IMG/VR virus record: IMGVR_UViG_3300024239_000011 | Coordinates: 372,001 to 436,000 of that record | Length of the DNA stretch: 64,000 bases | Direction: 5' to 3' (one strand) | Shown here: piece by piece, positions 1 to 64,000 of the stretch | Numbering within the stretch: the stretch's first letter is position 1 | Layout of the letters: each line of letters opens with the position of its first letter | Notes under the pieces: generated by a model | What the model was told of the DNA's origin: nothing | The model's input: only the letters and a program-made list of their open reading frames with translations | The model's database searches: none | Translations under genes and position numbers: made by a program

Positions 1-192
1 GGCGCTTCCACACGTCGGGCAACACGGAATGTCATCACCATGGATCACGTGCCAACATTTTCGCTGCAAACACCAATCATCGGGATACATCACCAAATAG
101 GTCGCAAGTTCTTCCCAGTGATCCCACTTAGGAAGGTTGTACCATTTCATACGATTTGACGTATTAAGGTAATCAATAAGACGCGATTTCAT
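1..192 (-). CDS. 5' part of a gene running off the window edge; zinc-ribbon N-terminus typical of phage free-standing endonuclease-like proteins
   Basis: Manual translation MKSRLIDYLNTSNRMKWYNLPKWDHWEELATYLVMYPDDWCLQRKCWHVIHGDDIPCCPTCGSA; SD GGAGA just upstream; TATAAATA at 236-243. Confidence 0.5.
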   Translation of the reverse strand, partial: MKSRLIDYLNTSNRMKWYNLPKWDHWEELATYLVMYPDDWCLQRKCWHVIHGDDIPCCPTCGSA

Positions 193-202
193 GGTGTTCT
201 CC

Positions 203-243
203 ATAGTCAGGTGGACTTTTAGTTGTCCACCTGACTATTTATA
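203..243 (-). promoter_or_regulatory. T4-like late promoter overlapping a 14-bp inverted repeat that abuts the SD
   Basis: atagtcaggtggac (203-216) / gtccacctgactat (225-238); TATAAATA on the minus strand at 236-243. Confidence 0.65.
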
Positions 244-252
244 CAACTTCCG

Positions 253-1362
253 TCAAGCTTCTAATATAAGTTCTTCGTATTTATCAGAAAACCACTCCCA
301 GTTGCGCATCAAATCCGGCATAAACGGTAGGTTCTCTGACTTCAACGCGATACGTACAGCCAGGATGATCATTTCGCGCTGGAAGTTCTTGTCCACGAAA
401 GCGAGGAAGTTGTCAGCCATTTCGAACCACGGCGTCAAATCGCTGCGGTCCTGGGCAAGCTTCAACTGCTTCTTCAACTCGTAGCACAGCGAAGTGGTCA
501 GCGAATACTTCACATCAAGACGGAGATCGGAGGGGATCGTCTTACGTTCACCAGTAAGAATGGTGATGGCGCGCGGTAGCTTGACCGTGTGACGCAGAAC
601 CGCCATGAAACGCAGGGCGGCGGCATCACCGACGCAACCAGCGATCCACTTCAGAAGGTCTTCGTCCTGCTGGGGCGACATTTCTTCCGTGAATTCTTCG
701 TCCCACAGCGCCTCGGACACGAACGACCATGTGCGAGGGGTCTGGAAACCACGGCTGGCAGAGCGAGGATTGAACTGGAAAAGATCGTCTTCTTTGGCGC
801 TCAAATAACCAACCACGTCCGGATGGATGCCGTTTTCATATGCCCACTTCTGCCAATCCGGGAACCAACGCATAAGCTCAAAATGTACCAGACGGTTGGC
901 AAGGGCGCTCGGCATGCTAACCGCAACAGCGCGGTCAGATTCGCGGTTACCAGCGGCTAGGAGGGCGCAATTCGGCGGGAGGTGGTATTCACCGATCTTG
1001 CGATCCAACACCCACTGTAGCGCCGCGCCCATGACCATCTTCGGGGCAGCGTTGATTTCGTCCAAGAAAATGATTGCGGAGCTATCGGGATCATCCGGCA
1101 ATTCGCTCGGATGTGCGTATTCCATCTTGTTGGTTTTTGGGTTGTAGAACGGAATGCCGCGAAGGTCGCTGGCTTCCTTGAGCAGCAAACGAATATCAAT
1201 GACCGGACGGTTCTGTTCTATTGCAATCTGCTTAACGATATCAGATTTGCCTAGACCCGGCGGACCCCAGATCATAGCAGGACGCTTGAGGCGAATCGAC
1301 TTGCGTAGCTGGCGCTTCAACGCGCTGGGGATAACGCGAAGAGGTTCGTGCGACGTACTCAT
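253..1362 (-). CDS. MoxR/CobS-like AAA+ ATPase
   Basis: Walker A WGPPGLGKS, Walker B IIFLDE, AGN sensor, ALANR arginine finger; start placed at MSTSHE after GGAAGG. Confidence 0.85.
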   Translation of the reverse strand: MSTSHEPLRVIPSALKRQLRKSIRLKRPAMIWGPPGLGKSDIVKQIAIEQNRPVIDIRLLLKEASDLRGIPFYNPKTNKMEYAHPSELPDDPDSSAIIFLDEINAAPKMVMGAALQWVLDRKIGEYHLPPNCALLAAGNRESDRAVAVSMPSALANRLVHFELMRWFPDWQKWAYENGIHPDVVGYLSAKEDDLFQFNPRSASRGFQTPRTWSFVSEALWDEEFTEEMSPQQDEDLLKWIAGCVGDAAALRFMAVLRHTVKLPRAITILTGERKTIPSDLRLDVKYSLTTSLCYELKKQLKLAQDRSDLTPWFEMADNFLAFVDKNFQREMIILAVRIALKSENLPFMPDLMRNWEWFSDKYEELILEA

Positions 1363-1455
1363 TAAAAATCCTTCCACCAAATGCCATGCGGTAAACCCGC
1401 GCAAACAGTTGATGGAGGATCACATAGCCGGTAATCCGGTGTCACTAAACTTTTT

Positions 1456-2871
1456 TTACTTGAATTCGCGCACAAATTCTAAGAAATCATCAGCGGGCAT
1501 CGGGCGTGCAAAGTAATATCCTTGAACAATGCGGACGTTATGCTGACGCATAAAATCAATTTGTGCTTCTGTTTCCACACCTTCTGCAACCATTTCGAGA
1601 TCAAGACTTTTGGCAATGGAAATAATCGCCTCGACTAACTTGGTATTTCCAGAAAGCACTTTATCAACAAACGATTTATCAATCTTCAAAACGTCTAGTG
1701 GAAATTCTGATAGATAGGCAAGGCTAGACCACCCAGTACCAAAATCGTCAATCGCGATGGTAACACCCAACTTACGCAGATGACGCAATACCGTAATGGC
1801 ATTGTGCTGGTTGCTCATAAAACTACTTTCGGTAATTTCCAGTTCAAGATTGGCTGGTGAAATTCCAGTTTCCAACAAGACATCACGAACATTACGTTCA
1901 AGTGAATTATGGACAAACTGTTGCGGTGCAACGTTCACTGCTAATTTAAGATCGATGCCATGTCCAGATAATACTTTGGCAAACTCACACGCTTTCCGCA
2001 ATACTAGCTGCCCAATAGCATCCACCATTCCCGAATCCTCTGCCACCGGAATAAATTTACCGGGCGGTATCATCTCACCGTTGAAATACCAGCGCACTAA
2101 GGCTTCCATCCCAACTACTCGTTTTTCGGTAATATCAATCTTTGGTTGATAATAGACGTGAAAGGTTTCCGGTTCATTTTCAAGGCAATACCGCAAATTC
2201 TGCTCAATAAAACGGCGTTCTTGGAAATTATCACTCATCTGTAAATTGAAAAATTCATAACGGTTTTTACCGTTAATTTTTGCTTCGTATAACGACATAT
2301 CTGCATACCGAACCAAATCGGTTACTGAATACGCATCATGAGGGAAAATCGCAATACCAATGCTGGCAGTGACTTCAAGATGATCACCGTCCATGGGTAT
2401 CGGTTCCAAAACTCTGTGAAGAATGTAGTTGGCCGTTTCGATAATTTCAGTAGTATCATATAATTGATCAATAATAATGGCGAACTCATCACCACCAATA
2501 CGAGCTACAGTTGCTTGCCGATTTATTACGGCACTCGAAATACGGTGCCCCAACTGTTGAATAAGGTAATCACCTTTTACATGCCCCATGGTATCATTAA
2601 GGTGCTTAAAACCATCAATATCAACGTACATTAAGCAAAAAGGGGATTCTGCATGGCGAACTAAATCATCAAGTTTGTCGAAAAATGCTGATCGATTGGG
2701 CATGTCCGTAAGGGGATCAATCCCAGATACCATCGCGATCCGATCCCGTAATTTCACATTATCAGCAACCACATCGCATGAGGTACAGTTGGGTTTGCAC
2801 TGTCTTATAATTACATGCAGACATCCAATCGAAAACGTCATAAAGGCGATGATGACTAAATGTTCCAGCAC
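1456..2871 (-). CDS. Diguanylate cyclase/phosphodiesterase (N-terminal TM + GGDEF + EAL)
   Basis: DPLTDMPNR, DIDGFKHLND, ARIGGDEF; EALVRW, LEITE, DDFGTG, LKID, AEGVE, QGY. Confidence 0.95.
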   Translation of the reverse strand: MLEHLVIIAFMTFSIGCLHVIIRQCKPNCTSCDVVADNVKLRDRIAMVSGIDPLTDMPNRSAFFDKLDDLVRHAESPFCLMYVDIDGFKHLNDTMGHVKGDYLIQQLGHRISSAVINRQATVARIGGDEFAIIIDQLYDTTEIIETANYILHRVLEPIPMDGDHLEVTASIGIAIFPHDAYSVTDLVRYADMSLYEAKINGKNRYEFFNLQMSDNFQERRFIEQNLRYCLENEPETFHVYYQPKIDITEKRVVGMEALVRWYFNGEMIPPGKFIPVAEDSGMVDAIGQLVLRKACEFAKVLSGHGIDLKLAVNVAPQQFVHNSLERNVRDVLLETGISPANLELEITESSFMSNQHNAITVLRHLRKLGVTIAIDDFGTGWSSLAYLSEFPLDVLKIDKSFVDKVLSGNTKLVEAIISIAKSLDLEMVAEGVETEAQIDFMRQHNVRIVQGYYFARPMPADDFLEFVREFK

Positions 2872-3245
2872 AACACAGCTTTCTTCATTGAAATTAATTG
2901 ATTTAGGTCGCCATCCAGCATTTTTAGCATCACCCCGTCACGTGGATGATACACGCTAATTTTGCGACTCTCGATAAAATATGGAAGATGCATATTGTGA
3001 TTAAGGTAAACAAGGTGTTTCGGCAGCACCTCAAAATCAGAAGGCATGTCAATAACATAACAATCAAAGAACCGTGACAATATTTCATGCCCTGTTTTGG
3101 TAAGAAGCAAACTAGACCCCTTCCCTCGGTTCTGAAACATCATCTTCAAAGCAATTGAGGTATCGACCCGTAAAATTTCCGTGTCGATACCTCGATTATA
3201 TGCTTGCTCTCGGATGAGTTTGATTATTCGTTCTTGTACACGCAT
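2856..3245 (-). CDS. Hypothetical phage protein
   Basis: 129-aa ORF; TAAATA ends 5 nt before the ATG. Confidence 0.65.
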   Translation of the reverse strand: MRVQERIIKLIREQAYNRGIDTEILRVDTSIALKMMFQNRGKGSSLLLTKTGHEILSRFFDCYVIDMPSDFEVLPKHLVYLNHNMHLPYFIESRKISVYHPRDGVMLKMLDGDLNQLISMKKAVLCWNI

Positions 3246-3262
3246 GACCCTATTTATGGGTT

Positions 3263-3583
3263 TTATCGGGGCTTGTCCTCATCACTTTCAACATCACTTT
3301 CAGCAATACGCTCACCCGTAACCAGCTTAAATACGGAAAATTTATCCGTCTTGAAAATCTTGTTGAGCTTTTCAGCAAGATTGAAAGCATGACCAGGGTT
3401 AGAAAAACTTACTTTTTTATACTTCGGACCCGGATAATCAAGCAACGAATGAAGGCTACGAAGATTGATTGGGCGACCATCGTAAAAAACAGCGTAAATT
3501 GCCTCTGCCTCCAATACCTGTTCGGACTTGAAGGTTTTTGGATCAGTAAAGTTGAGCAAAATTTTCGGCTTTGGTCTGCTCAT
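3263..3583 (-). CDS. Conserved jumbo-phage hypothetical protein (MSRPKP...YPGPKYKKVSFSNPGHA family)
   Basis: Recalled as common in GAP32/RAK2-like jumbo phages; SD and two upstream TAAATA motifs (3612, 3649). Confidence 0.75.
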   Translation of the reverse strand: MSRPKPKILLNFTDPKTFKSEQVLEAEAIYAVFYDGRPINLRSLHSLLDYPGPKYKKVSFSNPGHAFNLAEKLNKIFKTDKFSVFKLVTGERIAESDVESDEDKPR

Positions 3584-3717
3584 ATTCTCTTCCTCTAAAC
3601 AGTGGCAGGGGTATTTAGTACCTCCCGGCTACTGCTTAACTCCCGTTGTATTTAGTGAAGAAACCCAAAACCACATACACTTTCATTGCACCGCACCAAA
3701 TCATCATGTACATATAA

Positions 3718-3743
3718 CAAGAGCCGCTTTAAAGCGGCTCTTG
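3718..3743. terminator. Probable intrinsic terminator hairpin
   Basis: Palindrome caagagccgcttt/aaagcggctcttg just past the glutaredoxin stop. Confidence 0.6.
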
Positions 3744-3752
3744 TATTGTGTT

Positions 3753-4016
3753 TTAGGACACCCCTAATCTCGTTTCGATCCCAGACTCGACCAGCCTATC
3801 ATAACCACCAATTACCTGTTCCGACCCATCGTTCTCAACAACCACGATATGCGGCACGGTACGAACGGCGGGGTAGCGTTCCACAAACTGCTGGCGAATG
3901 GTCGGGTCGTTCAATGACTTCTCAACATACGCGATTCCTTTCTGGGACAGCCAAGTTTTGGCTTTCACACAGTAAGAGCAACTTGTGGTAGAATATACTA
4001 CAACTTCAGACATCAT
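3753..4016 (-). CDS. Glutaredoxin
   Basis: CSYC active site, RTVP cis-Pro motif, IGGYD. Confidence 0.9.
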   Translation of the reverse strand: MMSEVVVYSTTSCSYCVKAKTWLSQKGIAYVEKSLNDPTIRQQFVERYPAVRTVPHIVVVENDGSEQVIGGYDRLVESGIETRLGVS

Positions 4017-4088
4017 ATTATCCTCGTTCTTGTTTTGTTCTATCAATTAGGAGGTGGGTGGAATTTATCCACCCACCGGGAAAAGTTA

Positions 4089-4994
4089 CTATTCGATTTC
4101 CCCAAATGCACTATAACACAAGGGTTCCTCGGTATCGATCTGAACCACGCGGTATTCCTCCAACCGGTCAGACCCAATATCACCCGTCTCGGTGGCGTTA
4201 CCTCGGGGGTGGCAAACACACCGCATTCCATTGATTACGCTATCAAATCGCGTATGAGTATGTCCAAAGGTCCACAATGCGATTTTGTTATTTACATCAA
4301 GGGCGCGTACAGTTGCCATATGTGAGTTGCCATACATACCGTTGGCGGGATCGTTCTTTCGCCAGGAAAGACACCGGGGATCGGGGGCACTATGCGTTGA
4401 ACAAACGATCTTACGCACCGCCTGATCATTCTGCACCGCACGAACGATCTCACCCAACGCAAATGCCTGAGCAGCGGCAAAAAACTCCGGTCCCTGTGAT
4501 CCAAAATTCATATAATAGTCGCCGCTGCCACCCACACGCACTTTGGTGCCTGTCTCAGGACAATCCACGAACTTCCCGCGCCATGCTTCCTTTGCCAACG
4601 CAGCGGTGTAATACGTCCCAGCACCAAAGGCAAAGTCGTACCAACCATTACATCCGGTAAACAATACATCACCCACTAGAATAGGCGATGCTCCATCGTG
4701 GTAGTGAACGCCCATAGCAGCGCATTCCTCACGGAACAACATCATCGCCGCGTCTATAGAGACGTTCATAACCATATTGAGGTAATAGTGATCGTGGTTC
4801 CCATCCACAAAGATCACAATTTCGTAATGCTCACGAGCATTACGAAGAATCTTCAACGTTTCACGATAGTCGTTGGAAATATCCCCACCGATGATCAGTA
4901 CCGATGACCCCGAATTCTTCCATACCGACCAATCCACGGATGCGGTACCACCCCATTTGTCACAGTGAAGATCGGAGCAAAGATCAATGAGCAT
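4089..4994 (-). CDS. Calcineurin-like metallophosphoesterase
   Basis: SDLH, GGD, GNHD, THSAP and GHTH motifs. Confidence 0.9.
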   Translation of the reverse strand: MLIDLCSDLHCDKWGGTASVDWSVWKNSGSSVLIIGGDISNDYRETLKILRNAREHYEIVIFVDGNHDHYYLNMVMNVSIDAAMMLFREECAAMGVHYHDGASPILVGDVLFTGCNGWYDFAFGAGTYYTAALAKEAWRGKFVDCPETGTKVRVGGSGDYYMNFGSQGPEFFAAAQAFALGEIVRAVQNDQAVRKIVCSTHSAPDPRCLSWRKNDPANGMYGNSHMATVRALDVNNKIALWTFGHTHTRFDSVINGMRCVCHPRGNATETGDIGSDRLEEYRVVQIDTEEPLCYSAFGEIE

Positions 4995-5027
4995 TGGGTT
5001 TAACTCTCAGCAATACAAGCTGATATA

Positions 5028-5258
5028 TTACGACCCAATCCGTCCGCCGTCAATAACAATCGTCCCGGTTGCAATCGCATTTTGCGGCGGTACTGCCCCA
5101 GACAGCCGGTCGTTCAATTGCACGTTCTTCAGAAGCAACTCGTTAATTGCGCCAACCAATTCAGCCGCTTGCGGCATAGGAATGGTCATTTCACGGCTAC
5201 CAGCCTGAACACATTGGTTAAATCGTCTTAGAAATTTTTCAACTGCTTCAATTTTCAT
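5028..5258 (-). CDS. Hypothetical protein
   Basis: 76-aa ORF translationally coupled to the upstream gene. Confidence 0.6.
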   Translation of the reverse strand: MKIEAVEKFLRRFNQCVQAGSREMTIPMPQAAELVGAINELLLKNVQLNDRLSGAVPPQNAIATGTIVIDGGRIGS

Positions 5259-5706
5259 CTTGTGATTTTTCCACTCTTAATGACTTGGGAATATAGTATT
5301 CCCGATGATCAACCTCATGGACATCCGTCTTGTCATTCGACCATCCCGAAACAATAAATCCATCACGAGATACAACATAGGTAAAATCATGAATAGCACT
5401 GAAATGATGCACCCTCACCACCAGTTTTTGAATAATACCGGTTTGATTGCGACTAAACTTGTCAAGTAACTCATGTACTTCAACAAGAGTGGCATTTTTA
5501 CCAGTCAAATCTCGCTTCGTCGGGGTGGGAATAAAATCTCCATTCTGAATTAATCTACGATCCTCAAGAAGCTGTTCAACACCATGATAGGTTACCCCCA
5601 ATTCATCGGGAAGTTGTTGAAAAAAATTAGTAGCCATTGTGACAATGTTTTCTGGCAACCATAATCCGACGTGATAGCGCCGAACAGTCTTCTTTCGAGA
5701 TTTCAT
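5248..5706 (-). CDS. Hypothetical phage protein (possibly a small RNase-like alpha/beta fold)
   Basis: 152-aa ORF with ATGA overlap to RNase H; YH...TYH...DR...KLVVR...WxNxxxDxH pattern. Confidence 0.6.
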   Translation of the reverse strand: MKSRKKTVRRYHVGLWLPENIVTMATNFFQQLPDELGVTYHGVEQLLEDRRLIQNGDFIPTPTKRDLTGKNATLVEVHELLDKFSRNQTGIIQKLVVRVHHFSAIHDFTYVVSRDGFIVSGWSNDKTDVHEVDHREYYIPKSLRVEKSQDEN

Positions 5707-6674
5707 GCGCGATAGCCCGCAGCAAACATATCAGTAAACTCCGCTGATCCTTTTGAGATCATGTCCAAACTCCATTTACCACAGAATTTGAGAAAATGGG
5801 TACCGATTTGTGCTCGCTGATGGGGCTGTTTCGCCTCTTCGATTATTGCATCCATGAGTTGTTTTATTTCGACGGGCTGAGCATTAAGGTCAATCAACTC
5901 ACGGTTACGCTCATAATCCTTTTTAACACGATGGGTTTTCTTCTCATGATCCTCCCACTCGTGATTCATCACGTTGTTCCACGAGAACCCTTTACGGTGT
6001 CGGTCCTCGTATGCTTCCTGAAGCACCGTTGTACGCACGCCAGGATATGCCGAAAAAACATTATCCGAGGTATCTCCCCGAATGCATTTTTCAAATAAAA
6101 TCCATTCGGGGTCTGGTGGGCGAACCGGCTCCTTCGATTTTTTGTCCATTACCGGTTCGCCCTTGTCATCAAAGAACCCATCAAGGGAAATGGTTTCCTG
6201 CTTCATGCCGTCATAGATTTGAACGTTCTTCGCCAGAAGTTGGCGGAAGTCAGTATCCGAAGAAACGATGATATGCTCAGCCTCCGGGTGTTGTCGTATC
6301 CACCCGGCTACGAGGTCATCCGCTTCAAGGATATCACACTTCAGTACCGTCACATTAGTACGGTCGCGCACGAAATCCGTCAGTGCCTCAAGAGCATTGT
6401 AAAACACTTTGTCTTCTGCTCGTTCCTCAGGGGTTTTAGCAGAATCCTTTTCCGCGCGATTTGCCTTGTAGGGGGCATAAATTTCTTTACGCCAGCTACG
6501 CCCATCCAAGGCAATTACAAGATGAACAGTACCAAACATACGCCACGCTTTACGAACACTGTTCAGGATCAAATGTAATGCCATGCTCCCTTTTTCCGAT
6601 GGGTCATTCGCCTTGATGACGTGACGGCAGCGGTGGAACATGTTATTCAGGTCAACAAGCAGGTACTTAGCCAT
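5703..6674 (-). CDS. rnh: T4-like RNase H / 5'-3' flap exonuclease
   Basis: LLVD, ALDG.SWRK, YKANR, EADD, SSDTD and RGDTSDN motifs. Confidence 0.9.
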   Translation of the reverse strand: MAKYLLVDLNNMFHRCRHVIKANDPSEKGSMALHLILNSVRKAWRMFGTVHLVIALDGRSWRKEIYAPYKANRAEKDSAKTPEERAEDKVFYNALEALTDFVRDRTNVTVLKCDILEADDLVAGWIRQHPEAEHIIVSSDTDFRQLLAKNVQIYDGMKQETISLDGFFDDKGEPVMDKKSKEPVRPPDPEWILFEKCIRGDTSDNVFSAYPGVRTTVLQEAYEDRHRKGFSWNNVMNHEWEDHEKKTHRVKKDYERNRELIDLNAQPVEIKQLMDAIIEEAKQPHQRAQIGTHFLKFCGKWSLDMISKGSAEFTDMFAAGYRA

Positions 6675-7493
6675 TTAGCCAATCTCAGTTTTACCGTCTT
6701 CGCGTCGGAAAACGCGGACATGTGATGCCGAAGTTACGAAGGCGTCAGTGGCTTCGTCGGTGTCATCGCCAATCGAGCGGCAGATGTCCTCAAACCAACG
6801 ATCCACAATCATACGGTCAGTGAACCCAGTATACCCGGACGCCGTAAGGGTATCGATGAACTTATCATTCCAGTCCAATTCGAAGTACAACCCATTGACG
6901 CCAAGTTCTGGGTCATACTCACTGTCGATGACCCCAATATAAGGCTTGCCCTGAAGGGTCGCCACTTCCTTGTCATGCTGATGTTGAGTGATCTTCCCCG
7001 CAGCCAGATCAATTCCATGAAGCGCGACTTTTAAATCCACGCTGTCTTCAGCATGCGTCGCCTTGGCTACCTCGGTATCATGGGTGTATCGGTCGATTTC
7101 GCCATGGCGCAACTTAATACCCAATTCACCAATAACGCGGTCGCGGTCACTGTGTTTGTAATTGATAGCATTGGATGCCATCTCGAAATCACGTTCATTG
7201 ATACGCTGATGTTCAAACTCAACAATCAACCGCGCCAATTCGCGTGTATCACCCTCTGGATATTTTAAATCCAGAACCGCAAGATCATATTCGTATTGAC
7301 TGATCTTTTCATATTTCAGATCAAGTCCCAGATTGAGCATTTTGTATTCGAACGACCCAGTTTCATGATCAATTTCGATCATGCGGCGCTCAAGTGCTTC
7401 GCCGGTAAGATAGTATTCAGCTTCCGCACGAGCGCGGGTCTTACCCTTAAGCCCCCAACTGGCGGGCCATACAGAAAATGGTAATTTAAACAT
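6675..7493 (-). CDS. Conserved jumbo-phage hypothetical protein with about four internal ~35-aa helical repeats
   Basis: Repeats KISQYEYD / RINERDFE / EIDRYTHD / KITQHQHD; C-terminal FELDWNDKF...DRWF; TAAATA at 7532. Confidence 0.7.
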   Translation of the reverse strand: MFKLPFSVWPASWGLKGKTRARAEAEYYLTGEALERRMIEIDHETGSFEYKMLNLGLDLKYEKISQYEYDLAVLDLKYPEGDTRELARLIVEFEHQRINERDFEMASNAINYKHSDRDRVIGELGIKLRHGEIDRYTHDTEVAKATHAEDSVDLKVALHGIDLAAGKITQHQHDKEVATLQGKPYIGVIDSEYDPELGVNGLYFELDWNDKFIDTLTASGYTGFTDRMIVDRWFEDICRSIGDDTDEATDAFVTSASHVRVFRREDGKTEIG

Positions 7494-7561
7494 AACAACC
7501 TCATAGAGTGTGTGAAGTTAAGTGTGTGTTTTATTTAGCTTTCAGAAATCACCACTCTAGT

Positions 7562-7608
7562 ATTTCATGGTTTCTTGCTCGTTCGCACGGGACAAGAAAC
7601 CATGAAAT
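7562..7608. repeat. 16-bp perfect inverted repeat (terminator or processing stem)
   Basis: atttcatggtttcttg (7562-7577) / caagaaaccatgaaat (7593-7608), just past the stop of the clamp-like gene. Confidence 0.7.
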
Positions 7609-7615
7609 GTACATA

Positions 7616-8359
7616 TTATTGGTTCTTTTTGGATGGAAGGATGTAGTTGTAGACCGCCAAACCAGATTCGATGGCGATCTGAAGGGCACCTTTGTCGGTA
7701 ATGCTCATAGTGCAATCCGCACCATCACTCAGACGAAGAATCTGAAGTGTTTGAGAAATTGGGAATGCCAGCGGGGCACGCAACGTACCCAGAACACCCT
7801 TCTCAAAAACCATAGTACCCTTGTGGCTGGCAGCTTCGGGATCACCGAAGAAAATCACCAAATCACCGTCAACCGTATTGATCTGGAAATGGGTTTCCTG
7901 GCTGGAATACATACCCGCACGCTGGGCAAATTCCTTTATCATTGACTTTGTGGGTGCGATTTCCACGTTCCACGAAGCACCAAGGAACTTCGGCTGTTCC
8001 GGGATGACTTCTTTCGCCATCAGGCGATAATGATCTTTTGAACCCGCTTCGTCCTTGAAAATAATCTCTTCAGCAATGTTTTCACCACCACGATCACGAT
8101 ACTTCACCGAAACGGTAGCACCATCGGTCTTGTAATTCGGAAATTCAACCAATTGCTTGAGCAAGCCAAGATTAGTCAGACCGAAAACCCCTTTTAAATC
8201 CGCAAGCGGATCAATCAAGTGTCCCTTGATAATAACAGACTTATCAGAAGCCAAAGATTCGATTTCAGTTGCAGTATCACTACCAATGACCTTGACTATT
8301 TCGATGAAGCCAAGAGCGCCGCCAGTATGTTTCACGATGTCACGGAGTTCATTACGCAT
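7616..8359 (-). CDS. Probable DNA polymerase sliding clamp (gp45-like)
   Basis: 247 aa, beta-rich two-domain pattern, FGLTNL and terminal YNYILP; lies between the polymerase and RNase H. Confidence 0.6.
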   Translation of the reverse strand: MRNELRDIVKHTGGALGFIEIVKVIGSDTATEIESLASDKSVIIKGHLIDPLADLKGVFGLTNLGLLKQLVEFPNYKTDGATVSVKYRDRGGENIAEEIIFKDEAGSKDHYRLMAKEVIPEQPKFLGASWNVEIAPTKSMIKEFAQRAGMYSSQETHFQINTVDGDLVIFFGDPEAASHKGTMVFEKGVLGTLRAPLAFPISQTLQILRLSDGADCTMSITDKGALQIAIESGLAVYNYILPSKKNQ

Positions 8360-8485
8360 TTTCAGAGCCTTTATTATCCAGTTTGTTTGGTTCTAAGCGT
8401 TCAGCCTTTTGGCCGTCAATTTTTAAATCGTCGCTTCTTCGACATGCGCCGCCCGACGCGAGAAAATTGTGATTGATGGGTTCCA

Positions 8486-8860
8486 TCATTTCACGGCATC
8501 CCCGTATTTGATCTGAAGCTCTTCAAGAAGTTTCCGCTCCGCTTCTTCACTTGCGAGTTTCTTTTTGGCTTTACGCGCCAATGCTTTCATTTCACGATCT
8601 TTGCGTGCTTTTTCTTCTTTACGTTTCTCAGCAAGTATCCACTCTTTATACTGCTCTACGGTCTCACATATGAACTTATTCGGGTCTACGGGTGTCTCAA
8701 TAACAATAAAATCGTATTTGTGGCTCGCTTGTTTGAGTAGTTGAAAAGTTTCGTCATCAACTTCAGCAAAATCCGTGAACTTTGTTATGATCCATGGTTC
8801 ATAAGCATCATCATAACCATACCCAGCGGATTGCCCCAAAATTATTGCTACTTTATGCAT
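8486..8860 (-). CDS. Hypothetical protein with charged coiled-coil C-terminus
   Basis: ORF with SD GAGG upstream of MHKVA. Confidence 0.6.
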   Translation of the reverse strand: MHKVAIILGQSAGYGYDDAYEPWIITKFTDFAEVDDETFQLLKQASHKYDFIVIETPVDPNKFICETVEQYKEWILAEKRKEEKARKDREMKALARKAKKKLASEEAERKLLEELQIKYGDAVK

Positions 8861-8870
8861 GTGATGTGCC

Positions 8871-10565
8871 TCAAAATGAGAATAGGTCAGTATCAAGCTC
8901 GACCTTAGGTTTCTTTCTACTACCAGCAGACTTGGTTCCCGCAGCGATTACCGATTGTGCATTTTTCGCAACTACGAACATGTCTTCGAAAGTCGTATTG
9001 TTACTAATACGAGACAAATCCCACTGAAGAATGCCAATCAGATTGTCAATCTTCACGTCGATCATCGAGTTTTCCATTTTCTCGTGATCGAATGGCATCT
9101 TCTTAAACCAATCAGGTAGATTATGTTCCGGTACATCTACCGGGCGGGCAATACTTTCAATTCCGTAGGGATTACTTTTCAACTGACAAACCACCACCTT
9201 GTCACCATCCTTAATCGGCGGTGTGGCATGGTCAGTCATGATTTCAAGCATGTTGTTGAAGTTGATCGCGGCGCGAACGTGACCGGGCATGTTGACCTTA
9301 CCGGTCTTGATGTCGATTTCACAATCTTCGTCGTCTTCGAAATTGATATCATCAACCTCAAGTTCTTCCAGCTTGTTGCCGTACTTGGTTAACCCCTTGA
9401 TGGCGGTGGGACGACCTTTCTGCCAACCGGGACGCGCTTGGAACTTTTCACGGAAATCGCGGACGTAATCGATCACTTCGTCTTCCGGGATACCCTTCAG
9501 AACCTTGATCAGCACCTCTTCAAGGAAGTCCTGCACAAACGCCGGGGTGTCCGAACGCTTGGTTTCAAGACCCATCGCCTTCAGCTTGCCGGGCTTGCCG
9601 TCCACGTCATACCGCTTGCCTTCGTTGTCGATGACCAGCGCGGCATACCGCTTCTTCTTGATGTACATGGCGTTTTCCGCCACGATTTCACGACCAGCCG
9701 CAATGATCGCGCCGCGCTCAAGACCAGTATTGAACGTCCGATCCATGAACTCAGGGAAGGACTCGTTGGTCACATCTGCGATGTCGTCGTACAGCTTGAT
9801 GATGGCGTCCTTGTCGGTCCAATCGAAGGTCGGCGCCATGCCACCGAACTTACCACCGAACACCCCGGTACCGCCGTCCCCAAGCGTGGTGACGGTTTCC
9901 ACGATGGGCGGGAATGCCTTCTCAAGCTTCGCGGTGAATTCGTTTTCCCATGCTTCGATATCGGCATCTTCGCCGCATTCACGGATTTCATCTTCACTGA
10001 GCGCCATTTGAAGTACATCTGTCTGCTCAGCGGTCAACTCCTTGAGAACCGCAATGATCGCATTGTCATCGCCGGATTCAGTCGCCTTGTGGAACTTCCC
10101 AAAGATTTCACCAAGCTGTTCTTCGGACGAAATCACGTTGGTTTTCGGGGTCGCTTTAGTCCAAGCGTTGTAAACGCTGAAATACGCGGAGTCGGTATCA
10201 CCATAAATCATCGCCGGTCCCAAGTGATTGTAGTCACCCGTGACCAATTCGTTGATCTTGCCCATCATGTGACGCACGATACAGCGACCCGTCAGGGTAA
10301 CAGACTGCCCGATCCGAGGATCGAACCAACGCGACCCTTCGTTCAAGATGCAACCATACAACGAGTTAAGCTTAATCTTTGCAATCAATTGTTGCATATC
10401 CCAGTATTCGTACTGGTCCATGTAATACTGCTTATTTGCAGGGAGAATATGTCCATCTTTGAAGATCAGATCATACTCGATCATATAAGCCTTGAGGGCT
10501 TCAACATCACGCGCCGATACCAAACCCTTTAGATGGTCCAAGCTATATTCTTTTACTTCGGACAA
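8871..10565 (-). CDS. Family B DNA polymerase, C-terminal subunit (second fingers helix, palm, thumb)
   Basis: Motif B KIKLNSLYG, motif C YGDTDS, KKKRYA, KAMGLETKRSDTP; TTG start. Confidence 0.95.
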   Translation of the reverse strand: MSEVKEYSLDHLKGLVSARDVEALKAYMIEYDLIFKDGHILPANKQYYMDQYEYWDMQQLIAKIKLNSLYGCILNEGSRWFDPRIGQSVTLTGRCIVRHMMGKINELVTGDYNHLGPAMIYGDTDSAYFSVYNAWTKATPKTNVISSEEQLGEIFGKFHKATESGDDNAIIAVLKELTAEQTDVLQMALSEDEIRECGEDADIEAWENEFTAKLEKAFPPIVETVTTLGDGGTGVFGGKFGGMAPTFDWTDKDAIIKLYDDIADVTNESFPEFMDRTFNTGLERGAIIAAGREIVAENAMYIKKKRYAALVIDNEGKRYDVDGKPGKLKAMGLETKRSDTPAFVQDFLEEVLIKVLKGIPEDEVIDYVRDFREKFQARPGWQKGRPTAIKGLTKYGNKLEELEVDDINFEDDEDCEIDIKTGKVNMPGHVRAAINFNNMLEIMTDHATPPIKDGDKVVVCQLKSNPYGIESIARPVDVPEHNLPDWFKKMPFDHEKMENSMIDVKIDNLIGILQWDLSRISNNTTFEDMFVVAKNAQSVIAAGTKSAGSRKKPKVELDTDLFSF

Positions 10566-10620
10566 CTCTTTTTCCCTCAGACTAAATAACTACAGGATCA
10601 TTCCAAATGAGAGGTGTCAC

Positions 10621-11607
10621 GTGGAAACCACGGTAGCTTGTATGATTTGCGGAGAGAGGCATAAGCGAATCACTCGTACTCATCTCAAAAAGCATGATAT
10701 GACGACCGATCAGTACAAAGCAATTTTCCCGGATGCCCCTATTGTGAGCGAAGAACTCTCGTATAAACTTGGCGAATATGGTCGTAGTGACGACTGCCAT
10801 AATAGAAAAGAAGAATACCGCAAGATGGTCGGAGATAATCAGCGCGGACGAAAGCGTTCGGATATTACGCGCCAACGAATCTCTGAAGCACGAACTGGTG
10901 TATCTTGGGGATCGCATACCGAAGAACACAAAGAATACATGCGCGAAGTGATGCGCGAAGATGCGAAACGGCGCCTAGCAGAAGGCATTTGGCCGCCTGT
11001 CCAAACCCCAGAAGGGAGAAAACGGAACTCCGAACGCATGAAGCAAAAATGGGCAAACGGGGATTTCAACCATTTACAACAAGTAACTCGTACAAATTGG
11101 GAAAACGGAGTGTTTGCGAATGTTTGGACAGAAGAACTACGTGCCAAACAATCTGCGAACCGCGTCCGGTACCTTAAAGAGAACCCAACCAAGAAAACCG
11201 ATACCGGGCTTGAATTAAACTTCAAAGCGTTTCTCGAACAGCACGGGATCGCGTATGAGCATCAATACATCGTTGATGACACTCGGTCGGGGCAATGGCT
11301 GTTCGATTTCTACATCCCGTCCCTCAATCTACTGGTCGAAGTCGATGGGGAATACTACCACACAATCAGCCTGCGGCAGATCAACCGGGATAAGCGCAAG
11401 CAGAACTGTGCATGGAAACGTGGATACCATTTCTTGCGTATTTCCGACAAAGACTGGCGCCCCGAATTGGTATTCGAGACGCCAGATGCCTGGAAGGAAC
11501 ATAGCATTGCTTTAGTGGATCACCGCCGGAACGACCAGTTGATCGAAGTGCGCGTGGCTGCTGTACCATCCGATGCCGAGTTGGCAAGCGACTTATTCAG
11601 TTGGTGA
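10621..11607 (+). CDS. Free-standing homing-endonuclease-like protein: Ros/MucR-like zinc finger + NUMOD3 + DUF559/Vsr-like PD-(D/E)XK nuclease
   Basis: CMIC...HLKKH, HTEEHKE and RQRISEA NUMOD3 motifs, FDFYIP...VEVDGEYYH; GTG start after GAGGT; CTAAATA at 10582. Confidence 0.8.
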   Translation: METTVACMICGERHKRITRTHLKKHDMTTDQYKAIFPDAPIVSEELSYKLGEYGRSDDCHNRKEEYRKMVGDNQRGRKRSDITRQRISEARTGVSWGSHTEEHKEYMREVMREDAKRRLAEGIWPPVQTPEGRKRNSERMKQKWANGDFNHLQQVTRTNWENGVFANVWTEELRAKQSANRVRYLKENPTKKTDTGLELNFKAFLEQHGIAYEHQYIVDDTRSGQWLFDFYIPSLNLLVEVDGEYYHTISLRQINRDKRKQNCAWKRGYHFLRISDKDWRPELVFETPDAWKEHSIALVDHRRNDQLIEVRVAAVPSDAELASDLFSW

Positions 11608-11631
11608 CCAACCACAGTTTCTCGTCAACAT

Positions 11632-11787
11632 TTACTCGATCATGTCCAGTAAAGCCTCTGCGATTTCTGTGGCTTTACTAGCCGATACTTGATAGCAAAC
11701 ACCCTCAATCACGAGCATGGCACCTTCATCGGAGCCAACAACGACCGGGACCACTGTTTCAAAGAGTTCATCATCCCATGTGTTCAT
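11632..11787 (-). CDS. Small hypothetical protein (51 aa, below ORF-track cutoff)
   Basis: Manual translation MNTWDDELFETVVPVVVGSDEGAMLVIEGVCYQVSASKATEIAEALLDMIE. Confidence 0.5.
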   Translation of the reverse strand: MNTWDDELFETVVPVVVGSDEGAMLVIEGVCYQVSASKATEIAEALLDMIE

Positions 11788-11806
11788 AATTCGACCCGGA
11801 GCAACG

Positions 11807-11835
11807 ATGGCGTCATGATCAAATCATGACGCCAT
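11807..11835. repeat. 13-bp inverted repeat
   Basis: atggcgtcatgat-caa-atcatgacgccat, just past the pentapeptide gene stop. Confidence 0.65.
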
Positions 11836-11840
11836 TGCGT

Positions 11841-12122
11841 TTAGTAACGATCAGTACCAGTAGTTCCGGCACTATTTACGGTGTTCTGCGTCGGCTCCAT
11901 AAGCTTTGCAATGTTAACACCGTTTATCACCAGACCAGTTATATCGACATTTTCAAATACCGCATGGCTCAGATCAACATCGTTGAAATTTGCCCCGGCG
12001 AGTGAAACATCGATAAACTCTGCGTCTCGCATGTTAGCGTCTTGGAAGCGGGCACTAACAAAATTTGCCCCGCAAATAATTGCCCGGTTTGGTTGATCGC
12101 TATCAGTTGTACGCTTTGGCAT
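11841..12122 (-). CDS. Pentapeptide repeat protein
   Basis: ANFVS ARFQD ANMRD AEFID VSLAG ANFND VDLSH AVFEN VDITG. Confidence 0.85.
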   Translation of the reverse strand: MPKRTTDSDQPNRAIICGANFVSARFQDANMRDAEFIDVSLAGANFNDVDLSHAVFENVDITGLVINGVNIAKLMEPTQNTVNSAGTTGTDRY

Positions 12123-12640
12123 TACGCCCTCCATTCACTGTTGTGATTAACAAAAGAATAATTTCTGTACAAATAAAGTGCAAATATGTTGCAAGACGCG
12201 CCAAGGACATCACCACACATCCCGGCATATGAATTTTCTGAGAAATTGTAGTAGAACCAAAAAGGTGCTGATAGCAAATTGAACAGTCTCAGTGTTTGTG
12301 GGTTTGTACTAAAACTGGCGTAAGTATTGAGTATAGATGCAATCCCGACCATCACGTTAGGCACCGTTACCGCAGTGGCACCGATCATGATGACAGGCAA
12401 AATGTAGAATATCGATTTGACATATGCATTATTGGTATTCAACGCAACTATACCTCTTACCCCAGCAATCCCATCTATGATAGCTCCGGAATATGCGTCC
12501 AACAGAAAGTAATGGACTACGTAACATCCAATACCGATAGTCCCCGCCATAATGATATGGCGTGTTGTCTTCCAAAAGGTCGATGTGACGCCAACAATTA
12601 AACCAACAAAACCAATGAGTTGAGCTACCGTTTCGAACAT
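12122..12640 (-). CDS. YgjV-like multi-pass inner membrane protein
   Basis: AQLIG...HYFLLDAYSGA...R...LR...WFYYN pattern, hydrophobic. Confidence 0.7.
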   Translation of the reverse strand: MFETVAQLIGFVGLIVGVTSTFWKTTRHIIMAGTIGIGCYVVHYFLLDAYSGAIIDGIAGVRGIVALNTNNAYVKSIFYILPVIMIGATAVTVPNVMVGIASILNTYASFSTNPQTLRLFNLLSAPFWFYYNFSENSYAGMCGDVLGASCNIFALYLYRNYSFVNHNSEWRA

Positions 12641-13071
12641 GGCACACGTTCCCAATGGTTCCACGGGTCATCCCAACTTGCGATATTGAACCCGTACACG
12701 GTCGCCAAGTGTTCGGATTGTGCATGTCCAGGGCGGATCGAAACCGTAAGAATCTTATCTGCATACAGGGTTAGGCGATGTTGCCACAGCAAATGTGCAA
12801 GCCTTTTTCCACGATGTGAGGGAAGAATGATCCCACCAAGCAAATGGGTCGAAGGCATGTCATACGGATAACATCCATTGACAATAACGCTACACCAGCC
12901 GACAACGGTTTCTTCTTCTTTCAACCACCATGATTTGATTGGTCCATACTGACAGTTCGTAATTTCTGCTGTCGTATACCAATCACCATCATGCATATTC
13001 TCGGACGCCAGTTGCTCATAGTAAGGCAAATCACGTTCCGTAAGTTCATGAAAACTATACTTCATTGGCAT
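12625..13071 (-). CDS. GNAT-family acetyltransferase
   Basis: ILPSHRGKRLA acetyl-CoA motif A; terminal ATVYGF. Confidence 0.75.
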   Translation of the reverse strand: MPMKYSFHELTERDLPYYEQLASENMHDGDWYTTAEITNCQYGPIKSWWLKEEETVVGWCSVIVNGCYPYDMPSTHLLGGIILPSHRGKRLAHLLWQHRLTLYADKILTVSIRPGHAQSEHLATVYGFNIASWDDPWNHWERVPCSKR

Positions 13072-13597
13072 TTTCTATTGATGAATAGTGGTCAGAGACG
13101 ACCGTGAATTCTATAGTGGGTGTCATGCCATCTTTCGGACAAGCAGCCTGATACTCTTTGATCCAGCACCCGACGAAATTAGCCCAATCCATCGACCGAT
13201 CTTCCTCGGCAGACCCAATGATCATGTCAAATTTGCATGCGGAAAAAGAGGTGGTGCGCATGGCGTCGCGCATTCGGTCAACCTGTTCCATCGCCCACCG
13301 GCACCCATCCGACCCATACGAAAAACCAACCGTGATCGTGGTGGTGCGACGAACAGGTACGTCACAACTCAAGGTGTTGTATAACAGGGGGACCGTCTTG
13401 CTCTTAGGCGTTGGTTTAAAACTCAACCACGCCTTCAGTTTTTCCCAGATGGTGGGTTTGACTTCTCGTGAGGTCGGTAAGACAATGCTTTGTTGACGGG
13501 TTTCGCACTGAATGGACGGTCCCCCCGTACACCAGAACTGCTGATCGCCAATCTTGACGTAATTTTTGACCATGATTGGGTTGGGCAAATCCATCAT
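13055..13597 (-). CDS. Hypothetical protein with possible divergent tail-tube (gp19-like) C-terminus
   Basis: KFDMII...FVGCW...PTIEFTVVSD resembles recalled tail-tube C-termini. Confidence 0.4.
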   Translation of the reverse strand: MMDLPNPIMVKNYVKIGDQQFWCTGGPSIQCETRQQSIVLPTSREVKPTIWEKLKAWLSFKPTPKSKTVPLLYNTLSCDVPVRRTTTITVGFSYGSDGCRWAMEQVDRMRDAMRTTSFSACKFDMIIGSAEEDRSMDWANFVGCWIKEYQAACPKDGMTPTIEFTVVSDHYSSIENANEV

Positions 13598-13863
13598 CAG
13601 TCCTCACGCGGGTCCACGGGCGGACGTGGCATCGGCATCCAAACAGTCGGATTGTACTGGGTTCCACCCAGGTAATCGTTCAACGCATCATCAGATTCGA
13701 AAACGCCTTCCGGATCGAACGATACCCATTGATCACGGAACCATTGTCCGCAGCACGGCTCGTAGGCGACGTAGCTGCCGTCAGGGAGATACCCAGCAAC
13801 ACACAGAATGATACGAGTGCCGTCTTTTGGTGCTGTTGATATGTCTTGCCACATGAACATCAA
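13597..13863 (-). CDS. DUF551-like phage protein
   Basis: WQDISTAPKDGT...PTVWMPMP. Confidence 0.8.
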   Translation of the reverse strand: MMFMWQDISTAPKDGTRIILCVAGYLPDGSYVAYEPCCGQWFRDQWVSFDPEGVFESDDALNDYLGGTQYNPTVWMPMPRPPVDPRED

Positions 13864-14090
13864 TACTTTCCTACGATGGCTCGGATCGCCCCAAGATAAT
13901 CTGATGATCGAAGATTGCGCAACGCTTCACGCAATTTCTGATCGGCAGCCGCCCAACGTGCCGCAGATTCACGGCACAATTGTTCAAATGCCCGTTGCGA
14001 GTGAACTATTTCGTCAAACGACGGAACGAAAGGGTCTTTGGGTAGCAGCTTCATTTCATCACCTATCTGATGGGTCGTAAGCCCGTACAT
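13860..14090 (-). CDS. Hypothetical protein
   Basis: Coupled ORF in the small-gene run; start uncertain. Confidence 0.5.
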   Translation of the reverse strand: MYGLTTHQIGDEMKLLPKDPFVPSFDEIVHSQRAFEQLCRESAARWAAADQKLREALRNLRSSDYLGAIRAIVGKY

Positions 14091-14166
14091 CAGCAGTTTT
14101 CGCCCCAGGTATCTTCCCGAGGTTCGGCTTGATGCGCCAGTTCGCGCAGCGTTTCGAGCGGGATGG

Positions 14167-14514
14167 TCATGGGTTTCCTTTCTGTCTGGTTAATCGACGC
14201 TCATCACAATCTTTACGCCATTTCTGCAACCGTGCAGTCACAACCGGATCGAGACTTGCCAATAATTCCTCACCTTCGTTGCAATAATGGTAATAAAGCG
14301 GCTGCCATTCGTCATCGTCAGTTAATCCGTAATGTCGATTGAGCTTAATTTCGGCATCGCGACATTCAAGGTGATGGCGTAAAACATAAACGTCCCCGTC
14401 ATAAACGCCTCTGTATTCACTGTATGCTTGACCGAGTGTAATCATGGTTTGGCATCCCTGACACCGATGCTCTTTCCGAGCGGTGCGGGTTTGTTCCGTC
14501 AGACAAACCATCAC
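14167..14514 (-). CDS. Hypothetical phage protein with zinc-binding motif
   Basis: ARKEHRCQGC...HLEC; GTGA overlap with the upstream gene. Confidence 0.65.
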   Translation of the reverse strand: MMVCLTEQTRTARKEHRCQGCQTMITLGQAYSEYRGVYDGDVYVLRHHLECRDAEIKLNRHYGLTDDDEWQPLYYHYCNEGEELLASLDPVVTARLQKWRKDCDERRLTRQKGNP

Positions 14515-14732
14515 GTTTCCTCGCTCGCATACATGCGGTGGCTTTCTGCATGCCCTTTGATCCAATTTCGAAGTCGTTGGAGACGAACCACCGCCCGCAA
14601 ATATTCGTTTTTGTCAATCATGATGTGGTCTAGTCCTGGCTCAGATGGTTCATACGTCCCACCAACCAATGCCTGCATGACTTCATCAATCGACACTGCG
14701 AACCGGTCAAAATCATTTTCGTTTGAATACAT
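14511..14732 (-). CDS. Hypothetical protein
   Basis: ORF in a coupled run; start at MYSNE after GGGGG. Confidence 0.55.
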   Translation of the reverse strand: MYSNENDFDRFAVSIDEVMQALVGGTYEPSEPGLDHIMIDKNEYLRAVVRLQRLRNWIKGHAESHRMYASEET

Positions 14733-14736
14733 GACA

Positions 14737-15009
14737 TCATCCCCCATTCTCGGTAACACCACGTCGGGTGCCCGTACCTTGTTTGAATTCCTGCGACATA
14801 GCGAAGATCAAATCCGCCTTCCTCTTTTCTAGGAAGTCCATCACCTCGGCATGGGTCAGGCTTACGATAGGTGTGGAGAATTGGTCACCATCGCTATCGC
14901 GCCCGCTTGCCATCACAGTAAACCCGCTACGGGAATGCGATTTGGCCTTTCCAAGCGCGGCTTCCACATCGCTGAGTTTCTTCGCCAATTCCACTATAAT
15001 TTGGCTCAC
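14737..15009 (-). CDS. Hypothetical protein
   Basis: GTGA-coupled 90-aa ORF. Confidence 0.55.
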   Translation of the reverse strand: MSQIIVELAKKLSDVEAALGKAKSHSRSGFTVMASGRDSDGDQFSTPIVSLTHAEVMDFLEKRKADLIFAMSQEFKQGTGTRRGVTENGG

Positions 15010-15269
15010 CGTTTCGACTCCTTCTTGATCTTGAACCCTTTGAACACGGGCGGGATCACGGTGGGCGTGCTGCTGATACGGCCACCAGAGTAATGGTCGC
15101 CGCTGTTGTCCAGGCGACCACCTTCAATGATTACTTCAAGGTCATCTGCCACAACGTGGATGTTGTGTTCTTCCATGAGATAATCCGCAACGATCTCGCG
15201 GATGTCCTTCTCGTTGATAGTCACCGTGAGGACTTCGGTGATACTGATACCGGATACTTTCTTGTCCAT
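15006..15269 (-). CDS. Hypothetical protein
   Basis: 87-aa ORF with GC3-rich codons. Confidence 0.6.
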   Translation of the reverse strand: MDKKVSGISITEVLTVTINEKDIREIVADYLMEEHNIHVVADDLEVIIEGGRLDNSGDHYSGGRISSTPTVIPPVFKGFKIKKESKR

Positions 15270-15322
15270 TGACGCTCACCATCTTGAGTAGTATGGTATG
15301 ACTGTTACAGGGAGTACCGACG

Positions 15323-15490
15323 ATGCATACGATCCAACGCATTACCGATATGCTTCAACAAGAGCATGACGGCTACACAATCAACTATTCGGTTCTGCAT
15401 GATCTGGCATCACACGCATTGCCCGAGAACCCCGATCTCAAACACACCCTGGTCAGCGTGATCAATCGCTGTAGGCGTATTTTGAAGTAG
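15323..15490 (+). CDS. Small hypothetical protein (55 aa) with its own sigma70-like promoter
   Basis: MHTIQRITDMLQQEHDGYTINYSVLHDLASHALPENPDLKHTLVSVINRCRRILK; SD GGGAG; TTGACG-N17-TATGGT at 15269-15297. Confidence 0.6.
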   Translation: MHTIQRITDMLQQEHDGYTINYSVLHDLASHALPENPDLKHTLVSVINRCRRILK

Positions 15491-15625
15491 CCGGGCTTCC
15501 ACCGGTCCCCGACACTTAATCACTGGCATACTTCATCAGCCAGCCCCGCTGTCGTCACGTCCGTACCCGGTCCCCGTCTACGTGGTCGGCGTTGGTACGG
15601 AACAGTCTGTCCACCTCGGTGTGCG

Positions 15626-16309
15626 TTAGTAGTCGTAGCGGTTGGGGTGCGTTTCTTCGAGATATTCGGTATCCACAATGACACGGGTTTTTGCAGCGTG
15701 CATGAAGAACATGTCACGCTCGAACCCATAGAGGTTGCCCATGAACAGGTCTTTCTTCACGTCAGTACCACGAAGCGTCACCGAGAACAATTTACCATCC
15801 TCACCAATACCAAGCTGAATAGCGCAGCTATACTTGGTAGTGTTGGAATCCTTGTCTAAGTAGAGCCAATACGATCTGTATTGGCTTTTTTCAAGTATGG
15901 CAGTGACGGCATCGTCGCAAGCTTCGTTGTCGCTGCGAACCCATTCCTTGAACTTCTCGACCAACTCGGACAACTTAATCACCTCCGGGGCGCTAGTCCC
16001 CAATAGGTTCTCAAGGTCTTTCTCAAGTTGCTGGGCACCCATCGTTTCGATCAAGGCACCCAGTTTTCGTTGGACAATACCGAGAACGATATTATTGTAA
16101 CCGGGCAACCCAAGCTGACTTAAATCGACCTTAAGCGTTTCCTGAATCGCTTTTTCAAGATTTCGACCGAACTCAGAGTATGAGCGCAAAGCGTTTTCAA
16201 CAATGTCCTCGACCGTTTTTTCGATCTTGGTTTGTATCATTGTTTCAAGTTTACCGCTTTCTGATAGATGGCGTATTGATTGCAACACCACGTCTTCGAA
16301 CTGTTTCAT
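15626..16309 (-). CDS. Conserved phage hypothetical protein
   Basis: ALRSYSEFG...LGLPGYN...IKLSELV pattern; ATGA-coupled start MKQFE. Confidence 0.7.
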   Translation of the reverse strand: MKQFEDVVLQSIRHLSESGKLETMIQTKIEKTVEDIVENALRSYSEFGRNLEKAIQETLKVDLSQLGLPGYNNIVLGIVQRKLGALIETMGAQQLEKDLENLLGTSAPEVIKLSELVEKFKEWVRSDNEACDDAVTAILEKSQYRSYWLYLDKDSNTTKYSCAIQLGIGEDGKLFSVTLRGTDVKKDLFMGNLYGFERDMFFMHAAKTRVIVDTEYLEETHPNRYDY

Positions 16310-16608
16310 TTGTTTTTCTCGTAGTAATGGTCGTGAAGCTGACAATTGTTGATGACCATGCCTTCTTCGAACCAGTTGTTTCCGTTTTCTTGATTGTAAG
16401 CCTTATCTTCCGGGTGTGGTGATAGGCAGATATCCAAGGCAGGCAAAGGAAGAGTATTGCCATCAACGATGTTCAGAATAGAAAACGCTACGCCATCGCA
16501 CCGCTCCTTGGGCGATTTGTCGGGCAAATTTGCCCAGAAATCAGCAATCCCCCGGATGTGGCGAAGGAATATGTCCCGGACTTCTTCAGCCGTATATGCA
16601 CGCGACAT
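16306..16608 (-). CDS. Conserved phage hypothetical protein
   Basis: RAYTAEEVR...ERCDGVAFSILNIVDG...LP...PHPEDK. Confidence 0.7.
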   Translation of the reverse strand: MSRAYTAEEVRDIFLRHIRGIADFWANLPDKSPKERCDGVAFSILNIVDGNTLPLPALDICLSPHPEDKAYNQENGNNWFEEGMVINNCQLHDHYYEKNK

Positions 16609-16609
16609 A

Positions 16610-16996
16610 TCAGTGATCCTTTATGTGCGTGTCATACGCGCTTTGATCCATAAGACGGTCCAACTCTTCCGGTGCCGTGATCCGCAGCTTGACGAACCAT
16701 CCTGCATCCATTGGCGAGATGTTGATCAATGAGGTGTCTGTGATCAGCGCATTATTGACCTCAACTACCTCACCGGAAAGCGGTGCAAACACATCACTGG
16801 CAGCTTTAACCGACTCGACTACGGCTAAATCCATCCCTCTAGAAACAGTTTTCCCGACCTCTGGGAGGTCAACAAACACAATGTCACCGAGTGCATGTTG
16901 CGCATAATTAGTGATGCCCACGGTGGCAATGTCGCCCTCCACGGAAACCCATTCATGTTCGGAGGTGAACTTGATCATTTCGTTTGAAAATCCCAC
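16610..16996 (-). CDS. gcvH: Glycine cleavage system H protein (lipoyl carrier)
   Basis: HEW, VGITNYAQ..LGDIVFV, VESVKAASD with the lipoyl-Lys, N.SP...GW. Confidence 0.95.
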   Translation of the reverse strand: MGFSNEMIKFTSEHEWVSVEGDIATVGITNYAQHALGDIVFVDLPEVGKTVSRGMDLAVVESVKAASDVFAPLSGEVVEVNNALITDTSLINISPMDAGWFVKLRITAPEELDRLMDQSAYDTHIKDH

Positions 16997-17080
16997 ATGA
17001 TTCGATTACTAGGTATTCTATTGGTCATGCAGAGACATCCGCAATTTTTATATGCTGCTGATAAAAAGGACAGTATTCTA

Positions 17081-17428
17081 ATGGCTTTTGAGTACCGGAT
17101 CGTATCGGAGCAAGAATTCCGAACCAAACTGATAGAAGCACTGAAGAATTGCCCGGCTAAATCGGTCACTGGACCGGGCAGAAGCGGTGCAATTGCTGCT
17201 GCCTATACCAGCCACCTTTTGGACATACCGTTTGTCCCTTATGGTCGAAAAGTTGGACCCGACCTCCAACCGCTCTTAATTGTGGATACCGCGCTGTATT
17301 CTGGTTCCACCATGCGGAAAGCCGAGAAGCAATATCAGGGCGCCCATTTAATCAAGCGGTGGCTGTATGCAGAACCGCCGATGGTGCGGTTCTGGTACGA
17401 ATTCCCATTCGATACGGCATCCGCATAA
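17081..17428 (+). CDS. Minimal type I phosphoribosyltransferase-like protein
   Basis: GPGRSG pyrophosphate loop; LLIVDTALYSGSTM PRPP-binding loop. Confidence 0.65.
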   Translation: MAFEYRIVSEQEFRTKLIEALKNCPAKSVTGPGRSGAIAAAYTSHLLDIPFVPYGRKVGPDLQPLLIVDTALYSGSTMRKAEKQYQGAHLIKRWLYAEPPMVRFWYEFPFDTASA

Positions 17429-17481
17429 GGAAAGGGCGCCCTTCTCATCGGTAGTCACTAGGACACATTGCATCGATCAAT

Positions 17482-19113
17482 TCATGCCGCCAACATCTTA
17501 CCCAGGTCTTGGTCAATTTCGACACCCACTGCCATCTTGAAGTAGGTACCGGACTTCTTCTTCATCGACTTACGGTCGGCATACCACCGAGCCAACAAAC
17601 CCGGAATAACGCCTTCAATATCGGTACGAAAGATGGTGCCGTTGGCAGACAAGCAGAGGTTGCTCCCCTCGGCAAAAATCCACTCGTAGATTTCCTTTGC
17701 GGTCATTTCGTCCGAACGGGACATGGGTACCCCATTCTTGTCGAAATCAACGGTTAAGGTCACATCGCTCTGCTTCATAACCTCTTGGAATTCGACCGAG
17801 CCGAACATTTCATGCCATGCGTCCGTTGGACTCATACCGTCCGCGATACGTTGGTCAATGAGACGGCGCGTCATGGTCTGGCGAATTTGCCCAACCACGG
17901 TTTCCGGGGACATGTTCAATGCGCGAATGCACGACGGGTACAGCGAGTTAATGTCGCAGGCACCTACCCAGCGGTGTAGACCGGTAATAGGGTCACGAAC
18001 GTAAGCGCCCGCCGCCTTGCCTTCCTGCCGAAACCCACGCTTATCAAAGACAATGAAACCGCGCTCATGCGCCTCGTTCACAATGGCTTGGTCGATGATC
18101 GCCACCGAACCCATTGTCGCCTTGAAATCCACACAGATCGAGTGCGCAAGCTGATTGTGAAGCTCGATGAACTTCTTCTTGCGGTCAATCTTCACCAGCA
18201 GCATGGTATCCTGCCGGTTATAGGCGATGAACTTGTTGAAGTCCTTGTTATACAAATCGTGCAGCGACCCTTCGTAAGGGGTCTTGTTCTCATTCACCTC
18301 AAGCTCGCCCACGAAGTCCAGCTTGTAGCTATGAAGCTCCTGATAGGTGTTCTTCTTGTACAGTTCGAGATAGTCAAGGTGTGCCTTACCAACAGTGTCG
18401 AAGGTAAAGACTGTCTTGTTGAACTGCTCGTACTCGCGGCGTACCGGTTCTTTGTCCCACAAACACATACCCTTGGTGTATTCATCACCAAGCGCCTTCT
18501 TGATGCGCAGAACCATGTAGGGAATATCGAAGCCCGTCGAGTTCCAGCCGGTAAATACGTCAACGTCCTCAACGACTTTGAGAAACATTTCCAACATGTC
18601 CCGTTCATTCTTGAACAGGTAGGTGTTGTCAAATTCCGCAACCGCTTCCTTGGCCTCGTCCCATGTCATGGTCTTGGGCGGGACCGCAAGCGTGATCATC
18701 GTGTCAGCCCAACTCAGGTAGACCGAGATCGCATTTACCGGTGCGTAGGGGTTCTCTGGGTTTGAAAAACCGATATCCGGGGAATAATCAACTTCGATAT
18801 CCAGGCATCCTAAATTCAATACCGGTGTCGGTTTTCCGTGATAATGTTCGTATAAAGTATTGAACAATACATTGGTATCGCTTTCAAAAAGGGACTGACC
18901 ATCAAGTTCCTGTTTTTTTGCATAAAACTTGCTTCGATTATTTGTCTCAAATTTTGATAGACGTTCTCCAAAAATGGAGTTGTAGTCACCATTTTTATCA
19001 CGGTAGTAAAGCCTATATGACGGCTCTATCTTGCGTTCTACTCGTTTTCCTGCAACACGTTCAGAAACAAGAATCTTGTCCTCATCTCGATCAAGTATGG
19101 CATCAACATACAT
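17482..19113 (-). CDS. Family B DNA polymerase, N-terminal subunit (N-domain, 3'-5' exonuclease, motif A, first fingers helix)
   Basis: ExoI LDIE, ExoII WNSTGFDIPY, ExoIII YNRQD, motif A DINSLYPS, G.IPGLL..WY..RK. Confidence 0.95.
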   Translation of the reverse strand: MYVDAILDRDEDKILVSERVAGKRVERKIEPSYRLYYRDKNGDYNSIFGERLSKFETNNRSKFYAKKQELDGQSLFESDTNVLFNTLYEHYHGKPTPVLNLGCLDIEVDYSPDIGFSNPENPYAPVNAISVYLSWADTMITLAVPPKTMTWDEAKEAVAEFDNTYLFKNERDMLEMFLKVVEDVDVFTGWNSTGFDIPYMVLRIKKALGDEYTKGMCLWDKEPVRREYEQFNKTVFTFDTVGKAHLDYLELYKKNTYQELHSYKLDFVGELEVNENKTPYEGSLHDLYNKDFNKFIAYNRQDTMLLVKIDRKKKFIELHNQLAHSICVDFKATMGSVAIIDQAIVNEAHERGFIVFDKRGFRQEGKAAGAYVRDPITGLHRWVGACDINSLYPSCIRALNMSPETVVGQIRQTMTRRLIDQRIADGMSPTDAWHEMFGSVEFQEVMKQSDVTLTVDFDKNGVPMSRSDEMTAKEIYEWIFAEGSNLCLSANGTIFRTDIEGVIPGLLARWYADRKSMKKKSGTYFKMAVGVEIDQDLGKMLAA

Positions 19114-19126
19114 ATAAACACCTCGG

Positions 19127-19408
19127 TTAAACTAGCGAGCGGAACAAACCAAGAACATTGATCGCAGCAAAAACCACGTTCAATGCCATAATAAAAGCAT
19201 TATTTCTCATGATTGCCGACGTAATCAAACATACGTTACTCACGAGAAAAATGGTGTATAAAAGCTGGAAGGGAGTCGCCTGCTGATAGATTGCCATCAA
19301 GACTGCACCCGCCATTCCGGCGATGGTACCGACAACTTCAATCAGCAATGCGACTCGCTTATTAGCCCAGTCGTCCATGATCTGTGAAAAGAGGTTCGGA
19401 CGATCCAC
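19127..19408 (-). CDS. Small 3-TM membrane protein
   Basis: Three hydrophobic segments; terminal INVLGL. Confidence 0.65.
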   Translation of the reverse strand: MDRPNLFSQIMDDWANKRVALLIEVVGTIAGMAGAVLMAIYQQATPFQLLYTIFLVSNVCLITSAIMRNNAFIMALNVVFAAINVLGLFRSLV

Positions 19409-19413
19409 TGGAT

Positions 19414-19704
19414 TTACTCAGCGGAACCGGCCATGGCTTCATCAAGATAGCCAGCACGATGTAGAAGCTGCTCGACCACACCGATCTTGTCCTGCTCATC
19501 ACCAAGCGAACGCTTATGGGCAACGGCAAGCGCCTTCGACAGATCGGCAGGCTTCACGTCCAGCTTCTCAGCCAGGGACTTGGTAGCCTCCTTCAGACCT
19601 TCCTTCATATAAGCAATGTCGTTAAGGGTCTGAATACCTTCCTTGATGAAGGACTCCAGTTCAGGATCGTGGTTGCCGGGGGTAACGGTGGCGTCATCAG
19701 CCAT
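19414..19704 (-). CDS. T4 DsbA / GapR-like double-stranded DNA-binding protein
   Basis: Helical L..FIKEG...I...KE.LKE....AEKLDVKP..L.KA..VAHK pattern; next to the polymerase; TTGACC-N18-TAAGAT at 19763-19792. Confidence 0.6.
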   Translation of the reverse strand: MADDATVTPGNHDPELESFIKEGIQTLNDIAYMKEGLKEATKSLAEKLDVKPADLSKALAVAHKRSLGDEQDKIGVVEQLLHRAGYLDEAMAGSAE

Positions 19705-19822
19705 TTAAATCTCCATTAGGAATCTTGCCAGTGAAAAAGCCCGATCTCTCGGTTACTGGGCGATCTTATGGAGTCTGATCAGTGGGGGTCAATTTAAAAC
19801 CGGGCAGGCGGCCAACCGGTGA

Positions 19823-20176
19823 TTACTTCTTCGTTTTCTTGGAGTTCCGGTGTTGTTTCCAAGCAGTGGCATAGAGAACGTCTTGCCATTTCTTACCATA
19901 CCGCTCCTTAAACTCTGGTTTGCGGTCGTTGATCCACCCTTCCATTCCGGGCGGTGCCACTTCCATTACTTGCCCCTCGGATATTGTCCGAACGACAATG
20001 GCGGATTCGCCTAGGAACGACTCAAATGCCTTTTTGGTGTCAAAGTCGTTCCGGCGAAGGTTTCCAAGCTGATCCAAGAACATCACCGAGAATTTCTTCA
20101 TCAGCGGAACAAGAGCTTCTGGGGTTTGTTCAAACCCATCAATGATCTCGGATAATAACATGGCGGCAATCCCCAT
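19823..20176 (-). CDS. Hypothetical late protein
   Basis: APPGME.WI...K..FK.RYG...VLYATAWK motif; TAAATA at 20193; alternative start MLLSEII. Confidence 0.65.
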   Translation of the reverse strand: MGIAAMLLSEIIDGFEQTPEALVPLMKKFSVMFLDQLGNLRRNDFDTKKAFESFLGESAIVVRTISEGQVMEVAPPGMEGWINDRKPEFKERYGKKWQDVLYATAWKQHRNSKKTKK

Positions 20177-20179
20177 TTA

Positions 20180-20689
20180 CTAGTTCTCATCGTATTTAGC
20201 CATATCCTCCATATCCTTTGTAATACGGCGCTTAGCGTCCCACCGCTTACCACTCTTCTCAGCCTTGCGCTGACCGCGCCGGGTTTCACTGTGACGAGCC
20301 GTCAGAAACACCTTGTACCGATGAGGGGAATTATCAGGAAAACCCTTATAGAGTTCCTTCACCCGATACACCCACTCGACCGCCGCATCCAAACTTACAA
20401 ACGGTCCAATGGGATCGGGAACCGGAACCCAATATGGTCCCACATATTCAGTATCACCCGTGAGGATACATGAATAGCTATTCCGCCAATGATTACCACC
20501 AATATAATACCGCCCGAATTCAAAATACCGAAACCCCTTGTACGGTTGTGTGTATTCTTCCTCGGTGTACCAACCCGCCCCCCTTGGCGAATCTTCAACA
20601 TAGGCGAACTTCCAGCCCTTTCGTTCACAGATTTGCCGCTTGGTTCCAGCCGACCAACGACCATCATTCCTTGCACGTGCGCGTGACAT
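20180..20689 (-). CDS. Hypothetical basic protein
   Basis: 169-aa ORF with SD GGAGG. Confidence 0.65.
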   Translation of the reverse strand: MSRARARNDGRWSAGTKRQICERKGWKFAYVEDSPRGAGWYTEEEYTQPYKGFRYFEFGRYYIGGNHWRNSYSCILTGDTEYVGPYWVPVPDPIGPFVSLDAAVEWVYRVKELYKGFPDNSPHRYKVFLTARHSETRRGQRKAEKSGKRWDAKRRITKDMEDMAKYDEN

Positions 20690-20788
20690 GCGTCGCCTCC
20701 CTGATCTTCTTGTTATGCCCTAAGAGGTATTTCACAACTCCGTCATACCAATCGTGTTCTTCACGATCATATTCGGTCATTTCGATGG

Positions 20789-21027
20789 GCGTTCCATGGG
20801 TTGGCGAACGCAGCAGCCATTACCGGCACGCGGACGCAATTCGGATGTTTGGTGGAATCAGCCTAATCCGGAAACAATCGTTCCAGCATTAGGCGCGTAT
20901 ACCGCATAGTCAGATAGTGCGGTCATACCTTGATGAAAACCTCGGCATATAGAGGTTTTCAAAGAGATATCATTGCCACGCAAGTATCTCTGAGCGTTAC
21001 TATACAACTCAAACAAATATCTGTCAA
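20789..21027 (-). ncRNA. Candidate structured non-coding RNA or leader behind a consensus sigma70 promoter
   Basis: TTGACA-N17-TATAGT (20999-21027) followed by five hairpins; no minus-strand ORF of 60 aa or more. Confidence 0.45.
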
Positions 21028-21031
21028 TAGG

Positions 21032-21676
21032 CTATATCGCCAACCGCTTGTATTCACTCAACATCGCACCCGACCGCTTCCAATTGTCACTTTCCGGGAT
21101 GTCACGATTGTATTCAGACCACCGTGGACCGCGCTGAATTACAGTATGAAGAGGATACTGGTTATATTCAACCACCTCGACAATACCGAGATTGATCATA
21201 GAAACGATAATTCGTTCAGTATTGGGCGTGCTGTGCCAGATCGCACCCCACATACGCGGTTGATGTGGAAACGGCGCTACGTACCCCATCATTTGCATGG
21301 TGGATTTACCAAGCTTGCGCACCTTACCCTTCATGATCTTGGCTTTCGCCGCATCATCTAGAATGGGGGTGGTGATGCTCTTGATGTATGCCGCATGCTG
21401 TTTCTGCCTTTTGGTAGTGTAAGCGTCAATGCGCTCCTGAATTTCGTCTTCTTCCTCAAGAGCAAATTCACGCCCTTGCTGCTGGACCAGCATAGCTGCC
21501 CGACGAATAACCATCAGAGGTTCTTCGGGGCGCGTGATCTGGTTCGCCACCAAATACATGCACACTTCCCCGACAACATCTACCACACGGGTATAGGTGC
21601 GATGGCGAAAAACCAACCGTTGTGCCAGTTCCGGCTTGAACGCGGCAATCGCATCGATCAATTCTTGGCGGCGCAT
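21032..21676 (-). CDS. Hypothetical protein
   Basis: 214 aa; SD GGAG; TTGACA-N18-TATGAT at 21703-21732. Confidence 0.7.
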   Translation of the reverse strand: MRRQELIDAIAAFKPELAQRLVFRHRTYTRVVDVVGEVCMYLVANQITRPEEPLMVIRRAAMLVQQQGREFALEEEDEIQERIDAYTTKRQKQHAAYIKSITTPILDDAAKAKIMKGKVRKLGKSTMQMMGYVAPFPHQPRMWGAIWHSTPNTERIIVSMINLGIVEVVEYNQYPLHTVIQRGPRWSEYNRDIPESDNWKRSGAMLSEYKRLAI

Positions 21677-21744
21677 GGCACGTTGTCTCCGAATACTTGA
21701 CCATCATAATATTCGTGACTCGTATTTGTCAAGTGATGCACAAG

Positions 21745-21776
21745 AAAAAGGGCTGATCTTGCGACCAGCCCTTTTT
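21745..21776. terminator. Intrinsic terminator (bidirectional type)
   Basis: aaaaagggctg-N10-cagcccttttt. Confidence 0.8.
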
Positions 21777-21811
21777 ACGCTTCCTGAATGTTCGAGAGAC
21801 AGGGGCGCAGA

Positions 21812-22297
21812 TTACGTCGGGAAGTTGAACTTACCGAAGCCACTGGCGGCGCGCTTGACGCCGGTCGGGTCGGTGTTGTCGTCATTGACCACCGGAGCGG
21901 GGGTCGAAGTGGGAACGGAAACCGCCGGGACACTGGACATGGGCTGGGTGGTCGAAGTCGATCCGGTCGTCACGGCGGTGCCATGCAGCGCATCGAACTC
22001 GTCAGGGGTCATGGCGTGCTGATTGGTGGCGTCGTAGTTGGACGCCGACTCGTTCGGCGGCAGATACAGGGTGGCGACGACGTGCTGACCGTCCTCGCTG
22101 CGGACGACGGTGATCTGCTCTTCACGATAGCTGTAGTTGGACAGCGCCAGGACGTTGGTGTGCAGGTAATCGCGCACCTGACGGGTGCGGACCCACGTAC
22201 CACGCTTCTTGACTTCGTTGGCGATATCCACGCTGGTGAACATCTTGCCCTGCCCGATGTATTCCTGAACAACGGCTTCGATCTTATCCTGGCTCAT
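21812..22297 (-). CDS. Hypothetical protein, probable winged-helix N-domain and Thr/Ser/Pro-rich tail
   Basis: FTSVDIANEVK...RQVRDYL helices followed by a beta wing; TTGACT-N17-TATTAT at 22327-22355. Confidence 0.65.
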   Translation of the reverse strand: MSQDKIEAVVQEYIGQGKMFTSVDIANEVKKRGTWVRTRQVRDYLHTNVLALSNYSYREEQITVVRSEDGQHVVATLYLPPNESASNYDATNQHAMTPDEFDALHGTAVTTGSTSTTQPMSSVPAVSVPTSTPAPVVNDDNTDPTGVKRAASGFGKFNFPT

Positions 22298-22370
22298 GGC
22301 AAATACCCCGAGAAATGGTTTAAAAAATAATAGATGTTTTCTTTTAAAAAGTCAACCCACCACACAAATT

Positions 22371-22404
22371 TCGCGAGGTATCTGCCCCTGTAGATACCTC
22401 GCGA
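22371..22404. terminator. 13-bp stem just past the PARP stop
   Basis: tcgcgaggtatct-N8-agatacctcgcga. Confidence 0.6.
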
Positions 22405-22411
22405 CTTGTTT

Positions 22412-23932
22412 CTAGCGTTGTTCCAGTTCGATCAGGTGAGTAATCGTGGACTGGGCGGGATCAGCGACGATGAATTCATCGTTCGCCAGATCAGCACCAC
22501 CAGGGGCGTAGATCGAGTTGAAACCACGCGGAGTACCCGACGATAGGGCACGCGGGGCACAGTGAATCTTGCCCATGGTGAACTTGGTGATGAACAGGAA
22601 GGCGTTGCCGCGATGACCGCTGTTGGACAGACCCGACCGCGACCAGTTATTGAGGGCGTAATTCAGAGCCTTCGTGGACACGTTGGCGGCATAGACGCCA
22701 TTACCGTACATACGACCGGTCACGCCCGGCGCGTTCACCGGGGGAACGTAGAAACCATTCATCATGATCGACAGGACGTTGCGGTTCGGGGAACCATGGA
22801 ACAGGTCCACCACGTCATAGTCGCTGACGATGGTCTTGCCACCGCCGGGACGCTTGTGACCGATGATGGTACCAGCAGCACCCTGCTTGGCAGCTTCCAT
22901 GCGCTCCATCATCTTCATGAAACGGGCACGTTCCGCAATGCCTTCCACGTCGTAGCAACGAACCGGCTTCCAGCTATCCAACTGACGATGGTTACGGGTG
23001 CTGTTGAGGTAGTGAAACAGCGTTTCGGTGGTGTCGCGATCCGACATGAACATCTTGATCGGCAGATCGGGCGCCTTACCGTCGTCGGCGTCGTTGGTGA
23101 TCTGCACAGTGGACTTCATCTGGTCCAGCAGATCGTATTCCGCCAGCAACTTCGCCATGTCGAAAATCAGGTCGCTGTCCTGAATAGTATAACCGCGAGC
23201 AAATGGGCGCGGAATCAGCGAGAAAGTCTGGGTATTCAAATCACGGAAATCGCGATTGGACATGTCGGCGCTCGAACCATCGGTCGGGATGAAATTCTTC
23301 AGATCATCCAGCACCGCCAACGCCCGGTTGATGTGATCCAAGGTCAGCGGACCCAGCGGGGTTTCCAGACCATGGGCGGTCATCTTGAATGTAGTCGCCG
23401 TGGTAATGTTGTGAATGTTCTCTTGGAACAGTTGACTGAGAACCTTCTGAACCTGCGGCTCGGAGAACTGACTGAACATGGCAGCCAGACCGCTGTTGCC
23501 ATTCGTTTTCGAGACAGAGGCAGTCGCGGCAGCACCACTCACCTTGCGGATATTGGGCGAACCCACGGTCGGCTGAACCACGTCCACCTTGACGTAGTTT
23601 TCGCGATACTTAGTGCCGTCAGCGGCAGTCTTGGACTTGCCCTTTTCCTTGTCCTTGACGATGGTGGCGAACTCGGCTTCCAGCGACGACAGGTCGGTGT
23701 CGGGACCGCGAACGTCGTACACACCGCCGTCAGCGGTACCGCCCGCCAGACGACCGTAGTGCGAGAACAAGCGATATTGCCCGGTGGACTCGTTGTGCAT
23801 TAGTTCCAAACAGTAGAATTTGTTATTATTCCCGTCCACGTTGCTACACATGAGCAAAGCCCACTTAATAGTTTTATCAAAACCATCCGTGTCGTCAGTG
23901 GGGACTTTAACTGCGCGATAGGACTTGGACAT
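22412..23932 (-). CDS. Poly(ADP-ribose) polymerase (WGR + regulatory helical + catalytic domain)
   Basis: NNNKFY...HYGR (WGR); TPLGPLT..HI..A (regulatory); LFHGS, GRMYGNGVYAA..STKALNY, NDEFIV (H-Y-E triad); TTGACA-N16-TAAGAT at 23962-23989. Confidence 0.92.
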   Translation of the reverse strand: MSKSYRAVKVPTDDTDGFDKTIKWALLMCSNVDGNNNKFYCLELMHNESTGQYRLFSHYGRLAGGTADGGVYDVRGPDTDLSSLEAEFATIVKDKEKGKSKTAADGTKYRENYVKVDVVQPTVGSPNIRKVSGAAATASVSKTNGNSGLAAMFSQFSEPQVQKVLSQLFQENIHNITTATTFKMTAHGLETPLGPLTLDHINRALAVLDDLKNFIPTDGSSADMSNRDFRDLNTQTFSLIPRPFARGYTIQDSDLIFDMAKLLAEYDLLDQMKSTVQITNDADDGKAPDLPIKMFMSDRDTTETLFHYLNSTRNHRQLDSWKPVRCYDVEGIAERARFMKMMERMEAAKQGAAGTIIGHKRPGGGKTIVSDYDVVDLFHGSPNRNVLSIMMNGFYVPPVNAPGVTGRMYGNGVYAANVSTKALNYALNNWSRSGLSNSGHRGNAFLFITKFTMGKIHCAPRALSSGTPRGFNSIYAPGGADLANDEFIVADPAQSTITHLIELEQR

Positions 23933-24021
23933 ATTGATGCTCCAACGAATCATTTGACCGCATCTTAACGTCAAAAATTAAATTGTCAATGGGAAGAACA
24001 ATAAATATAATATAAGAAACT

Positions 24022-25182
24022 ATGGAGAAAATTATGCCAATCTGTAAACATTGTGGCACAGAAACCACACATATCCCAACTCATTATCGACTGCACTGCC
24101 AAGAGTATAAAGAATTCATCACCCAAATTGAAGAGAAACTTACCAAAGAATTTATGATCGCCGAATACATTATTGCTGAAAAATCAGTGGTTGATTTAAC
24201 ACGAGAACTTGGTTTGGAAAAAGGGCGATTGATTGAACAGAAACTCGATGAATATGGTATCGTGCGCCGTCGTAATTACTCATCCACTAAAACCGTCCGT
24301 GATAAGAAGAAACAAACCTATCGTGAACGGTATGGCGTCGATCATCAATCTCAGATCGATACAGTCAAAGAAAAGAAGAAACAAACCTATCGTGAACGGT
24401 ATGGCGTAGAGCATGCGTTGCAATATGCAGAATTTTTTGAAAAAGCTCGACAGACTACCCGCGAACGTTTTGGGGTTGACTACGCCCTTCAAACCGAGGA
24501 GTCCCGCGCAAAACAACGCCAAACTAATTTAGAACGTTATGGTGTTGAGTATTTGCAATCGCGCAATATGCAGGAACAATCAAAACAAACATGTTTAGAA
24601 AAATATGGGGTTGAATATGTGATGCAATCAAACGACATCAAAGCACGCATGGTTGCCACCCACACCGATTTATATGGCGGGATGCTCCGTGGATCACCGT
24701 CCATACGGGGACAAATAGAAAGGACAACTCTCAAACGGTATGGCGTGAAGAATATTTCTACTATAACCCGCGATAAAGCAAAAGCAACCTGTGTACGTCG
24801 TTATGGTGTTGAATTTGCTATGCAAAACCCAACGATTTATGAACAGCAACGCAAATCTGCGTTCCGACGCAAACTATTTGTTTTCCCATCAGGTCACAAA
24901 GAATATCTTCACGGCTATGAGCCGATGGTTATTCTCGACCTACTCAAAGCCGGAATACCCGAAGAGGAAATCATCACTTCTGCCCGCAAAATGCCAAAAA
25001 TCACCTACCAAACCTCCGATGGTAAAACCCACCGCTACTACCCAGACATCTACCTGCCACGATACAATATGTTCATTGAAGTGAAATCCATCTATACGTA
25101 TCGCGCCAACAAAGATATCAACCTACTAAAACGAGAAGCCTGCATTGATGCAGGCTTCCGTTTTAATTTTGCAATACGCTGA
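24022..25182 (+). CDS. Free-standing endonuclease-like protein with ~23-aa (R/K)YGV repeats and C-terminal PD-(D/E)XK domain
   Basis: CKHC...HC finger; about 8 YGV/FGV repeats; RYYPDIY...IEVKS; ATAAATA at 24001. Confidence 0.8.
   Translation: MEKIMPICKHCGTETTHIPTHYRLHCQEYKEFITQIEEKLTKEFMIAEYIIAEKSVVDLTRELGLEKGRLIEQKLDEYGIVRRRNYSSTKTVRDKKKQTYRERYGVDHQSQIDTVKEKKKQTYRERYGVEHALQYAEFFEKARQTTRERFGVDYALQTEESRAKQRQTNLERYGVEYLQSRNMQEQSKQTCLEKYGVEYVMQSNDIKARMVATHTDLYGGMLRGSPSIRGQIERTTLKRYGVKNISTITRDKAKATCVRRYGVEFAMQNPTIYEQQRKSAFRRKLFVFPSGHKEYLHGYEPMVILDLLKAGIPEEEIITSARKMPKITYQTSDGKTHRYYPDIYLPRYNMFIEVKSIYTYRANKDINLLKREACIDAGFRFNFAIR
24304..24407 (+). repeat. 35-bp exact direct repeat with 69-bp period inside the endonuclease gene
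   Basis: aagaagaaacaaacctatcgtgaacggtatggcgt at 24304 and 24373. Confidence 0.85.
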
Positions 25183-25187
25183 TCCGG

Positions 25188-25412
25188 TCACTTATCTACT
25201 TTTACCGGGAGATCAGGAATCTCCCGCGAAGAATAAGCGCAGATAATTTTGGTTTCCGGATGGGTCAGCCACCCACCACCAGCACCACTGCGCCACTCAA
25301 CATAAGTAACGACTTGCGGATTACAGTTTTGTGAAGGGCGAGTAGTGGGTTCGGTACCTTCAACACACCCAAATAGTGCTAAACAAGCACCAACAACTAA
25401 CATCTTACGCAT
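25188..25412 (-). CDS. Small putative lipoprotein
   Basis: MRKMLVVGACLALFGC lipobox; overlaps the metG stop. Confidence 0.55.
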   Translation of the reverse strand: MRKMLVVGACLALFGCVEGTEPTTRPSQNCNPQVVTYVEWRSGAGGGWLTHPETKIICAYSSREIPDLPVKVDK

Positions 25413-26928
25413 TCTTCGGTACCTCAATACGCGGGAAGACAATTGACGGTTCGGGAAGCTTCGCCTCGTAGGGGATGAGAACGTCCTGATGCCGAATTTC
25501 CGCACTGCACAGTTTTAGAATTTTTTCCGCCGATGCGGGAATGACCGGCTGAAGCAGGAACGCCACCTTGACGACGTTCTGAAGAGTGTCGCTCAACACC
25601 TCGTTCAGCTTGTCCGGATCATCTTTCAGCTTCCACGGCTCAGCCGCCGAGAACACACGATTGATATCCGTGGTTGCCGCATGAAGGTGTTCCAGGGCGC
25701 CACGGAAATCCAACGCAGCAAATGCCGCTTGGGCAAAGCTGGCGTAGGTTTCCACCCGGCTGGTCAAGGAAGACCCCACCGCCGAAAACCGCACGATGCC
25801 ATCACAATGGCGATGCAACAGGGTTAGTGCCCTGTTCAACAGGTTACCCAGATCATTGGCGAGTTCGCTATTGTACCGCTTCGTGATGGCATCTTCCGAG
25901 AATTCTCCATCATCACCGAAATTGACTTCACGAAGCAGGAAATACCGCAGCGCGTCCAACCCGTATTTTTCGATTAACGCGGGGACACTGACCGCATTCC
26001 CTTCAGACTTGCCAATCTTCTGCTGTTTGACCAGTTTGTTGCTCGGACGCGTCCACCAACCATGGGCGAATACGCGATTGGGAACCGGCAGACCCGCAGC
26101 CAAAAGAAAAGCAGGCCAAAACACAGCATGGAAACGAACGATATCCTTGCCAACGACATGGGTTACGTCATAACCAGTCCAATCGGTTGCGGGATACCCG
26201 GCAACGGAAAGGTAATTGGTCAGCGCATCCAACCACACATAAATGACGTGTTTTTCGTCCCCAGGCACCGGGATGCCCCAGGAAATGGACGACCGCGACA
26301 CACAAAGGTCATCAAGCCCGCCCTTGACAAATTGCCGCACCTCATTCCGGCGCGGCACCGGCTGAACAAAATCCGTTTCGTACAACTTCAGGAGTTCGTC
26401 GCCCCATTGCGAGAGCCGGAAGAAATAGGCTTCCTCTTCCACCCACTCACACGTGGCGCCGGTTGGATTTGCAGTGACAATCTTACCACCATCAGTATTT
26501 TCGGTAATCGTCACCTCGGACTCTGTGTAATAGGCTTCGTCCTTGAGAGCATACCACCCACCATAGGTGCCCTTGTAAATTTGGTTACGCTCGACCAGGG
26601 TGTTCCATAAATGAATTACCGCTTCGCGGTGCCTGTCATCGGTGGTGCGGATAAAATCGTCGGGAACAACCCCGATCAACGGAAGCAAATTGCGAAAATG
26701 TTGGGAAACATCGTCCACGAAGTCCTTCGGTGCAATTCCTGCCAGTGCAGCCGATTTCTGGACCTTCTGACCATGTTCATCGGTTCCAGTGGTGAACAAC
26801 ACCTCATCGCCATGAAGGCGGTGGAAACGCGCCAAAACGTCGCAAACCACAGTGGTGTACGCATGACCGATATGGGGACGGTCATTCACGTAATAGATGG
26901 GGGTCGTGATTAGCCGCTGTTTGTTCAT
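25405..26928 (-). CDS. metG: Methionyl-tRNA synthetase (short monomeric MetRS1 type)
   Basis: ITTPIYYVN..PHIGHAY, GTDEHGQK, YVWLDALTNY, GKDI.RFH..FWPA, KIGKS (KMSKS-like). Confidence 0.96.
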   Translation of the reverse strand: MNKQRLITTPIYYVNDRPHIGHAYTTVVCDVLARFHRLHGDEVLFTTGTDEHGQKVQKSAALAGIAPKDFVDDVSQHFRNLLPLIGVVPDDFIRTTDDRHREAVIHLWNTLVERNQIYKGTYGGWYALKDEAYYTESEVTITENTDGGKIVTANPTGATCEWVEEEAYFFRLSQWGDELLKLYETDFVQPVPRRNEVRQFVKGGLDDLCVSRSSISWGIPVPGDEKHVIYVWLDALTNYLSVAGYPATDWTGYDVTHVVGKDIVRFHAVFWPAFLLAAGLPVPNRVFAHGWWTRPSNKLVKQQKIGKSEGNAVSVPALIEKYGLDALRYFLLREVNFGDDGEFSEDAITKRYNSELANDLGNLLNRALTLLHRHCDGIVRFSAVGSSLTSRVETYASFAQAAFAALDFRGALEHLHAATTDINRVFSAAEPWKLKDDPDKLNEVLSDTLQNVVKVAFLLQPVIPASAEKILKLCSAEIRHQDVLIPYEAKLPEPSIVFPRIEVPKNA

Positions 26929-26993
26929 GGGTCATTCCTGTCTACTCGAACCCAGACCGTTTAGCACGTCAGATGTATAGAATCAAGGCAGAC

Positions 26994-27022
26994 AAAAAGA
27001 AAAGGGCGGTTTCCCGCCCCTT
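26994..27022 (-). terminator. Intrinsic terminator
   Basis: GC stem gggcgg/ccgccc with a U-tract on the minus strand. Confidence 0.7.
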
Positions 27023-27275
27023 ACCAAGGGTCCACCATTTGGCGTTTGAGCCGACGACCTTCCTCGGCGGAAACAATTCGTCCTTCACCCATGTCCTTGA
27101 TGAAGTTCTCGCATTCCGCCTTGGTCATCACGTCCGATACGAAATGCGTACCGACAACACAATGTGTACCGACAACTTCAGGAACCGAAACGGGAACCGG
27201 CTGGGGTCGATACCCACGCACTGCCTGCTCGGATTGCTGCAAATACTGATACGGTTTCATTTCGAACCTACGCAT
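27021..27275 (-). CDS. Hypothetical protein
   Basis: Start overlapping the HNH stop, SD GAGG. Confidence 0.5.
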   Translation of the reverse strand: MRRFEMKPYQYLQQSEQAVRGYRPQPVPVSVPEVVGTHCVVGTHFVSDVMTKAECENFIKDMGEGRIVSAEEGRRLKRQMVDPW

Positions 27276-27621
27276 AATCAGCCTCGTGTTTCTTTCGAAG
27301 ATGTTCTGGGTAGCGCCCAGAACGTGCCCATAAATCTTCTTTCGGGCGTTCAGCAACTCGTTGCCGACCGCGTTCCTCATTGCACTTTTTACAAGCTGCA
27401 ACGTGCCGTTTATCTTCGGTCATCACTTGGCGTTGTGGGTGAAATCGATCAAACAAATGATCAAGGGTACAAAGATTATCGGGGAAATGCCGTGTCTTCG
27501 TACACGTATCATGATCGAAATCCAACAACATCGGATTACCGCACCAATAACATTTTCCACCTTGCTCGTGGTAGCATTTGATGCGGGAACGACGCCTTTT
27601 TTCAGAAGACGAAATAGTCAT
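27268..27621 (-). CDS. Small HNH endonuclease
   Basis: QGGKCYWCG...TLDHL...VAACKKCN. Confidence 0.85.
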   Translation of the reverse strand: MTISSSEKRRRSRIKCYHEQGGKCYWCGNPMLLDFDHDTCTKTRHFPDNLCTLDHLFDRFHPQRQVMTEDKRHVAACKKCNEERGRQRVAERPKEDLWARSGRYPEHLRKKHEADYA

Positions 27622-27627
27622 ATTGGA

Positions 27628-27942
27628 TTATTTACGAATCACCTTAACGTGGATGCGGTGGAAGAACGTCGAGAAGTCCCACTTGGACATGGGAACCCCC
27701 TCGATCTTGATCTTCACATTAGGGTTGTAGTCCGCAGTAAACCACTTCAGAAGTTCTTTAAACGCTTTACACGCGGCTTTTTCTTCCTCGTCAGATGGGC
27801 GATGCCCTGGACCTTGCCCGTGAAACCGATACCCATAGAGTTCGGCTTCGTCGCCCGCGTACCTGTTATTACCATGGTAGCATTCCACCAACTCGGCATA
27901 CAACCGGGCAATATCTTTTACTGGGAGGTTGATCAAGGACAT
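27628..27942 (-). CDS. Hypothetical protein
   Basis: 104-aa ORF. Confidence 0.6.
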   Translation of the reverse strand: MSLINLPVKDIARLYAELVECYHGNNRYAGDEAELYGYRFHGQGPGHRPSDEEEKAACKAFKELLKWFTADYNPNVKIKIEGVPMSKWDFSTFFHRIHVKVIRK

Positions 27943-28044
27943 TACTTATACCTATCAAGTACAATCACAAGAATGGCGAACCCCATAAGTAGGACTTGGG
28001 TGGGCGTCAAACATTCCGCCCACCCAACCCCTTATACCAGCATA

Positions 28045-30498
28045 TTAGGCAGCTTTCTTGCCCAAAATCGCAGCTTCCTTAGCGGCTTCTTTCTGATCCT
28101 TCACACGCTGAAGGCTATCCGCCACGGTCTTGTCAAGTCGCAGTTCCACGAATCTCGGGAGGAAAAGTGAGTACCGACCGTTGCTTCCCGTGGGCGGCAT
28201 GATGTCGTTGGCTTTGACGGTCATGATCTTACCGATCACATTATCACGATCCTTCCAAAGCTGCTGACGCATGGCATCGGTATAGCCCGACACGTCAACC
28301 GAAAGCAAACCATCCGACGTGCGGCAGGTAATCGATCCGAATGTGCTTTCGTTCTTACCGTTACCGGCGACGAAGCCGACGATTTCCAGATCAACCTCAA
28401 ACTCCATCTTGAGCTTGACCTGTTCCTTTGAAGTGCCATCCTTCCAGATAGCGCCCGGCATCTTGATGACGGTGCCTTCCTTGCCGCGACCCAGCATGTC
28501 GATATAGTGTTCGTAGGCTTCGCGCAGCGAATGAACCACGCGGGTCGGGATCAGGCGAACCAGACCAGTTTCGGTCAGCTTCGTCATCAGGGCGCCCAGT
28601 TCGTCTTCCGGCAGCGTCTTGATCGCAGCCAGGGTCATACCCGCCAACTGCGCCACCAGAGACAGCAGACGTTCGCGGTACGCGACGTTGTACTTGCCCT
28701 TTGGCTTCACTTCTGACAGCGGGATTTGGTCCCAGATCATGTAGATCGGCTGCTCGTTGGCAGCGAAGGTACCGCCCTTGAGAACGCTATTGAGGATACC
28801 GTTACCGATCTCGCGCGGCAGAACCTTGCCGTCACGCAACACCAGCAATTCGCCGTGTTGCTGCGTGCCCGTGGACAGGCGAGAACGGATTTCGTCCACC
28901 AGGGCGGGGAACTGCTCGATGGGGAACGGCGAACCCTGACGGCTGGCGATACCAACCACACCCGCAGCTTCGTTGTCCACGTTGGCGAACATACCGTCCG
29001 CCTTCTCCTGGGATAGCACACCAAGCTTCCAGTCCCACGTGTCCAGCTTCACATCTTTAGGAAGCGAACAGCGCATGTACGGGAACTCGGGGATCAACCC
29101 CTTCACCGCCTTGTTGATGGTGCTTTCAGAGAAATTAGCGCGCAAATCCTTGCGCACGATGCGCCACAATAGATCAGCCGAAGCCTGGGTCAGGCGTTCA
29201 GTTTCCGCCCGGAACGCTTCACGGGCATCGCCGCCGGTCAGCTTGCGGGCGATCAGTTCATCGAGAATCTGCCACGTCTTGGCGTCGAAGGTGGCGGCAC
29301 CAAACGGACCCGTGGGACGCGCCGGAATGATGCCGTAGGTCTTGAAGGGGTTGTAGGTGTATTCCAGCACCCGGCAGAAAGCGGCGTCGCCCGCCGCGCC
29401 CTTAACCATCGACTCCTTGGCGTTCTTGCTCGATTCACCCGCGATCTTGTCGATCAACGCGAGGATGGCATCGGACCCGCCATTAGACGAAGCGGCAACC
29501 ACGGGCGCCGACTTGCCCATATCAAAATCGATCCAAGCAGCCGACGTACCGGCGGTGTAAAGGGCATTGGAATTCTTGATCAGGACGCCACCAACCTGGG
29601 CACAATAATCCGCGAATTCCTTGGCGGCATCCGGGGCGTCGAAATCGATCAGCTTCTTCGGAGCAACATAGACGTTGCCATCGGTGAAATGCTGGAACAT
29701 CCCGGTAAGGGCAGCCAGCACCTCGACGCGATCCTTCTGGGTGATCGAGCAGGTACCCGCCTTGAAATCCGCAAACGGGATCACATCGACCACCGCGAAC
29801 TTGGTCGGAGTGGCAGCCGTGAACCCGCCATCCAAAACGATGCTGCCCGGCACTCCGGGCAGCATCTTTTCCAGACCCTTTACGATATCCGGATAGCTGT
29901 GGTTCTCGCGCCCGAAGCTGGCATGCAGGGTTACGGTACCCGCATCCTTATTGATCACCGCGAACAACCGGGACGCCAGTTTGACATCCAAATACTGGGG
30001 ACCGGTCGGCAGGGTCGTGGAAACCGTCGCCACTTGGGCGCCGAAAATGGGGATCAGATACTTAGTGGCATCACCACCGATCTGGCTCAGAACCGCATTA
30101 ATCTCGTAGGGACGGATATTGCAGCGAAGGTCGCGCAGCAGAATGCGGCGGTACCAAAGATTCCATTCCTTAGCATCGGAAAGATTCGCCGCCTTCATCG
30201 CAGCAGCGCGGGCGTTATCGCCCGACAATTCACGGGACGCCAGCTTGCTGGTCAAGTTGGTGAAATCCGCCCACGACAGGGTATCGACCGCAAACAGGTC
30301 ACCCAGATCATTGCCGTCTTCCTGAATTTCAGGAGCCTTGGTCAGACCAAAGGTCTGATAGTTGTCGTAACAGAGCCGGGCGCCTTCGAAGAACTCGATG
30401 CATCCCGCATCCCAGGCAGCGCGAATGATGGTTTCCTTCGCAGCCGTATCGCTGGCAGCGGTAGCGGCAAGTTTCTCGACAACGTGAATGGGCTTCAT
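28045..30498 (-). CDS. ATP-dependent DNA ligase with an extra degenerate ligase module at the N-terminus
   Basis: C-terminal module: EKADG, SRQG, HGEL, WDQIP, EGTVIK, VKLK, LPRF; the N-terminal module repeats DBD+NTase with degraded motifs; TTGATT-N17-TAGGAT at 30526-30554. Confidence 0.9.
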   Translation of the reverse strand: MKPIHVVEKLAATAASDTAAKETIIRAAWDAGCIEFFEGARLCYDNYQTFGLTKAPEIQEDGNDLGDLFAVDTLSWADFTNLTSKLASRELSGDNARAAAMKAANLSDAKEWNLWYRRILLRDLRCNIRPYEINAVLSQIGGDATKYLIPIFGAQVATVSTTLPTGPQYLDVKLASRLFAVINKDAGTVTLHASFGRENHSYPDIVKGLEKMLPGVPGSIVLDGGFTAATPTKFAVVDVIPFADFKAGTCSITQKDRVEVLAALTGMFQHFTDGNVYVAPKKLIDFDAPDAAKEFADYCAQVGGVLIKNSNALYTAGTSAAWIDFDMGKSAPVVAASSNGGSDAILALIDKIAGESSKNAKESMVKGAAGDAAFCRVLEYTYNPFKTYGIIPARPTGPFGAATFDAKTWQILDELIARKLTGGDAREAFRAETERLTQASADLLWRIVRKDLRANFSESTINKAVKGLIPEFPYMRCSLPKDVKLDTWDWKLGVLSQEKADGMFANVDNEAAGVVGIASRQGSPFPIEQFPALVDEIRSRLSTGTQQHGELLVLRDGKVLPREIGNGILNSVLKGGTFAANEQPIYMIWDQIPLSEVKPKGKYNVAYRERLLSLVAQLAGMTLAAIKTLPEDELGALMTKLTETGLVRLIPTRVVHSLREAYEHYIDMLGRGKEGTVIKMPGAIWKDGTSKEQVKLKMEFEVDLEIVGFVAGNGKNESTFGSITCRTSDGLLSVDVSGYTDAMRQQLWKDRDNVIGKIMTVKANDIMPPTGSNGRYSLFLPRFVELRLDKTVADSLQRVKDQKEAAKEAAILGKKAA

Positions 30499-30553
30499 AT
30501 GAGACGACTCCGTGAACGATAAATAATCCTAGCAGGCTTTCCGGAGAAAATCA

Positions 30554-30943
30554 ATGCCACGTGGACATGTTATCGCTGGTGTAATAATTATGGCATTAGC
30601 TGCGTGTGCGCCACGCTTTGACCAGAATGAATTTTTGTTGGTAGCGTCAGTGAAACAACAATCACTCAACGGATTCAAAGCATGCGACACCGACCCTTAT
30701 AGTGCAATTGATCAGTATGGGTCAAAAACTTTTGAAGCAACTCAATTATACGCCATTTACAGTGAATACTTGTTAGATAATCGGTTGTCTTATCAGATGT
30801 CTAACCAGCTTTATGCCATGGCCAACGAATTAACTGCCAAAAAAGGTAAAGTAGTTAGCAAATTTTACTGTCGTGAAAAATTCAACAACCTAACAATCGC
30901 CGCCGACAGAATTTTAGAAGCATTAGCCAAAAAGGACAGGTAA
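30554..30943 (+). CDS. Late lipoprotein
   Basis: Lipobox ALAAC; SD GGAG; ATAAATA at 30519. Confidence 0.7.
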   Translation: MPRGHVIAGVIIMALAACAPRFDQNEFLLVASVKQQSLNGFKACDTDPYSAIDQYGSKTFEATQLYAIYSEYLLDNRLSYQMSNQLYAMANELTAKKGKVVSKFYCREKFNNLTIAADRILEALAKKDR

Positions 30944-30944
30944 A

Positions 30945-31193
30945 ATGACAACTAATATTTTAGAAGACCTTATCGGATCGGACGATAAAATCGTAAAAAC
31001 AACAGCCGTCAAATTAAAGGCATATCAAGGTGCTTTGGAAATGGGTGAAATGTCCAAAGCGGAATACGACGAACTGATAGCAGACTTACTTGATCTTTCA
31101 GGAATTGATCATCTGGCGTCCGATCTTGAACGAAAGACTGCTATAAGAAAAGCATTTGAAACTATGTTAAGTATAGCATCAGTAGTGGCTTAA
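30945..31193 (+). CDS. Hypothetical protein paired with the lipoprotein
   Basis: 82-aa helical ORF 1 nt downstream. Confidence 0.65.
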   Translation: MTTNILEDLIGSDDKIVKTTAVKLKAYQGALEMGEMSKAEYDELIADLLDLSGIDHLASDLERKTAIRKAFETMLSIASVVA

Positions 31194-31840
31194 CGGGAAA
31201 ATACCTGTTCCATAAGGTCTTCAAGTTCTTCAGTCTTGACCACCGTGAACCCCATCCGATTAAGCTCTTCAATGAACATTTGCGGAGTTTTTTCATCAAC
31301 TTTACGATAGTCGTTCGGGAGTTCTTGCCACGGACGAAGCATCGGATGGGTTTTTGCACGAGGATTCACTTTTTCACCATAGCGCCAACCTTTCTGTACC
31401 CGTTCGTTCATCCACATAGTATGCTGTGATTTAGCAATCGCTTCGCATAGTTTTTCATAAGAATCGTCTTTGACCACAATGGCGTCAGCGAGCATTTCGC
31501 GCTGCTGTGATATTTCAACCTGGGTTGTTTCTAATAAAAAGTCTTTGTCGTAGTAGGTATTCCACTGCTCTAAAACGGTCTTGATTTCTTTGTTGGTCAA
31601 ATCACGCTTCAAAGGAATGTCGTAGATATGTTTTCCATCAGCCATTTTACGGTGAATCAACATAACTTCAGCGGGACCACCTTTCGGGCGCACTAATGAT
31701 ACTGATGAAATGATGTTCTGCGGTCCATAAGTCTCTACGATCTTAAACCACCGACGAACGTCGGTCTTACTAAGCTCTTCATCGACTTGGATTCGGATAT
31801 AGCGTGGTAGTTTGACGGCCACTGGTTGGGACGCATCCAT
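31190..31840 (-). CDS. RyR-domain protein
   Basis: H..WM.ER...GWRYG.....KTHPMLRPW.ELP. Confidence 0.85.
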   Translation of the reverse strand: MDASQPVAVKLPRYIRIQVDEELSKTDVRRWFKIVETYGPQNIISSVSLVRPKGGPAEVMLIHRKMADGKHIYDIPLKRDLTNKEIKTVLEQWNTYYDKDFLLETTQVEISQQREMLADAIVVKDDSYEKLCEAIAKSQHTMWMNERVQKGWRYGEKVNPRAKTHPMLRPWQELPNDYRKVDEKTPQMFIEELNRMGFTVVKTEELEDLMEQVFSR

Positions 31841-31852
31841 TAGATCACCTCT

Positions 31853-32164
31853 TTATGAATTTTTCTTTGTATCTTCGTACACCGCACCAAATATATACGA
31901 CCCTAAAATTGCACCCGCCAATGAAAATGCCGATGTAACAATGGTTTCATATAGACGACTATCAGTACCTTTATACATGATATAGCCTATACAAATTGCA
32001 CAAAATACTAACGTGCAAATAATCAGTTTACGTCTTATTTTCCACGAACCATTATTATTACGATTTATCGCAGCCAGAGCATGACCCATCGGAGCAAGCT
32101 CTGGTATAACCGCAATTGCTGGATTTACCGCCATCGATGTATTAATACTCTCGTCCTCACTCAT
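31853..32164 (-). CDS. Small 2-TM protein (holin-like candidate)
   Basis: WKIRRK + TM1, TM2 ending GSYIFGAVYED. Confidence 0.55.
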   Translation of the reverse strand: MSEDESINTSMAVNPAIAVIPELAPMGHALAAINRNNNGSWKIRRKLIICTLVFCAICIGYIMYKGTDSRLYETIVTSAFSLAGAILGSYIFGAVYEDTKKNS

Positions 32165-32677
32165 ATTCTTTCTCCTTTCGTCGTTGGAGAGCTTCACTTA
32201 TCTTTTTCTTATGCTCTTCTGAAAGTTTTCTACCTCTATTACCAGAACCGAGTTTCATGCGCGTTTCATCAGAAATAATGCGTTTATGATTTGCCTCTCC
32301 AATTTTTCGTCTATGTTCTTCTGAAAGTTTTCTTCCAGATAACGCCTTGCTCAAGTTTTGACAATGTTCTTCTGAAAAATTTCTTCCATAATTAGGATGA
32401 TTTTCACCAGTATTTAGTTCTCGAAGTTTTTCTCGTGTTTCATCTGACAATTTCATTCCTGTGTGACTATCGGACATTTTCTTACATATTTCTTCGCTCA
32501 TCTTTTTTCCAAACCAATGTCCCAATAGTTGAATTGACTGCCAGGGAACATTTCATTGCTCTCATCAGTTCCGCCAAAAGCGCGCGGTATGACATGATGC
32601 GTCTCAGTATAACAAGTTGGAACATCACGATTTCTGGCGCGTTCAATAAGTTGCGCATAAACAAATTCATGTTTCAT
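32157..32677 (-). pseudogene. Disrupted HNH-NUMOD3 homing endonuclease
   Basis: 5' part Y..LI.RA..R....YTETHHVIPRAFGGTD; 3' NUMOD3 repeats in another frame; the IVELTAREHFIA codons lie on the opposite strand (32525-32561). Confidence 0.8.
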
Positions 32678-32781
32678 AATGAGAAAACTCCTGATATAAA
32701 TAGCGTTGGTGGGACAGCCCGGCATACTCCTGACTGGGTTTTCTGTCGTTACGAGCGACAGAATTACCATCAGTATTTAGC

Positions 32782-32809
32782 AAAAAGGGCGGGATTTCTC
32801 CCGCCCTTT
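32782..32809. terminator. Intrinsic terminator
   Basis: aaaaagggcggga-tttc-tcccgcccttt. Confidence 0.8.
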
Positions 32810-32841
32810 CTTATAAGAACAACTGATGTAATTGTGTTAAA

Positions 32842-35028
32842 TTACACAATATTCCATTCGTTGCCATTCCACACCAAGGTTACAGCTTCGTAACCGTACT
32901 CAATAACCTTGGTAGCAGCGCCATCAATGGTTTCCGAGCCATTCGGTGTAATGGTGATGTTGTTGGTACCAGCATCGCCCTTACCGTCCTTGATCACGTA
33001 CACCTTACCAGCACCAGCATCGGCGCCAACCGGGAGATTGACGGCGGTTGCTTCACCGGCAGTCTTGTTGACAATGATGGTGTGGTCGGTGTTCGCAACG
33101 GTGACAGCACCAGCGGCGGTTACGATGCGAATCTTGTACTTGTCGGCGGACACGAAATTGTCGGACACCCACTTCTTGGAGACAAGGGCGTTGTTCGACA
33201 CAACATTTGCTTCGTAACCGGTCGGTGCCAGGATTTCGCCCATACCCTTCGGCTCAAGCGAAACGTCGATGTTGCTGTCAGCACCAGCAGCAGCAATCTT
33301 CACAGCGCCACCAGCAGCGGCGTTAGTGAATTCAATGCTGTTCACGCCCGAAGCGACACCAGCAAACTTAGCGATGTTTTCAGAGCCAGCGGTCTGGACG
33401 TAGATCACACCGTCAACACCGGATGCACTGTCGCCGCCACGCAGAACGATGTCACCACCAGCAGCAGCGCCGGTACCGTCACCACCTTCGAGGATCAGAT
33501 CACCCTTTTTGGTGCCGGTATTGGTACCACCACGCAGGGTAAGGGTCTGATCATCGTCAGCCTGGATTACACCATCGGTATTTGCGGCACCAATGAACAC
33601 CTGACCATTGTCCTGTGGAACAAGGCGGATGTTGACATTACCAGACCCGGCTTGGTTCTTTGCAATAAGTTGCACTTCTCCACCGGTAGAACGCTGGGTG
33701 ATTTGCATATAATCACCATCGGCATTACCAGCATTACCGAATACTTCCAGAACTTCCTTGTTGGATGCGTGACCCGAAGAACCACTGTAGAAAATGATCT
33801 TATCATTATCAGCAGAAGCTTCCACATCTACCTTGGTATCACCATCGGTATCGGTCAAGCTGTTGGTAGAAATGTCTGCCCAAGACAGCGCACCGCTAAC
33901 CACACGCAGGATTTGACCTTCGGTTCCCAGACTATCAAGACCAGTACCACCGTTTTCAACCGCCAGCACACCCGTGATCGTGGAAAGATCGTTGGTGGCA
34001 TATTCCAGTGCAGTACCTTCGGCATTTACACGAAGAACCTGATTTGCAGTACCAATTGTGGTAAGACCAGTACCACCCTTTGTGGTGGACAGAGTACCAC
34101 CAATATTATCCAGGGTCAGGTCGGCTTCATTCACGTCAATGGTCAACGCAGAAATGACCGAGCCAGTACCACCAGTCAAGGTAATCTTGGTCGAAGCAGC
34201 GGTTACATCTGCAAGAGCAGTGACGCCGGTACCACCATTTGCAACGTCGAGAGTGCCAGTGACGCCATTGTCAGCCGAGAGATCGATAGCACCCCAGGCA
34301 GCAGTACCGGAACCGTTAGAAACAAGAACCTGCCCAGAAGTAGCGGACGACTTAATAGCAAGCTTATCGCTACCATCGATGTAAACGGTTACGTCATCAA
34401 CATTTACGTCAAGAACGTTTCCAGCCTTGGAAAGACCGGCACCCGGAGTGGCAACACCAGCAGCCGAGAACTGGGTGAAGCCCAGATCGTCAGTACCAAG
34501 GACTACATTACCATCAATATTAGACAGAACCCAGCCGGTATCTGCGTTTACAGTACCTTCTTCAACGAAGACGAACATACCACCAGAAACTTCGTTGCTT
34601 GGGGTATTATCAGCATCGGTGGAACGGGTCCATGATTCGGATGCAACAACATAGATACCATTGGTCTTTGCATCGTTCTGTGCCTTAACCAGAATACGAT
34701 CACCAACCTGAAGGGTCACACCGTCAACGGTCTGAACACCAGACAAAGTGATGTCGGTAATGGTGGCAGCACGAACCGATGCCTTAATATCAAGACCCTG
34801 AACAACGGCATCAACATAATTCTTAGATGCCATCTGTTCAGCAGACAGTTCAAGGGCAGAACCATCTTCAGCGACAACGATGGCTTTACCACCATTGCCG
34901 GTCAACGAAAAGGTTTTAATAGTTTCAAGTTTAGTATCATAACTCTGAACTACATTAGTAGACAGAGCATTAGAAATGCGTGCATCAGCAAGGGTCTGAA
35001 TTACGCCAGTATTAGTGCGAAACGACAT
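32842..35028 (-). CDS. Virion fibre/structural protein (paralogue of 35787-38072)
   Basis: ASKNYVD..VQGLDIK.SVR, DGVTL.VGDR, GGTG repeats; TAAATA at 35075. Confidence 0.8.
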   Translation of the reverse strand: MSFRTNTGVIQTLADARISNALSTNVVQSYDTKLETIKTFSLTGNGGKAIVVAEDGSALELSAEQMASKNYVDAVVQGLDIKASVRAATITDITLSGVQTVDGVTLQVGDRILVKAQNDAKTNGIYVVASESWTRSTDADNTPSNEVSGGMFVFVEEGTVNADTGWVLSNIDGNVVLGTDDLGFTQFSAAGVATPGAGLSKAGNVLDVNVDDVTVYIDGSDKLAIKSSATSGQVLVSNGSGTAAWGAIDLSADNGVTGTLDVANGGTGVTALADVTAASTKITLTGGTGSVISALTIDVNEADLTLDNIGGTLSTTKGGTGLTTIGTANQVLRVNAEGTALEYATNDLSTITGVLAVENGGTGLDSLGTEGQILRVVSGALSWADISTNSLTDTDGDTKVDVEASADNDKIIFYSGSSGHASNKEVLEVFGNAGNADGDYMQITQRSTGGEVQLIAKNQAGSGNVNIRLVPQDNGQVFIGAANTDGVIQADDDQTLTLRGGTNTGTKKGDLILEGGDGTGAAAGGDIVLRGGDSASGVDGVIYVQTAGSENIAKFAGVASGVNSIEFTNAAAGGAVKIAAAGADSNIDVSLEPKGMGEILAPTGYEANVVSNNALVSKKWVSDNFVSADKYKIRIVTAAGAVTVANTDHTIIVNKTAGEATAVNLPVGADAGAGKVYVIKDGKGDAGTNNITITPNGSETIDGAATKVIEYGYEAVTLVWNGNEWNIV

Positions 35029-35132
35029 CAGTCAGCCTCCTTAAAACTCCATAGGCGTTAACTCGCCATAGTAGTATTTACCCTGTCGGAGACTTTTTTA
35101 TAACCAAACACTAGAAAAACCAAAAACGCTAC

Positions 35133-35612
35133 TTACACTACATACCAGTTAGAACCATCACACATTAACGTCACAGATTCTCTATCTTGATTTATAATTA
35201 GGGAATTTTGACCATCAATAGTTTGCCCACCCTGTCCCATGATTGTTATGGGATTAGTTGATGCTGCCCCACCCGCGTCTTTCACAATAACTTCTTTACC
35301 CGCAAGTACACTTGTATTACCCAAGGTTACAGTACGAGGACCATTTATCGAATTCATCAGAACGACTTGATCTGGCTGAGCAGTTTGGTAATCAGTATTC
35401 TTGACTTGAACAACTTTTAAGGTGCTGTCAAGCTGAACCCAAAAACCACTAATTTTCTGGTAAAAACGCGGTAGCGTCCCAGTACGGATATAGAGATCAC
35501 CGTCCGTCCCAACACCGTTCGGCGCGGTATTACCCTGATAAATCGTGGGTCCGCCCTTACCGATGCGAAACGACGAAAAGGATGTCCCTTTAAGATTATT
35601 CGTCGTTGCCAT
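35133..35612 (-). CDS. Small virion structural protein
   Basis: G.DGDLYIR motif; C-terminal VKD..G.A..N.ITI...TIDG domain shared with 32842-35028; TAAATA at 35679. Confidence 0.7.
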   Translation of the reverse strand: MATTNNLKGTSFSSFRIGKGGPTIYQGNTAPNGVGTDGDLYIRTGTLPRFYQKISGFWVQLDSTLKVVQVKNTDYQTAQPDQVVLMNSINGPRTVTLGNTSVLAGKEVIVKDAGGAASTNPITIMGQGGQTIDGQNSLIINQDRESVTLMCDGSNWYVV

Positions 35613-35741
35613 ATATCTTCCAATTCGCAAGTCAGACTTACATCTGTCGGGCATTAACCCGTCTAAACGAACCAAACTTATTTAGTCAAAGGGGACTATA
35701 CCAGGGGTCGGTGAAGTACAACAAATTAAAAGGTCAAAAGA

Positions 35742-35769
35742 AAAGCCCTGGTGTTTCCACCAGGGCTTT
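35742..35769. terminator. Intrinsic terminator
   Basis: aaagccctggtg-tttc-caccagggcttt. Confidence 0.8.
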
Positions 35770-35786
35770 CTTTGTTTAGCTGTTTA

Positions 35787-38072
35787 TTAGCTAACAGCCT
35801 TGTACTCAACGGTAACAATGGCAGAACCGCCAGCAGTCGGAGCGGTTGCAAAACCACCCAGGCTAACAGCAGCACCGGCAATATCGCTTTCAAAGTCGCC
35901 ATCGATCACATAGGTACCCGTGGAGGTAAGATCGATTTCGCTGTTGGCAGCAATAGTAACGGCACCAGCAGTGATTGCAGCATCCGTGTCGGTGCTGAAT
36001 GCAGAGGTAACCTTTACGATTACACGAGCCGCATAATACTTCTTGGTACCAACCTGCGGGACATTACCAATGGCGAAGGACTGAGCAGTACCATCAGCAG
36101 TGACCACGGTACGAATGGTGAGTTCGTCAGTAGTGGTTGCAATGGCATTGTCAACATACGACTTCGTGGCAACCGAATTGGCGTCGGTAACGACGTAACC
36201 CGATGGGACGAGAATCTGACCAGCGCCCTTCGGTGCCAGTACGATATCAACAGAGCTATCAGTGCCTTCCGCAAGCAGCTTAAGTTCACCACCAGCAGCC
36301 GAGTTCAACATCTTGAAGTAATTGACGGCGCTCGCTACACCATCGATCACCAGAACGTCTTTCTCTGCCGAATCCTGTAACTTCACTACGCCGCCGCCAG
36401 TGCCACCGGCACCACCGCGAACAATAACGTTACCGCTAGTGAAGGAGTTAACACCGTCACCGCCTTCAAGAACGAGCGAACCTGCATCCGCCGCCGAGCT
36501 ATTACCGCCCTTCAGAGTCAGATTGCTGTCATTGTCAGCCTGGATCACACCGTCGCCAGTGTCACCGATGAACACGTTACCGTTGCCCTGCGGTACCAGA
36601 CGAATATCCACGTCACCAGTGGTTGTGGAATTCTTAGCTTCAATACGGAATTCCGACTTAGCACCGGAAGTCGCATGGGTAAACTTAGCGTAAGTATCAA
36701 CGCCATCCACAGTTTCAAAATCTGCGATATGGTTGGCAGCAGTACCGTTACCACGAGCGTAGATTTCAACCTTACCAGATTCGGTAGTGTCGTTGGACAT
36801 AGTACGAACGAAAGTATACGCATCGTCCGACTTGATCTGATATGCACCATCAGTCAAAGCAGTGGTCAACGCAGTGACCTCGGAACGGGTCATCAAAGCG
36901 TTGTCAGAGGTGGAGACATAGCCAGACGGCAGCAATACTTCACCAGTACCCGGATCAAGAATAATGTCGCCAGCAACTTCCGACTTGCTGATACGCAAAT
37001 CGCCAGTAGTGGCGTCAACGTCCAAGGTAGCCTTGTTGGTCGCGGAACCACCAGTGGCTTCCACAACCACATCACCAGTAGCATTGCGCAACGAACCGAG
37101 ATAACCCCAGGCGGCATCGGCGCCCGCACCAGCGGAAACGAGAGTCTGATTTACCAGACCTTCACCCACGGCAACACTTCCGGCAGCGTTGATACGTGCA
37201 GTTACACCATCAACAACAACCTGAAGACCATTGGTAGCGTCAATGGTCAGACCCTTGGTGCTGTCAGCAACAACCTGAAGACCATTAGTGGCGTCAATCG
37301 TCAAAGCCTTGGCCGCATCAGCAACAACGGCAACGCCTGTTGCACCAACCGACAAAGCCTTGGTAGTGTCCACTACTACTTGAAGACCGCCAGTAGTGGT
37401 CAGCCCTTTATCAGCAGCGATATCAAGTTCGAGATCACCACTGGTGAATTTCAAACCGGAGTCGGTAGTAACCAGAGCAACCGCAACCTGCCCACCGGTC
37501 AGTTCGATACCATTACCAGCCGAAAGCTGACCGGCACCAGTGAACTGAGTGAAAGTGAGTTCAGTTGTTCCGATAACGATAGGATCGTTGGTAGCAAGCA
37601 CCCAACCTTCCTGGGCATGCGAACCTTCCTCGATGAAGGTGAACATACCAGCGGTAACTTCACCAGACGGGTTACCGTCCGCATCATCAGCACGACCCCA
37701 TGCATCAGAACCGACAACATAGATACCATTTTCAGTAGCATCAAGCTGCCCAATGACCAAAACTCGGTCACCCACGGTCAAGGTCACACCATCAACAGTC
37801 TGCGTACCAGACAGGGTGATGTCGGACGACGCAAGGACACGAACCGACTTCTTAACATCCAGTCCTGTTGCGACGGAATCGACATACCACTTAGAAGCGG
37901 CAGAATTCGGATCGGCAGGGTTCTGTGCAACCTGAATCTCGGCAAGATCAGTGCCATTCTTGGTAAGCTTAAAACGGTTATTCGCCGCATCCCACTCTAC
38001 GGAACCACCCTTCTTTCCGTATTGGACTGCGGACGCCACTCCGTTCAAGCCAAAATTCTTATGTGTAGCCAT
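35787..38072 (-). CDS. Virion fibre/structural protein
   Basis: Same modules as 32842-35028; 18-aa tandem repeats (VVAD..K.LTIDATNGLQ) near 37200-37420; TAAATA at 38138. Confidence 0.8.
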   Translation of the reverse strand: MATHKNFGLNGVASAVQYGKKGGSVEWDAANNRFKLTKNGTDLAEIQVAQNPADPNSAASKWYVDSVATGLDVKKSVRVLASSDITLSGTQTVDGVTLTVGDRVLVIGQLDATENGIYVVGSDAWGRADDADGNPSGEVTAGMFTFIEEGSHAQEGWVLATNDPIVIGTTELTFTQFTGAGQLSAGNGIELTGGQVAVALVTTDSGLKFTSGDLELDIAADKGLTTTGGLQVVVDTTKALSVGATGVAVVADAAKALTIDATNGLQVVADSTKGLTIDATNGLQVVVDGVTARINAAGSVAVGEGLVNQTLVSAGAGADAAWGYLGSLRNATGDVVVEATGGSATNKATLDVDATTGDLRISKSEVAGDIILDPGTGEVLLPSGYVSTSDNALMTRSEVTALTTALTDGAYQIKSDDAYTFVRTMSNDTTESGKVEIYARGNGTAANHIADFETVDGVDTYAKFTHATSGAKSEFRIEAKNSTTTGDVDIRLVPQGNGNVFIGDTGDGVIQADNDSNLTLKGGNSSAADAGSLVLEGGDGVNSFTSGNVIVRGGAGGTGGGVVKLQDSAEKDVLVIDGVASAVNYFKMLNSAAGGELKLLAEGTDSSVDIVLAPKGAGQILVPSGYVVTDANSVATKSYVDNAIATTTDELTIRTVVTADGTAQSFAIGNVPQVGTKKYYAARVIVKVTSAFSTDTDAAITAGAVTIAANSEIDLTSTGTYVIDGDFESDIAGAAVSLGGFATAPTAGGSAIVTVEYKAVS

Positions 38073-38183
38073 TGAAATTAATCTCCCTTGTTAAGCAGAA
38101 CGAACTAACGTCTAAGTGAACCTATGGAGTTCGAGATTATTTAGCATCGAACAAAAAAGACTGGGTATAATCGATATAAAACG

Positions 38184-39557
38184 TTAGACATAAGTAACGG
38201 TTACTGTGGCAGAACCGACAGTGGATGCGTTAGGATCGCAGAAAACCTTAATATCGGTGTCGCCACCAGTAGAATAGCTGTGTGCCGGGTTGGTTTCGTA
38301 TACACCAACCTCGCTTAAATCACAGTCAGCATCTCCAAGAAGACGATCATGTATTACATCATCGCCCACCAAAATTGATGGCAAAGTGCCATCAAACGCA
38401 GTCATTACTTCAACAACGACTGATGTAATACGCGACCCACTACTAACCGTAGTTGCATATATTTCGCCCGATGAAGCAGCAGTGATCGAAACAGTGATAC
38501 TTTGTGCATCAGTAACCGACGAATCTTTCGATGAAATCAGTGTCCACGATCCAGATTTCCATAGGTAAATCGCCCATTCATTATTTCCATTATTTTCCAC
38601 GAAAACTTGGCTGCCATCCGACAGACCTGTCAATGCATTTCGTGCAGTCAAATCCACAACCACAATCATACCGGATGCAGCACCGGAACCCCCAGTGGAA
38701 GCAATACCACGTTCGACCAAAATACCAGACGAAGCAGTTTCAAGTCGGATATAGATCGGACGGGCATTGTTACTTGGTTTAATATTGGTATATCCACCAG
38801 CAACCGTATCACTTAGATATATCAAATCTCCCGGTTGTCCAGGGAGATTCAATCCGGTTTCTAGTTTTCCAATAGGCTCAAACGCGAACCAGTCGAGATT
38901 CGCATTATCTACATAACTGAAACTATCTTTAACAATACCTACAACTCGCTCAGACGCATTAACATCATTTGCCTGTGCTTTCTGGTACGTGCCACTATTG
39001 GTCAACCAAATAACATCTTCCTTATTAAACCCATGGGATACCTGTCGTACTCGGACGAAACGCTTCTTCAGATTGCGCATCATGAAACGGCTCATCAAAT
39101 CTGTTTGAAATTCTTTAGGCAGAAATCCTGGGGCAACCGGCGTTAATACCGGCAAACCTTCATCATTCAATTCAAAAACAAATCCAAACCCAGTTGACCC
39201 AATACCAACACCAGAAACAGAGGGATCATTGAAAATGTTATAACGATCTACATCCTCTACCTCACAAGTCACGCTATTCATGGTCTTGCTAATTATGGAG
39301 GAAATTTGTACGGCAATGCCGCCCTCGGTGGTGGCAACCCAATCACCTACCTGAACATCCAAACCATTGTACTCAAACGGTGTTTGACTGAGATGATAGC
39401 TATGCACCTGTGGATCAACTATCATAGTTATATTCCACTTATAGTCATAGAACAGCCACGGATCGCCGGAACCATCATCATGATCCCAGGTGGCTATTGG
39501 GGTAATGTTTGTTACCTTGACGCGTAGAAGTTTTGGTGGTGTTACCGTCATGCCCAT
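38184..39557 (-). CDS. Virion structural protein
   Basis: 457 aa, beta-rich, in the late block; TAAATA at 39575. Confidence 0.7.
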   Translation of the reverse strand: MGMTVTPPKLLRVKVTNITPIATWDHDDGSGDPWLFYDYKWNITMIVDPQVHSYHLSQTPFEYNGLDVQVGDWVATTEGGIAVQISSIISKTMNSVTCEVEDVDRYNIFNDPSVSGVGIGSTGFGFVFELNDEGLPVLTPVAPGFLPKEFQTDLMSRFMMRNLKKRFVRVRQVSHGFNKEDVIWLTNSGTYQKAQANDVNASERVVGIVKDSFSYVDNANLDWFAFEPIGKLETGLNLPGQPGDLIYLSDTVAGGYTNIKPSNNARPIYIRLETASSGILVERGIASTGGSGAASGMIVVVDLTARNALTGLSDGSQVFVENNGNNEWAIYLWKSGSWTLISSKDSSVTDAQSITVSITAASSGEIYATTVSSGSRITSVVVEVMTAFDGTLPSILVGDDVIHDRLLGDADCDLSEVGVYETNPAHSYSTGGDTDIKVFCDPNASTVGSATVTVTYV

Positions 39558-39593
39558 CCCTCAACCGTTTCTCTTATTTATTCGGTAAGGGAT

Positions 39594-40865
39594 TTATTCA
39601 AATGCGTATATTGCTCCCGCATCACCATTACCATTACTGTCGCGCCGAGACGCGCCGACAATAATTTTCCCACTATCAACAATTACCGGCAGACCGAAAT
39701 AATCGTTCATAGTGCCATCTGATGCTTTTATTTTACTGACAGGTTGAATGGCACTCGGCTTCCAACGACCATAAACATTTTCATATAGATAGGCACACCC
39801 GGTACCATTGTCATTTCTCTGGGCACCCACAATCGCGATATCAACCGAAGGATCAATTGATACAGAAATGCCTTGGCTATCTACCGATGACACCGAACTA
39901 TCCGTTATCAACCCCCCGGTATTACGTGCATTTAGTATGGCACGCTGGTTCCATTGGTTTGAATTCTCGAATATATATGCACAACCACCCTCACCAACAG
40001 GGGCGCCAACAATTAGCGATGTCCCTTTTAATTCTAATGAAGTACCAAATCGTGAATTTTCAATTTCTTGGTCAGGCACCACCCGAACGGAAGACCATTG
40101 CCCAGGTGCATTTCGTGTATAGATATACACTGCACCAGAACGAACGTTCTCTTTCCATGCACCCACTGCAATACTGTTAGAATTGGATGATAATGAAATT
40201 CCAAATTCAGCACCGCTCTCAGGTACGGTCGCCGTTAATACAGTTTCAAGCGCCCATGATGCATTACTACCAGTAAACACATGAACGCGCCCGGCATTCA
40301 AACCAGACCCATCAACATCATCCCCCGGTGCGCCAATTGCGATAATGGACCCATGAAGTGAAACGGACATTCCAAACTGGGCGCCAGCTTGTTGGTCTGT
40401 ACTTACCAACCGCGCAACAGGATCAGTACCCCATATCCCATCTGTCCGTTTGAATACATATGCGGCACCACGCGAACCATTTTCCAGATATGCGCCCGCA
40501 ACAATATAATCACCATAAACGGCAACCGAATAACCAAGCTGGGCACTAGCTTCTATATACGCCCCACCCGTCAGGGTGGTGACATAATCCCAACCACCAT
40601 TAGAATATACGTATACGTAAATTGCACCCGCACCAGTATTCCCCCCAACTTCATGATTTGGGGCGCCGACCACAAGGGTCGCTTCATGTAAGGCAATAGA
40701 ACGCCCAAACTGATCCGATGCGGCGACATCCGATGCGACTATAGCTGACCCAAGCTGAGAGCAAATAAACCGAGCAATCGGTGGCGGCGGCGGATAAACA
40801 TTCGTATGAATGCCTATCTGCCCCGTCATCGTAACACTACGTAGTTGATATATTGCTTGAGACAT
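39594..40865 (-). CDS. FG-GAP repeat beta-propeller protein
   Basis: About seven FG.S..L....VGA.....GA.YVF repeats. Confidence 0.9.
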   Translation of the reverse strand: MSQAIYQLRSVTMTGQIGIHTNVYPPPPPIARFICSQLGSAIVASDVAASDQFGRSIALHEATLVVGAPNHEVGGNTGAGAIYVYVYSNGGWDYVTTLTGGAYIEASAQLGYSVAVYGDYIVAGAYLENGSRGAAYVFKRTDGIWGTDPVARLVSTDQQAGAQFGMSVSLHGSIIAIGAPGDDVDGSGLNAGRVHVFTGSNASWALETVLTATVPESGAEFGISLSSNSNSIAVGAWKENVRSGAVYIYTRNAPGQWSSVRVVPDQEIENSRFGTSLELKGTSLIVGAPVGEGGCAYIFENSNQWNQRAILNARNTGGLITDSSVSSVDSQGISVSIDPSVDIAIVGAQRNDNGTGCAYLYENVYGRWKPSAIQPVSKIKASDGTMNDYFGLPVIVDSGKIIVGASRRDSNGNGDAGAIYAFE

Positions 40866-40881
40866 CTAGTGCCCCTAAAGA

Positions 40882-41901
40882 TTAGGAAATCGGGGGTTCA
40901 ACCAGATTATCGCCACTATTCTTGGTAAGAATTGCAATACGTGATCCGCCCAGAATTTGTTTCGTCTCGTTGAAATTGTAATTTACGGGTCCAAAACAAC
41001 CAGTATAGGTTCGAGTTTGGGCAGGGGTATACATGGTAATGTCAGCTTTTTGTTCAGCAATGAACGACGTAGCCTGAACCAACGAAATCAAGTCCATTTC
41101 TTCCATGTAAATATGGCGGTCAGTACAAAGACCGAACGGGAACTTAATCACGTGAGTAATGTTTGACAAAATGTTCGGATGGTTCCAATTCATAGACATA
41201 CCGTACAGATTGTGGAAGCTCGGAGTACCAATACGGCGCTTCGGAGAAGCAAAATTTACGTCTTTTTCACGCACCACGGTCATTTCGATTTCTTGACCCG
41301 ATGAGCGCCCGGAGGTCACGTCCAACGAGAACACCGGCAGTGTACCGGTGGTCTTCATTGCACCGGTCTTCGGGTTCACTGGACGCTGAATGCAAAGCAT
41401 CGTATTACCGTCGTTCAAGGTATTGACCTTCTGGTTGGTCCACATCGCAATCACAAATCCGCGCGGAACAATGGTGTGACGATATGCATAAACATTAGTC
41501 CAACGCTTAGGTGCGTTTGCTTCAGTCCAACATGTGATGAAAGGGGTATCTGGATCAATATTATCAAATCCCGGAATCTGGCGTTCAGTACCCCAGAAAA
41601 TCTTTAACTGTTTGACATGATTTTTTGTGACGCCAGCCACAGTAATCGGTGTTACGACACCTTCAATAAGGATACGCCACTTCTGTGTTGGATCAGTTCC
41701 AATGATTGGGTCCACTGCACTAGTTGCTTCAAGAAGCACTTTGCGAGCGGTACCAGAATTTACTTCCGGAACCACGTCAGTAAACCATGTTGGTTGGGTG
41801 CCGTCTGGATGAGACGCCCCACCACGGAAATTCTGGATTATGCTATTTACCATATCCAGAGAATCGTTATTCTTGTAACTGTATTTCGTGAAACCGGGCA
41901 T
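40882..41901 (-). CDS. Virion structural protein (paralogue of 44670-46496)
   Basis: CIQRPV, VVREKD, FPFGL.T.R..Y.EEMDLI; TATAAATA at 41935-41942. Confidence 0.75.
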   Translation of the reverse strand: MPGFTKYSYKNNDSLDMVNSIIQNFRGGASHPDGTQPTWFTDVVPEVNSGTARKVLLEATSAVDPIIGTDPTQKWRILIEGVVTPITVAGVTKNHVKQLKIFWGTERQIPGFDNIDPDTPFITCWTEANAPKRWTNVYAYRHTIVPRGFVIAMWTNQKVNTLNDGNTMLCIQRPVNPKTGAMKTTGTLPVFSLDVTSGRSSGQEIEMTVVREKDVNFASPKRRIGTPSFHNLYGMSMNWNHPNILSNITHVIKFPFGLCTDRHIYMEEMDLISLVQATSFIAEQKADITMYTPAQTRTYTGCFGPVNYNFNETKQILGGSRIAILTKNSGDNLVEPPIS

Positions 41902-41945
41902 CGAAATAACTCCTACATCAGCAGACGTTTACTCTATTTATATGT

Positions 41946-44657
41946 TTACTCCCAAGTAATGACCACACGACCATCACCACCGCTAGTGCGAATATCAAGA
42001 CCATCACCGCTACCATCTTGCCAGCGATCCCCACCAACCCCAATACCATCACTCCAACCAACCTCAATACTAGGATTGCCCGGCATTACCCCGGTACCGT
42101 CTACAAAAGTCGGATTGATAATAAGTTTGGGATGGGAATAACTTGAACCACCACCAGCGCCGCCACGAGAAGTGCCACCACCACCGTAGTAACCATCGCC
42201 ACCACCAGCACCACGTTGAACTCCTAAACCACCCTCGAAACGCTGCCCATTCTTTGGTGGAGTTGGTGCATTCGTCGGATTAGATGCAAGACCGCCATCG
42301 TACTGCGTTCCGGGTTTACCGCCTATATCGGTTCCGTCCCCATCACGCCCATCCTGACCATCAAAACCACCGGCACCGCCCATACCTTGCGAACCACCAC
42401 CACCGGCACCGGCAACAAGAACAGGGCTGTCAAAAACATCAACAGTATAACTTTCGAGTATATCAGCAAGATTAGGATCATTTGCAATTACAGACTGGAT
42501 AGAAATCTCAGTACGACCACCGCCACCACCGCCATATTCCAACCCATTACGCGAACCACTGCCTCCGTTTGGCCAACCGCCAAATTTTGTTTGACCGCCA
42601 ACACCAACTTTAACAGTAACCTGCCGTCCCGGTGGGACATACATCTGACCGGATGCATACGCACCAGCACCGCCCATAGACGGTCCATGCTCGTATTTTA
42701 TAACATCCCACACAGACCATGTATGTGTAATCCAACGCCCGCCCGCACCACCCGCACCCCATAGGTGAAGTGTAAGGGTCGCGGGCATGCGTGACACAGT
42801 AAGTATTTGGTCGGCACCGCTTGCATCAAATATTGCGTATTGTTCGTCGTTGTTGACGTATACATTATCCCCAGTCACTTCAATCAATGGACCCGGAGCG
42901 AATTCGCAATAGAAAGTACGATAGCTTCGGCTGCCATTTTCATCTACTGCTGATACGGTAAATTCGGCATGTCCTTCAACTAACGTAGTCCCGGACAGAA
43001 CCCCGTCCTCCGACAAAAGAATACCTTGGGGTAGTGCGCCATTATCAATAAAGTATTTGATTGGTTTGTCATCATGACCATGACGCGGGTTGACCGCAGT
43101 AAGCTTGAAATTGATTGGTTTACTGGTACGGAGCCATCCAAGATTATTAGGCGTTTCCCAAATTGGGAATGGTTCCGCCCCAGTCCGCCCTTGCGCTTTA
43201 ATTCCAAAGGCAAATGTCACGCCATGCTGGCGCCCATAAGTTGGTGGTTGGTGATCACTCGATACCAACCGCACTTGACGGCACCAATCTGGCACAAACG
43301 ACAGCGGAACAGTCAATTGCTTGCAATTATTTGAAACCCCTGCATAGTATTTGAGTGTTTCAAATACCAGCTTACTATTACAGAATTTCTCAACCGGAAC
43401 AGCAGACAAACTCAAAATCATTGGGGTTAATGCCGTTACCGTATCTACACGCAGATCAGTGATGTTGATTGTATTAACTGTCCGCTCAAAAACAGAATAC
43501 TCAGGCATGTCAAAATCATACTGCGACAACCATTTACCAGTATAAAACACCGTGGTAAACAACAATGACACTACATCATGTGTAAACTTATACTCATGCC
43601 ATATTGAACTCATATATACATACGAACGATTGTCAAATGTATAGGTATGCAATGTAAGATCACTCTTGATATCATTGCAATATTTCATAGAATACAAGGT
43701 TGATAATGTATTAAATTTAGAACAGTAATTTTTTGGCGAGTAACCATACACGAATGCACCAGTTCTGGTAAAATCATCCCGAAGTTTCACAAATGTATCG
43801 GCGTGATAACCAGTTGTTCTGGCACAAAAAATATCCAGAATTTTTAAAAACCAATCCATGTTGGTAAGTTGGCAACGATAGCCTTTGGTAAAACCAGTAG
43901 GCTCCCACCCATTATAATGACAAACTGGCTTCAGATGCTCAGTTCCAACATCAGATACTTCATATTGCTGTACAACTTTTTCCACATCTAAACTAGTGGT
44001 CGCGCCCAGAAAACAAACCCCTTGTGGACGGTAGGTTGCGCTATGCACCCACGTCATTGTCAATGGAGTATAACGATTGGCAATATTAGCAGTGAAATCC
44101 ACTTCCCGCGAATACCCCACGTTCTCGGCAAGAGTGGGGGCTGGCATCACAACGGGTGTATTTCGCAAAGACGCAACCGAACGCACGGTCGAACCCGGAT
44201 ATCCAGGGCATTTACGTGTCGCTTCATCAAGAAACCGGTCAAATATCGCGCCAGCATACGGATATGTACGAATAAATTTACTGGTGTTAGAAAGATCAGT
44301 TTCCGTCACAATCTTGGTGGTCGGCGGTACATATGCCGATTTATCCAATATGAAATTAGTTTCTTGTATTGTTAAAGGTTCGGCAATCCACACCGCATTA
44401 TTCACATCCACCAAGTAAGCACGATATGAAGTTAACCCATGTGTCCAAAATGATCCAATCGAATACCCAAGTGTCTGATCATCACCACTTGTTGGCGCTC
44501 GATCCGCATTAAGTTTATATTTGACTAACCATGTTGGTGATGCGGGCGCATCTGCACGTTCAATATAAATTGATGTGCCAGAAACCATAACGACTTTCCA
44601 CGGTTCGGGCGTACCGGTATTCGTCGTCAAATACCGGTAGCCCACAAATACCGCCAT
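41946..44657 (-). CDS. Large virion protein with putative Ig domain and C-terminal glycine-rich domain (adhesin / receptor-binding candidate)
   Basis: GALPQGILLSEDGVLSGT Ig motif; LWGAGGAGG...GGGGGG...VAGAGGGG...GYYGGG. Confidence 0.75.
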   Translation of the reverse strand: MAVFVGYRYLTTNTGTPEPWKVVMVSGTSIYIERADAPASPTWLVKYKLNADRAPTSGDDQTLGYSIGSFWTHGLTSYRAYLVDVNNAVWIAEPLTIQETNFILDKSAYVPPTTKIVTETDLSNTSKFIRTYPYAGAIFDRFLDEATRKCPGYPGSTVRSVASLRNTPVVMPAPTLAENVGYSREVDFTANIANRYTPLTMTWVHSATYRPQGVCFLGATTSLDVEKVVQQYEVSDVGTEHLKPVCHYNGWEPTGFTKGYRCQLTNMDWFLKILDIFCARTTGYHADTFVKLRDDFTRTGAFVYGYSPKNYCSKFNTLSTLYSMKYCNDIKSDLTLHTYTFDNRSYVYMSSIWHEYKFTHDVVSLLFTTVFYTGKWLSQYDFDMPEYSVFERTVNTINITDLRVDTVTALTPMILSLSAVPVEKFCNSKLVFETLKYYAGVSNNCKQLTVPLSFVPDWCRQVRLVSSDHQPPTYGRQHGVTFAFGIKAQGRTGAEPFPIWETPNNLGWLRTSKPINFKLTAVNPRHGHDDKPIKYFIDNGALPQGILLSEDGVLSGTTLVEGHAEFTVSAVDENGSRSYRTFYCEFAPGPLIEVTGDNVYVNNDEQYAIFDASGADQILTVSRMPATLTLHLWGAGGAGGRWITHTWSVWDVIKYEHGPSMGGAGAYASGQMYVPPGRQVTVKVGVGGQTKFGGWPNGGSGSRNGLEYGGGGGGRTEISIQSVIANDPNLADILESYTVDVFDSPVLVAGAGGGGSQGMGGAGGFDGQDGRDGDGTDIGGKPGTQYDGGLASNPTNAPTPPKNGQRFEGGLGVQRGAGGGDGYYGGGGTSRGGAGGGSSYSHPKLIINPTFVDGTGVMPGNPSIEVGWSDGIGVGGDRWQDGSGDGLDIRTSGGDGRVVITWE

Positions 44658-44669
44658 TACAAAAGCCTC

Positions 44670-46496
44670 TTAATTAGAACCACCACCACTCGTCAATACA
44701 AACACACGAATAAATTCATCCGGTCGTGTGCCATAATTAGACGAATACGCAGTGTATTCACGTGCTTCACCATAGACGTTGATATTAACCGCTTGACCGC
44801 CCTGATACGCCGGTCCTTTTGAAATCGCAATCAAATCCATTTCTTCGGTGTAAGCCATGCGGGTGGTCGTCAACCCAAATGGGAATACCAGAACATATTC
44901 ACCATCATCTGTCGTCACAGGGCTACGCCATGCATTCGGGAAATGATGAATGGAATTTCCTAAATTACCCGACTGATTACTGAGTTCATTTGAATAGACA
45001 ACCCCAGTTACATTCGGATCATATCCAGTACCACCAGACAAAGTTGGCGGTGCTGTTATCTTGTCTGTAGGCGAGGTAACACTAATACTGTATCGGTTAC
45101 CATCAACCCCCTTACTATTGTAGGTAATGGTCAAATAACCATTACCAGAAGTCGGGTCATAGTTGCCATTATACGAAGCCACCTTAATCGCACCCAACGA
45201 GGATGCACGAAGTACGTTGACTACATTATTAAGAGTCTGTTCGACATTTCCCGGCACCACTTTGATCTGGCGATCACCGGGATTACCATCGGTAAAGGTA
45301 TAAGTGACGTTGTTGAGAACGATTGAATCACTAAGAGCCGATGGGTCGGAAGTCGTTGAATATGCCGGTACGCCCTTGAAAGTCACCGTCCCCGTGGCAG
45401 CAACCGCCGAATCTACACCTCCCGCCCAGGGAGTAACCATGATAGTAGCTGCATTAGATGAAGACATCGACAATCCCAAATCAGCAACACGCCCAGGCTT
45501 TGCGGAATACATAAACACACGGGACAAGTTATCCGTGGTTACAGACGCAATCACCCGACCATTGATACGATTGTCCCAGGTATCAGCATTAATAGCATCA
45601 ACCAAATTTTTTGCTAAAGCCACTGGCGTCCCAGTGGTCAATTTATGTTCCCCAGCAAGCAAACCACTGGTCGGGTTAATTACAAACTTTGCGCCATTAA
45701 TTGTTAAATTCCCCGCGTCAATCGATGCAACTCCTGCCGGTGCTTTAAATTCAACATATGCGGTAGCACGAGTGCCAGCAGCGGCCATTTCCGAACCGGT
45801 GGTCGGCACATCGGTGTCTTTTTCACGAACAACAGTATAATACCATTTATCAGAAAGTTCACTTGCACCTACGCGAGGAACAGTATTATGAATGGCAAAT
45901 ACCGGTTGTGTACCAGTAATGAAGGTAGTACCATCACACTTAACCGGACGCTGACAGCACACCAGACCCATATAACGCATATCTTCAATACGCAATTGAT
46001 CCCAAACGATGAGAGCAAAACCACGCGAGGTCTGTGTGTAACGATATGAATACTGATACGATTCAGACATACGAGTTGACGTGATGCTTTCACCACCCTG
46101 AATCAAAACACAACGATGTGAATATGTTGTGTTAATTCCTTCAGCTTCGTTCATAGTCTCGACAGTACCGAGATACATAATCAATTGATTGTTCTGATAC
46201 CCATCAACTATAAACCCAACCCGATACTTTTTCTTATCTTCAACCGGATTTGCCGCATGAGTGGTATTAAGAGGTGATAGCGGATCAACAGTATTACTTG
46301 ATTGAAAAATCACGGTAGTCGCTTCATTAAGGCTAACCGCAGTGGGATCGGAACTACCGGGTTTGGCCTTATAGATCAATTCCCATCCATGATCTTGGAA
46401 ATCCTTGAAAATATTGGATGCGATTGCCTTGGGGTCGAGTGTTGCACCCGACGATACCATCTTGGAAAAATTGTTCCGTTCTACTGTGAAACCCAT
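44670..46496 (-). CDS. Virion structural protein with inserted beta-rich domains
   Basis: CCQRPV, VVREKD, FPFGLTTTRMAYTEEMDLI; TATAAATA at 46531-46538. Confidence 0.75.
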   Translation of the reverse strand: MGFTVERNNFSKMVSSGATLDPKAIASNIFKDFQDHGWELIYKAKPGSSDPTAVSLNEATTVIFQSSNTVDPLSPLNTTHAANPVEDKKKYRVGFIVDGYQNNQLIMYLGTVETMNEAEGINTTYSHRCVLIQGGESITSTRMSESYQYSYRYTQTSRGFALIVWDQLRIEDMRYMGLVCCQRPVKCDGTTFITGTQPVFAIHNTVPRVGASELSDKWYYTVVREKDTDVPTTGSEMAAAGTRATAYVEFKAPAGVASIDAGNLTINGAKFVINPTSGLLAGEHKLTTGTPVALAKNLVDAINADTWDNRINGRVIASVTTDNLSRVFMYSAKPGRVADLGLSMSSSNAATIMVTPWAGGVDSAVAATGTVTFKGVPAYSTTSDPSALSDSIVLNNVTYTFTDGNPGDRQIKVVPGNVEQTLNNVVNVLRASSLGAIKVASYNGNYDPTSGNGYLTITYNSKGVDGNRYSISVTSPTDKITAPPTLSGGTGYDPNVTGVVYSNELSNQSGNLGNSIHHFPNAWRSPVTTDDGEYVLVFPFGLTTTRMAYTEEMDLIAISKGPAYQGGQAVNINVYGEAREYTAYSSNYGTRPDEFIRVFVLTSGGGSN

Positions 46497-46533
46497 CGCT
46501 AATCTCTCCTACACTCGCTGGTCAGCCTACTAT

Positions 46534-47445
46534 TTATAAAATCTTGAGGAACGTAGCATCCATCGTTATAGAGCTACTTGATGTCCCTGTATTTCTAATA
46601 CGCCAATAGGTGCGGCGCGACATATTGTCTTCAAGATTATGAATATAGACAAAACGGGGTCCATAAAACCGTCGCGCCTCACTAATATAGCTTCCGTCAT
46701 CCGTCAGAAAACCATTAACCGCAATGAAACGATACGGATTAATGTCTTCGCGCGGTGAATACGAATGACATTCAACTACTGATGGGCGATTTACACTCAG
46801 ATTTAAAATCATTGCCGAGTATCCGGTTTCAAGCTCAAAATCATATTTTTCATCTGGGGCTAAAACCGGCGTTGAATACGTGATTTTTCGTTCTTCAATA
46901 CCCGATATACTTCCCGCCCCATCCGGACCAACATATCGATACCCTTCAACAACAAGCGTATCCGCTACAATAGCCGGAAGCTCATTGGGGAAATGAATTA
47001 CCCCCGCCTTAAAATCGAACACCCATTCTTCATTCTCAGTAAGGGGATTTAGTCGATTATCAGCCGCAATCACATTCGCATATATACGCGGCTGATAAGC
47101 ATTGCCAAACGACGGCGGTATCCAATTTTTTACTCGATTGGATTCTACCATTGGTGATGTTAGACGGTCATAAACCGTGATCCATGTTTTCTTTCCGGGC
47201 ACGGATGGATCAGGGACGCAATACACCGAACGCGAACCAACTCGCACTTGCACATCATCGGTATCCGCTGCGGGTGGGGCTTCTGTAATACCCTTGGATC
47301 GCATCCATACGTTTTCACCGGGAATAATGACGCCAGCACGAATTGCTTCGTTTGGTCCTTCTTTATTGATGGTATCGGTGGTAGCCGCACCATAGATGAT
47401 TTTCTTCCACAAGAAGTCCAGTTTTTTCGAGTCTGAAATCGCCAT
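46534..47445 (-). CDS. Virion structural protein, KK.DFLWK family member 1
   Basis: MAISDSKKLDFLWKKIIYG...WIPPS...EEWVFD..AGV. Confidence 0.75.
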   Translation of the reverse strand: MAISDSKKLDFLWKKIIYGAATTDTINKEGPNEAIRAGVIIPGENVWMRSKGITEAPPAADTDDVQVRVGSRSVYCVPDPSVPGKKTWITVYDRLTSPMVESNRVKNWIPPSFGNAYQPRIYANVIAADNRLNPLTENEEWVFDFKAGVIHFPNELPAIVADTLVVEGYRYVGPDGAGSISGIEERKITYSTPVLAPDEKYDFELETGYSAMILNLSVNRPSVVECHSYSPREDINPYRFIAVNGFLTDDGSYISEARRFYGPRFVYIHNLEDNMSRRTYWRIRNTGTSSSSITMDATFLKIL

Positions 47446-47446
47446 T

Positions 47447-49645
47447 TTAATTGATCTCCAAACCAGTAATTGCTTGGTTTTTTGCAAGACGGAAACGAAC
47501 CAATATTGCGCTATTGACTGAATTTGACGAGGTTTCCTCACCAAAGAAAGCAATAAAACGTCCAGAAGTTCCGTTAGCTGGGGTACCGAATGCACAACCC
47601 GGAGAATTAACCCCTCGATCAGGAACACCAATACCGTCATAACGCCGATACAAGTCCCACCATCCATTGAGGGTATTATTTAACCCCTGAATACCCGGCA
47701 ACATGACCCACATTCCTGCATAAGTTCCCTCAACATGTATCTTGATGGATGAACATGCACGACGCCGCAACATAAAGGTGGCATATTGAGGTGCATGTGG
47801 TGGGCGCGTAGAAAAATCTGGACCTTCTGGGAGATACTGGGTGTAGTCAGTAAGGTCGTGCTTCAATACACCACCAACAACCGATGCGGCGGCAGAAGAG
47901 ATTTCCCGAGCCGGTTCCCATGGTGCCGACAGTAGCAACCCGATTTCACCGGTACTAACCACTGGTGTGTCTTCATCATGACTTATATTAACACGCATTG
48001 CATGAGCAACGGCATCTGCGGGGATTTCGCCTAATGCTGGGTCAACCTTAACATTCGTTTCTGTAATCACACCACCAAGCCCAACGGCGGGTTCACCCGA
48101 CATAATCAGAAGTTTCTTTGGTGCCACTGCCCATGGACTATTACCAAGCGGCAGCCGAACTCTGGTACGAATTTCCGCCTCCGTATGCACATCACCAGAA
48201 ACCACAAACTCAAGCCCACTTTGGCTGTAAGTAGGCATATGGCTCGGTAGCACAGCGGGGAGATTGTATTGTCCAGGGTCAATAAATACCGGATCACCAA
48301 CTACCGGCTCCGTGCTAATTTCCATAACACCCTTGTCGTAAAACACATTTGTCGAAAGATTGAAACCAGTGACACTTGCCGTTAGCGTTGAATTCTCGGT
48401 GTAATGCGGAATACCACTTGAATGAACAATGTTCGGTAATGAGGGGGCGATGGTATTAAAAGTCGCGGATGGAACCTCGATGACTTCATCCACAACGAAC
48501 AGTACCTCGTTCGTCTCACCCGAGGCAGTATGAAGCATTTTCATGGAGTTCAATCCAGCTTGAACCGTGGTCGCGATTCCCGCAGTCAGCGACTTATGGA
48601 AACCGGGTTTGTCAGCGGGGAAGTCAGGATTATCAATGATAGTAAGTGCGCCATCGGTCGTTACATTATCACCAGACCCAAGTGTAACAACACCCGCAAT
48701 ATTACCATTGATAATTGCTTGAACATCACCTGAATTACCCGGTCCAAAATTAGTAACTGGAAGCGAAGTAACCTCGCCGGATGCAACGGCGGTAACAGGG
48801 GTACCACCAGCAAGTGGGACACTACCAGAATTATTGATAACACCATCACAAATTACAACATTCGCACCATCCAACCCACTGATACTATCCTCAATTACTA
48901 AGGTTTTGGATGATAACGGTGCTGGCGGCGCGGGCACAAGCAGCCCCAGGATTTCGTTTAAGTCATCAAGTGCATCTACAATACGAGTTGCAGCAGTCCA
49001 TGATTGTATAGCCGGTTGACTTCCTTCTACACGACCATTACTCCAAAGCCCATCGGTAGGAATACCAATCATGTCACCGACGCTTGATGGATCACCACTA
49101 TTAGTGCCACCAGAGCCAACTCCCTTGGTGCCAATGTAACGGCACCCCTCAATGTAGATATCCACCACCCCATTTGGTAAATTGTTCGGGAAGTGTAGGA
49201 CACCAGCTTGGTAGTCAAATACCCACTCTTCATTATTAGTCAATGCGTTTAAGACAACCCCGCCAGCAGAAGGAATGCCCTTATAAACCTTTAGCATATA
49301 ACTAGGGTCTACCGATGGCGGAATCCAGTCAGTGATACGGTTGGCCTTTTCCATTGGGTTGCCAGTTGAACTGACCACGGCAATCCATGTCTTATTCCCA
49401 CTGACAGTTGGATCGGCAACACATTTAATCGCCTTCGCCCCTTTCTGAACGACAACAACTGTGGTATCAGTAGCAGGGGCAGCGGTTGGAATTTGATCCG
49501 CTTGTGCCCATACCTGATTACCGAAAACCGGTAACGGCGACCCAATAGATTCGTTAGAACCATCCTTACTCGCGGTCGTCTCGGTGACGCCGTACATGAT
49601 CTTCTTCCAGAGGAAGTCCAGTTTCTTTTGATCAGCAATGGACAT
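47447..49645 (-). CDS. Virion structural protein, KK.DFLWK family member 2
   Basis: MSIADQKKLDFLWKKIMYG; shares C-terminal modules with the next two genes. Confidence 0.8.
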   Translation of the reverse strand: MSIADQKKLDFLWKKIMYGVTETTASKDGSNESIGSPLPVFGNQVWAQADQIPTAAPATDTTVVVVQKGAKAIKCVADPTVSGNKTWIAVVSSTGNPMEKANRITDWIPPSVDPSYMLKVYKGIPSAGGVVLNALTNNEEWVFDYQAGVLHFPNNLPNGVVDIYIEGCRYIGTKGVGSGGTNSGDPSSVGDMIGIPTDGLWSNGRVEGSQPAIQSWTAATRIVDALDDLNEILGLLVPAPPAPLSSKTLVIEDSISGLDGANVVICDGVINNSGSVPLAGGTPVTAVASGEVTSLPVTNFGPGNSGDVQAIINGNIAGVVTLGSGDNVTTDGALTIIDNPDFPADKPGFHKSLTAGIATTVQAGLNSMKMLHTASGETNEVLFVVDEVIEVPSATFNTIAPSLPNIVHSSGIPHYTENSTLTASVTGFNLSTNVFYDKGVMEISTEPVVGDPVFIDPGQYNLPAVLPSHMPTYSQSGLEFVVSGDVHTEAEIRTRVRLPLGNSPWAVAPKKLLIMSGEPAVGLGGVITETNVKVDPALGEIPADAVAHAMRVNISHDEDTPVVSTGEIGLLLSAPWEPAREISSAAASVVGGVLKHDLTDYTQYLPEGPDFSTRPPHAPQYATFMLRRRACSSIKIHVEGTYAGMWVMLPGIQGLNNTLNGWWDLYRRYDGIGVPDRGVNSPGCAFGTPANGTSGRFIAFFGEETSSNSVNSAILVRFRLAKNQAITGLEIN

Positions 49646-49649
49646 TTAC

Positions 49650-51800
49650 TTACACCCCAATGAAGCTCAAACCAGTAATCGCCTTGCCCGCAGTGAGCGA
49701 AAAACGAACCAGAATAATGTTGTTTGTTGAATTTGTACTGGATTGGGTACCGAACGTCACCCGCACCTGTCCGGTGGACCCGGTGGCAACTGCCCCCATG
49801 GCACACCCAGCACCATTAGACCCAACGTCAGGCACGCCAGCACCATCATAAAGCTGTTTAGCTGACCACCAGCCATTCAGCGTATTCTTGGTCGTTATGC
49901 CAGGAAGTTTCACCCATAGCCCATCATAAGTACCAGTTACGTCAATGACAAAACCTGATTGGGCACGACGGCGGAACATGAAAGTTATGTATTGGGTCGC
50001 TGCTCGTCCACTCAGATTCGGTCCAGGGGGCAAATACCCAGTGCTATAATCGGTCGCATCATGTTTTAATATCCCGCCGACAACAACCGCATCCCATGCC
50101 TGTAATGCCGCTGATGAAACCCAATCAGGTGTTATCAAATTAACATCACCAGCCGGGGTATCCGTATTGCCTAAAATAATACGACCCGCATTACCACCAG
50201 TTGGGTTCGTACCCATATTCGTCACCGCAATCGATGTTTCACGGATGCCTGTAGTTGGAGTACCGGTCATTACGTTAACCTTGAGCGACGATGTATTCCA
50301 TTGCCCATCGCCCGCCGGATTACGCCCACGAACGCGCACATTAGCGGTAGTATGTACCGATCCCCCGATAGTGAATACTTGATCGAAGATGTTTTGATTG
50401 GGCAAATCCTTAGTGAATACCGCAGGCATTCCCGCATTACCCGGTCCAATATCCACCTGGGTACCAATGGTCGGGACACTTCCAATTTGGATGTTGCTTT
50501 TTGAAAGATACGTTAACCCAGCCAATTTCGATACAGTAGCTCCAACCTTCAGTGTTGCCCCCGCACCGTAATGCGGAATACTGCTGCTGTATGACAAAGT
50601 ACCAGCGGTTCCCTCTGCCACGGTTAACGCTGTAGTGGACGGAATATCAATACGATCATCATACACAAAGAATACTTCATTCGTGGCGCCACCATCGGTA
50701 TGACTCATGCGGAACTTGTTTAGCCCCGCCGGTATAGATGATGTTATTTTAGCACTCAACGCACGCCAGAACCCAGGTTTATCGGTCGGGTAGTCTATAT
50801 CCGCAGTGACAATAAGGGAGCCATAGGTACCACTTTTGTCCGTATTATCTATAACGACCTTACCACTCTCCGTGCCATTCACCAGGGCAGCTAATGTTCC
50901 GCTAATCCCACTACCAAAACCGGTTAGCGCAGTTGTACTCGCAGTTGCCGCCGCAATACGGTAAATCTTGGTTCCACTTGCAGGACTTCCACCACCAGTA
51001 TTGTCCACCGTGCCTTCTGCAAGCAGGATATTTTCCGAGCCAACTGCATCGGCACCCCCGGTCATCACCAAGGTCAATGTGCTGAGATTTGGTGGTGGGG
51101 AAGGAAGCAACTTTCCAAGTAATTCATTAAGATCATCAAGTGCATCAACAACTTTTGTAGATGAATTCCAGTTTTTAATTGCAGCATTTTGATCCAACGA
51201 CCCATCAGTAGGTGTACCTAGGGTAATACCATCAGCCGTACCAGACCCCCCAGTACCTCCCGCTGAAATACCACGTCGTCCAACGTACTTATAACCAATG
51301 ACATATACATCAGATGTTGCCAATGCTGATGGGATATTGTTTGGAAAATGCAAAACGCCTGCTGCATAGTCAAACACCCACTCTTCGTTATTAGTCAATT
51401 GATTTAGCTGTTTTCCACCGGCATTTGGATCACCCGCATACACCTTGATCTGGTAGCTGGGATGAATAATAGGGGGAACCCAATCCATATGACGATTGGT
51501 TGCAAGAAAAGGACTTGTTGTGGCATCAATAACGGTAATCCATGTTCGGCGCTCGGTTACGGTGGAATCGACTGCACACTTAACTGCCACCGACTGCCCG
51601 AAGAATTGCACTACCCCCTGGGTAGCACCGGGCGCGGGTGATGGAATTTGATCACTTTCAGACCATAACTGACTTTGCAAGACGACCGGTGCCGATGATA
51701 TGAACTCGTTCGGCGCCGCTTTATTCACGTCCGTCTCAGTACGGGAGAAAATAGTTCGCTTCCAAAGGAAATCTACTTTCTTATCGGTATTGATTGCCAT
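49650..51800 (-). CDS. Virion structural protein, KK.DFLWK family member 3
   Basis: MAINTDKKVDFLWKRTIFS; DALDDLNE, SSIPHY, NGWW, ILVRF. Confidence 0.8.
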   Translation of the reverse strand: MAINTDKKVDFLWKRTIFSRTETDVNKAAPNEFISSAPVVLQSQLWSESDQIPSPAPGATQGVVQFFGQSVAVKCAVDSTVTERRTWITVIDATTSPFLATNRHMDWVPPIIHPSYQIKVYAGDPNAGGKQLNQLTNNEEWVFDYAAGVLHFPNNIPSALATSDVYVIGYKYVGRRGISAGGTGGSGTADGITLGTPTDGSLDQNAAIKNWNSSTKVVDALDDLNELLGKLLPSPPPNLSTLTLVMTGGADAVGSENILLAEGTVDNTGGGSPASGTKIYRIAAATASTTALTGFGSGISGTLAALVNGTESGKVVIDNTDKSGTYGSLIVTADIDYPTDKPGFWRALSAKITSSIPAGLNKFRMSHTDGGATNEVFFVYDDRIDIPSTTALTVAEGTAGTLSYSSSIPHYGAGATLKVGATVSKLAGLTYLSKSNIQIGSVPTIGTQVDIGPGNAGMPAVFTKDLPNQNIFDQVFTIGGSVHTTANVRVRGRNPAGDGQWNTSSLKVNVMTGTPTTGIRETSIAVTNMGTNPTGGNAGRIILGNTDTPAGDVNLITPDWVSSAALQAWDAVVVGGILKHDATDYSTGYLPPGPNLSGRAATQYITFMFRRRAQSGFVIDVTGTYDGLWVKLPGITTKNTLNGWWSAKQLYDGAGVPDVGSNGAGCAMGAVATGSTGQVRVTFGTQSSTNSTNNIILVRFSLTAGKAITGLSFIGV

Positions 51801-51802
51801 CC

Positions 51803-54568
51803 TTAATTCCCCCTGAACACAAGACCGCTAATTGCATCGTTTCCGGTCAACTTAAATCGTACCAACAGAATATTGTTCGTAGAAAAATGAGTATTTGCCT
51901 GACCAAACGTTACTCCAAATGTGCCGCTATGACCATTCATTTTTCCAATACTAGGATCGCCACACCCAGGAGAAGTTCCTGGCATACCCGGAACCCCACC
52001 AACTGCATCGAAATCCATCATCGCATCCCACCATCCGTTGGGAGCATCAGACAAATCAAGCAAGTCGCCGGTAAACGGATCGGTCAAACCATACATTTTC
52101 AACCAGCACCCAGAGTAGGTACCAGTAATATCTACCAACATTGAGGTGACAGCCGAACGGCGAACCATAAACGTTGTATATTGTGTCGCATTCTGCCCAC
52201 TCAAATCCGGACCAACCGGGAGATACCCATCGGAATAGTTGGTATGGTCACAGCGCAACACACCACCAACTATTGCCGCATCCCAGGTGTTGAGTGCTGC
52301 CGATGCATTCCAATCACCGGTCAGCAACCCGCTTTTATCGTCTGCTGGCGTATCCCCATTACCCATGGTGACACGGACCCCGAAATCTGGCGCATTAGTG
52401 GGTTTTACCCCAAGATTCACCAACGAAATCCCATTTTCAATCATAGGACCATTCACCCCTGACGGTGGCGATCCCGCCATTACATTAAACCCAATAGTAT
52501 CTTCCGACCAATCACCATACCCATTAGTGTTTTTTCCACGTGTACGCAGCTTAGATGTCGTATGGATACTTCCACCAATAATAAATGGCACATCAGATGC
52601 GGTAATGACAGTGCCGCTCGGGGATGCCGGAATACCATATTCGCCCGCATTAATAACAACTGGTATACCAATCTGTGGATTGGTTCCTGCTTCAATCATT
52701 GGCGTGGCATAGGCGCCACCATGGGTGACCATGTTGCTATAGCTCGCAGTCACCTTCAAGGTCGAGGTGGACGCATAGTGCGGTACCGAGCTTGAATAAA
52801 CAATGACTTGATTACCTTCAGTAATCTGCCGATTCTCAAACACCGGTAACCCCGAAATAGAATCTTGATCATTGTCCACAATGGTACCAGACCCTTGTGA
52901 AGTCGCCAGGGTAGCATTGACGGGATCACTCAAGATAATCTTGAACGCCTCATTGCCTTCGACCAGCAAATCGTCTGTAGTGTTGATCTGAATTTTTTTG
53001 ACCGTCTCACCGGGCTGAAATTGAAGGATACCACTCTTAGCAGTGTAATCCTGCCCACCCACCGCAGTTCCGTCCTGGGTTTGATAGGACACTGACACAA
53101 TTACGGTAGTCGGAACCGACAGATTAACGGTAAATTCAATCACACCACCTTCGGTTGCGCTTGCATTTCCAATACTGATCGCGGGTACTACCACGGAAGC
53201 ATCTTCCAAAAGGAAGAACACGCGGTTGGTTGATCCGGTTTGCGTATGAACCAATTGCACACTGTTGATACCCGTATTCAACGTAGGCATCGTGATACGA
53301 GCGTCTATAGAGCGCCACAGACAGGCAGGACCGCCCACTGGGTAAATGCTATCAGCCAACACTTCCAGGGCATCGTAGGTGCCTGTATTGTCCGCTGCGT
53401 TAAGGGCAACCGACCCGGCTGCCTGTCCGTTTACCATCGCTACCAGAGAACCGGTATTCCCCGACCCAAACGCGGTGACAATATTGGTTTTCACGGGAGT
53501 CTGGTTGACTACATAGATCGGCTGACCCGCAGTTGGACCAGAACCCGTATGATCAATCGTTCCCGGAGGGACGATCCCCATTTGCCCGTCAATTACTTGA
53601 AGAGTCTTTGATGACAAAGCCGGTGGTTGATCCGGAAGAATGACGCCGAGTAATTTATTCAGTTGATCCAATGCATCAGCAATAGTAGTGTTTTCATTCC
53701 AACCAGTGATTGCGGGTGGCTTACACCCCTCCGCGCGTGGATCATCAAAATGACCGGTGGTTGGTGTTCCAATAGTATTACCCGGTGCAGCTACTTTAGC
53801 ATCAATAGTCACCGTATCGCCCGTAGTTGTAATAATGGCGTTCGGACCCGGTTTCAAAGTCTTAAAACGGAATGTGTTGTCTACTCGATGCGAATAAACA
53901 CTAGTACCATTCCCAATATTGATAATATCAATATGATCTATAGGAGCGGATGGTGCAGAAATACCAATCTCATCACCCAAATCCATAACTAATGTGCCAT
54001 TCAAACCCTTTATGGTCTTGAACATTAACTCGTTGCCAACCTGCCCACCAAATACACCAGCACCGGTCCCGATATTGATTGCGGAAACCGGTGGGGCGCT
54101 CTGAGTAGTCGTCGGACCAGCCGAGATCACCAGTGAACAACCGTTGTCAATGATGGTTACGTTGTTCCCCGCATACAGGCGCTTAAAGCGAAGGATGCCG
54201 TTTTTTTCTCCATGATAGATGGGTTTGCCTTCTTCGTCGTCACCCAGGTTGATGGCGCCGACAATCGATGGACTATCATTCAACGCTGCAATTACAAGTG
54301 CGTCAGCTTCTTCCGTGATGCCGATCCCGGTACCCGCCTTTAGACGACGAAACTGAAATTCTGGACCGACCCGCTGTTTAAACACAGTAGAGCCTTCCAT
54401 ACCCAAATTCACACCAATGGACGCATCGACGGTTTCAATAATGATTTTATCTGCACATTGACGTAGCGAGACATTATTCCCGCCCTTAAGAGTACGAAAC
54501 CGAAGGGTTTCTCCCTCTAATCCGGCATAAATTTCAATAGCATTGCCAATATTCTGCCCATCGGTCAT
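51803..54568 (-). CDS. Virion structural protein with about five N-terminal repeats and an inserted Calx-beta domain
   Basis: N.G....VF......F.F(R/K).L..G repeats; EG...FTVNLS...VSY.T.DGTA..G.DY...SG.L.F.PGET.K Calx-beta. Confidence 0.8.
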   Translation of the reverse strand: MTDGQNIGNAIEIYAGLEGETLRFRTLKGGNNVSLRQCADKIIIETVDASIGVNLGMEGSTVFKQRVGPEFQFRRLKAGTGIGITEEADALVIAALNDSPSIVGAINLGDDEEGKPIYHGEKNGILRFKRLYAGNNVTIIDNGCSLVISAGPTTTQSAPPVSAINIGTGAGVFGGQVGNELMFKTIKGLNGTLVMDLGDEIGISAPSAPIDHIDIINIGNGTSVYSHRVDNTFRFKTLKPGPNAIITTTGDTVTIDAKVAAPGNTIGTPTTGHFDDPRAEGCKPPAITGWNENTTIADALDQLNKLLGVILPDQPPALSSKTLQVIDGQMGIVPPGTIDHTGSGPTAGQPIYVVNQTPVKTNIVTAFGSGNTGSLVAMVNGQAAGSVALNAADNTGTYDALEVLADSIYPVGGPACLWRSIDARITMPTLNTGINSVQLVHTQTGSTNRVFFLLEDASVVVPAISIGNASATEGGVIEFTVNLSVPTTVIVSVSYQTQDGTAVGGQDYTAKSGILQFQPGETVKKIQINTTDDLLVEGNEAFKIILSDPVNATLATSQGSGTIVDNDQDSISGLPVFENRQITEGNQVIVYSSSVPHYASTSTLKVTASYSNMVTHGGAYATPMIEAGTNPQIGIPVVINAGEYGIPASPSGTVITASDVPFIIGGSIHTTSKLRTRGKNTNGYGDWSEDTIGFNVMAGSPPSGVNGPMIENGISLVNLGVKPTNAPDFGVRVTMGNGDTPADDKSGLLTGDWNASAALNTWDAAIVGGVLRCDHTNYSDGYLPVGPDLSGQNATQYTTFMVRRSAVTSMLVDITGTYSGCWLKMYGLTDPFTGDLLDLSDAPNGWWDAMMDFDAVGGVPGMPGTSPGCGDPSIGKMNGHSGTFGVTFGQANTHFSTNNILLVRFKLTGNDAISGLVFRGN

Positions 54569-54571
54569 TGA

Positions 54572-54892
54572 TTAAACCCCTTCTGCAAACCCATAGGCTA
54601 TGACGGACACCCCAGCAACATCAGACATCACAACGATGTTGTATCCCTCTTCCAGGGCTATACCTCGAATTTCATAATAGTCATTTGCATTAATAGTACG
54701 AACCGGGCGAATAAGTTCGTCAGTTTGTGGATAGCATTGGTTCTCGGAATATCCGATCCTCACGTTTGCCTCGGTGGCGGTGTGATTGCACACCGTGACC
54801 ACGACAGTGCTATCCGAGTTGGGCGCACCAGCCGCAACAACGAAAGGTGTGTTAGCTTCAAGAACTGCTTTTCCGAAAAGTTTTGCGGACAT
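54572..54892 (-). CDS. Small virion structural protein
   Basis: 106 aa, beta-rich; TAAATA at 54920. Confidence 0.65.
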   Translation of the reverse strand: MSAKLFGKAVLEANTPFVVAAGAPNSDSTVVVTVCNHTATEANVRIGYSENQCYPQTDELIRPVRTINANDYYEIRGIALEEGYNIVVMSDVAGVSVIAYGFAEGV

Positions 54893-54940
54893 GCTGAACC
54901 CCTTTAATACCGTTCCCAGTATTTAGCAGGATGCAAGACC

Positions 54941-55339
54941 TCAGTAATCCAGTCCCATAATAGACCATCGTTCGCTTGCCACAATACGTCTCATTGCCGG
55001 ATGATTAATAATGAAATCATGAATTTCCCAGTTTTCATGGTCCGCCCATTTTGTTTCACTCAGATCATATACATCTATTGTGTCATCATTAAAATATAAT
55101 GGTAACGTATCGTGATATTCAACACCAATCGATTTGCATGTCATTGAATGGTCACTCTGGTACGAATCCCAAACAATCAAATCTTTTCCAGAAATTACAC
55201 CACGTAATTCATTTGATCGGCTTCTCTCAATCCATGCAGTTAATTCCCGTACTGATGGGTTTCGAATCGTTGTTACTTCTTTTCCATTAGGTAGCGTAAC
55301 AATCGGATATCGTTCTTCTTTTAAATCGGCGTATCTCAT
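54941..55339 (-). CDS. Hypothetical protein (possible internal head protein)
   Basis: N-terminus MRYADLKE; NPS..EL...RG...VWD...H. Confidence 0.6.
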   Translation of the reverse strand: MRYADLKEERYPIVTLPNGKEVTTIRNPSVRELTAWIERSRSNELRGVISGKDLIVWDSYQSDHSMTCKSIGVEYHDTLPLYFNDDTIDVYDLSETKWADHENWEIHDFIINHPAMRRIVASERWSIMGLDY

Positions 55340-55343
55340 TGTT

Positions 55344-56510
55344 TCACCCCAATGAAGAAAAGAAAAATAACTTTGCTCGGTTGACCCGTGATGCCACTAC
55401 ATCAAGATTATCTTTTCGCACTACATCATCTGGACGTTGTGGGGTGTAACTTCCAGTAGTAACATCACCCACCCGCATAGTCGTGGCCGCAATAGATCGT
55501 GCATCCACATTGCCGCACTTATCCACCGCAAACCCAGTTGGGACATCCGTTGCTCTAATGGTAATGCTTATCGGAGTTGATATCGGACCTAATAGCTGGA
55601 ACGGTTCCGCAACTTCTAAAACACTGTAGGTATACCCATATTCGGTCATACCGGGCGCCATAGTCCCCATAACAGTGTAAACTCCGTCATTAACGCCACT
55701 TCCTGTAATTTCAATAACAGTTCCCGAAAATAAACCATGGCTACCAAAGTCTATAGTACGTGACAATAAGGTATGGGAATCCGACACAAACACATCACTG
55801 TGACTAAACGTAACCGAGGGTTTTGGCCCCCCTAGATTAAAGGCAGCGGCTCCGGTAAATGTTTCTTGCAGAACCAGCTTATGAATTGTTTCACCATCGA
55901 TGTTTGACAACACCACGTCATCAATCATCCACCATCCGGTTTGGTCACCCGCGTTCGCCGCATATATCCACATCCCTGGTTCAAATCCCGATGACGTAAA
56001 ATTTACCGTGGTACTGCTAAAATACCCATGACCATTTTCATTTCCGGCAAAAATATCATTCCCAACAATCGGCGCCAGAACAGATGGCTGTAGAATCAAG
56101 GGCGTGGATAAAGTTGAAATAGATGTCCAAATCTCAAAGGCACCATCCCCGGTATTATCATTGTCAATAGTGACACGATAGCTTCCCGGTACGCTCATCT
56201 TATCGGCTGATACATCTGCGCTAATAATCAGGCTATTGCCATCATAACCAATGCTTACGCCCGAACCCGCCTGAATATCACGAAATTCAAGAATACCCGC
56301 ATCATTGCCCGCATAAACACCAAGCGAATTATTCCCACCAAGATTACGCGCACCCGCAACCGGAATCGAACCAGACGGCTGGCGATCAACAAAAGCTCGT
56401 GCATCGGCATCAAAAACCAGTATTGAACCATCCCGAATAGAATCATTAAGCTTGAGGCTCAATCCACTGGACGCTTTGTTCGAGCCGGTACGTGTAGCGA
56501 AAATAGCCAT
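55344..56510 (-). CDS. Virion structural protein
   Basis: One copy of the N.G...VY....LEFR.I.AG repeat also found in 51803-54568. Confidence 0.7.
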   Translation of the reverse strand: MAIFATRTGSNKASSGLSLKLNDSIRDGSILVFDADARAFVDRQPSGSIPVAGARNLGGNNSLGVYAGNDAGILEFRDIQAGSGVSIGYDGNSLIISADVSADKMSVPGSYRVTIDNDNTGDGAFEIWTSISTLSTPLILQPSVLAPIVGNDIFAGNENGHGYFSSTTVNFTSSGFEPGMWIYAANAGDQTGWWMIDDVVLSNIDGETIHKLVLQETFTGAAAFNLGGPKPSVTFSHSDVFVSDSHTLLSRTIDFGSHGLFSGTVIEITGSGVNDGVYTVMGTMAPGMTEYGYTYSVLEVAEPFQLLGPISTPISITIRATDVPTGFAVDKCGNVDARSIAATTMRVGDVTTGSYTPQRPDDVVRKDNLDVVASRVNRAKLFFFSSLG

Positions 56511-56514
56511 CCAA

Positions 56515-56931
56515 TCACCTGTTCAGTAGTATTTTCTTAATCACCCCGAACGCAGCGACCCCTTCATGGGTTGCGGGAACCGGGAGAATATGCGAGCGAT
56601 CCAACCGGGCACGGAGCCATGTGAAATTACCTTCAAACACAAATGCCTCGGTGCCGGTATCCCCCACACAACCCGGTGAACCGGTAGGATGTGCCCGATC
56701 TCGTGGGTATTCAGCAAATGGCTGACAACCATTCAGCCAAATAGGGAACCAGTCTGTTTCGGCGGGTTCTGAAGCAAGTGCCGCCTCTATCCATACACGA
56801 CCTTGGAAATTATGGTAATGAACGGCAACCGTATACGATCCACCACCAACACCATACCATTCATCGATCCTGATGATATCACCAGTTTTTTCAAAGACAC
56901 CGCTGGTGTCATCCAAGAGAAAAATTGACAT
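56515..56931 (-). CDS. Conserved jumbo-phage structural/hypothetical protein
   Basis: NFQGRV.IEA.LA..P...DWF...F.GNFTWLRA; TAAATA at 56953. Confidence 0.7.
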   Translation of the reverse strand: MSIFLLDDTSGVFEKTGDIIRIDEWYGVGGGSYTVAVHYHNFQGRVWIEAALASEPAETDWFPIWLNGCQPFAEYPRDRAHPTGSPGCVGDTGTEAFVFEGNFTWLRARLDRSHILPVPATHEGVAAFGVIKKILLNR

Positions 56932-57007
56932 ATGACCCCCAGTGATTTGCATTATTTATCCAAGGTATCGTTATTTTTCATAGACGCATTTGTCCGCGCG
57001 AATTACT

Positions 57008-57484
57008 TTACCTCGTGATCAAACCCTTGAAAGTCCCACTTCTATTTATGGTAAGAACTTCCTTGCGGTTCTTCTTTGGGTTTGCATATGAACAATGAAC
57101 CCACCCACTATTGGGATCGTTCTTCGAGGGATCAAAAAATTCGAGAATCAGTTGGTCAAAATCCAAATTGTCCTTGATCCATTGAGCAATTTCAGGGTTG
57201 CCCTTACCAATCACCTCAAAATCCGCAGCCTGACCGACCATGTGTTGGGAATTCTTTGCGGCACCTATGGCTTCATTCAACGCCGGGCAGCGATAGCCGC
57301 TATTGATAGTAATGGGTAGCCCAAAATGGCTACGAACCGGCTGAAGAATATGAATTGCCAAGTTACGAAGGTTTGTAATCACTTCCGGGGTCGGAAGATT
57401 GTCGATACCTAAACGCTCACCTTCCTGGGATTTCAGGAACTCATTGAGGGTAAAATTGGCCGACAGTTTTATGCTGGTGTCCAT
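57008..57484 (-). CDS. Peptidase M15A (endolysin candidate)
   Basis: LSANFTLNEF, NSGYRC..LN, SQH..GQAAD, DQLILE, WVH; TAAATA at 57511. Confidence 0.9.
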   Translation of the reverse strand: MDTSIKLSANFTLNEFLKSQEGERLGIDNLPTPEVITNLRNLAIHILQPVRSHFGLPITINSGYRCPALNEAIGAAKNSQHMVGQAADFEVIGKGNPEIAQWIKDNLDFDQLILEFFDPSKNDPNSGWVHCSYANPKKNRKEVLTINRSGTFKGLITR

Positions 57485-57560
57485 ACGTGTCCTCCTAATC
57501 TCGGATTGTATATTTAGGATGGAATAAAACTCCTAAATAAGTCGAGAAAAAGAGGCGTCC

Positions 57561-58598
57561 ATGAAACTACTAGAATTAGACAAAAAAGGCGATCTTACAT
57601 ATGAGACGCAGTACAAATACTTGTACCATCTGACGGATCATCACGGGTTTGCCTATTCCATAGATCAAAATGCTCTTCGGACACTCCGATACAACTATAT
57701 CAGTACAACCTACGACCCGAAGATGAATAGCGTCTACGGGCAATGGCATCATCATTTCAAATTCGTACTGAAAGCCCAACCATTGGTCAAAAAATACGGC
57801 GCGTTTCCGTTCGACGCCCATATTCAAGTTGGGAATGAAGGGTATAAATCCCTGAATGAACAGGAACTAGGTTTGAACACCCGTGAGGTATCACCACTGA
57901 AAGATTATGTTGTTGGGGCAATATTACTCTTCCCATTGTTCAGCCAAACCGGGGTACAATGGTTGCTTTATAACAACCATGCGTCAAAAAGTTTTATGGA
58001 TACTGCCAAAGCCGAGGCACCCCGTGCAATTGAAACTCTGTATACGTTTTTAATCGAGTGGAAGAAACCGGTGTGGATCGGAAACATGCATCGGAAACCC
58101 AGTGAACAGGATTTGGCGTTTTTGAAGGATGCCCTACATATCCACCAGCGCGGCGGCGATTTTGATGAGGGCATGCGCGAACTCGCGGACAAGTATAACA
58201 TAGTTGATCATTCTGGAAGAATACTCGATAAACAAACAGTTTGGCGCACACAGCAATCCGAGCAGGCATACAATATGTTAAATGCCTATTATGGCGAGCG
58301 TAAATTCAAGGATGTAAATGTCAACGTCGTTCGCCGTATCATTAAGGGCATCTTTGACATTTTGAAGCTCAACAACAATATACAATCCATCGTGATGAAT
58401 GCTATCGAAAAAGCTGGGTTATTTCATCCGGCGACGGCTGCGGTCGATTGGGCCATCATCATCAAAGAACTGATGTACGGCGACATTGATGGTACGCTAG
58501 AAGCAATTCAATGGGTGTCGGAAGATCGCAAACGGAATCGTGATTGGTATGACAAAGACCCAACTTCGTATGCCACGCACTCCAAAACTATGTTCTAA
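57561..58598 (+). CDS. Late protein with possible ADP-ribosyltransferase-fold N-domain
   Basis: LYHLT...YISTT...NEQE; N-terminus MKLLEL; CTAAATA at 57533. Confidence 0.5.
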   Translation: MKLLELDKKGDLTYETQYKYLYHLTDHHGFAYSIDQNALRTLRYNYISTTYDPKMNSVYGQWHHHFKFVLKAQPLVKKYGAFPFDAHIQVGNEGYKSLNEQELGLNTREVSPLKDYVVGAILLFPLFSQTGVQWLLYNNHASKSFMDTAKAEAPRAIETLYTFLIEWKKPVWIGNMHRKPSEQDLAFLKDALHIHQRGGDFDEGMRELADKYNIVDHSGRILDKQTVWRTQQSEQAYNMLNAYYGERKFKDVNVNVVRRIIKGIFDILKLNNNIQSIVMNAIEKAGLFHPATAAVDWAIIIKELMYGDIDGTLEAIQWVSEDRKRNRDWYDKDPTSYATHSKTMF

Positions 58599-58659
58599 TG
58601 GTTTGACTTTACAACCTTAGTAATATATTATTCAAGCTACAACATAGGAGACCCGCGCC

Positions 58660-58947
58660 ATGTCTAATCGATGGCAAGATCAAGTTGCCAAGTTGCGTCG
58701 CGAACTTGAATGGGGACGAGGGCGTACATTGTCGCAACAGACCTGTAACATTATGGAAAGCTCGGCGTTAGAAATCGAGCAGTTAGGACATGAAATTCAG
58801 CAATGTCAGCGTGCCACTATGCAAATGTGCATAGACGAGTTAATCGATGCAGCAGCAATGTTTATCGATGACGACAACCCGGAACGACGCGGCATTCTGT
58901 TAGCCGTCAGCCACATTCGCCAAATGATGGCTGATCAACCCGCCTAA
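58660..58947 (+). CDS. Hypothetical early protein
   Basis: SD GGAG; TTGACT-N17-TATTAT at 58603-58631. Confidence 0.7.
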   Translation: MSNRWQDQVAKLRRELEWGRGRTLSQQTCNIMESSALEIEQLGHEIQQCQRATMQMCIDELIDAAAMFIDDDNPERRGILLAVSHIRQMMADQPA

Positions 58948-58951
58948 AAAT

Positions 58952-58982
58952 AGAAACCCCGTGCTGTTGGCACGGGGTTTCT
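58952..58982. terminator. Bidirectional terminator between convergent genes
   Basis: agaaaccccgtgc-N5-gcacggggtttct. Confidence 0.8.
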
Positions 58983-59002
58983 GGATTTTAGGGAGAGGAG
59001 TC

Positions 59003-59179
59003 TTACGCGCCGGGGCGCTCAATCTCCACAACTACCGAACCGTCAATTTGAGCAACCGACTGTTCAATAAGCTGTTCAATTGCAGCAATAGCTTCATCTG
59101 GAAGGACGTTGGTGGCACTGTCGCTCTTCACAAGCTTGCTTAATTTTACAACGAGGTATTGTTCTTTTACACTAGCCAT
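59003..59179 (-). CDS. Small conserved hypothetical protein
   Basis: MA.V.E..LV+KLSKLVK...VVEIE; TATAAATA at 59217-59224. Confidence 0.65.
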   Translation of the reverse strand: MASVKEQYLVVKLSKLVKSDSATNVLPDEAIAAIEQLIEQSVAQIDGSVVVEIERPGA

Positions 59180-59254
59180 AGGTTCTCTCGCCAAACAGGT
59201 GAGGTTATCTATGGTTTATTTATACTTTGTTCGCATTTACCCGTGAAAATCGAG

Positions 59255-59560
59255 TTATTCGTCGTGATCTCGGTCTTGAGTACGCACCCCATTCACGCGG
59301 CTATTGATATCAGGCAATTTCCCGCGCAACGTTACCAAATTGGTAATCATACCGGTGAGTTGATCCCGATAAAGTCGAAGAGTATTTTCAAGATCAAGAA
59401 GTGCCATTTTCAACATTTCGTTGACGCTGACCATTCCGGCAATTTTACTCTTAACCGATGTTAACTGACGCACTAACTCCGCATTTTCCTCTTCCTTGCG
59501 TTGAAGATCAGCCTTGAGCTTCGCCATTGGTGTATTGGAAAGATCAATAAGATCACCCAT
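59255..59560 (-). CDS. Coiled-coil hypothetical protein
   Basis: Heptad-rich ORF coupled to the upstream stop. Confidence 0.55.
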   Translation of the reverse strand: MGDLIDLSNTPMAKLKADLQRKEEENAELVRQLTSVKSKIAGMVSVNEMLKMALLDLENTLRLYRDQLTGMITNLVTLRGKLPDINSRVNGVRTQDRDHDE

Positions 59561-60149
59561 CTTGGTCATCCCATGCCCAAAAGTTATCAGGTGCATCATC
59601 CGCGCCTGAAGTAATTTCTTGTTCGGTCAATTCGACCACGGGAATATTCCATGACCCAAACGTTTCAAGAATATCTTCCACAGCGGGAATGCTTGACGGA
59701 TCATCATTGGCGCTTTCAGGAAGGATTTCCCACAACACCACGTCTTTAACCTGTTGATCCCATACGAATGATGGGTCAACCTTGTACCCACCCTGGCGAA
59801 GCCCGATCATCATTCGCTCAAACTTGGTTTTGCGACCACGTTTCTTGCCTTTTTTCTTAATCGTGCCATCCGCTCCGATGTTGAATACACGAGCAAACCT
59901 CTCCGGGTGCATGCCATCTAATGCCTTAATAGCTGCGGCACTTACACGAATACGCTTGGTATCATTGACGCCCGAAAGGTTAAAAAGAAGTTTACCTTCG
60001 TCATTACGTTCAATACTCTGCACCACAAAGACACCCTGTACGACCCCATTTGTGGGACCAAGACCTTTGGTCTTATAACACGCTTCCACCTCAAGGTTTG
60101 GATGAATAATTCCTTTTTGGACAAGAGATTCAGCTAGAACCGTCTCCAT
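59553..60149 (-). CDS. Hypothetical protein
   Basis: LDGM.PER.A..FN...DG...GKKRGRK; SD GGAGG. Confidence 0.7.
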   Translation of the reverse strand: METVLAESLVQKGIIHPNLEVEACYKTKGLGPTNGVVQGVFVVQSIERNDEGKLLFNLSGVNDTKRIRVSAAAIKALDGMHPERFARVFNIGADGTIKKKGKKRGRKTKFERMMIGLRQGGYKVDPSFVWDQQVKDVVLWEILPESANDDPSSIPAVEDILETFGSWNIPVVELTEQEITSGADDAPDNFWAWDDQDG

Positions 60150-60450
60150 TCATTTCCTCCAACAGTTCTTCGAACGGACGCATCCTGGGATGCCCCCGAG
60201 GGTTCGATCTGGATTTATCGAAGCCCCGCTGTGAGGAACAAAATGAAACCTATTGCATTCTTGTCCGCTTGGTCAAGGATTTTTATTTACGGCTACAGTT
60301 GAAAACTTGAAATTGTATTTCGTATATACTCCCGCTTGCAATCCACCAAAGAAATCAGAGGAAGACCGGAATGATACTACCTAGCGTATGCTATATAGAA
60401 TCATGGCGAGCAGAGATTCGTTAATCTCTGCTCGCCATGACGATAAAGCG

Positions 60451-60735
60451 TTAATGGATGAGGTCAGGATTACCGGGATGGAAGTTGGCAATTTCATAGT
60501 CCGCAGGGGAAATCCAGCCGACATACCCCCACGGGGTCGAAATCACGATGTCACTCCCTCGGCATCCAACAACCCGCCCGATAAGCGGCTTGATCACTGG
60601 ACACGCCGTCCCGCCCACCAGAACCGTCGTCAACGTGACCCGCACGAACACACCGTCCAGCGCGATACCCAGATAATTCGACTCGTTGTTACCAGCGCCA
60701 AATACGGTGACATCTGATGAAATAGTTGGTTGCAT
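60451..60735 (-). CDS. Hypothetical protein with hairpin-occluded SD
   Basis: 94-aa ORF; TTGATT-N17-TATACT at 60762-60790. Confidence 0.55.
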   Translation of the reverse strand: MQPTISSDVTVFGAGNNESNYLGIALDGVFVRVTLTTVLVGGTACPVIKPLIGRVVGCRGSDIVISTPWGYVGWISPADYEIANFHPGNPDLIH

Positions 60736-60740
60736 GGCTT

Positions 60741-60790
60741 GTGCCCCTGCTTATTTTGAATAGTATAGCAGGGGCACGAAGTAAAATCAA
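60741..60790 (-). promoter_or_regulatory. Sigma70-like promoter overlapping an 11-bp inverted repeat that covers the SD
   Basis: gtgcccctgct (60741-60751) / agcaggggcac (60767-60777). Confidence 0.65.
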
Positions 60791-60999
60791 GTCAGTGCCA
60801 GTTCGTCCCGGATTTCCAAAGCACGTTTTTCTATCCATGGATGCAGTATATCTTTGGCTTTACGGGCATCATTCACCCATAGTGCGTTCATAACCTGTTC
60901 CAGCGGTTCCTTGGTGTCATCCGGAAACGGCGCAGGCAGATCGCCGGAAGTCCACCACATCCAGCTTTTCTTGAATCGTGCCTTGATTTGCTCAAACAT
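60787..60999 (-). CDS. Hypothetical protein
   Basis: Start MFEQIK overlaps the clpA stop. Confidence 0.55.
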   Translation of the reverse strand: MFEQIKARFKKSWMWWTSGDLPAPFPDDTKEPLEQVMNALWVNDARKAKDILHPWIEKRALEIRDELALT

Positions 61000-63274
61000 C
61001 GTACTTGAACTCCAACTCATTATTGCTTACGCCGATGACGACTGTTCCGCCCTTAACCAGCTTACCGAACAACATTTCACGGGAGAGCGGCTTTTTCACA
61101 TACTGCTGGATTACGCGCGCCAACGGTCGCGCACCCATCTTCGGATCATAGCCTTCCCGCGCCAACCACCGCTTGGCAGGCATGTTCACCACGACCTTAA
61201 CCCGGTTCTCCTGGCTCAAATCGTTTAGTTCGTTGATGAACTTGGTAACGACCTTCAACATGTCAGGTTCGGTCAGCGCCCGGTACTTAACAATGGCATC
61301 CAAGCGATTACGGAATTCCGGCTTGAACCGTTCGTTGATCACTTTGTCTTCTGCGCCGCTCCGGTCATCGCTGGCAGTGAAACCAATAGAGTTCTTTTGT
61401 AGCTCCGTGGCGCCCGCATTCGAGGTCATGATCAGATAGACGTTTCGGAAATCGACTTCCTTCCCGCTACCGCTGGTCAGCTTACCGGTGTCCATGACCT
61501 GTAGGAAAAGATCATAGATATCCGGATGCGCCTTCTCGATTTCATCAAGCAACAGCACGCAATGCGGCGTCTTTTCAATCATGTTGATCAGTACACCGGA
61601 CCCCGCATTCCCATCCTCGTACCCAACGTAGCCAGGGCGCCCACCGATCAACGTGGCAGCCGCATGTTTTTCCTGATACTCGGACATGTTCAAGCGCACC
61701 AATTCGATCCCGAGGGTCGCGGCAAGCTGAACTGCTGTCTCGGTCTTGCCAACGCCCGTTGGACCGGCGAAAAGGTAGCATCCAAGCGGCTTGCGCTTGT
61801 CCCGAAGCCCGGCGCGGCTCTGGTACACAGCATCAATCAAGGTGTCAATAGCACGGTCCTGCCCGAACACCACCCCTTTCAAATCCTTTTCAAGACGTGA
61901 AAGACGCTTAATGTCGTCGTCCTTAACCGATTTTGGCGGAATTTTGGCAATGCGAGCAACCTGCTGCTCGATTTCAAAAACTCCAATAATCTTCTTCCGC
62001 TTGGTAGGAGGTTTGACCCGTTCCGCCGCCCCCGCTGCATCCATCACATCAATTGCCTTGTCAGGTAAGAAGCGCCCATGGACATACCGAACCGTCAAAT
62101 CTACCGCAGCCTGTAAAGCTTCATTCTGATATACAACCCCGTGATAACCCTCATAATGATCTTTTAGACCCTGAAGAATTTGTACCGCATCGGTCGAGCT
62201 TGGTTCAAACACATCCACCCGATGGAAACAACGATTGAATGTTCGATCTTTCTGAAAATACTTACGATCATCCTGATAAGTCGTGCTACCGATGGTCTGA
62301 ATTTCACCCCGATTCAAATACGGCGCTAGAATATTGGCAATGGATGGTCCACCCTCACCACCCGACACACTGGTCATGTGAATATTGTCGATCACAAGAA
62401 CCGCATGCGGCTTAGTCAGGAGAGCATTGATCACCAACTTCAGGCGTTCTTCAAATTCACCTCGGAATTTAGCGCCTGCGATCAACGACGGAAGGTCAAG
62501 CTGGTATAGCACCGCATCTTTTATGGTATCCGGAACATCCCCATTCACAATCTTCTTGGCAATACCCTCAAGGATCGCAGTCTTCCCAACACCAGCTTCC
62601 CCCAACAATAATGCGCTGTTCTTGCGGCGACGCGCCAGGATGCTAATTACCGTTGCTATTTCGTTCTCACGACCAACCAACGGGTCAATTTTTCCCGCCT
62701 TGGCAAGATCATTGAGATTGATACACAGCGCCTTGAGAATTTGATCAGTCTTGCTTTCTGCGGCTGGTTTTTGAGTAGGAGACGGAAGACGACCATATTC
62801 CGAATTTACGGTATCAGTTGGTACCGCACTCAGCGAACTATCAGCAAGATATTGTATTAAACGAAAATGATCCAAACCGAATGCAGCACATATAGTTGTC
62901 GAATGACAATCGTCTTCGGTAAGAATAGCAACCAAAATATCTTTACATCGAAGGGTATCCCGCCCAGATGACAGACATTGCACCACGGTACGATGCTTCA
63001 CCCGTTCTAGTGCGGGAGTTTGACCCGGTATATTTTTAATTACTCTTGTGGGAATAACACCAGAATTCAAATATTCATCAAGTACATCCCGCATACCATC
63101 AATATCAATTCCTAGATCATCTAAAATATCGATAATGTCGTCCTCTTCTAAAAGAGAACGGAGTACATGTTCAGTAGTAACGATTTCATGACGCAACCGC
63201 TGTGCAATATTATAAGCTCTCTGAATTGGAGCAACAACCAGTTGATGGTTTACTTCTATACTAGAAACAGACAT
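60992..63274 (-). CDS. clpA: ClpA-like AAA+ unfoldase
   Basis: Clp N-domain, IDPLVGRE, GEAGVGKT, GPTGVGKT, GYVG, LLLDEIEK, IGF loop, GAR; no ClpB middle domain. Confidence 0.93.
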   Translation of the reverse strand: MSVSSIEVNHQLVVAPIQRAYNIAQRLRHEIVTTEHVLRSLLEEDDIIDILDDLGIDIDGMRDVLDEYLNSGVIPTRVIKNIPGQTPALERVKHRTVVQCLSSGRDTLRCKDILVAILTEDDCHSTTICAAFGLDHFRLIQYLADSSLSAVPTDTVNSEYGRLPSPTQKPAAESKTDQILKALCINLNDLAKAGKIDPLVGRENEIATVISILARRRKNSALLLGEAGVGKTAILEGIAKKIVNGDVPDTIKDAVLYQLDLPSLIAGAKFRGEFEERLKLVINALLTKPHAVLVIDNIHMTSVSGGEGGPSIANILAPYLNRGEIQTIGSTTYQDDRKYFQKDRTFNRCFHRVDVFEPSSTDAVQILQGLKDHYEGYHGVVYQNEALQAAVDLTVRYVHGRFLPDKAIDVMDAAGAAERVKPPTKRKKIIGVFEIEQQVARIAKIPPKSVKDDDIKRLSRLEKDLKGVVFGQDRAIDTLIDAVYQSRAGLRDKRKPLGCYLFAGPTGVGKTETAVQLAATLGIELVRLNMSEYQEKHAAATLIGGRPGYVGYEDGNAGSGVLINMIEKTPHCVLLLDEIEKAHPDIYDLFLQVMDTGKLTSGSGKEVDFRNVYLIMTSNAGATELQKNSIGFTASDDRSGAEDKVINERFKPEFRNRLDAIVKYRALTEPDMLKVVTKFINELNDLSQENRVKVVVNMPAKRWLAREGYDPKMGARPLARVIQQYVKKPLSREMLFGKLVKGGTVVIGVSNNELEFKYDV

Positions 63275-63337
63275 ACCTTAACCTTTAAAGCCTAGGACTC
63301 TTAGGTTAAGGTATGTCTGATCTATTTGTACTGTCAA
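63268..63337 (-). promoter_or_regulatory. Sigma70-like promoter overlapping a 17-bp perfect inverted repeat that covers the clpA SD and ATG
   Basis: cagacataccttaacct (63268-63284) / aggttaaggtatgtctg (63303-63319); TTGACA-N18-TACCTT (63308-63337). Confidence 0.75.
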
Positions 63338-63341
63338 TTTA

Positions 63342-63848
63342 TTAGGGCAGCGAATTCTTGATGCTATTGACATCCCGGATTGCCTGCTCCGTGATGGAGC
63401 GGCAGTCGCCCACGTTAGCGCCGTCGTAGCGCACCATTCGCACATCGCGAATGGCAACGTTGACGATCATAACGATCTCGCGCTCGATCTCATGGACAGA
63501 AGCGTGGTCGATGTAGCCGACGCCACCCGTGGGATTGTCGTAGTCCACCCCACGACCGGTCGGGGAGAAGGTTTGATGCCGGGCGTAAAGGTGCGCCAAC
63601 GCATCCTGGCTGGTGTTGTGCAAGTCCATCAACATGTCTTGACACGACCGATTATTCTCATAAAGCGCGGGTTGTCCATTCCCGCCCATGACCCCGGTGC
63701 GCTTGGCTTCCCAGCAGGCGCGGTCGTAGATATCGCAGGCAGCATGTGCCGGGCTGGTAGACAGGATCAGAGCAGATGCGGCAACCAGAGCCGTCGCCGC
63801 AGCGAGGATCACCAGACGATAGTTGGTCATGGCAGAAACGCGGGTCAT
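63342..63848 (-). CDS. Exported hypothetical protein
   Basis: Signal peptide ending AHA; four Cys; SD AGGAGG; TTGACA-N17-TAGAAT at 63876-63904. Confidence 0.7.
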   Translation of the reverse strand: MTRVSAMTNYRLVILAAATALVAASALILSTSPAHAACDIYDRACWEAKRTGVMGGNGQPALYENNRSCQDMLMDLHNTSQDALAHLYARHQTFSPTGRGVDYDNPTGGVGYIDHASVHEIEREIVMIVNVAIRDVRMVRYDGANVGDCRSITEQAIRDVNSIKNSLP

Positions 63849-64000
63849 GGTGTCCTCCTTCAAACCTATAATTGCATTCTACCCGTTTGAAGTGGTCATG
63901 TCAACCATGTCTACGAATGATTGGGACGTATAAGTTCTCGGTACTTCCTAAGAACTAACTTTTGTTCATCAGTTAGGTTGGTTGGCACTGTAATTTCAAT

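Follow-up and report, generated by a model that had tools for sequence, protein, structure and literature searches.

Results

Organization of the PARP locus

The stretch of DNA analyzed here, hereafter the window, is a 64-kb portion of a 543,035-bp viral contig, which represents a bacteriophage of ~543 kb. On its minus strand, the window carries an intact gene of 506 codons plus stop (22412..23932), identified by ORF analysis, Pfam, alignment, and structural modeling, that encodes a PARP with WGR, HD, and ART domains. The start codon is the ATG at 23932. A Shine-Dalgarno sequence, GGAG, was read 7 nt 5′ of this codon (23940..23943, minus strand), and the close homologues P0001 and P0002 have the same start position; on these two grounds a longer, TTG-initiated ORF that extends to 23974 was rejected. 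A 413-aa antisense ORF (22562..23803, plus strand) is also not a gene. It exists because the coding strand has high GC3, and the 26 loci in which it seems to be conserved reflect conservation of the PARP on the opposite strand.

The sequence-only reading had given the gene its own sigma70-like promoter and a stem after the stop codon, and both were recovered. The promoter, TTGACA-16-TAAGAT (23962..23989, minus strand), has 10/12 matches, and its -10 box ends 30 nt 5′ of the ATG. Four strong, correctly oriented promoter matches were found between 20.2 and 23.9 kb, one before each of four consecutive genes. The PARP gene is surrounded by small, individually promoted genes without assigned function. 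The stem is a 13-bp GC-rich hairpin located 8 nt 3′ of the PARP stop (22371..22404, minus strand; -26.6 kcal/mol, z = -5.2), and none of the shuffles folds equally well. The hairpin is real, but the sequence that follows it, AAUUUGUGUG, makes a poor U-tract, so it may not act as an intrinsic terminator.

Domain architecture and predicted fold

A Pfam search placed all three domains above their cut-offs: WGR (PF05406) at aa 29-98 with 24.7 bits (cut-off 22), PARP_reg (PF02877) at aa 158-281 with 37.6 bits (cut-off 26.8), and PARP catalytic (PF00644) at aa 374-455 with 56.5 bits (cut-off 26.7). This is the HMM check that the sequence-only reading had proposed. A family profile matched full-length human PARP2 with an E value of 3e-43 across WGR, HD, and CAT. 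The AF2 (AlphaFold) model of the protein has a pLDDT of 83.8 and a pTM of 0.83, and the best Foldseek matches to this model are WGR-CAT chains of PARP1 and PARP2 on DNA breaks (E ~1e-24). The PARP2/3-type WGR-HD-CAT architecture proposed earlier is therefore borne out by sequence, profile, and predicted fold.

Within the gene, the WGR domain (~aa 20-118; 23579..23875, minus strand) was defined by Pfam, a 25-sequence alignment, and an alignment with PARP2. It contains NNNK (K38), YGR (R61), K95, and Y113, and the region from aa 7 to 111 is a beta-rich fold in the AF2 model. The regulatory, autoinhibitory HD (~aa 158-284; 23081..23461, minus strand), which was defined by Pfam PARP_reg and the model, contains PLGPL, L208, and L268/L269, and its modeled helices span residues 159-179, 198-212, 227-239, and 259-284. 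Two HD core leucines (PMC5966428) map, in our own numbering, to L208 and L269. The ART domain (~aa 290-506; 22415..23065, minus strand), from Pfam and the alignments, contains H379, G380, M408, Y414, K421, A422, Y425, N484, and E486, together with a lineage-specific insert at ~aa 346-372. All motifs quoted in the earlier reading were found and each aligned with the matching PARP2 residues, namely NNNKFY (35-40), YGR (59-61), PLGPL (192-196), LFHGS (H379), GRMYG (M408), GVYAA (Y414), STKALNY (K421 and Y425), and NDEFIV (E486). By its WGR domain, its HD, and a predicted ART fold with H-Y-E, the protein fits the DNA-dependent PARP clade (PARP1-3 and bacterial PARPs).

Conservation of the DNA-end-binding residues

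The family alignment consists of 25 relatives that are 39-69% identical to the window protein. K38, R61, K95, and Y113 are invariant in this alignment and, in a profile alignment, pair with K130, R153, K183, and Y201 of PARP2, residues that bind the 5′ phosphate and span the break (PMC8150716). The position of PARP2 W151 is occupied by Tyr59, and most bacterial PARPs likewise have YGR instead of WGR (PMC5966428). The suggestion that the enzyme is break-activated was made from the domain architecture. Because K38, K95, and Y113, the counterparts of the PARP2 5′-phosphate ligands, along with R61, are invariant in the family, predicted break sensing now has a stronger basis than the sequence-only reading could see.

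The catalytic site and its likely product

H379, G380, Y414, K421, Y425, and E486 are invariant in the 25 relatives, and M408 is nearly so. H379, Y414, and E486 align with the H, Y, and E of PARP2, and the acceptor-site set of PARP1 (M890, K903, Y907, and E988) has its equivalents in M408, K421, Y425, and E486. The sequence-only reading described the window protein as having a complete polymerising active site. The part of this description that stands is the H-Y-E triad with the acceptor-site Met and Lys, all of which were found at the proposed sites; the word complete is an overstatement, as Ala422 takes the place of PARP1 Ser904, Asn484 takes that of PARP1 Tyr986, and the segment from G454 to E486 has 32 residues versus 65 in PARP2, which is ~33 fewer before the catalytic Glu. 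H-Y-E is necessary, not sufficient, for chain synthesis. PARP3 carries out MARylation only (PMC8053099), and PARP4 is labelled a mono-ADP-ribosyltransferase by its PDB depositors. Given the insufficiency of H-Y-E, Ala422, Asn484, and the short G454-E486 segment, poly- versus mono-ADP-ribosylation is not readable from the sequence, and the Ala at the Ser904 position and the short acceptor region make both activity and product type uncertain. A single point favors poly-ADP-ribosylation, by analogy: the H-Y-x-Y-E spacing (379/414/422/425/486) is the same as that of CdPARP from Clostridioides difficile (322/359/367/370/428, residue numbers from the paper), an enzyme that auto-PARylates with activated DNA in vitro (PMC5966428).

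A winged-helix-like partner gene

Downstream of the PARP gene lies a 161-aa gene (21812..22297, minus strand) that neighbors PARP in related loci. A promoter scan placed a sigma-70-like promoter, TTGACT-17-TATTAT, in front of it (22327..22355, minus strand). In the encoded protein, a winged-helix-like domain at the N terminus (aa 1-100) is joined by a low-complexity, acidic linker to a C-terminal tip, F-x-K-F-N-F-P, that is conserved. In the AF2 model, aa 1-100 have pLDDT >90 and an H-H-H-beta-beta topology, for which Foldseek returned weak matches only, to the winged helices of PadR, LmrR, and TFIIE (E 7e-3 or weaker). No Pfam or PHROG match was obtained, and a profile search against PDB sequences returned nothing. 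Many relatives of the partner carry an AbrB/MazE-like C-terminal domain.

Of 64 non-redundant PARP loci, 40 have a co-oriented partner homologue no more than 6 kb away, and in 39 it is downstream; we did not find a description of this pairing in the literature. The partner was also considered as an exclusive PARP accessory, and this was rejected. In the wider viral scan, which used a 10-sequence alignment, the upstream sequence reached 3 kb or more for 22 partner loci, of which 11 have no PARP within 5 kb, so the partner is not strictly PARP-dependent. In XacN1 the partner is absent directly downstream of PARP and a vWA-domain gene is there instead. Among possible co-factors or substrates of the PARP, the partner is the likeliest candidate.

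Gene neighborhood and erasers

The sequence-only reading reported no PARG or macrodomain in the window. This was upheld by Pfam, which gave no match to PARG, Macro, or NADAR among window ORFs of at least 120 aa, and by an HMM derived from phage macro genes that are linked to PARP, which gave nothing among window ORFs of at least 50 aa. A writer-plus-eraser system, with a PARG, Macro, or ARH gene alongside PARP, was accordingly not found in the 64-kb window; NAD+ salvage genes are absent from the window as well, as is the ART-PolyVal gene seen at the end of a syntenic contig (L001). The window does encode an ATP-dependent DNA ligase (28045..30498) ~4 kb from PARP, a split family-B polymerase, a 5′-3′ exonuclease, and a metallophosphoesterase. 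As raw counts, uncorrected for background, related PARP loci contain Rnl1 in 7 cases, an ATP-dependent DNA ligase in 5, and RtcB in 2; 5 loci have a Macro gene no more than 6 kb from PARP, and NADAR occurs in 1 locus. Ligase and Macro linkage to PARP is thus a feature of a minority of loci. NAMPT and an NMNAT-like gene are found <10 kb from PARP in some related phages, which suggests that NAD+ balance is of importance there.

Distribution among phages

When the PARP locus and the first 25 kb were compared by megablast with 50,697 phage records, no match was returned. The source phage is not closely related to any cultured phage; the polymerases of Atu_ph07, Phosso, and PA5oct share 42-46% identity with its own. 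Relatives of the PARP occur on at least 63 viral contigs, mostly of 100-550 kb. The degree of novelty implied by the sequence-only reading was too high: GenBank annotates PARP in several phage records (e.g., XacN1), phage PARPs form a PHROG family (PHROG 23333), and they are discussed in three papers (PMC7824862, PMC9503650, PMC11662467), with the XacN1 protein cited as an example (PMC7824862). Phage PARPs were noted by Iyer et al., 2021 and 2022. The gene is therefore a further representative of the already catalogued phage PARPs and a well-supported annotation rather than a new type of system. We agree with the earlier reading that the role of phage PARPs is not established.

Discussion

Proposed function of the phage PARP

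We consider it somewhat probable that the window protein is a phage ADP-ribosyltransferase of the PARP1-3/bacterial PARP type whose activity is gated by DNA breaks. In this proposal, PARP would be expressed from a host-type promoter of its own, as one of the run of individually promoted genes, and the WGR domain would use K38, K95, Y113, and R61 to bind a nick or a 5′-phosphorylated DNA end. DNA binding would lift the HD block on the NAD+ pocket, allowing H379-Y414-E486 to transfer ADP-ribose from NAD+ to the enzyme itself, to nearby DNA-bound proteins, or to the DNA end. The ADP-ribose may then mark or cap broken or replicating phage DNA for the phage ligase, nuclease, and polymerase machinery. 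PARP2 and PARP3 are known to ADP-ribosylate 5′-phosphorylated DNA ends, and ends marked in this way can be primed for sealing by ATP-dependent ligases (PMC8053099). The small, individually promoted neighboring genes suit a role in host takeover equally well.

A role in host takeover, proposed for phage PARPs by Iyer et al. (PMC7824862), is the less likely view that the PARP modifies host RNA polymerase, translation factors, or defence proteins in the manner of T4 Alt/Mod, possibly with chains, and that WGR serves only for placement on DNA. The four-gene run, in which each gene has a host sigma-70-like promoter, is typical of early genes, and no repair-specific partner has been demonstrated. 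However, the complete autoinhibitory HD and the invariant 5′-phosphate ligands argue for gating by DNA ends and not for constitutive action on host proteins, and takeover ARTs of the T4 type belong to the R-S-E clade and are without WGR and HD. It is rather unlikely that the 5′ phosphate of phage ends or nicks is itself the main substrate, such that the mark would cap the DNA against host exonucleases or prime it for the phage ATP-dependent ligase. This case is purely one of analogy with PARP2 and PARP3, which prefer 5′-phosphorylated breaks over themselves and whose ADPr-DNA is ligated by ATP-dependent ligases without ATP (PMC8053099). DNA ligase, Rnl1, and RtcB do recur near phage PARPs, and the window ligase is one instance; however, ligases are linked to PARP in the minority of loci by raw count, and the conserved neighbor is the partner protein rather than a ligase.

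In eukaryotes, hyperactivation of PARP1 depletes NAD+. With this precedent, and with NAMPT and the NMNAT-like gene near PARP in some related phages, a break-triggered mass activation could be imagined that drains NAD+ and starves NAD+-dependent host defences or excludes competing phages. We hold such an NAD+ sink or suicide switch to be improbable, as draining would hurt the phage too, the window has no salvage genes of its own, and the conserved acceptor-site residues M408, K421, and Y425 suggest transfer to an acceptor over hydrolysis. Least plausible of all, and very improbable, is that the protein is a catalytically weak, regulatory scaffold that binds DNA ends and has vestigial ART activity. 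The Ala at the Ser904 position and the truncated acceptor loop would fit such a scaffold, but the NAD+-site residues H, G, Y, K, Y, and E do not vary among 25 relatives at 39-69% identity, and only selection on catalysis would be expected to produce this pattern.

The pairing of the PARP with the winged-helix-like protein allows a broader, speculative proposal to which we give only a small likelihood. PARP and partner could act together as a DNA-end marking module of two genes that is widespread in huge phages. PARP would sense 5′-phosphorylated ends and would ADP-ribosylate its partner, the DNA end itself, or both, thereby protecting or routing broken or replicating phage DNA. Such a module would be the prokaryotic-virus equivalent of signaling by PARP with an accessory factor, and it would be a candidate for a state resembling the ancestor of eukaryotic PARP1-3.

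In eukaryotes, DNA damage is sensed centrally by PARP1-3, and judging by residue conservation, a full predicted break-sensing PARP, with 5′-phosphate ligands, autoinhibitory domain, and triad intact, appears to be kept under selection across many huge phages. The conserved downstream winged-helix-like partner is a concrete and testable lead. Should the enzyme be DNA-activated, it would allow PARP allostery, DNA-end ADP-ribosylation, and NAD+ conflicts in infection to be studied in a simple bacterial setting, and it would bear on the question of whether eukaryotic PARPs originated from phage or from bacterial conflict systems.

Comparison with known systems

The window protein has the same three-domain order as PARP2, without zinc fingers or BRCT, and retains H-Y-E, the acceptor-site Met and Lys, the Tyr907 equivalent, and the 5′-phosphate ligands. 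Structure-based identity in this comparison is only 16-19%. It differs from PARP2 in being phage-encoded, in having YGR rather than WGR and no basic N-terminal tail, in the Ser904 to Ala and Tyr986 to Asn changes, in the ~33-residue shortening of the pre-Glu segment, and in an insert of ~27 residues before the His strand. CdPARP (C. difficile CD160) and HaPARP (Herpetosiphon aurantiacus) are likewise WGR-HD-ART proteins, of ~47-52 kDa, and auto-PARylate with NAD+ and activated DNA (PMC5966428, PMC8120803). Compared by published residue numbers, H322/Y359/S367/Y370/E428 of CdPARP matches H379/Y414/A422/Y425/E486, although CdPARP keeps the Ser where the window protein has Ala422. The bacteria that encode these two enzymes have, in addition, a PARG that undoes the modification, whereas none was found in the 64-kb window.

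Among phages, full-length matches with 96% query coverage are found in the jumbo phages Xanthomonas phage XacN1 (ORF414, BBA65562.1), Xoo-sp13, Stenotrophomonas CM1, and RAS14, although these PARPs are only 27-28% identical to the window PARP. For proteins of the Klebsiella 05F01 and Cellulophaga phi4:1 types, the match is limited to HD plus ART or to ART. T4 Alt, ModA, and ModB are also phage-encoded, NAD+-dependent ADP-ribosyltransferases, but they belong to the R-S-E clade, transfer mono-ADP-ribose only, and have no WGR, HD, or DNA-break gating (PMC8120803, PMC9503650). In contrast to their single R-S-E ART domain, the window protein is a three-domain PARP with H-Y-E.

Identification and domain architecture of the PARP gene

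An ORF scan of the window revealed a single long reading frame at the PARP locus, 22412..23974 (-). Because an ATG at 23932 is preceded by GGAG 7 nt upstream, and because the two closest homologues start at this same position in the family alignment, we annotate the gene as 22412..23932 (-), encoding 506 aa, as in the sequence-only reading. Pfam analysis identified a WGR domain (aa 29-98, 24.7 bits), PARP_reg (aa 158-281, 37.6 bits), and the PARP catalytic domain (aa 374-455, 56.5 bits), each scoring above its curated cut-off, which bears out the WGR-HD-CAT architecture (HD, helical regulatory domain; CAT, catalytic region) first proposed from motifs. In PHROGs, the protein belongs to phrog_23333, labelled "polymerase". 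A single-sequence search of PDB sequences matched PARP2 and PARP1 at E ~2e-8, and a profile built from 25 relatives reached E 3e-43 against full-length PARP2 and E 4e-40 against PARP1 WGR-CAT. AlphaFold gave a confident model (mean pLDDT 83.8, pTM 0.83), with low confidence limited to the WGR-HD linker (132-147) and two loops of the catalytic ART domain. Its top structural matches are DNA-break-bound PARP1/PARP2 WGR-CAT chains (E 7e-24 to 6e-21, TM 0.43-0.64); behind them come PARP1 catalytic domains and PARP4.

In both the single-sequence and profile alignments, H379 (LFHGS), Y414 (GVYAA), and E486 (NDEFIV) align with the H, Y, and E of PARP2. Likewise, M408 (GRMYG) and K421 and Y425 (STKALNY) align with three residues that line the PARP1 acceptor site, M890, K903, and Y907 (PMC3868897). 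The 25-sequence alignment shows no variation at H379, G380, Y414, K421, N424, Y425, or E486 and almost none at M408. The H-Y-E and Met/Lys motifs reported earlier are thus present and conserved. Taken together, the original observation of the gene is confirmed, and its interpretation is partly supported.

A conserved partner gene downstream of PARP

The most useful new lead, not mentioned in the sequence-only reading, is the linkage of PARP to a partner gene located directly 3' of it (21812..22297 (-), 161 aa), which is preceded by a promoter of its own (22355..22327) and whose product has no match in Pfam or PHROG. Homologues of the partner adjoin PARP even where the PARPs are only 25-50% identical to that of the window. 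After removal of duplicate loci, the partner lies within 6 kb of PARP, always on the same strand, in 40 of 64 loci. Of these 40 copies, 39 are downstream of PARP, 30 lie no more than 1 kb away, and 17 are immediate neighbours. Homologues at related PARP loci include L003:11465-11965, L006:11093-11581, L008:11423-12007, and L047:6989-7813. When all ORFs within 6 kb of the 64 PARP loci were clustered, the partner was the only broadly shared family. In the reverse direction the link is looser: all seven close partner homologues found in IMG/VR are on PARP contigs, PARP is present at 11 of 22 metagenome partner loci that have 3 kb or more of upstream sequence, and at least 16 of 106 database homologues are on contigs equal in size to PARP-hit contigs.

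The partner model contains a confident helix-helix-helix-hairpin domain (aa 1-100, pLDDT >90) whose likeness to winged helices of the PadR, LmrR, and TFIIE types is only weak. In many homologues the C terminus carries an extra AbrB/MazE-like domain; in its place the window partner has an acidic linker and, at the C-terminal end, an F-x-K-F-N-F-P tip common to its closest relatives. GC3 is unusually high in PARP (0.70) and the partner (0.81) as compared to structural genes (0.37-0.45). We consider the partner a candidate DNA-binding cofactor or substrate of PARP.

Between 20,999 and 23,989 there are four strong minus-strand promoter matches (21027..20999, 21732..21703, 22355..22327, and 23989..23962), half of the eight on that strand in the whole 64-kb window, and each precedes one of four consecutive genes. 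A local scan gave 11 matches versus 2.5 expected; overall, the window is not enriched (15 observed versus 12 in shuffles). The PARP promoter matches the sigma-70-like consensus at 10/12, and the promoter noted earlier stands. This arrangement is consistent with transcription by host RNA polymerase, probably early. The stem noted after the PARP stop is a strong hairpin, albeit one with a poor U-tract.

Genomic context

The locus is carried on the 543,035-bp contig IMGVR_UViG_3300024239_000011 (= Ga0247724_1000001, 100% identical) and has no DNA-level match in the phage collection. A 56-kb contig, L001, is syntenic with the window, with MetRS, PARP (68% identical), the partner, and then the N half of a family-B DNA polymerase, a separate 543-aa gene there too; it also has an ART-PolyVal gene ~9.5 kb from PARP (14502-14962). 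In the window, the polymerase is encoded in two pieces ~7 kb apart, one holding the exonuclease and the N-terminal half (17482..19113 (-)) and the other the C-terminal half (8871..10565 (-)), with GcvH, a glycine-cleavage H protein (16610..16996 (-)), a GNAT (12625..13071), a YgjV-like inner-membrane protein (12122..12664 (-)), and an endonuclease-like gene between them. Its nearest relatives are those of the jumbo phages Atu_ph07, Phosso, and PA5oct (42-46% identity).

A DUF7487 homing-endonuclease-like gene (24022..25182 (+)) abuts PARP, divergently in the window and convergently in a 544-kb contig (L005:11349-12359); its GC3 of 0.40, far below that of PARP, suggests a mobile insertion. Further genes include a 5'-3' exonuclease (5703..6674), a metallophosphoesterase (4089..4994), and an M15 peptidase (57008..57484). 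The ATP-dependent DNA ligase (28045..30498 (-), GC3 0.71, PARP-like) is unusually long at 817 aa, with ligase and OB domains confined to aa 495-765 and an N-terminal region of ~340 aa unmatched in Pfam and PHROGs. Cell-like auxiliary genes comprise MetRS (methionyl-tRNA synthetase, 25405..26928 (-)), a ClpB-like double-AAA chaperone (60992..63274 (-)), a RyR-domain protein (31190..31840 (-)), GcvH, and the YgjV-family protein; no tRNA genes were found in the window. A GGDEF-EAL protein (1456..2871 (-), Pfam E 7e-40 and 4e-67) could allow the megaphage to make and break down cyclic-di-GMP. Virion and tail-fibre-like genes occupy about 32.8-54.6 kb, among them two paralogues of ~730-760 aa (32842..35028 (-) and 35787..38072 (-)) whose common N-terminal domain matches PHROG tail-fibre, head-decoration, and virion-protein families and which adjoin a T4 gp9/10-like gene (35133..35675).

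Distribution of phage PARPs

In a 90%-clustered protein collection, at least 231 relatives were found at E <=0.001; among the matches listed, most have a length of 455-490 aa and share the three-domain layout, and several are on 300-850 kb contigs. An exhaustive search of 50%-identity representatives gave 1364 clusters at E <=0.001 and 41 at <=1e-30. Full-length relatives in GenBank phages (27-28% identity) occur in XacN1, where a vWA-domain gene follows PARP (L130 7279-7929), Xoo-sp13, and Stenotrophomonas CM1 and RAS14, with shorter matches in phages of the Klebsiella 05F01 and Cellulophaga phi4:1 types; for several, poly(ADP-ribose) polymerase is already the GenBank annotation. A paper of 2005 noted Aeh1 (PMC1266365), a later one gives XacN1 BBA65562.1 as a phage PARP (PMC7824862), "PART (PARP)" is listed with the commonest ART families of viruses (PMC9503650), and PARP has been drawn as a repair factor of jumbo phages (PMC11662467); our literature search turned up no experiments on a phage PARP. 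In IMG/VR, at least 63 loci were found, chiefly on 100-550 kb contigs. Phage PARPs being already known, the novelty of the gene is modest. One PARP relative (P0032) is on an 853,705-bp contig and the window's own partner protein (P0268) is recorded on contigs up to 869,618 bp; for some of these phages, the genome or assembly may exceed 543 kb by a wide margin.

Smaller recurrent neighbours of PARP are T4-type RNA ligase 1 (seven loci), ATP-dependent DNA ligase (five), Macro domain genes (five by BLAST, six by clustering), and some lineage-specific nucleotide-metabolism genes; as raw counts, these are leads only. Individual loci carry RtcB, NADAR, or NAMPT with an NMNAT-like gene; examples are L007:20806-21437 and L008:18236-18685, where NAMPT plus NMNAT-like or NADAR plus intein-containing RtcB genes lie within 10 kb of PARP.

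Proposed function

In PARP2, Y201, K130, and K183 hold the 5' phosphate and R153 bridges the break (PMC8150716). The equivalents of K130, K183, Y201, and R153 (counted on a 590-residue chain that runs 7 ahead of that paper's numbering) are K38 (NNNK), K95, Y113, and R61, all invariant in the 25-sequence alignment. Tyr59 stands at the Trp position of "WGR", the commonest state among bacterial PARPs, and mutation of two HD core leucines deregulates PARP2 and PARP3 (PMC5966428); their equivalents would be L208 and L269, a mapping made less certain by the assumption that isoform-2 numbering was used. Our current hypothesis, somewhat favoured over all others combined, is that PARP is an ADP-ribosyltransferase gated by DNA ends that acts in phage DNA transactions. 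The WGR domain would bind a 5'-phosphorylated DNA end, end binding would release HD autoinhibition, and the targets of the ART domain could then be the enzyme itself, the partner or proteins close by, or the DNA end.

The same enzyme might instead act in host-protein takeover, which we regard as unlikely, or have DNA-end capping or ligation priming as its chief activity, which we rate slightly lower. Service as an NAD+ drain is improbable, and a largely non-catalytic scaffold is the least credible of these.

Comparison with known PARPs

The earlier description of a "complete polymerising active site" holds as to the H-Y-E triad, but the triad does not prove polymerisation, since PARP3 only MARylates (PMC8053099). 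PARP4 is named a mono-ADP-ribosyltransferase by its PDB depositors. Ser904 of PARP1 bonds to nicotinamide; this position is Ala422 in the window protein and Ala or Ser across the family. The Tyr986 position is Asn484, invariant in the family, and the G454-E486 segment has 32 residues as compared to 65 in PARP2, so that the acceptor loop is largely absent. In contrast, Clostridioides difficile CdPARP, which auto-PARylates when given NAD+ and activated DNA (PMC5966428), has H322/Y359/S367/Y370/E428 where the window protein has H379/Y414/A422/Y425/E486, a near-identical spacing by residue numbers. Because of this similarity, chain synthesis by the window PARP is still plausible.

Follow-up and report, generated by a model that had tools for sequence, protein, structure and literature searches.

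A predicted inactive ligase remnant fused to an intact T4-type DNA ligase in a 543-kb phage, and a wider set of predicted inactive ligase homologs

Why would a phage make a DNA ligase that carries a second, apparently inactive ligase in front of it? A preliminary description, made from sequence alone, had noted an open reading frame with this layout in a 64,000-nucleotide window (positions 372,001 to 436,000 of IMG/VR record IMGVR_UViG_3300024239_000011, a 543,035-bp genome). To evaluate this reading, we examined whether the fusion is real, where each half comes from, and whether similar modules occur elsewhere. Window coordinates are used throughout.

A complete ligase behind a degenerate one

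The observation in the preliminary description is confirmed: the open reading frame exists and encodes 817 residues, every motif reported is present at its position, and the proposed boundary of the N-terminal half (residues 1 to 326, 29521 to 30498) is exact. The gene, its parts, and its two landmark neighbors are as follows.

28045 to 30498, minus strand: the whole gene (P0001), a pseudo-ligase/ligase fusion of 817 aa; 28045 to 28047 is the stop codon. It is the only ligase gene detected in the genome.
30055 to 30498, minus strand: N-module DNA-binding domain (DBD; residues 1 to 148), an 8-helix ligase DBD with the signature WNLWYRRILLRDLRC (residues 112 to 126, 30121 to 30165).
29521 to 30054, minus strand: degenerate nucleotidyltransferase (NTase) domain of the N-module (residues 149 to 326), with no OB domain.
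29479 to 29520, minus strand: linker MGKSAPVVAASSNG (residues 327 to 340).
29074 to 29478, minus strand: C-module DBD (residues 341 to 475), T4-ligase type.
28399 to 29073, minus strand: C-module NTase domain (residues 476 to 700), with motifs I (K500), III, IIIa, IV, and V intact.
28048 to 28398, minus strand: C-module OB domain (residues 701 to 817), with motif VI (LFLPRFVELRLDK, residues 778 to 790).
31190 to 31840, minus strand: RyR-domain gene (PF02026, E 2e-15), the conserved upstream neighbor of the ligase slot in this phage group and a possible partner.
17482 to 19113, minus strand: family B DNA polymerase gene (PolB; exonuclease plus part of the polymerase domain, by Pfam), the downstream landmark of the syntenic replication block.

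Homology of the N-module to ligases is statistically solid. It matches phrog_114 (E 6e-16) and a domain of Pmar-Lig, the ATP-dependent DNA ligase of Prochlorococcus marinus (6RAU, E 1e-22), with its DBD aligning to Pmar-Lig residues 23 to 116, and BLASTP against its own C-half gives E 8e-10 at 23% identity. An AlphaFold2 model has a pLDDT of 93.4 and a pTM of 0.87, with helices over residues 3 to 147 at pLDDT above 90 except for the loop at 60 to 75. Foldseek matched this model best to Pmar-Lig 6RAR (E 3e-26) and also to T4 ligase 6DT1 (E 1e-13). The catalytic features, however, are eroded. The motifs read DVKLASRL (residues 171 to 178), VLDGGF (221 to 226), VGGVLIK (302 to 308), and AWIDFD (321 to 326). 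K173, R177, D223, K308, and W322 are kept, whereas the motif I Asp is deleted, the motif I Gly is A175, the motif III and IV Glu residues are G225 and G303, and the motif V lysines are D324 and D326. The last four positions are conserved in 81 to 86 of 86 active relatives. In an active ligase of this type, the motif I Lys is the nucleophile, the motif I Asp and Gly are metal-water ligands, and the motif III and IV Glu residues are metal and ribose ligands. In Pmar-Lig numbering, with residue roles taken from PMC6698739, the equivalents of D169, E220, E319, K338, and K340 are lost. Here the preliminary description needs a correction, since it listed motif I simply as eroded to VKLASR, although this stretch retains the lysine and the arginine. 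No OB domain with motif VI follows; only 0 to 13 residues come after motif V before the C-module begins.

The C-module, in contrast, has the complete T4-type layout. Its motifs are EKADGMF (498 to 504), HGELLV (548 to 553), WDQIP (586 to 594), EGTVIK (674 to 679), EQVKLK (692 to 697), and LFLPRFVELRLDK, and the intact NTase motifs are invariant in a 71-sequence alignment. It matches phrog_114 (E 2e-113) and Pfam PF01068 at residues 495 to 697, above the curated cutoff, while the OB family PF14743 matches residues 712 to 765 with E 3e-4, below the curated cutoff. The T4 ligase structures 5WFY and 6DT1 match residues 345 to 468 and 647 to 799, respectively. The module is 49% identical to the ligase of Pseudomonas phage hairong; T4's LDFLF clamp loop was not identified in it. 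An ESM Atlas model of the whole protein (pTM 0.45, pLDDT 0.79) agrees with two independent modules, and residues 334 to 340 of the linker have a pLDDT below 50. A combined alignment of the full-length protein was not used for modeling because it placed the N-type homologs on the C-half (identities of 17 to 25%, all invariant columns in the C-half).

The preliminary description had named an assembly artifact as a result that would undo the finding. A 927-nt contig from another sample of the same study spans the junction (28830 to 29756, 8 differences, no gaps), and a second fusion of the same architecture (P0010, 788 aa) lies in the same gene order in an unrelated sample. Among the 120 best relatives of the C-half, only P0001 and P0010 have the fused length. 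The internal Met of P0010 aligns with the start Met of stand-alone C-type ligases, G340 occupies this ancestral start position in the window's protein, and both linkers share K(Q)SAP(A)V. No internal Shine-Dalgarno-like site was seen before M327 at the junction.

The reported codon bias is also real. GC3 is 0.68 in the N-half and 0.73 in the C-half, against 0.24 to 0.48 in most neighboring genes. Because both halves share this bias and GC content does not separate them, base composition gives no sign that the C-half is a recent arrival. The N-half frame has 0 stops over 341 codons, against 12 in each of the other two sense frames, and the chance of an open frame at this base composition is about 4e-6. 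The frame also remains open in P0010 (about 4e-9 by chance), although the two N-modules share about 34% identity and differ by 2.32 substitutions per site, against 0.68 for the C-modules. Among the 40 best-supported variant sites from mapped reads, none lay inside 28400 to 30600, and scans of IMG/VR and JGI metagenomes with the N-half returned only the window's own contig; the inference of selection therefore rests on the open frames rather than on codon-level tests.

Two ligase lineages and a recurrent class of OB-less homologs

The two halves come from different ligase lineages. The N-half is 41% identical to stand-alone Pmar-Lig-type ligases such as P0002 but only 22 to 23% identical to its own C-half, and the two separate with 100% support in our trees. 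Gene order is informative on the source of the N-module. In related phages of 424 to 608 kb (loci L024, L044, L049, L061, L062, L066, and others), a single active Pmar-type ligase of 450 to 465 aa follows the RyR gene and precedes PolB, in the order fiber, RyR, ligase, PolB, and the window's fusion lies in that same place. PolB homologs lie downstream of the ligase slot in L024, L049, L066, L070, L071, and L073, and an RyR homolog lies just upstream of the active or dead ligase in about 30 of 80 IMG/VR loci and in L009, L010, and L014. In the tree, the N-modules nest inside this huge-phage clade, although a polytomy leaves them unresolved as sister to any particular syntenic ligase. The closest stand-alone C-type ligases (P0154 and P0162) have no dead module nearby and lie in a different replication module (DnaB, primase, WGR, ligase).

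We next asked whether such modules occur without a fused ligase. About 35 sequence clusters of stand-alone, OB-less homologs, inactive as judged from their residues, were found; one further hit (P0032, 3594 aa, 38 matched stretches) is a repetitive Thr/Ala/Ser-rich protein and was discarded as spurious. Among 33 of these homologs, the nucleophile Lys is present in 8 and the motif IV Glu in none, yet the motif I Arg, motif III Asp, and motif IV Lys are kept in 33/33 and the acid that contacts adenine N6 in 31/33. In 86 active ligases, all of these are essentially invariant. In the dead class, the DBD is better conserved than the NTase domain (0.30 versus 0.275); in the active class, the order is reversed. 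We define this class by an end within about 18 aa of motif V, by degenerate catalytic Lys/Asp/Glu/Glu/Lys positions, and by retention of the motif I Arg, motif III Asp, motif IV Lys, and motif V Trp. The window's N-module fits this definition but differs in being fused and in having Ala at the motif I Gly position. With P0010 it forms its own clade (95 to 96% support), not resolved as sister to any dead clade, and the dead state needs at least 3 to 5 origins on the trees. Neither PADLOC nor NCBIfam has a family for these modules.

The stand-alone dead genes are not next to a live ligase in L008, L010, L011, L012, and L014, and fusion is the exception rather than the rule. Yet at the genome level, both near-complete genomes with a dead copy in the slot carry another ligase (the window's genome, and one with a LigA-type ligase), whereas none of six complete genomes with an active copy does. 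This tally rests on only 2 versus 6 genomes.

Origin and possible roles of the dead module

The interpretation in the preliminary description is partly supported. Its claims that the N-half is a noncatalytic DBD plus NTase without an OB fold, that the halves have different origins, and that the dead module is under selection hold, while the proposed roles in end bridging or clamp docking remain unsupported. The scenario that we favor, with moderate confidence, is a read-through fusion of two once-separate, adjacent ligase genes. In this view, the N-module is the remnant of the Pmar-Lig-type ligase resident in the replication block of these phages, and the C-module is a complete T4-type ATP-dependent ligase of a different clade that now does the nick sealing. 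After the newcomer took over catalysis, the resident copy would have lost its OB domain, its three metal-binding acids, and its motif V lysines, while keeping its fold, its DBD, and the residues that hold the adenosine moiety, under weaker but real purifying selection. The dead module may still bind something that the old ligase bound, such as duplex or nicked DNA through the DBD, an adenine nucleotide in the crippled pocket, or lineage-specific partners such as the RyR-domain neighbor or the replisome, and through the flexible linker it would tether the foreign ligase to that site.

We regard the fold and homology, the lost residues, the intact C-module as sole detected ligase, the separate lineages, the synteny, the fusion boundary and its rarity, the open frames, the wider class, and the co-occurrence counts as shown by the analysis. 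The absence of catalysis in the N-module, the ligase activity of the C-module (from its motifs and its being the genome's only ligase), and any binding or tethering are inferred. No binding of DNA, nucleotide, or partner has been shown for any dead module. The N-module is mildly acidic (pI 5.2, net charge -8), within the range of active ligases but on the low side, and neither net charge nor conservation at the Pmar-Lig DNA-contact residues H89 and R120 was decisive. Contacts of this DBD type are mostly main chain, so conservation cannot prove that they are retained, and the nucleoside-contacting residues could be conserved for folding alone. A complex prediction of the N-module against the C-module scored 0.00, which is evidence neither for nor against docking.

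Alternatively, the N-module could be a neutral relic, tolerated as an N-terminal extension. Its loss of catalytic features, its roughly 3.4-fold faster evolution than the C-module, the difference between the two fusions even at the former nucleophile (K versus L in P0010), and its acidic drift agree with this model. We consider it unlikely, however, since the frame of 330 to 340 codons is intact in two diverged lineages, the predicted fold is confident, the fold-core and nucleoside-contact residues are invariant across 33 independent dead homologs, and dead-only clades of 7 to 13 clusters at 50% identity persist. Phage genomes usually delete useless DNA quickly.

The mechanism suggested in the preliminary description, a second DNA-end binder bridging two duplex ends in a natural blunt-end or double-strand-break ligase, or a clamp-docking module, is about equally unlikely. 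A complete extra DBD is kept and is the better conserved half in the dead class, the linker is predicted to be flexible, and a WGR-PARP break-sensor-like gene lies 4 kb away. There are precedents in the two DNA-bound states of human ligase III (3L2P) and in the improved double-strand-break joining by T4 ligase fused to extra DNA-binding domains (PMC7470946). Yet most dead modules are stand-alone proteins, so bridging in cis cannot be their general role. The loop after motif III is about 20 residues shorter in the N-module, at the position where T4 ligase carries its clamp-binding insertion, which gives no positive sign of T4-style clamp docking. No end-joining partner such as Ku was seen nearby, without a directed search.

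A still more doubtful possibility is a nucleotide sensor or sponge, in which the pocket would bind AMP, ATP, NAD+, or an ADP-ribose-type molecule without reacting and would regulate the attached ligase or shield or sense a metabolite contested in phage-host conflict. Residues contacting adenine N6 and N1 and the ribose are kept in 31 to 33 of 33 dead homologs, solo ligase subdomains have been proposed as NAD+ sensors in phages (PMC9503650), and PARP, ART, and NADAR genes occur in several of these neighborhoods. These residues may be structural, however, the window's N-module has an Ala and a one-residue deletion in the motif I loop that lines the pocket, and there is no match to any PADLOC family. 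Finally, that the N-module is still an enzyme of unusual chemistry is very unlikely: although K173, R177, and K308 are present, all three metal-binding acids and both motif V lysines are replaced, the OB domain and motif VI required for step 1 are absent, and P0010 lacks the lysine altogether.

Relation to known ligases and implications

Pmar-Lig (6RAR, 6RAS, 6RAU, and 6RCE) and its phage relatives are the closest match of the N-module, sharing the 8-helix DBD and the NTase fold, but with its losses the N-module cannot be filed as a ligase. T4 DNA ligase (gp30; 6DT1 and 5WFY) is the best solved relative of the C-module and shares its three domains and six motifs; the window's protein carries an extra dead ligase module at its N terminus. 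Large phages also keep stand-alone ligase-type alpha-helical DBDs (Iyer et al. 2021, PMC7824862) and solo NLig-Ia domains (Iyer et al. 2022, PMC9503650), noncatalytic pieces of ligases whose authors propose that they recruit a ligase or sense a nucleotide. Those are single subdomains, while here the whole DBD plus NTase body is kept with a degenerate active site and, in two phages, is fused to an intact ligase of another clade. Human ligase III, with a ZnF-DBD nick sensor plus NTase-OB, is a functional analogy only, since its extra module is a zinc finger without homology to the N-module. Catalytically dead yeast Dnl4 can still support end joining as a scaffold (PMC3694833), and a dead domain placed in front of a live one occurs in other enzyme families, such as the JAK pseudokinase-kinase and the HisRS-like domain of GCN2. 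We found no natural ligase in which the dead domain is itself a ligase paralog: although DNA ligases are among the best-studied enzymes, a 2020 survey of ligase architectures (PMC7470946) mentions no tandem or inactive ligase module, and no paper in the literature searched describes one.

These results bear on annotation. Hundreds of viral proteins of about 310 to 350 aa that are automatically named DNA ligase probably cannot ligate, and a phage may be scored as having a ligase when it depends on another one. A possible, though tentative, wider reading is that dead, OB-less homologs are a widespread functional class of phage pseudoenzymes. Each time a huge phage swaps its replicative ligase for a foreign one, the old ligase would be kept as a noncatalytic nick-, nucleotide-, or partner-binding adaptor, possibly working with the RyR-domain neighbor, and the window's protein would be the "Rosetta stone" fusion showing that this adaptor works together with the incoming ligase. 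If the dead module has a role, this would be the first natural ligase pseudoenzyme. It would also be a natural counterpart of the engineered T4 ligase/DNA-binding-domain fusions used to improve end joining, with possible practical value as a ligase scaffold, and a clear case of nonorthologous displacement in which the displaced enzyme is recycled rather than lost.

Architecture of the fused gene and identity of its two halves

The window covers bases 372001-436000 of a 543,035-bp IMG/VR virus record that CheckV rates as complete; the record therefore represents a megaphage. The same protein is listed in the protein database on a contig of 869,618 bases, longer than the IMG/VR record, and this other assembly may be a concatemer or a larger version of the genome. 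The gene of interest and its surroundings are as follows:

17482-19113, minus strand: family B DNA polymerase ORF of only 543 aa (exonuclease plus part of the polymerase domain); the polymerase may be split into two genes or interrupted
22412-23974, minus strand: 520-aa PARP-like gene with WGR, PARP regulatory and PARP catalytic domains, about 4 kb from the ligase
25405-26928, minus strand: methionyl-tRNA synthetase (MetRS, 507 aa), next to the ligase
27268-27621, 32157-32525 and 32498-32770, minus strand, and 24022-25182, plus strand: homing-endonuclease-like genes (HNH-like, NUMOD3) and a DUF7487 gene
27628-27942: 104-aa ORF just downstream of the ligase
28045-30498, minus strand: the fused ligase gene, encoding 817 aa (P0001)
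31190-31840, minus strand: RyR-domain gene

A preliminary description had proposed that this ORF encodes a catalytically dead ligase fused in front of an intact one. This observation is confirmed: every motif it listed is present where it was placed, and its boundary for residues 1-326 (29521-30498) is exact. Pfam recognizes only the C-terminal half (PF01068 at residues 495-697, OB_2 at 712-765), whereas the PHROG ligase family phrog_114 matches both halves over the same profile positions, the N-half with an E value of 6e-16 and the C-half with one of 2e-113. The two halves align to each other at 23% identity (E 8e-10).

To evaluate whether the fusion could be an artifact, we examined public metagenome runs and related proteins. 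Four runs from one study contain this stretch. Besides the probable source assembly, a 927-nt contig from another sample (run X2, record 7, matching 28830-29756 with 8 differences and no gaps) crosses the junction at 29479-29520, and variant contigs over the N-half are 7-9% diverged and have no indels. Independently, P0010, a 788-aa protein from an unrelated sample, has the same dead-plus-live architecture and the same neighborhood: RyR-domain gene, fusion, small gene, MetRS, and PARP. An assembly artifact or frameshift is therefore excluded. Some strains do differ nearby, since contigs from runs X2 and X4 join 27642 to 27928, skipping 285 bases, and thus lack most of the 104-aa ORF.

The C-module (residues 341-817) is a complete T4-type ATP-dependent ligase. 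Its DNA-binding domain (DBD) matches the T4 ligase DBD 5WFY, its nucleotidyltransferase (NTase) and OB domains match 6DT1, and motifs I to VI are intact and invariant in a 71-sequence alignment. It is 49% identical to the ligase of Pseudomonas phage hairong and about 60% identical to hundreds of stand-alone metagenomic ligases of 449-475 aa. It is the only ligase detected in the genome, where we found neither a second PF01068 hit nor an NAD-dependent ligase.

The N-module (residues 1-326) belongs to a different ligase clade. Its nearest relatives are stand-alone ligases of about 450 aa (P0002 at 41% identity and P0003 at 35%) with canonical motifs and an OB domain, and its best solved relative is the Prochlorococcus ligase Pmar-Lig (6RAU, domain E 1e-22). 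With a 121-sequence alignment, AlphaFold2 gave a model with a pLDDT of 93.4 and a pTM of 0.87, for which Foldseek returned Pmar-Lig (E 3e-26), T4 ligase (E 1e-13), and then cellular ligases, always over the DBD plus NTase.

We next compared the N-module with the residue roles assigned in Pmar-Lig (PMC6698739). In that enzyme, K167 is the nucleophile; D169/G170, E220, and E319 hold the catalytic metal through waters; R172 and E220 hold the ribose; E165 and the motif IV lysine hold the adenine; the motif V lysines act on the phosphates; and motif VI, in the OB domain, is needed for step 1. In the N-module of P0001, K173, R177, D223, K308, and W322 remain, but the motif I Asp is deleted, the Gly is Ala, both glutamates are Gly (G225, G303), both motif V lysines are Asp (D324, D326), and there is no OB domain. 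The N-module of P0010 is dead in a different way, with Leu at the lysine and Ala, His, Val, and Thr at the other positions. Catalysis by the N-module is therefore very unlikely, although this is inferred from sequence alone.

OB-less homologues and the origin of the N-module

An exhaustive HMMER search with the N-half found 310 relatives. Besides full-length ligases, about 35 clusters at 50% identity are proteins of 309-366 aa that stop 0-18 residues after motif V and have degenerate active sites. In 86 active relatives, the nine key positions are essentially invariant. In 33 dead ones, the nucleophile Lys survives in 8, the motif I Asp in 9, the motif III Glu in 7, the motif IV Glu in 0, and the second motif V Lys in 9; yet the motif I Arg (33/33), motif III Asp (33/33), motif IV Lys (33/33), motif V Trp (32/33), and the acid that contacts adenine N6 (31/33) are kept. 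That is, the chemistry is lost while the nucleoside-holding residues are retained.

These homologues are whole genes inside phage-like contigs, with no OB remnant downstream. In our trees, they fall in several clades nested among active ligases, and well-supported branches force at least 5 origins in the first tree and 3 in the second. Their DBD is better conserved than their NTase domain, the reverse of active ligases. No cultured phage in the INPHARED set has a close member, the best hits being real ligases at 23-30% identity, and no Pfam (for the copy in P0001), NCBIfam, or PADLOC family covers them. ESM Atlas shows several viral clusters of 309-349 aa without an OB domain, auto-named "DNA ligase family protein."

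To trace the origin of the N-module, we scanned IMG/VR, which returned 80 loci (L018-L097). Most encode active Pmar-type ligases of 440-467 aa, including those in complete 415-608 kb phage genomes, and every one of them reads KDGREEKKK at the nine key positions. In several of these phages (L074, L075, L077-L079, L094, and L097), the ligase gene is split at motif I by an insert of about 1.4 kb carrying a DUF7487-like ORF (in L074, ligase parts at 4001-4513 and 5881-6699, ORF at 5163-5582), which may be a mobile intron, an intein, or a homing element inserted at the active-site lysine. In many of the loci, the gene order is tail-fiber homologue, RyR-domain gene, ligase, and then a family B DNA polymerase. 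This is the order around the fusion in the window, where the homing-endonuclease-like and DUF7487 genes scattered around the ligase and MetRS genes break the otherwise conserved arrangement. The RyR-domain gene is the conserved upstream neighbor of this ligase slot whether the ligase is active, dead, or fused (about 30 of loci L018-L097, as well as L010 5237-5842 and L014 3601-4137), and it is a candidate partner of the ligase DBD/NTase body. Stand-alone dead copies (L046, L070-L073) sit in the same slot. The two fusion N-modules form one clade, with 95-96% support, inside the group that holds these syntenic ligases. The N-module is therefore best read as the decayed ortholog of the resident replicative ligase of the lineage.

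The fusion point supports a read-through origin. P0010 keeps, as an internal Met, the residue that aligns with the start Met of stand-alone C-type ligases; P0001 has Gly340 there, and both linkers share K(Q)SAP(A)V. Among the 120 best relatives of the C-half, only these two proteins have the fused length. The closest stand-alone C-type ligases (loci L015 and L016) lie in a different replication module with no dead gene nearby, and stand-alone WGR-domain genes sit just upstream of them. A homologue of the PARP-like gene also occupies the same relative place in the P0010 contig (L009 8138-9643). Together, these genes and the ligase may be a break-sensing and sealing module. MetRS homologues are likewise syntenic in L008 and L009. 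GC3 across 17482-30498 is bimodal: it is high in the ligase (0.68-0.73), PARP (0.70), MetRS (0.61), the 104-aa ORF (0.62), and the polymerase (0.61), against 0.24-0.48 in most neighbors, and no such bias is seen in L009.

For the DISPLACEMENT test, we asked whether genomes with a dead copy in the slot carry another ligase. Two near-complete genomes have a dead copy, and both do. The phage studied here has the fused T4-type ligase, while G001 (359 kb, 94% complete) has a LigA-type, NAD-dependent ligase split into two adjacent ORFs (locus L102, 1192-2397 and 2442-3260), one with adenylation and OB domains and one with HhH and BRCT. In contrast, six complete genomes with an active slot ligase (G006-G010 and G014) have no NAD-type ligase and no second strong ATP-ligase hit. 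The comparison of 2/2 against 0/6 gives a Fisher's exact p of about 0.04 (calculated by hand), yet the numbers are small, and the other dead-copy records are only 2-10% complete.

Constraint on the N-module and its inferred role

Between P0001 and P0010, the N-modules are 2.32 substitutions per site apart and the C-modules 0.68, so the N-module evolves about 3.4 times faster. Both N-frames are nevertheless open over about 340 codons, while the other sense frames carry 12-27 stops; the chance of this at these base compositions is about 4e-6 and 4e-9. Constraint is relaxed, but it is not absent.

Our analysis establishes the architecture of the protein, the loss of catalytic residues, the distinct lineages of the two halves, the synteny, and the persistence of the N-module. 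What the module does is an inference: it would keep a binding role and, through a disordered linker (pLDDT below 50 at residues 334-340; whole-protein pTM of 0.45 in ESM Atlas), tether the foreign ligase to what the old ligase bound. That could be DNA through its DBD, an adenine nucleotide in its pocket, or partners such as the RyR-domain neighbor. A controlled complex prediction gave no verdict. The preliminary description had suggested that the dead module bridges DNA ends, which remains a possible special case but cannot explain the many stand-alone dead proteins. Its alternative, clamp docking, is not indicated in the T4 manner, because the N-module is about 20 residues shorter in the segment after motif III, where T4 ligase carries its clamp-binding insertion. 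The interpretation in the preliminary description is thus partly supported: its structural and evolutionary reading is supported and extended here, whereas the functional roles it proposed remain hypotheses.

The closest known items are the stand-alone ligase DBDs of jumbo phages that lack a ligase (PMC7824862) and the solo NLig-Ia domains proposed as NAD+ sensors (PMC9503650); the catalysis-independent role of yeast Dnl4 (PMC3694833) and the two-module design of ligase III (3L2P) are also relevant. A 2020 review of ligase scaffolds mentions no tandem or inactive ligase module, and further literature searches found none, although the literature searched was incomplete and this is absence of evidence only. 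Non-catalytic pieces of ligases in large phages are already known; what differs here is a DBD plus NTase module with a degenerate active site, joined in P0001 and P0010 to a ligase of another clade. The finding has a reasonable chance of opening a new class of phage pseudoenzymes.

What the first reader, a model, noticed from the sequence alone, without database searches (positions are those of the whole stretch)
60992..63274. Phage ClpA with a disabled first ATPase ring but intact D2 motor and ClpP-docking loop
Seen: D1 Walker B is IDNIH (62378-62392) instead of IDEIH. The arginine-finger segment is FNRCF instead of LxRRF, and the pore loop is KFRG. D1 Walker A, all D2 motifs (GPTGVGKT, GYVG, DEIEK, GAR) and the IGF loop (~61380) are intact. 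The N-domain is AT-rich and divergent. Established: loss of the Walker B Glu blocks hydrolysis but not ATP binding, and D2 is the main motor. Inference: a retargeted unfoldase that uses host ClpP, or a subunit that poisons or reprogrammes host ClpA hexamers.
Basis: partly seen in the sequence, partly recalled or inferred. Interest (0 to 1): 0.6.

Follow-up and report, generated by a model that had tools for sequence, protein, structure and literature searches.

The report
Huge-phage ClpA with dead first ring
A 543-kb phage carries the ClpA protein-unfolding motor typical of its relatives, but here the first of its two ATP-burning rings has lost its catalytic residues; the second ring, the protease-docking loop and a phage-encoded ClpP protease are intact.

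Summary
The 760-aa ORF at 60992-63274 (-) aligns with E. coli ClpA end to end. Its D1 Walker B Glu is Asn (IDNIH, 62378-62392). The second D1 arginine finger is Cys (NRCF). D1 Walker A, every D2 motif and the IGF loop are intact. The same DNA occurs in at least two other assemblies, so it is not a sequencing error.

Neither change is seen in 199 close ClpA homologues, 80 of them from viral contigs, nor in six cultured jumbo-phage ClpAs. The syntenic orthologue (60% identity) keeps IDEIH and NRRF. Among 150 diverse representatives, 3 lack the Glu and none lacks the Arg. Changes unique to this protein cluster in the Walker B-to-Arg-finger stretch of D1, while D1 as a whole is only mildly accelerated.

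KFRG is an ordinary pore-loop variant. The "uses host ClpP" idea overlooks the phage's own intact ClpP, 64 kb away. The gene belongs to a known DnaJ-ClpA module of Atu_ph07- and PA5oct-like jumbo phages.

Most likely D1 binds ATP without hydrolysing it and serves as an assembly and grip ring, while D2 drives a ClpP-coupled unfoldase. Poisoning of host ClpA is unlikely. This is a new variant of a known kind, of moderate interest.

The parts
60992..63274 (-). ClpA-like double-ring AAA+ unfoldase gene, 760 aa (P0001)
   Evidence: Pfam finds Clp_N, AAA, AAA_lid_9, AAA_2 and ClpB_D2-small. TIGR02639 ClpA scores 834 bits, below the 993 cut-off. It aligns with E. coli ClpA over residues 16-758 at E 1.8e-198.
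62849..63229 (-). N-domain (aa 16-142), AT-rich and fast-evolving
   Evidence: Pfam Clp_N covers aa 20-69. It aligns to the E. coli ClpA N-domain structures at E about 9e-9. For codons 1-170, GC is 0.40 and GC3 is 0.24. Identity to the orthologue P0003 is 40%.
62579..62602 (-). D1 Walker A GEAGVGKT (aa 225-232), intact
   Evidence: The identical motif is the commonest form among homologues.
62459..62473 (-). D1 pore-1 loop AKFRG (aa 268-272), an ordinary variant
   Evidence: [TSA]KFRG occurs in 25 of 199 other close homologues. Phosso has AKFRG.
62378..62392 (-). D1 Walker B IDNIH (aa 295-299). The catalytic Glu, E. coli E286, is replaced by Asn297 (AAT, 62384-62386).
   Evidence: Glu is invariant in 199 other homologues and in 6 cultured phage ClpAs.
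62324..62326 (-). Ala317 replaces a Lys (E. coli K308) that is invariant in the close set. It lies in the helix after the D1 pore-2 loop.
   Evidence: The role of this Lys was not established here.
62225..62239 (-). D1 arginine-finger segment FNRCF (aa 346-350). R348 (E. coli R339) is kept; Cys349 (TGT, 62228-62230) replaces R340.
   Evidence: RRF is invariant in 199 close plus 150 diverse homologues. R339-R340 are described as the D1 Arg fingers in bioRxiv 10.1101/820209.
61742..61765 (-). D2 Walker A GPTGVGKT (aa 504-511), intact
61622..61633 (-). D2 pore-1 loop GYVG (aa 548-551), followed by a 4-residue insertion (..DGNAGSG..) typical of the huge-phage clade
61532..61549 (-). D2 Walker B LDEIEK (aa 576-581), intact
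61379..61387 (-). ClpP-docking tripeptide IGF (aa 630-632)
   Evidence: It aligns with E. coli I617-G618-L619. IGF is the majority form among homologues.
61298..61318 (-). D2 arginine-finger motif EFRNRLD (aa 653-659), intact
   Evidence: 195 of 200 sequences are identical here.
61127..61135 (-). D2 sensor-2 GAR (aa 714-716), intact
   Evidence: GARP in 200 of 200.
63342..63863 (-). Upstream ORF of unknown function (173 aa from TTG; called as 168 aa elsewhere), lying between DnaJ and ClpA. An ORF sits in the same position in the orthologous locus.
   Evidence: No Pfam hit.
63876..63904 (-). Sigma-70-like promoter match (TTGACA, 17 nt, TAGAAT; 11 of 12) just downstream of the DnaJ stop and upstream of ORF 63342-63863 and ClpA
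   Evidence: This is a consensus match only. No terminator-like site lies between it and ClpA.
63911..64000 (-). 3' end of a class-B DnaJ gene (J domain with HPD, G/F region, DnaJ_C; 294 aa). The rest lies beyond the window end.
   Evidence: Position derived from L085 4480-5364. The same DnaJ-ClpA neighbourhood occurs in Atu_ph07, Phosso, PA5oct and the P0003 contig.

Best explanation
This is the ClpA orthologue of the conserved DnaJ-ClpA module found in Atu_ph07- and PA5oct-like jumbo phages. In this one lineage the D1 ring has lost ATP hydrolysis: the Walker B Glu is Asn, the second Arg finger is Cys, and further changes lie in the Walker B-to-Arg-finger segment. D1 keeps what it needs to bind ATP (Walker A Lys/Thr, Walker B Asp, sensor-1) and its overall fold. 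Inferred mechanism: D1 binds ATP and holds it, serving as a static assembly and substrate-gripping ring, while the fully conserved D2 ring does all the mechanical work. Through its IGF loops the hexamer docks on ClpP, most simply the phage's own intact ClpP, and possibly host ClpP too. The result is a D2-driven ClpAP protease active during infection. By analogy with E286Q ClpA, it would be slower and more stall-prone on very stable substrates. Shown here: the sequence features, their uniqueness, their reproducibility, the synteny and the presence of a phage ClpP. Inferred: loss of hydrolysis, retained ATP binding, the ClpP partnership, and any biological role. Whether the loss is adaptive or merely tolerated is open.
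For: The sequence and alignment to E. coli ClpA show E286->N and R340->C with all other motifs intact. Both residues are invariant in 199 close homologues and 6 cultured jumbo-phage ClpAs. P0001-only changes at columns that are at least 95% conserved number 9 of 67 in D1 against 1 of 73 in D2 (Fisher p 0.007). Of those in D1, 8 of 23 fall in aa 294-350 against 1 of 44 elsewhere (p 0.0005). So the loss is focused on the hydrolysis and trans-activation elements, not the P-loop. D1 as a whole is not decaying. Its branch since the split from P0003 is 2.55x the sister's, against 2.02x for D2, and AF2 predicts a normal alpha/beta D1 fold. The DNA is identical in independent assemblies. The syntenic orthologue P0003 keeps IDEIH and NRRF. 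The phage ClpP has an intact triad, and the only AAA_2 protein in the genome is this one, so there is no phage ClpX. Related huge phages with ClpA also carry ClpP. The ClpP pocket residues listed for E. coli are conserved or conservatively replaced in the phage ClpP, by my reading of the sequence with the numbering. The complex test of D2 with two copies of phage ClpP scored 0.47 against a best control of 0.00. That is 'weak support': the mark was reached by 51 of 78 solved complexes and 2 of 108 mismatched pairs, but scores of 0.60 or under came from only 5 of the 78 solved complexes and all 4 mismatches that passed. The runs agree in at least 80% of contacts and partner pLDDT is at least 76. 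The score may come from memory of solved ClpAP structures. Literature: E286Q allows ATP binding but slows hydrolysis dramatically, D2 gives about 83% of ATPase, and D1-dead ClpA still degrades with ClpP (PMC7568338). D1-dead ClpAP stalls and back-slips (bioRxiv 10.1101/585554).
Against: The ClpP gene is 64 kb from ClpA and not in the same operon. The complex score is only weak. Asn in place of Glu has not itself been tested in ClpA, and residual or compensated hydrolysis cannot be excluded. The protein falls below the NCBIfam ClpA equivalog cut-off (834 against 993 bits). The gene lies among virion genes and next to DnaJ, which would also fit a ClpP-independent chaperone role. All known copies are identical, so purifying selection on this allele cannot be measured.
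Confidence: 0.6

Rival explanations
1. ClpP-independent chaperone or translocase. The protein works with the neighbouring phage DnaJ (and host DnaK) in folding, disassembly or virion assembly of the very large phage proteome. The IGF loop is a retained ancestral feature, and D1 hydrolysis is dispensable for this holding or remodelling role.
For: DnaJ-ClpA adjacency is conserved in Atu_ph07, Phosso, PA5oct, the P0003 contig and this phage. Structural genes lie nearby. Authors of jumbo-phage surveys have suggested roles in virion assembly or as a translocase (PMC7824862; PMC6102473).
Against: The IGF tripeptide is strictly kept here and in the closest phage relatives, while more distant phage ClpAs have let it drift (GAP32 LGM, Vibrio IGV, SCTP-2 IGY). 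The phage keeps an intact ClpP with no other phage-encoded partner. There is no M-domain of the ClpB type for DnaK coupling, since the alignment with ClpA is colinear. No phage DnaK or GroEL was found.
Confidence: 0.2
2. The D1-dead subunit co-assembles with host ClpA and poisons or reprogrammes it, or it acts only through host ClpP as a retargeted unfoldase.
For: D1-dead, D2-active and IGF-intact is the pattern one would design for a substrate-engaging variant. The N-domain is divergent, so substrate or adaptor choice probably differs. The phage has no ClpS.
Against: Engineered ClpA hexamers with alternating or fully dead D1 modules remain functional, so D1-dead subunits are not poisons (PMC7568338). 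Identity to the best bacterial ClpAs is only about 47%, which makes mixed hexamers doubtful. The phage has its own intact ClpP. Orthologues with active D1 occupy the same locus in related phages, so the module's role does not depend on a dead D1.
Confidence: 0.08
3. Early gene decay. The phage no longer needs ClpA, and the D1 hits are the first steps to a pseudogene.
For: P0001 evolves about twice as fast as its sister in both ATPase domains. Several invariant residues are lost in one region.
Against: The 760-codon frame is intact. D2 deviates at 1 of 73 conserved columns, and every D2 motif, the Walker A motifs and the IGF loop are kept. The damage is confined to one functional segment rather than spread out. 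The D1 fold is predicted to be normal.
Confidence: 0.08
4. Sequencing or assembly error created the Asn and Cys codons.
For: None was found. Read-level inspection was not possible.
Against: The 2283-nt gene sequence is identical in separate assemblies from different samples. Glu->Asn needs two base changes. Ten further substitutions accompany it in the same segment and domain.
Confidence: 0.01

Closest known systems
E. coli ClpA (ClpAP protease; PDB 7uiv, 6w1z, 1ksf)
   Same: The alignment is colinear over residues 16-758 (E 1.8e-198). The architecture is the same: N-domain, D1, D2 and D2-small, with no M-domain. D1 Walker A, all D2 motifs and the ClpP-docking IG[L/F] loop are conserved.
   Different: The E286 equivalent is Asn, the R340 equivalent is Cys and the K308 equivalent is Ala. 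There is a 4-residue insertion after the D2 GYVG loop. The N-domain is only weakly similar. The protein scores below the NCBIfam equivalog cut-offs. No ClpS is encoded by the phage.
Jumbo-phage ClpA of the DnaJ-ClpA module (Agrobacterium phage Atu_ph07 gp292/gp293, Sinorhizobium phage Phosso, Pseudomonas phage PA5oct)
   Same: Identity is 42-50%. These proteins share the D2 insertion (GYVG..DGxAGxG), the IGF loop and an adjacent upstream DnaJ. Metagenomic huge-phage ClpAs that carry the same insertion form a UFBoot-100 clade with P0001. Atu_ph07 also encodes ClpP (PMC6102473).
   Different: All of them keep FIDEIH and RRF in D1. Only this phage has IDNIH and RCF.
Laboratory ClpA E286Q / E286A (D1 Walker B) variants
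   Same: The same residue is affected and the same outcome is expected: ATP binds D1 but is barely hydrolysed, and D2 still powers ClpP-dependent degradation (PMC7568338; bioRxiv 10.1101/585554).
   Different: This is a natural allele carrying Asn rather than Gln or Ala, plus loss of one Arg finger and further changes in the same segment. No activity data exist for it.
Type II AAA+ proteins with a naturally non-catalytic ring (Pex1/Pex6 D1; NSF D2, the latter from general knowledge)
   Same: One ring lacks a canonical Walker B and Arg fingers and serves structural or assembly roles, while the other ring is the motor (Pex1/6: PMC4490564).
   Different: These are different families and cellular roles, and their degenerate rings are ancient and poorly conserved. 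Here the loss is recent, being absent in a 60%-identical orthologue, and D1 is otherwise well conserved.
Sporadic bacterial ClpA homologues lacking the D1 Walker B Glu (P0335 FIDGIH, P0314 FIDDMH, P0353 CIEDIH)
   Same: The same catalytic position has been lost naturally. This is seen in 3 of 150 diverse representatives.
   Different: All three keep RRF. P0335 is an N-domain-less second paralogue beside a canonical clpS-clpA pair in a bacterial contig, and P0353 sits beside clpS. The contexts of P0335 and P0353 look bacterial, not phage.

Membership tests
ClpA (class I Hsp100/Clp unfoldase, TIGR02639) | Two AAA+ modules in one chain: a classic-clade D1 with AAA_lid_9 and an HCLR-clade D2 (AAA_2) with ClpB_D2-small | tested here: met
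   Pfam: AAA_2 at 496-661 (E 4e-51), AAA_lid_9 at 360-463, ClpB_D2-small at 667-747, AAA and AAA_16 over D1.
ClpA (class I Hsp100/Clp unfoldase, TIGR02639) | Clp_N amino-terminal domain | tested here: met
   Clp_N at 20-69 scores 40.9 bits against a cut-off of 20.7. Residues 16-142 align to E. coli ClpA N-domain structures at E about 9e-9. The AF2 model is helical over 11-149.
ClpA (class I Hsp100/Clp unfoldase, TIGR02639) | No coiled-coil M-domain, which separates ClpA from ClpB, ClpC and ClpE | tested here: met
   A single colinear alignment to E. coli ClpA (758 aa) covers 16-758 with no insert. ClpB and ClpC match only as two separate stretches.
ClpA (class I Hsp100/Clp unfoldase, TIGR02639) | ClpP-docking IG[FL] loop in D2 | tested here: met
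   IGF at aa 630-632 aligns with E. coli I617-G618-L619.
ClpA (class I Hsp100/Clp unfoldase, TIGR02639) | Score above the curated equivalog cut-off | tested here: not met
   TIGR02639 scores 834.1 bits against a cut-off of 993.15. NF008263 scores 745.8 against 1350. This is a divergent phage lineage of ClpA rather than a bacterial equivalog.
ClpA (class I Hsp100/Clp unfoldase, TIGR02639) | Catalytically competent D1 site (Walker B Glu and trans Arg fingers) | tested here: not met
   E286->N and R340->C. Both are invariant in 199 close homologues.
ClpA (class I Hsp100/Clp unfoldase, TIGR02639) | Catalytically competent D2 site (Walker A and B, sensor-1 Asn, Arg finger, sensor-2 Arg) | tested here: met
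   GPTGVGKT, LDEIEK, TSNAG, EFRNRLD and GARP all match the consensus.
ClpA (class I Hsp100/Clp unfoldase, TIGR02639) | Forms ATP-dependent hexamers and activates ClpP | not testable with these tools
   Only a weak computational hint exists: D2 with two copies of phage ClpP scored 0.47 against a best control of 0.00, rated 'weak support'.
Jumbo-phage DnaJ-ClpA module (Atu_ph07 / PA5oct type) | ClpA gene immediately or nearly downstream of a phage DnaJ gene | tested here: met
   Here the order is DnaJ (294 aa), a 168-aa ORF, then ClpA. Atu_ph07 and PA5oct have DnaJ directly upstream. Phosso has DnaJ, deformylase, ClpA. The P0003 contig has DnaJ, a 165-aa ORF, ClpA.
Jumbo-phage DnaJ-ClpA module (Atu_ph07 / PA5oct type) | Membership of the phage ClpA clade and its sequence signature (insertion after the D2 GYVG) | tested here: met
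   A clade of P0001, P0003 and the huge-phage contig proteins has UFBoot 100 in the D1 and D2 trees. The insertion is shared with Atu_ph07, Phosso and PA5oct.
Jumbo-phage DnaJ-ClpA module (Atu_ph07 / PA5oct type) | Phage-encoded ClpP elsewhere in the genome | tested here: met
   One ClpP (PF00574, 267 bits) at G000:C1:368680-369219. ClpP is present in 4 of 5 related viral records that carry ClpA. Atu_ph07 gp676 is a ClpP.

The most novel reading that the evidence does not exclude
The D1 ring has been converted by selection into a permanently ATP-loaded scaffold. That would give the phage a hyper-stable ClpA hexamer that out-competes host ClpX and ClpA for ClpP (phage and host) and, through its divergent N-domain, re-routes proteolysis toward host defence or regulatory proteins. 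It would be a natural 'D1-locked' unfoldase acting as a takeover device, and not merely a tolerated loss.
Probability: 0.1. Interest if true: 0.6.

Novelty: new variant of a known kind. Interest (0 to 1): 0.35.

Why it matters
ClpA is a textbook double-ring unfoldase, and the division of labour between D1 and D2 has been worked out almost entirely with engineered Walker B mutants. Here nature has made the D1-dead version recently. An active-D1 orthologue 60% identical sits in the same gene neighbourhood of a related phage, and the phage's own ClpP is available as a likely partner. That provides a matched natural pair for two questions: what D1 hydrolysis is really needed for in vivo, and what a phage-encoded ClpAP does during infection. 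The role of ClpA and ClpP in jumbo phages is still only guessed at in the literature. The practical payoff is modest. The predicted behaviour follows from known mutants, and sporadic bacterial homologues also lack the Glu.

Tried and rejected
I relied instead on identical DNA in independent assemblies.

Nucleotide search of the phage collection found nothing. A protein-level search was needed.

Recurrence in other phage ClpAs was rejected: 0 of 80 IMG/VR loci and 0 of 6 cultured phages.

Sequencing error was rejected (see the rival explanations).

Whole-D1 decay was rejected. Per-domain trees show only a modest extra acceleration of D1 (2.55x against 2.02x for D2).

Domain chimerism from a distant donor was tested as an explanation for the GC3 steps. 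It is not supported at protein level: P0001 and P0003 are sisters in the N, D1 and D2 trees with UFBoot 93, 100 and 100.

Phage ClpS, ClpX or a second AAA_2 protein, DnaK, GroEL and Lon were all searched for in the 543-kb record and not found.

The complex-prediction job gave only 'weak support': 0.47 against a best control of 0.00. I do not take it as proof of binding.

Host identification was not achieved. The phage ClpP is only 66-70% identical to alphaproteobacterial ClpPs, so it is not a recent capture.

Two paper searches failed on term-format rules.
Full report
**What is there.** The window is bases 372001-436000 of a 543,035-bp IMG/VR virus record that CheckV rates complete. It carries tail-sheath, virion and DNA-ligase genes. 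The flagged ORF (60992-63274, minus strand) encodes 760 aa with no stop. Pfam finds Clp_N, D1 AAA with AAA_lid_9, D2 AAA_2 and ClpB_D2-small. HMMER aligns residues 16-758 colinearly with E. coli ClpA (7uiv, E 1.8e-198), with no M-domain. The best NCBIfam model is ClpA (TIGR02639, 834 bits), but the score is under the 993 cut-off. This is a divergent ClpA.

**The observation.**
- IDNIH lies at 62392-62378, with AAT (Asn297) pairing with E. coli E286.
- NRCF pairs with A-R339-R340-F, so the first Arg is kept and the second is Cys349 (TGT, 62230-62228). R339-R340 are the D1 trans-acting Arg fingers in the ClpAP cryo-EM study (bioRxiv 10.1101/820209).
- D1 Walker A, D1 sensor-1, every D2 motif and IGF (61379-61387) match the consensus.
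- The N-domain is AT-rich (GC 0.40, GC3 0.24) and divergent.
- KFRG, however, is an ordinary variant. It occurs in 25 of 199 close homologues, and AKFRG is found in phage Phosso.

**Not an error, and not chance.**
- The exact protein is called on 5 contigs.
- ClpA DNA from a Logan assembly of SRR7690231 and from a JGI 3300034072 contig has 0 differences over 2283 nt, although flanking genes differ in length.
- A cluster mate differs only by V3D.
- Relative to the orthologue's GAA, Glu->Asn needs two base changes.
- In a MAFFT alignment of 199 other homologues (119 database proteins and 80 IMG/VR loci), the Walker B Glu and both Arg are invariant.
- Six cultured jumbo-phage ClpAs (Atu_ph07, Phosso, PA5oct, Vibrio 2.275.O, GAP32, SCTP-2) all have IDE[IA]H and RRF.
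- In 150 diverse 50%-identity representatives, 3 lack the Glu (D, G, or a swapped ED) and none lacks an Arg.
- The two that I checked lie in bacterial-looking contexts. One is an N-domain-less second paralogue beside clpS-clpA and a ClpP-like gene.

**Where the change happened.**
- The closest relative, P0003 (60% identity, on a 251-kb contig), sits in the same gene order: OMP-barrel, spanin, DnaJ, a roughly 165-aa ORF, then ClpA. It keeps IDEIH and NRRF.
- P0001 and P0003 are sisters in separate N, D1 and D2 trees (UFBoot 93, 100, 100). They sit inside a UFBoot-100 clade of huge-phage ClpAs.
- So the loss is recent and specific to this lineage.

**How the changes are distributed.**
- I counted positions where at least 95% of the other sequences and the sister agree but P0001 differs.
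- There are 9 such positions among 67 conserved columns in D1, and 1 among 73 in D2 (p 0.007).
- Within D1, 8 of 23 conserved columns in aa 294-350 are hit, against 1 of 44 elsewhere (p 0.0005).
- That stretch runs from Walker B to the Arg finger. It includes F294V, E297N, A304S, K317A, E335D, A345T, L346F and R349C.
- Yet D1's overall branch is only modestly more accelerated than D2's (2.55x against 2.02x the sister's), and AF2 predicts the normal strand and helix order.
- This pattern reads as lost constraint on hydrolysis and inter-subunit activation, with retained constraint on fold and nucleotide binding.

**Partners and context.**
- The phage encodes its own ClpP (195 aa, PF00574 at 267 bits, G000:C1:368680-369219), about 64 kb from ClpA.
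- By my reading of the sequence, Ser99, the His of MVHQP and the Asp of DRD are present. The IGL-pocket residues listed for E. coli are identical or conservatively replaced, using the numbering.
- This ClpP is 66-70% identical to alphaproteobacterial ClpPs, so it is not a fresh capture.
- No ClpS, no second AAA_2 protein (hence no ClpX), no DnaK, no GroEL and no Lon were found in the record.
- Four of five related viral records that carry ClpA also carry ClpP.
- A class-B DnaJ lies two genes upstream. The DnaJ-ClpA pairing recurs in Atu_ph07, Phosso and PA5oct.
- The Atu_ph07 paper had already noted ClpA gp292, DnaJ gp293, a ClpP, and that ClpA is conserved in Rak2-like phages (PMC6102473). 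A jumbo-phage survey also lists ClpA, ClpX and ClpP (PMC7824862).
- A complex test of D2 (aa 441-760) with two copies of phage ClpP scored 0.47, with a best control of 0.00. The tool rates this 'weak support'. The mark was reached by 51 of 78 solved complexes and 2 of 108 mismatched pairs, but scores of 0.60 or under came from only 5 of the solved ones and from all 4 mismatches that passed. The runs agree in at least 80% of contacts, and partner pLDDT is at least 76. The score may reflect memory of solved ClpAP structures.

**Mechanism.**
- Established knowledge: E286Q lets D1 bind ATP but nearly stops hydrolysis. D2 supplies about 83% of ATPase and is the principal unfoldase. D1-dead ClpA still degrades substrates with ClpP, and rings with alternating dead modules still work (PMC7568338). 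D1-dead ClpAP stalls and back-slips on hard substrates (bioRxiv 10.1101/585554).
- Inference: this protein's D1 is an ATP-binding, non-hydrolysing assembly and grip ring, and D2 is the sole motor. The hexamer docks via IGF on ClpP, most simply the phage's own.
- I put about 0.85 on loss of D1 hydrolysis, about 0.65 on ClpP coupling, and 0.6 on the combined statement.
- Whether the loss is adaptive or merely tolerated cannot be decided from sequence.

**Rivals.**
- A ClpP-independent chaperone role with DnaJ, or in virion assembly: 0.2.
These are weakened by the phage ClpP, by only about 47% identity to bacterial ClpAs, and by the tolerance of ClpA to dead D1 modules.
- Early pseudogenisation: 0.08. 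This is weakened by the pristine D2 and the intact frame.
- Sequencing error: about 0.01.

**Comparison and novelty.**
- It works like E286Q ClpA and, more loosely, like type II AAA+ proteins with a structural ring, such as Pex1/6 D1 (PMC4490564).
- It is a member of the known jumbo-phage ClpA lineage.
- It fails two ClpA tests: the curated score cut-off and D1 catalytic competence.
- I rate it a new variant of a known kind, with interest 0.35. The outcome is predictable from lab mutants, and rare bacterial homologues also lack the Glu. Its value is as a natural D1-dead and D1-active orthologue pair with a cognate phage ClpP.

**Unexplained.**
- The gene's synonymous composition changes in steps at the domain boundaries. 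GC3 is 0.20-0.35 in the N-domain, 0.33-0.58 in D1 and 0.63-0.75 in D2, while GC at codon positions 1 and 2 stays flat.
- This is the largest within-gene GC3 range of 58 long ORFs in the genome (0.44 against a median of 0.10).
- The protein trees give no sign of a foreign domain.

**Limits.** The host is unknown.

Noticed in passing
window 60992-63274 (-): Synonymous composition changes in steps within the ClpA gene. GC3 is about 0.2-0.35 in the N-domain, 0.33-0.58 in D1 (dipping at codons 301-360, where the unique substitutions cluster) and 0.63-0.75 in D2, while GC at codon positions 1 and 2 stays flat. This is the largest within-gene GC3 range of 58 long ORFs in the 543-kb genome. The protein trees nevertheless make all three domains sister to the same orthologue.
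   Followed up: partly
G000:C1:368680-369219 (-), about 2.8 kb before the window start; locus L002 1492-2079: A phage-encoded bona fide ClpP (195 aa, no propeptide, Ser/His/Asp present by my reading). It sits next to a 430-aa DUF2201_N metallopeptidase and VWA-like protein (L002 2185-3477).
   Followed up: yes
window 63911-64000 (-) and beyond the window end; L085 4480-5364: A class-B DnaJ (HPD J-domain, G/F region, DnaJ_C, no zinc finger) lies two genes upstream of ClpA. The DnaJ-ClpA neighbourhood is conserved in Atu_ph07, Phosso (with a peptide deformylase between), PA5oct and the P0003 contig. No DnaK or GroEL was found in this phage.
   Followed up: yes
window 61592-61621 (-), aa 552-561: A four-residue insertion after the D2 GYVG pore loop (GYVGYEDGNAGSG). 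It is shared by the huge-phage ClpA clade (P0003-P0007, Atu_ph07, Phosso, PA5oct) and is absent from the bacterial ClpAs in the alignment. AF2 gives it low confidence, consistent with a loop.
   Followed up: partly
L099 6001-8466 (JGI 3300039191 contig, bacterial-looking): A second ClpA paralogue (821 aa, no Clp_N hit, D1 Walker B FIDGIH) lies directly downstream of a canonical clpS-clpA pair and near a 277-aa ClpP-like gene. This looks like an independent natural case of a D1-degenerate ClpA.
   Followed up: partly
window 47447-54568 (-): Three tandem paralogues (732, 716 and 921 aa) all match phrog_8578 (unknown function, E down to 1e-158). The first two also match phrog_9417 at their N-termini.
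   Followed up: no
window 32842-35028 (-) and 35787-38072 (-): Two paralogous proteins of about 730-760 aa share an N-terminal module that hits head-decoration, virion-structural and tail-fibre PHROGs. A tail-sheath-like protein is at 44670-46496, and an ATP-dependent DNA ligase (817 aa) is at 28045-30498.
   Followed up: no
protein-collection records for P0001 and the phage ClpP: The identical ClpA and ClpP are both recorded on a contig of 869,618 bp in another assembly, whereas the IMG/VR record is 543,035 bp and rated complete. This could be a concatemer, a misassembly, a larger genome or an integrated form. I did not examine it.
   Followed up: no
L085 567-1828 and 3278-3631 (upstream of the window end): Upstream neighbours include an OMP beta-barrel protein, an ART-PolyVal ADP-ribosyltransferase-like protein and a T4-type spanin. 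The OMP-barrel and spanin positions are conserved in the P0003 contig.
   Followed up: no
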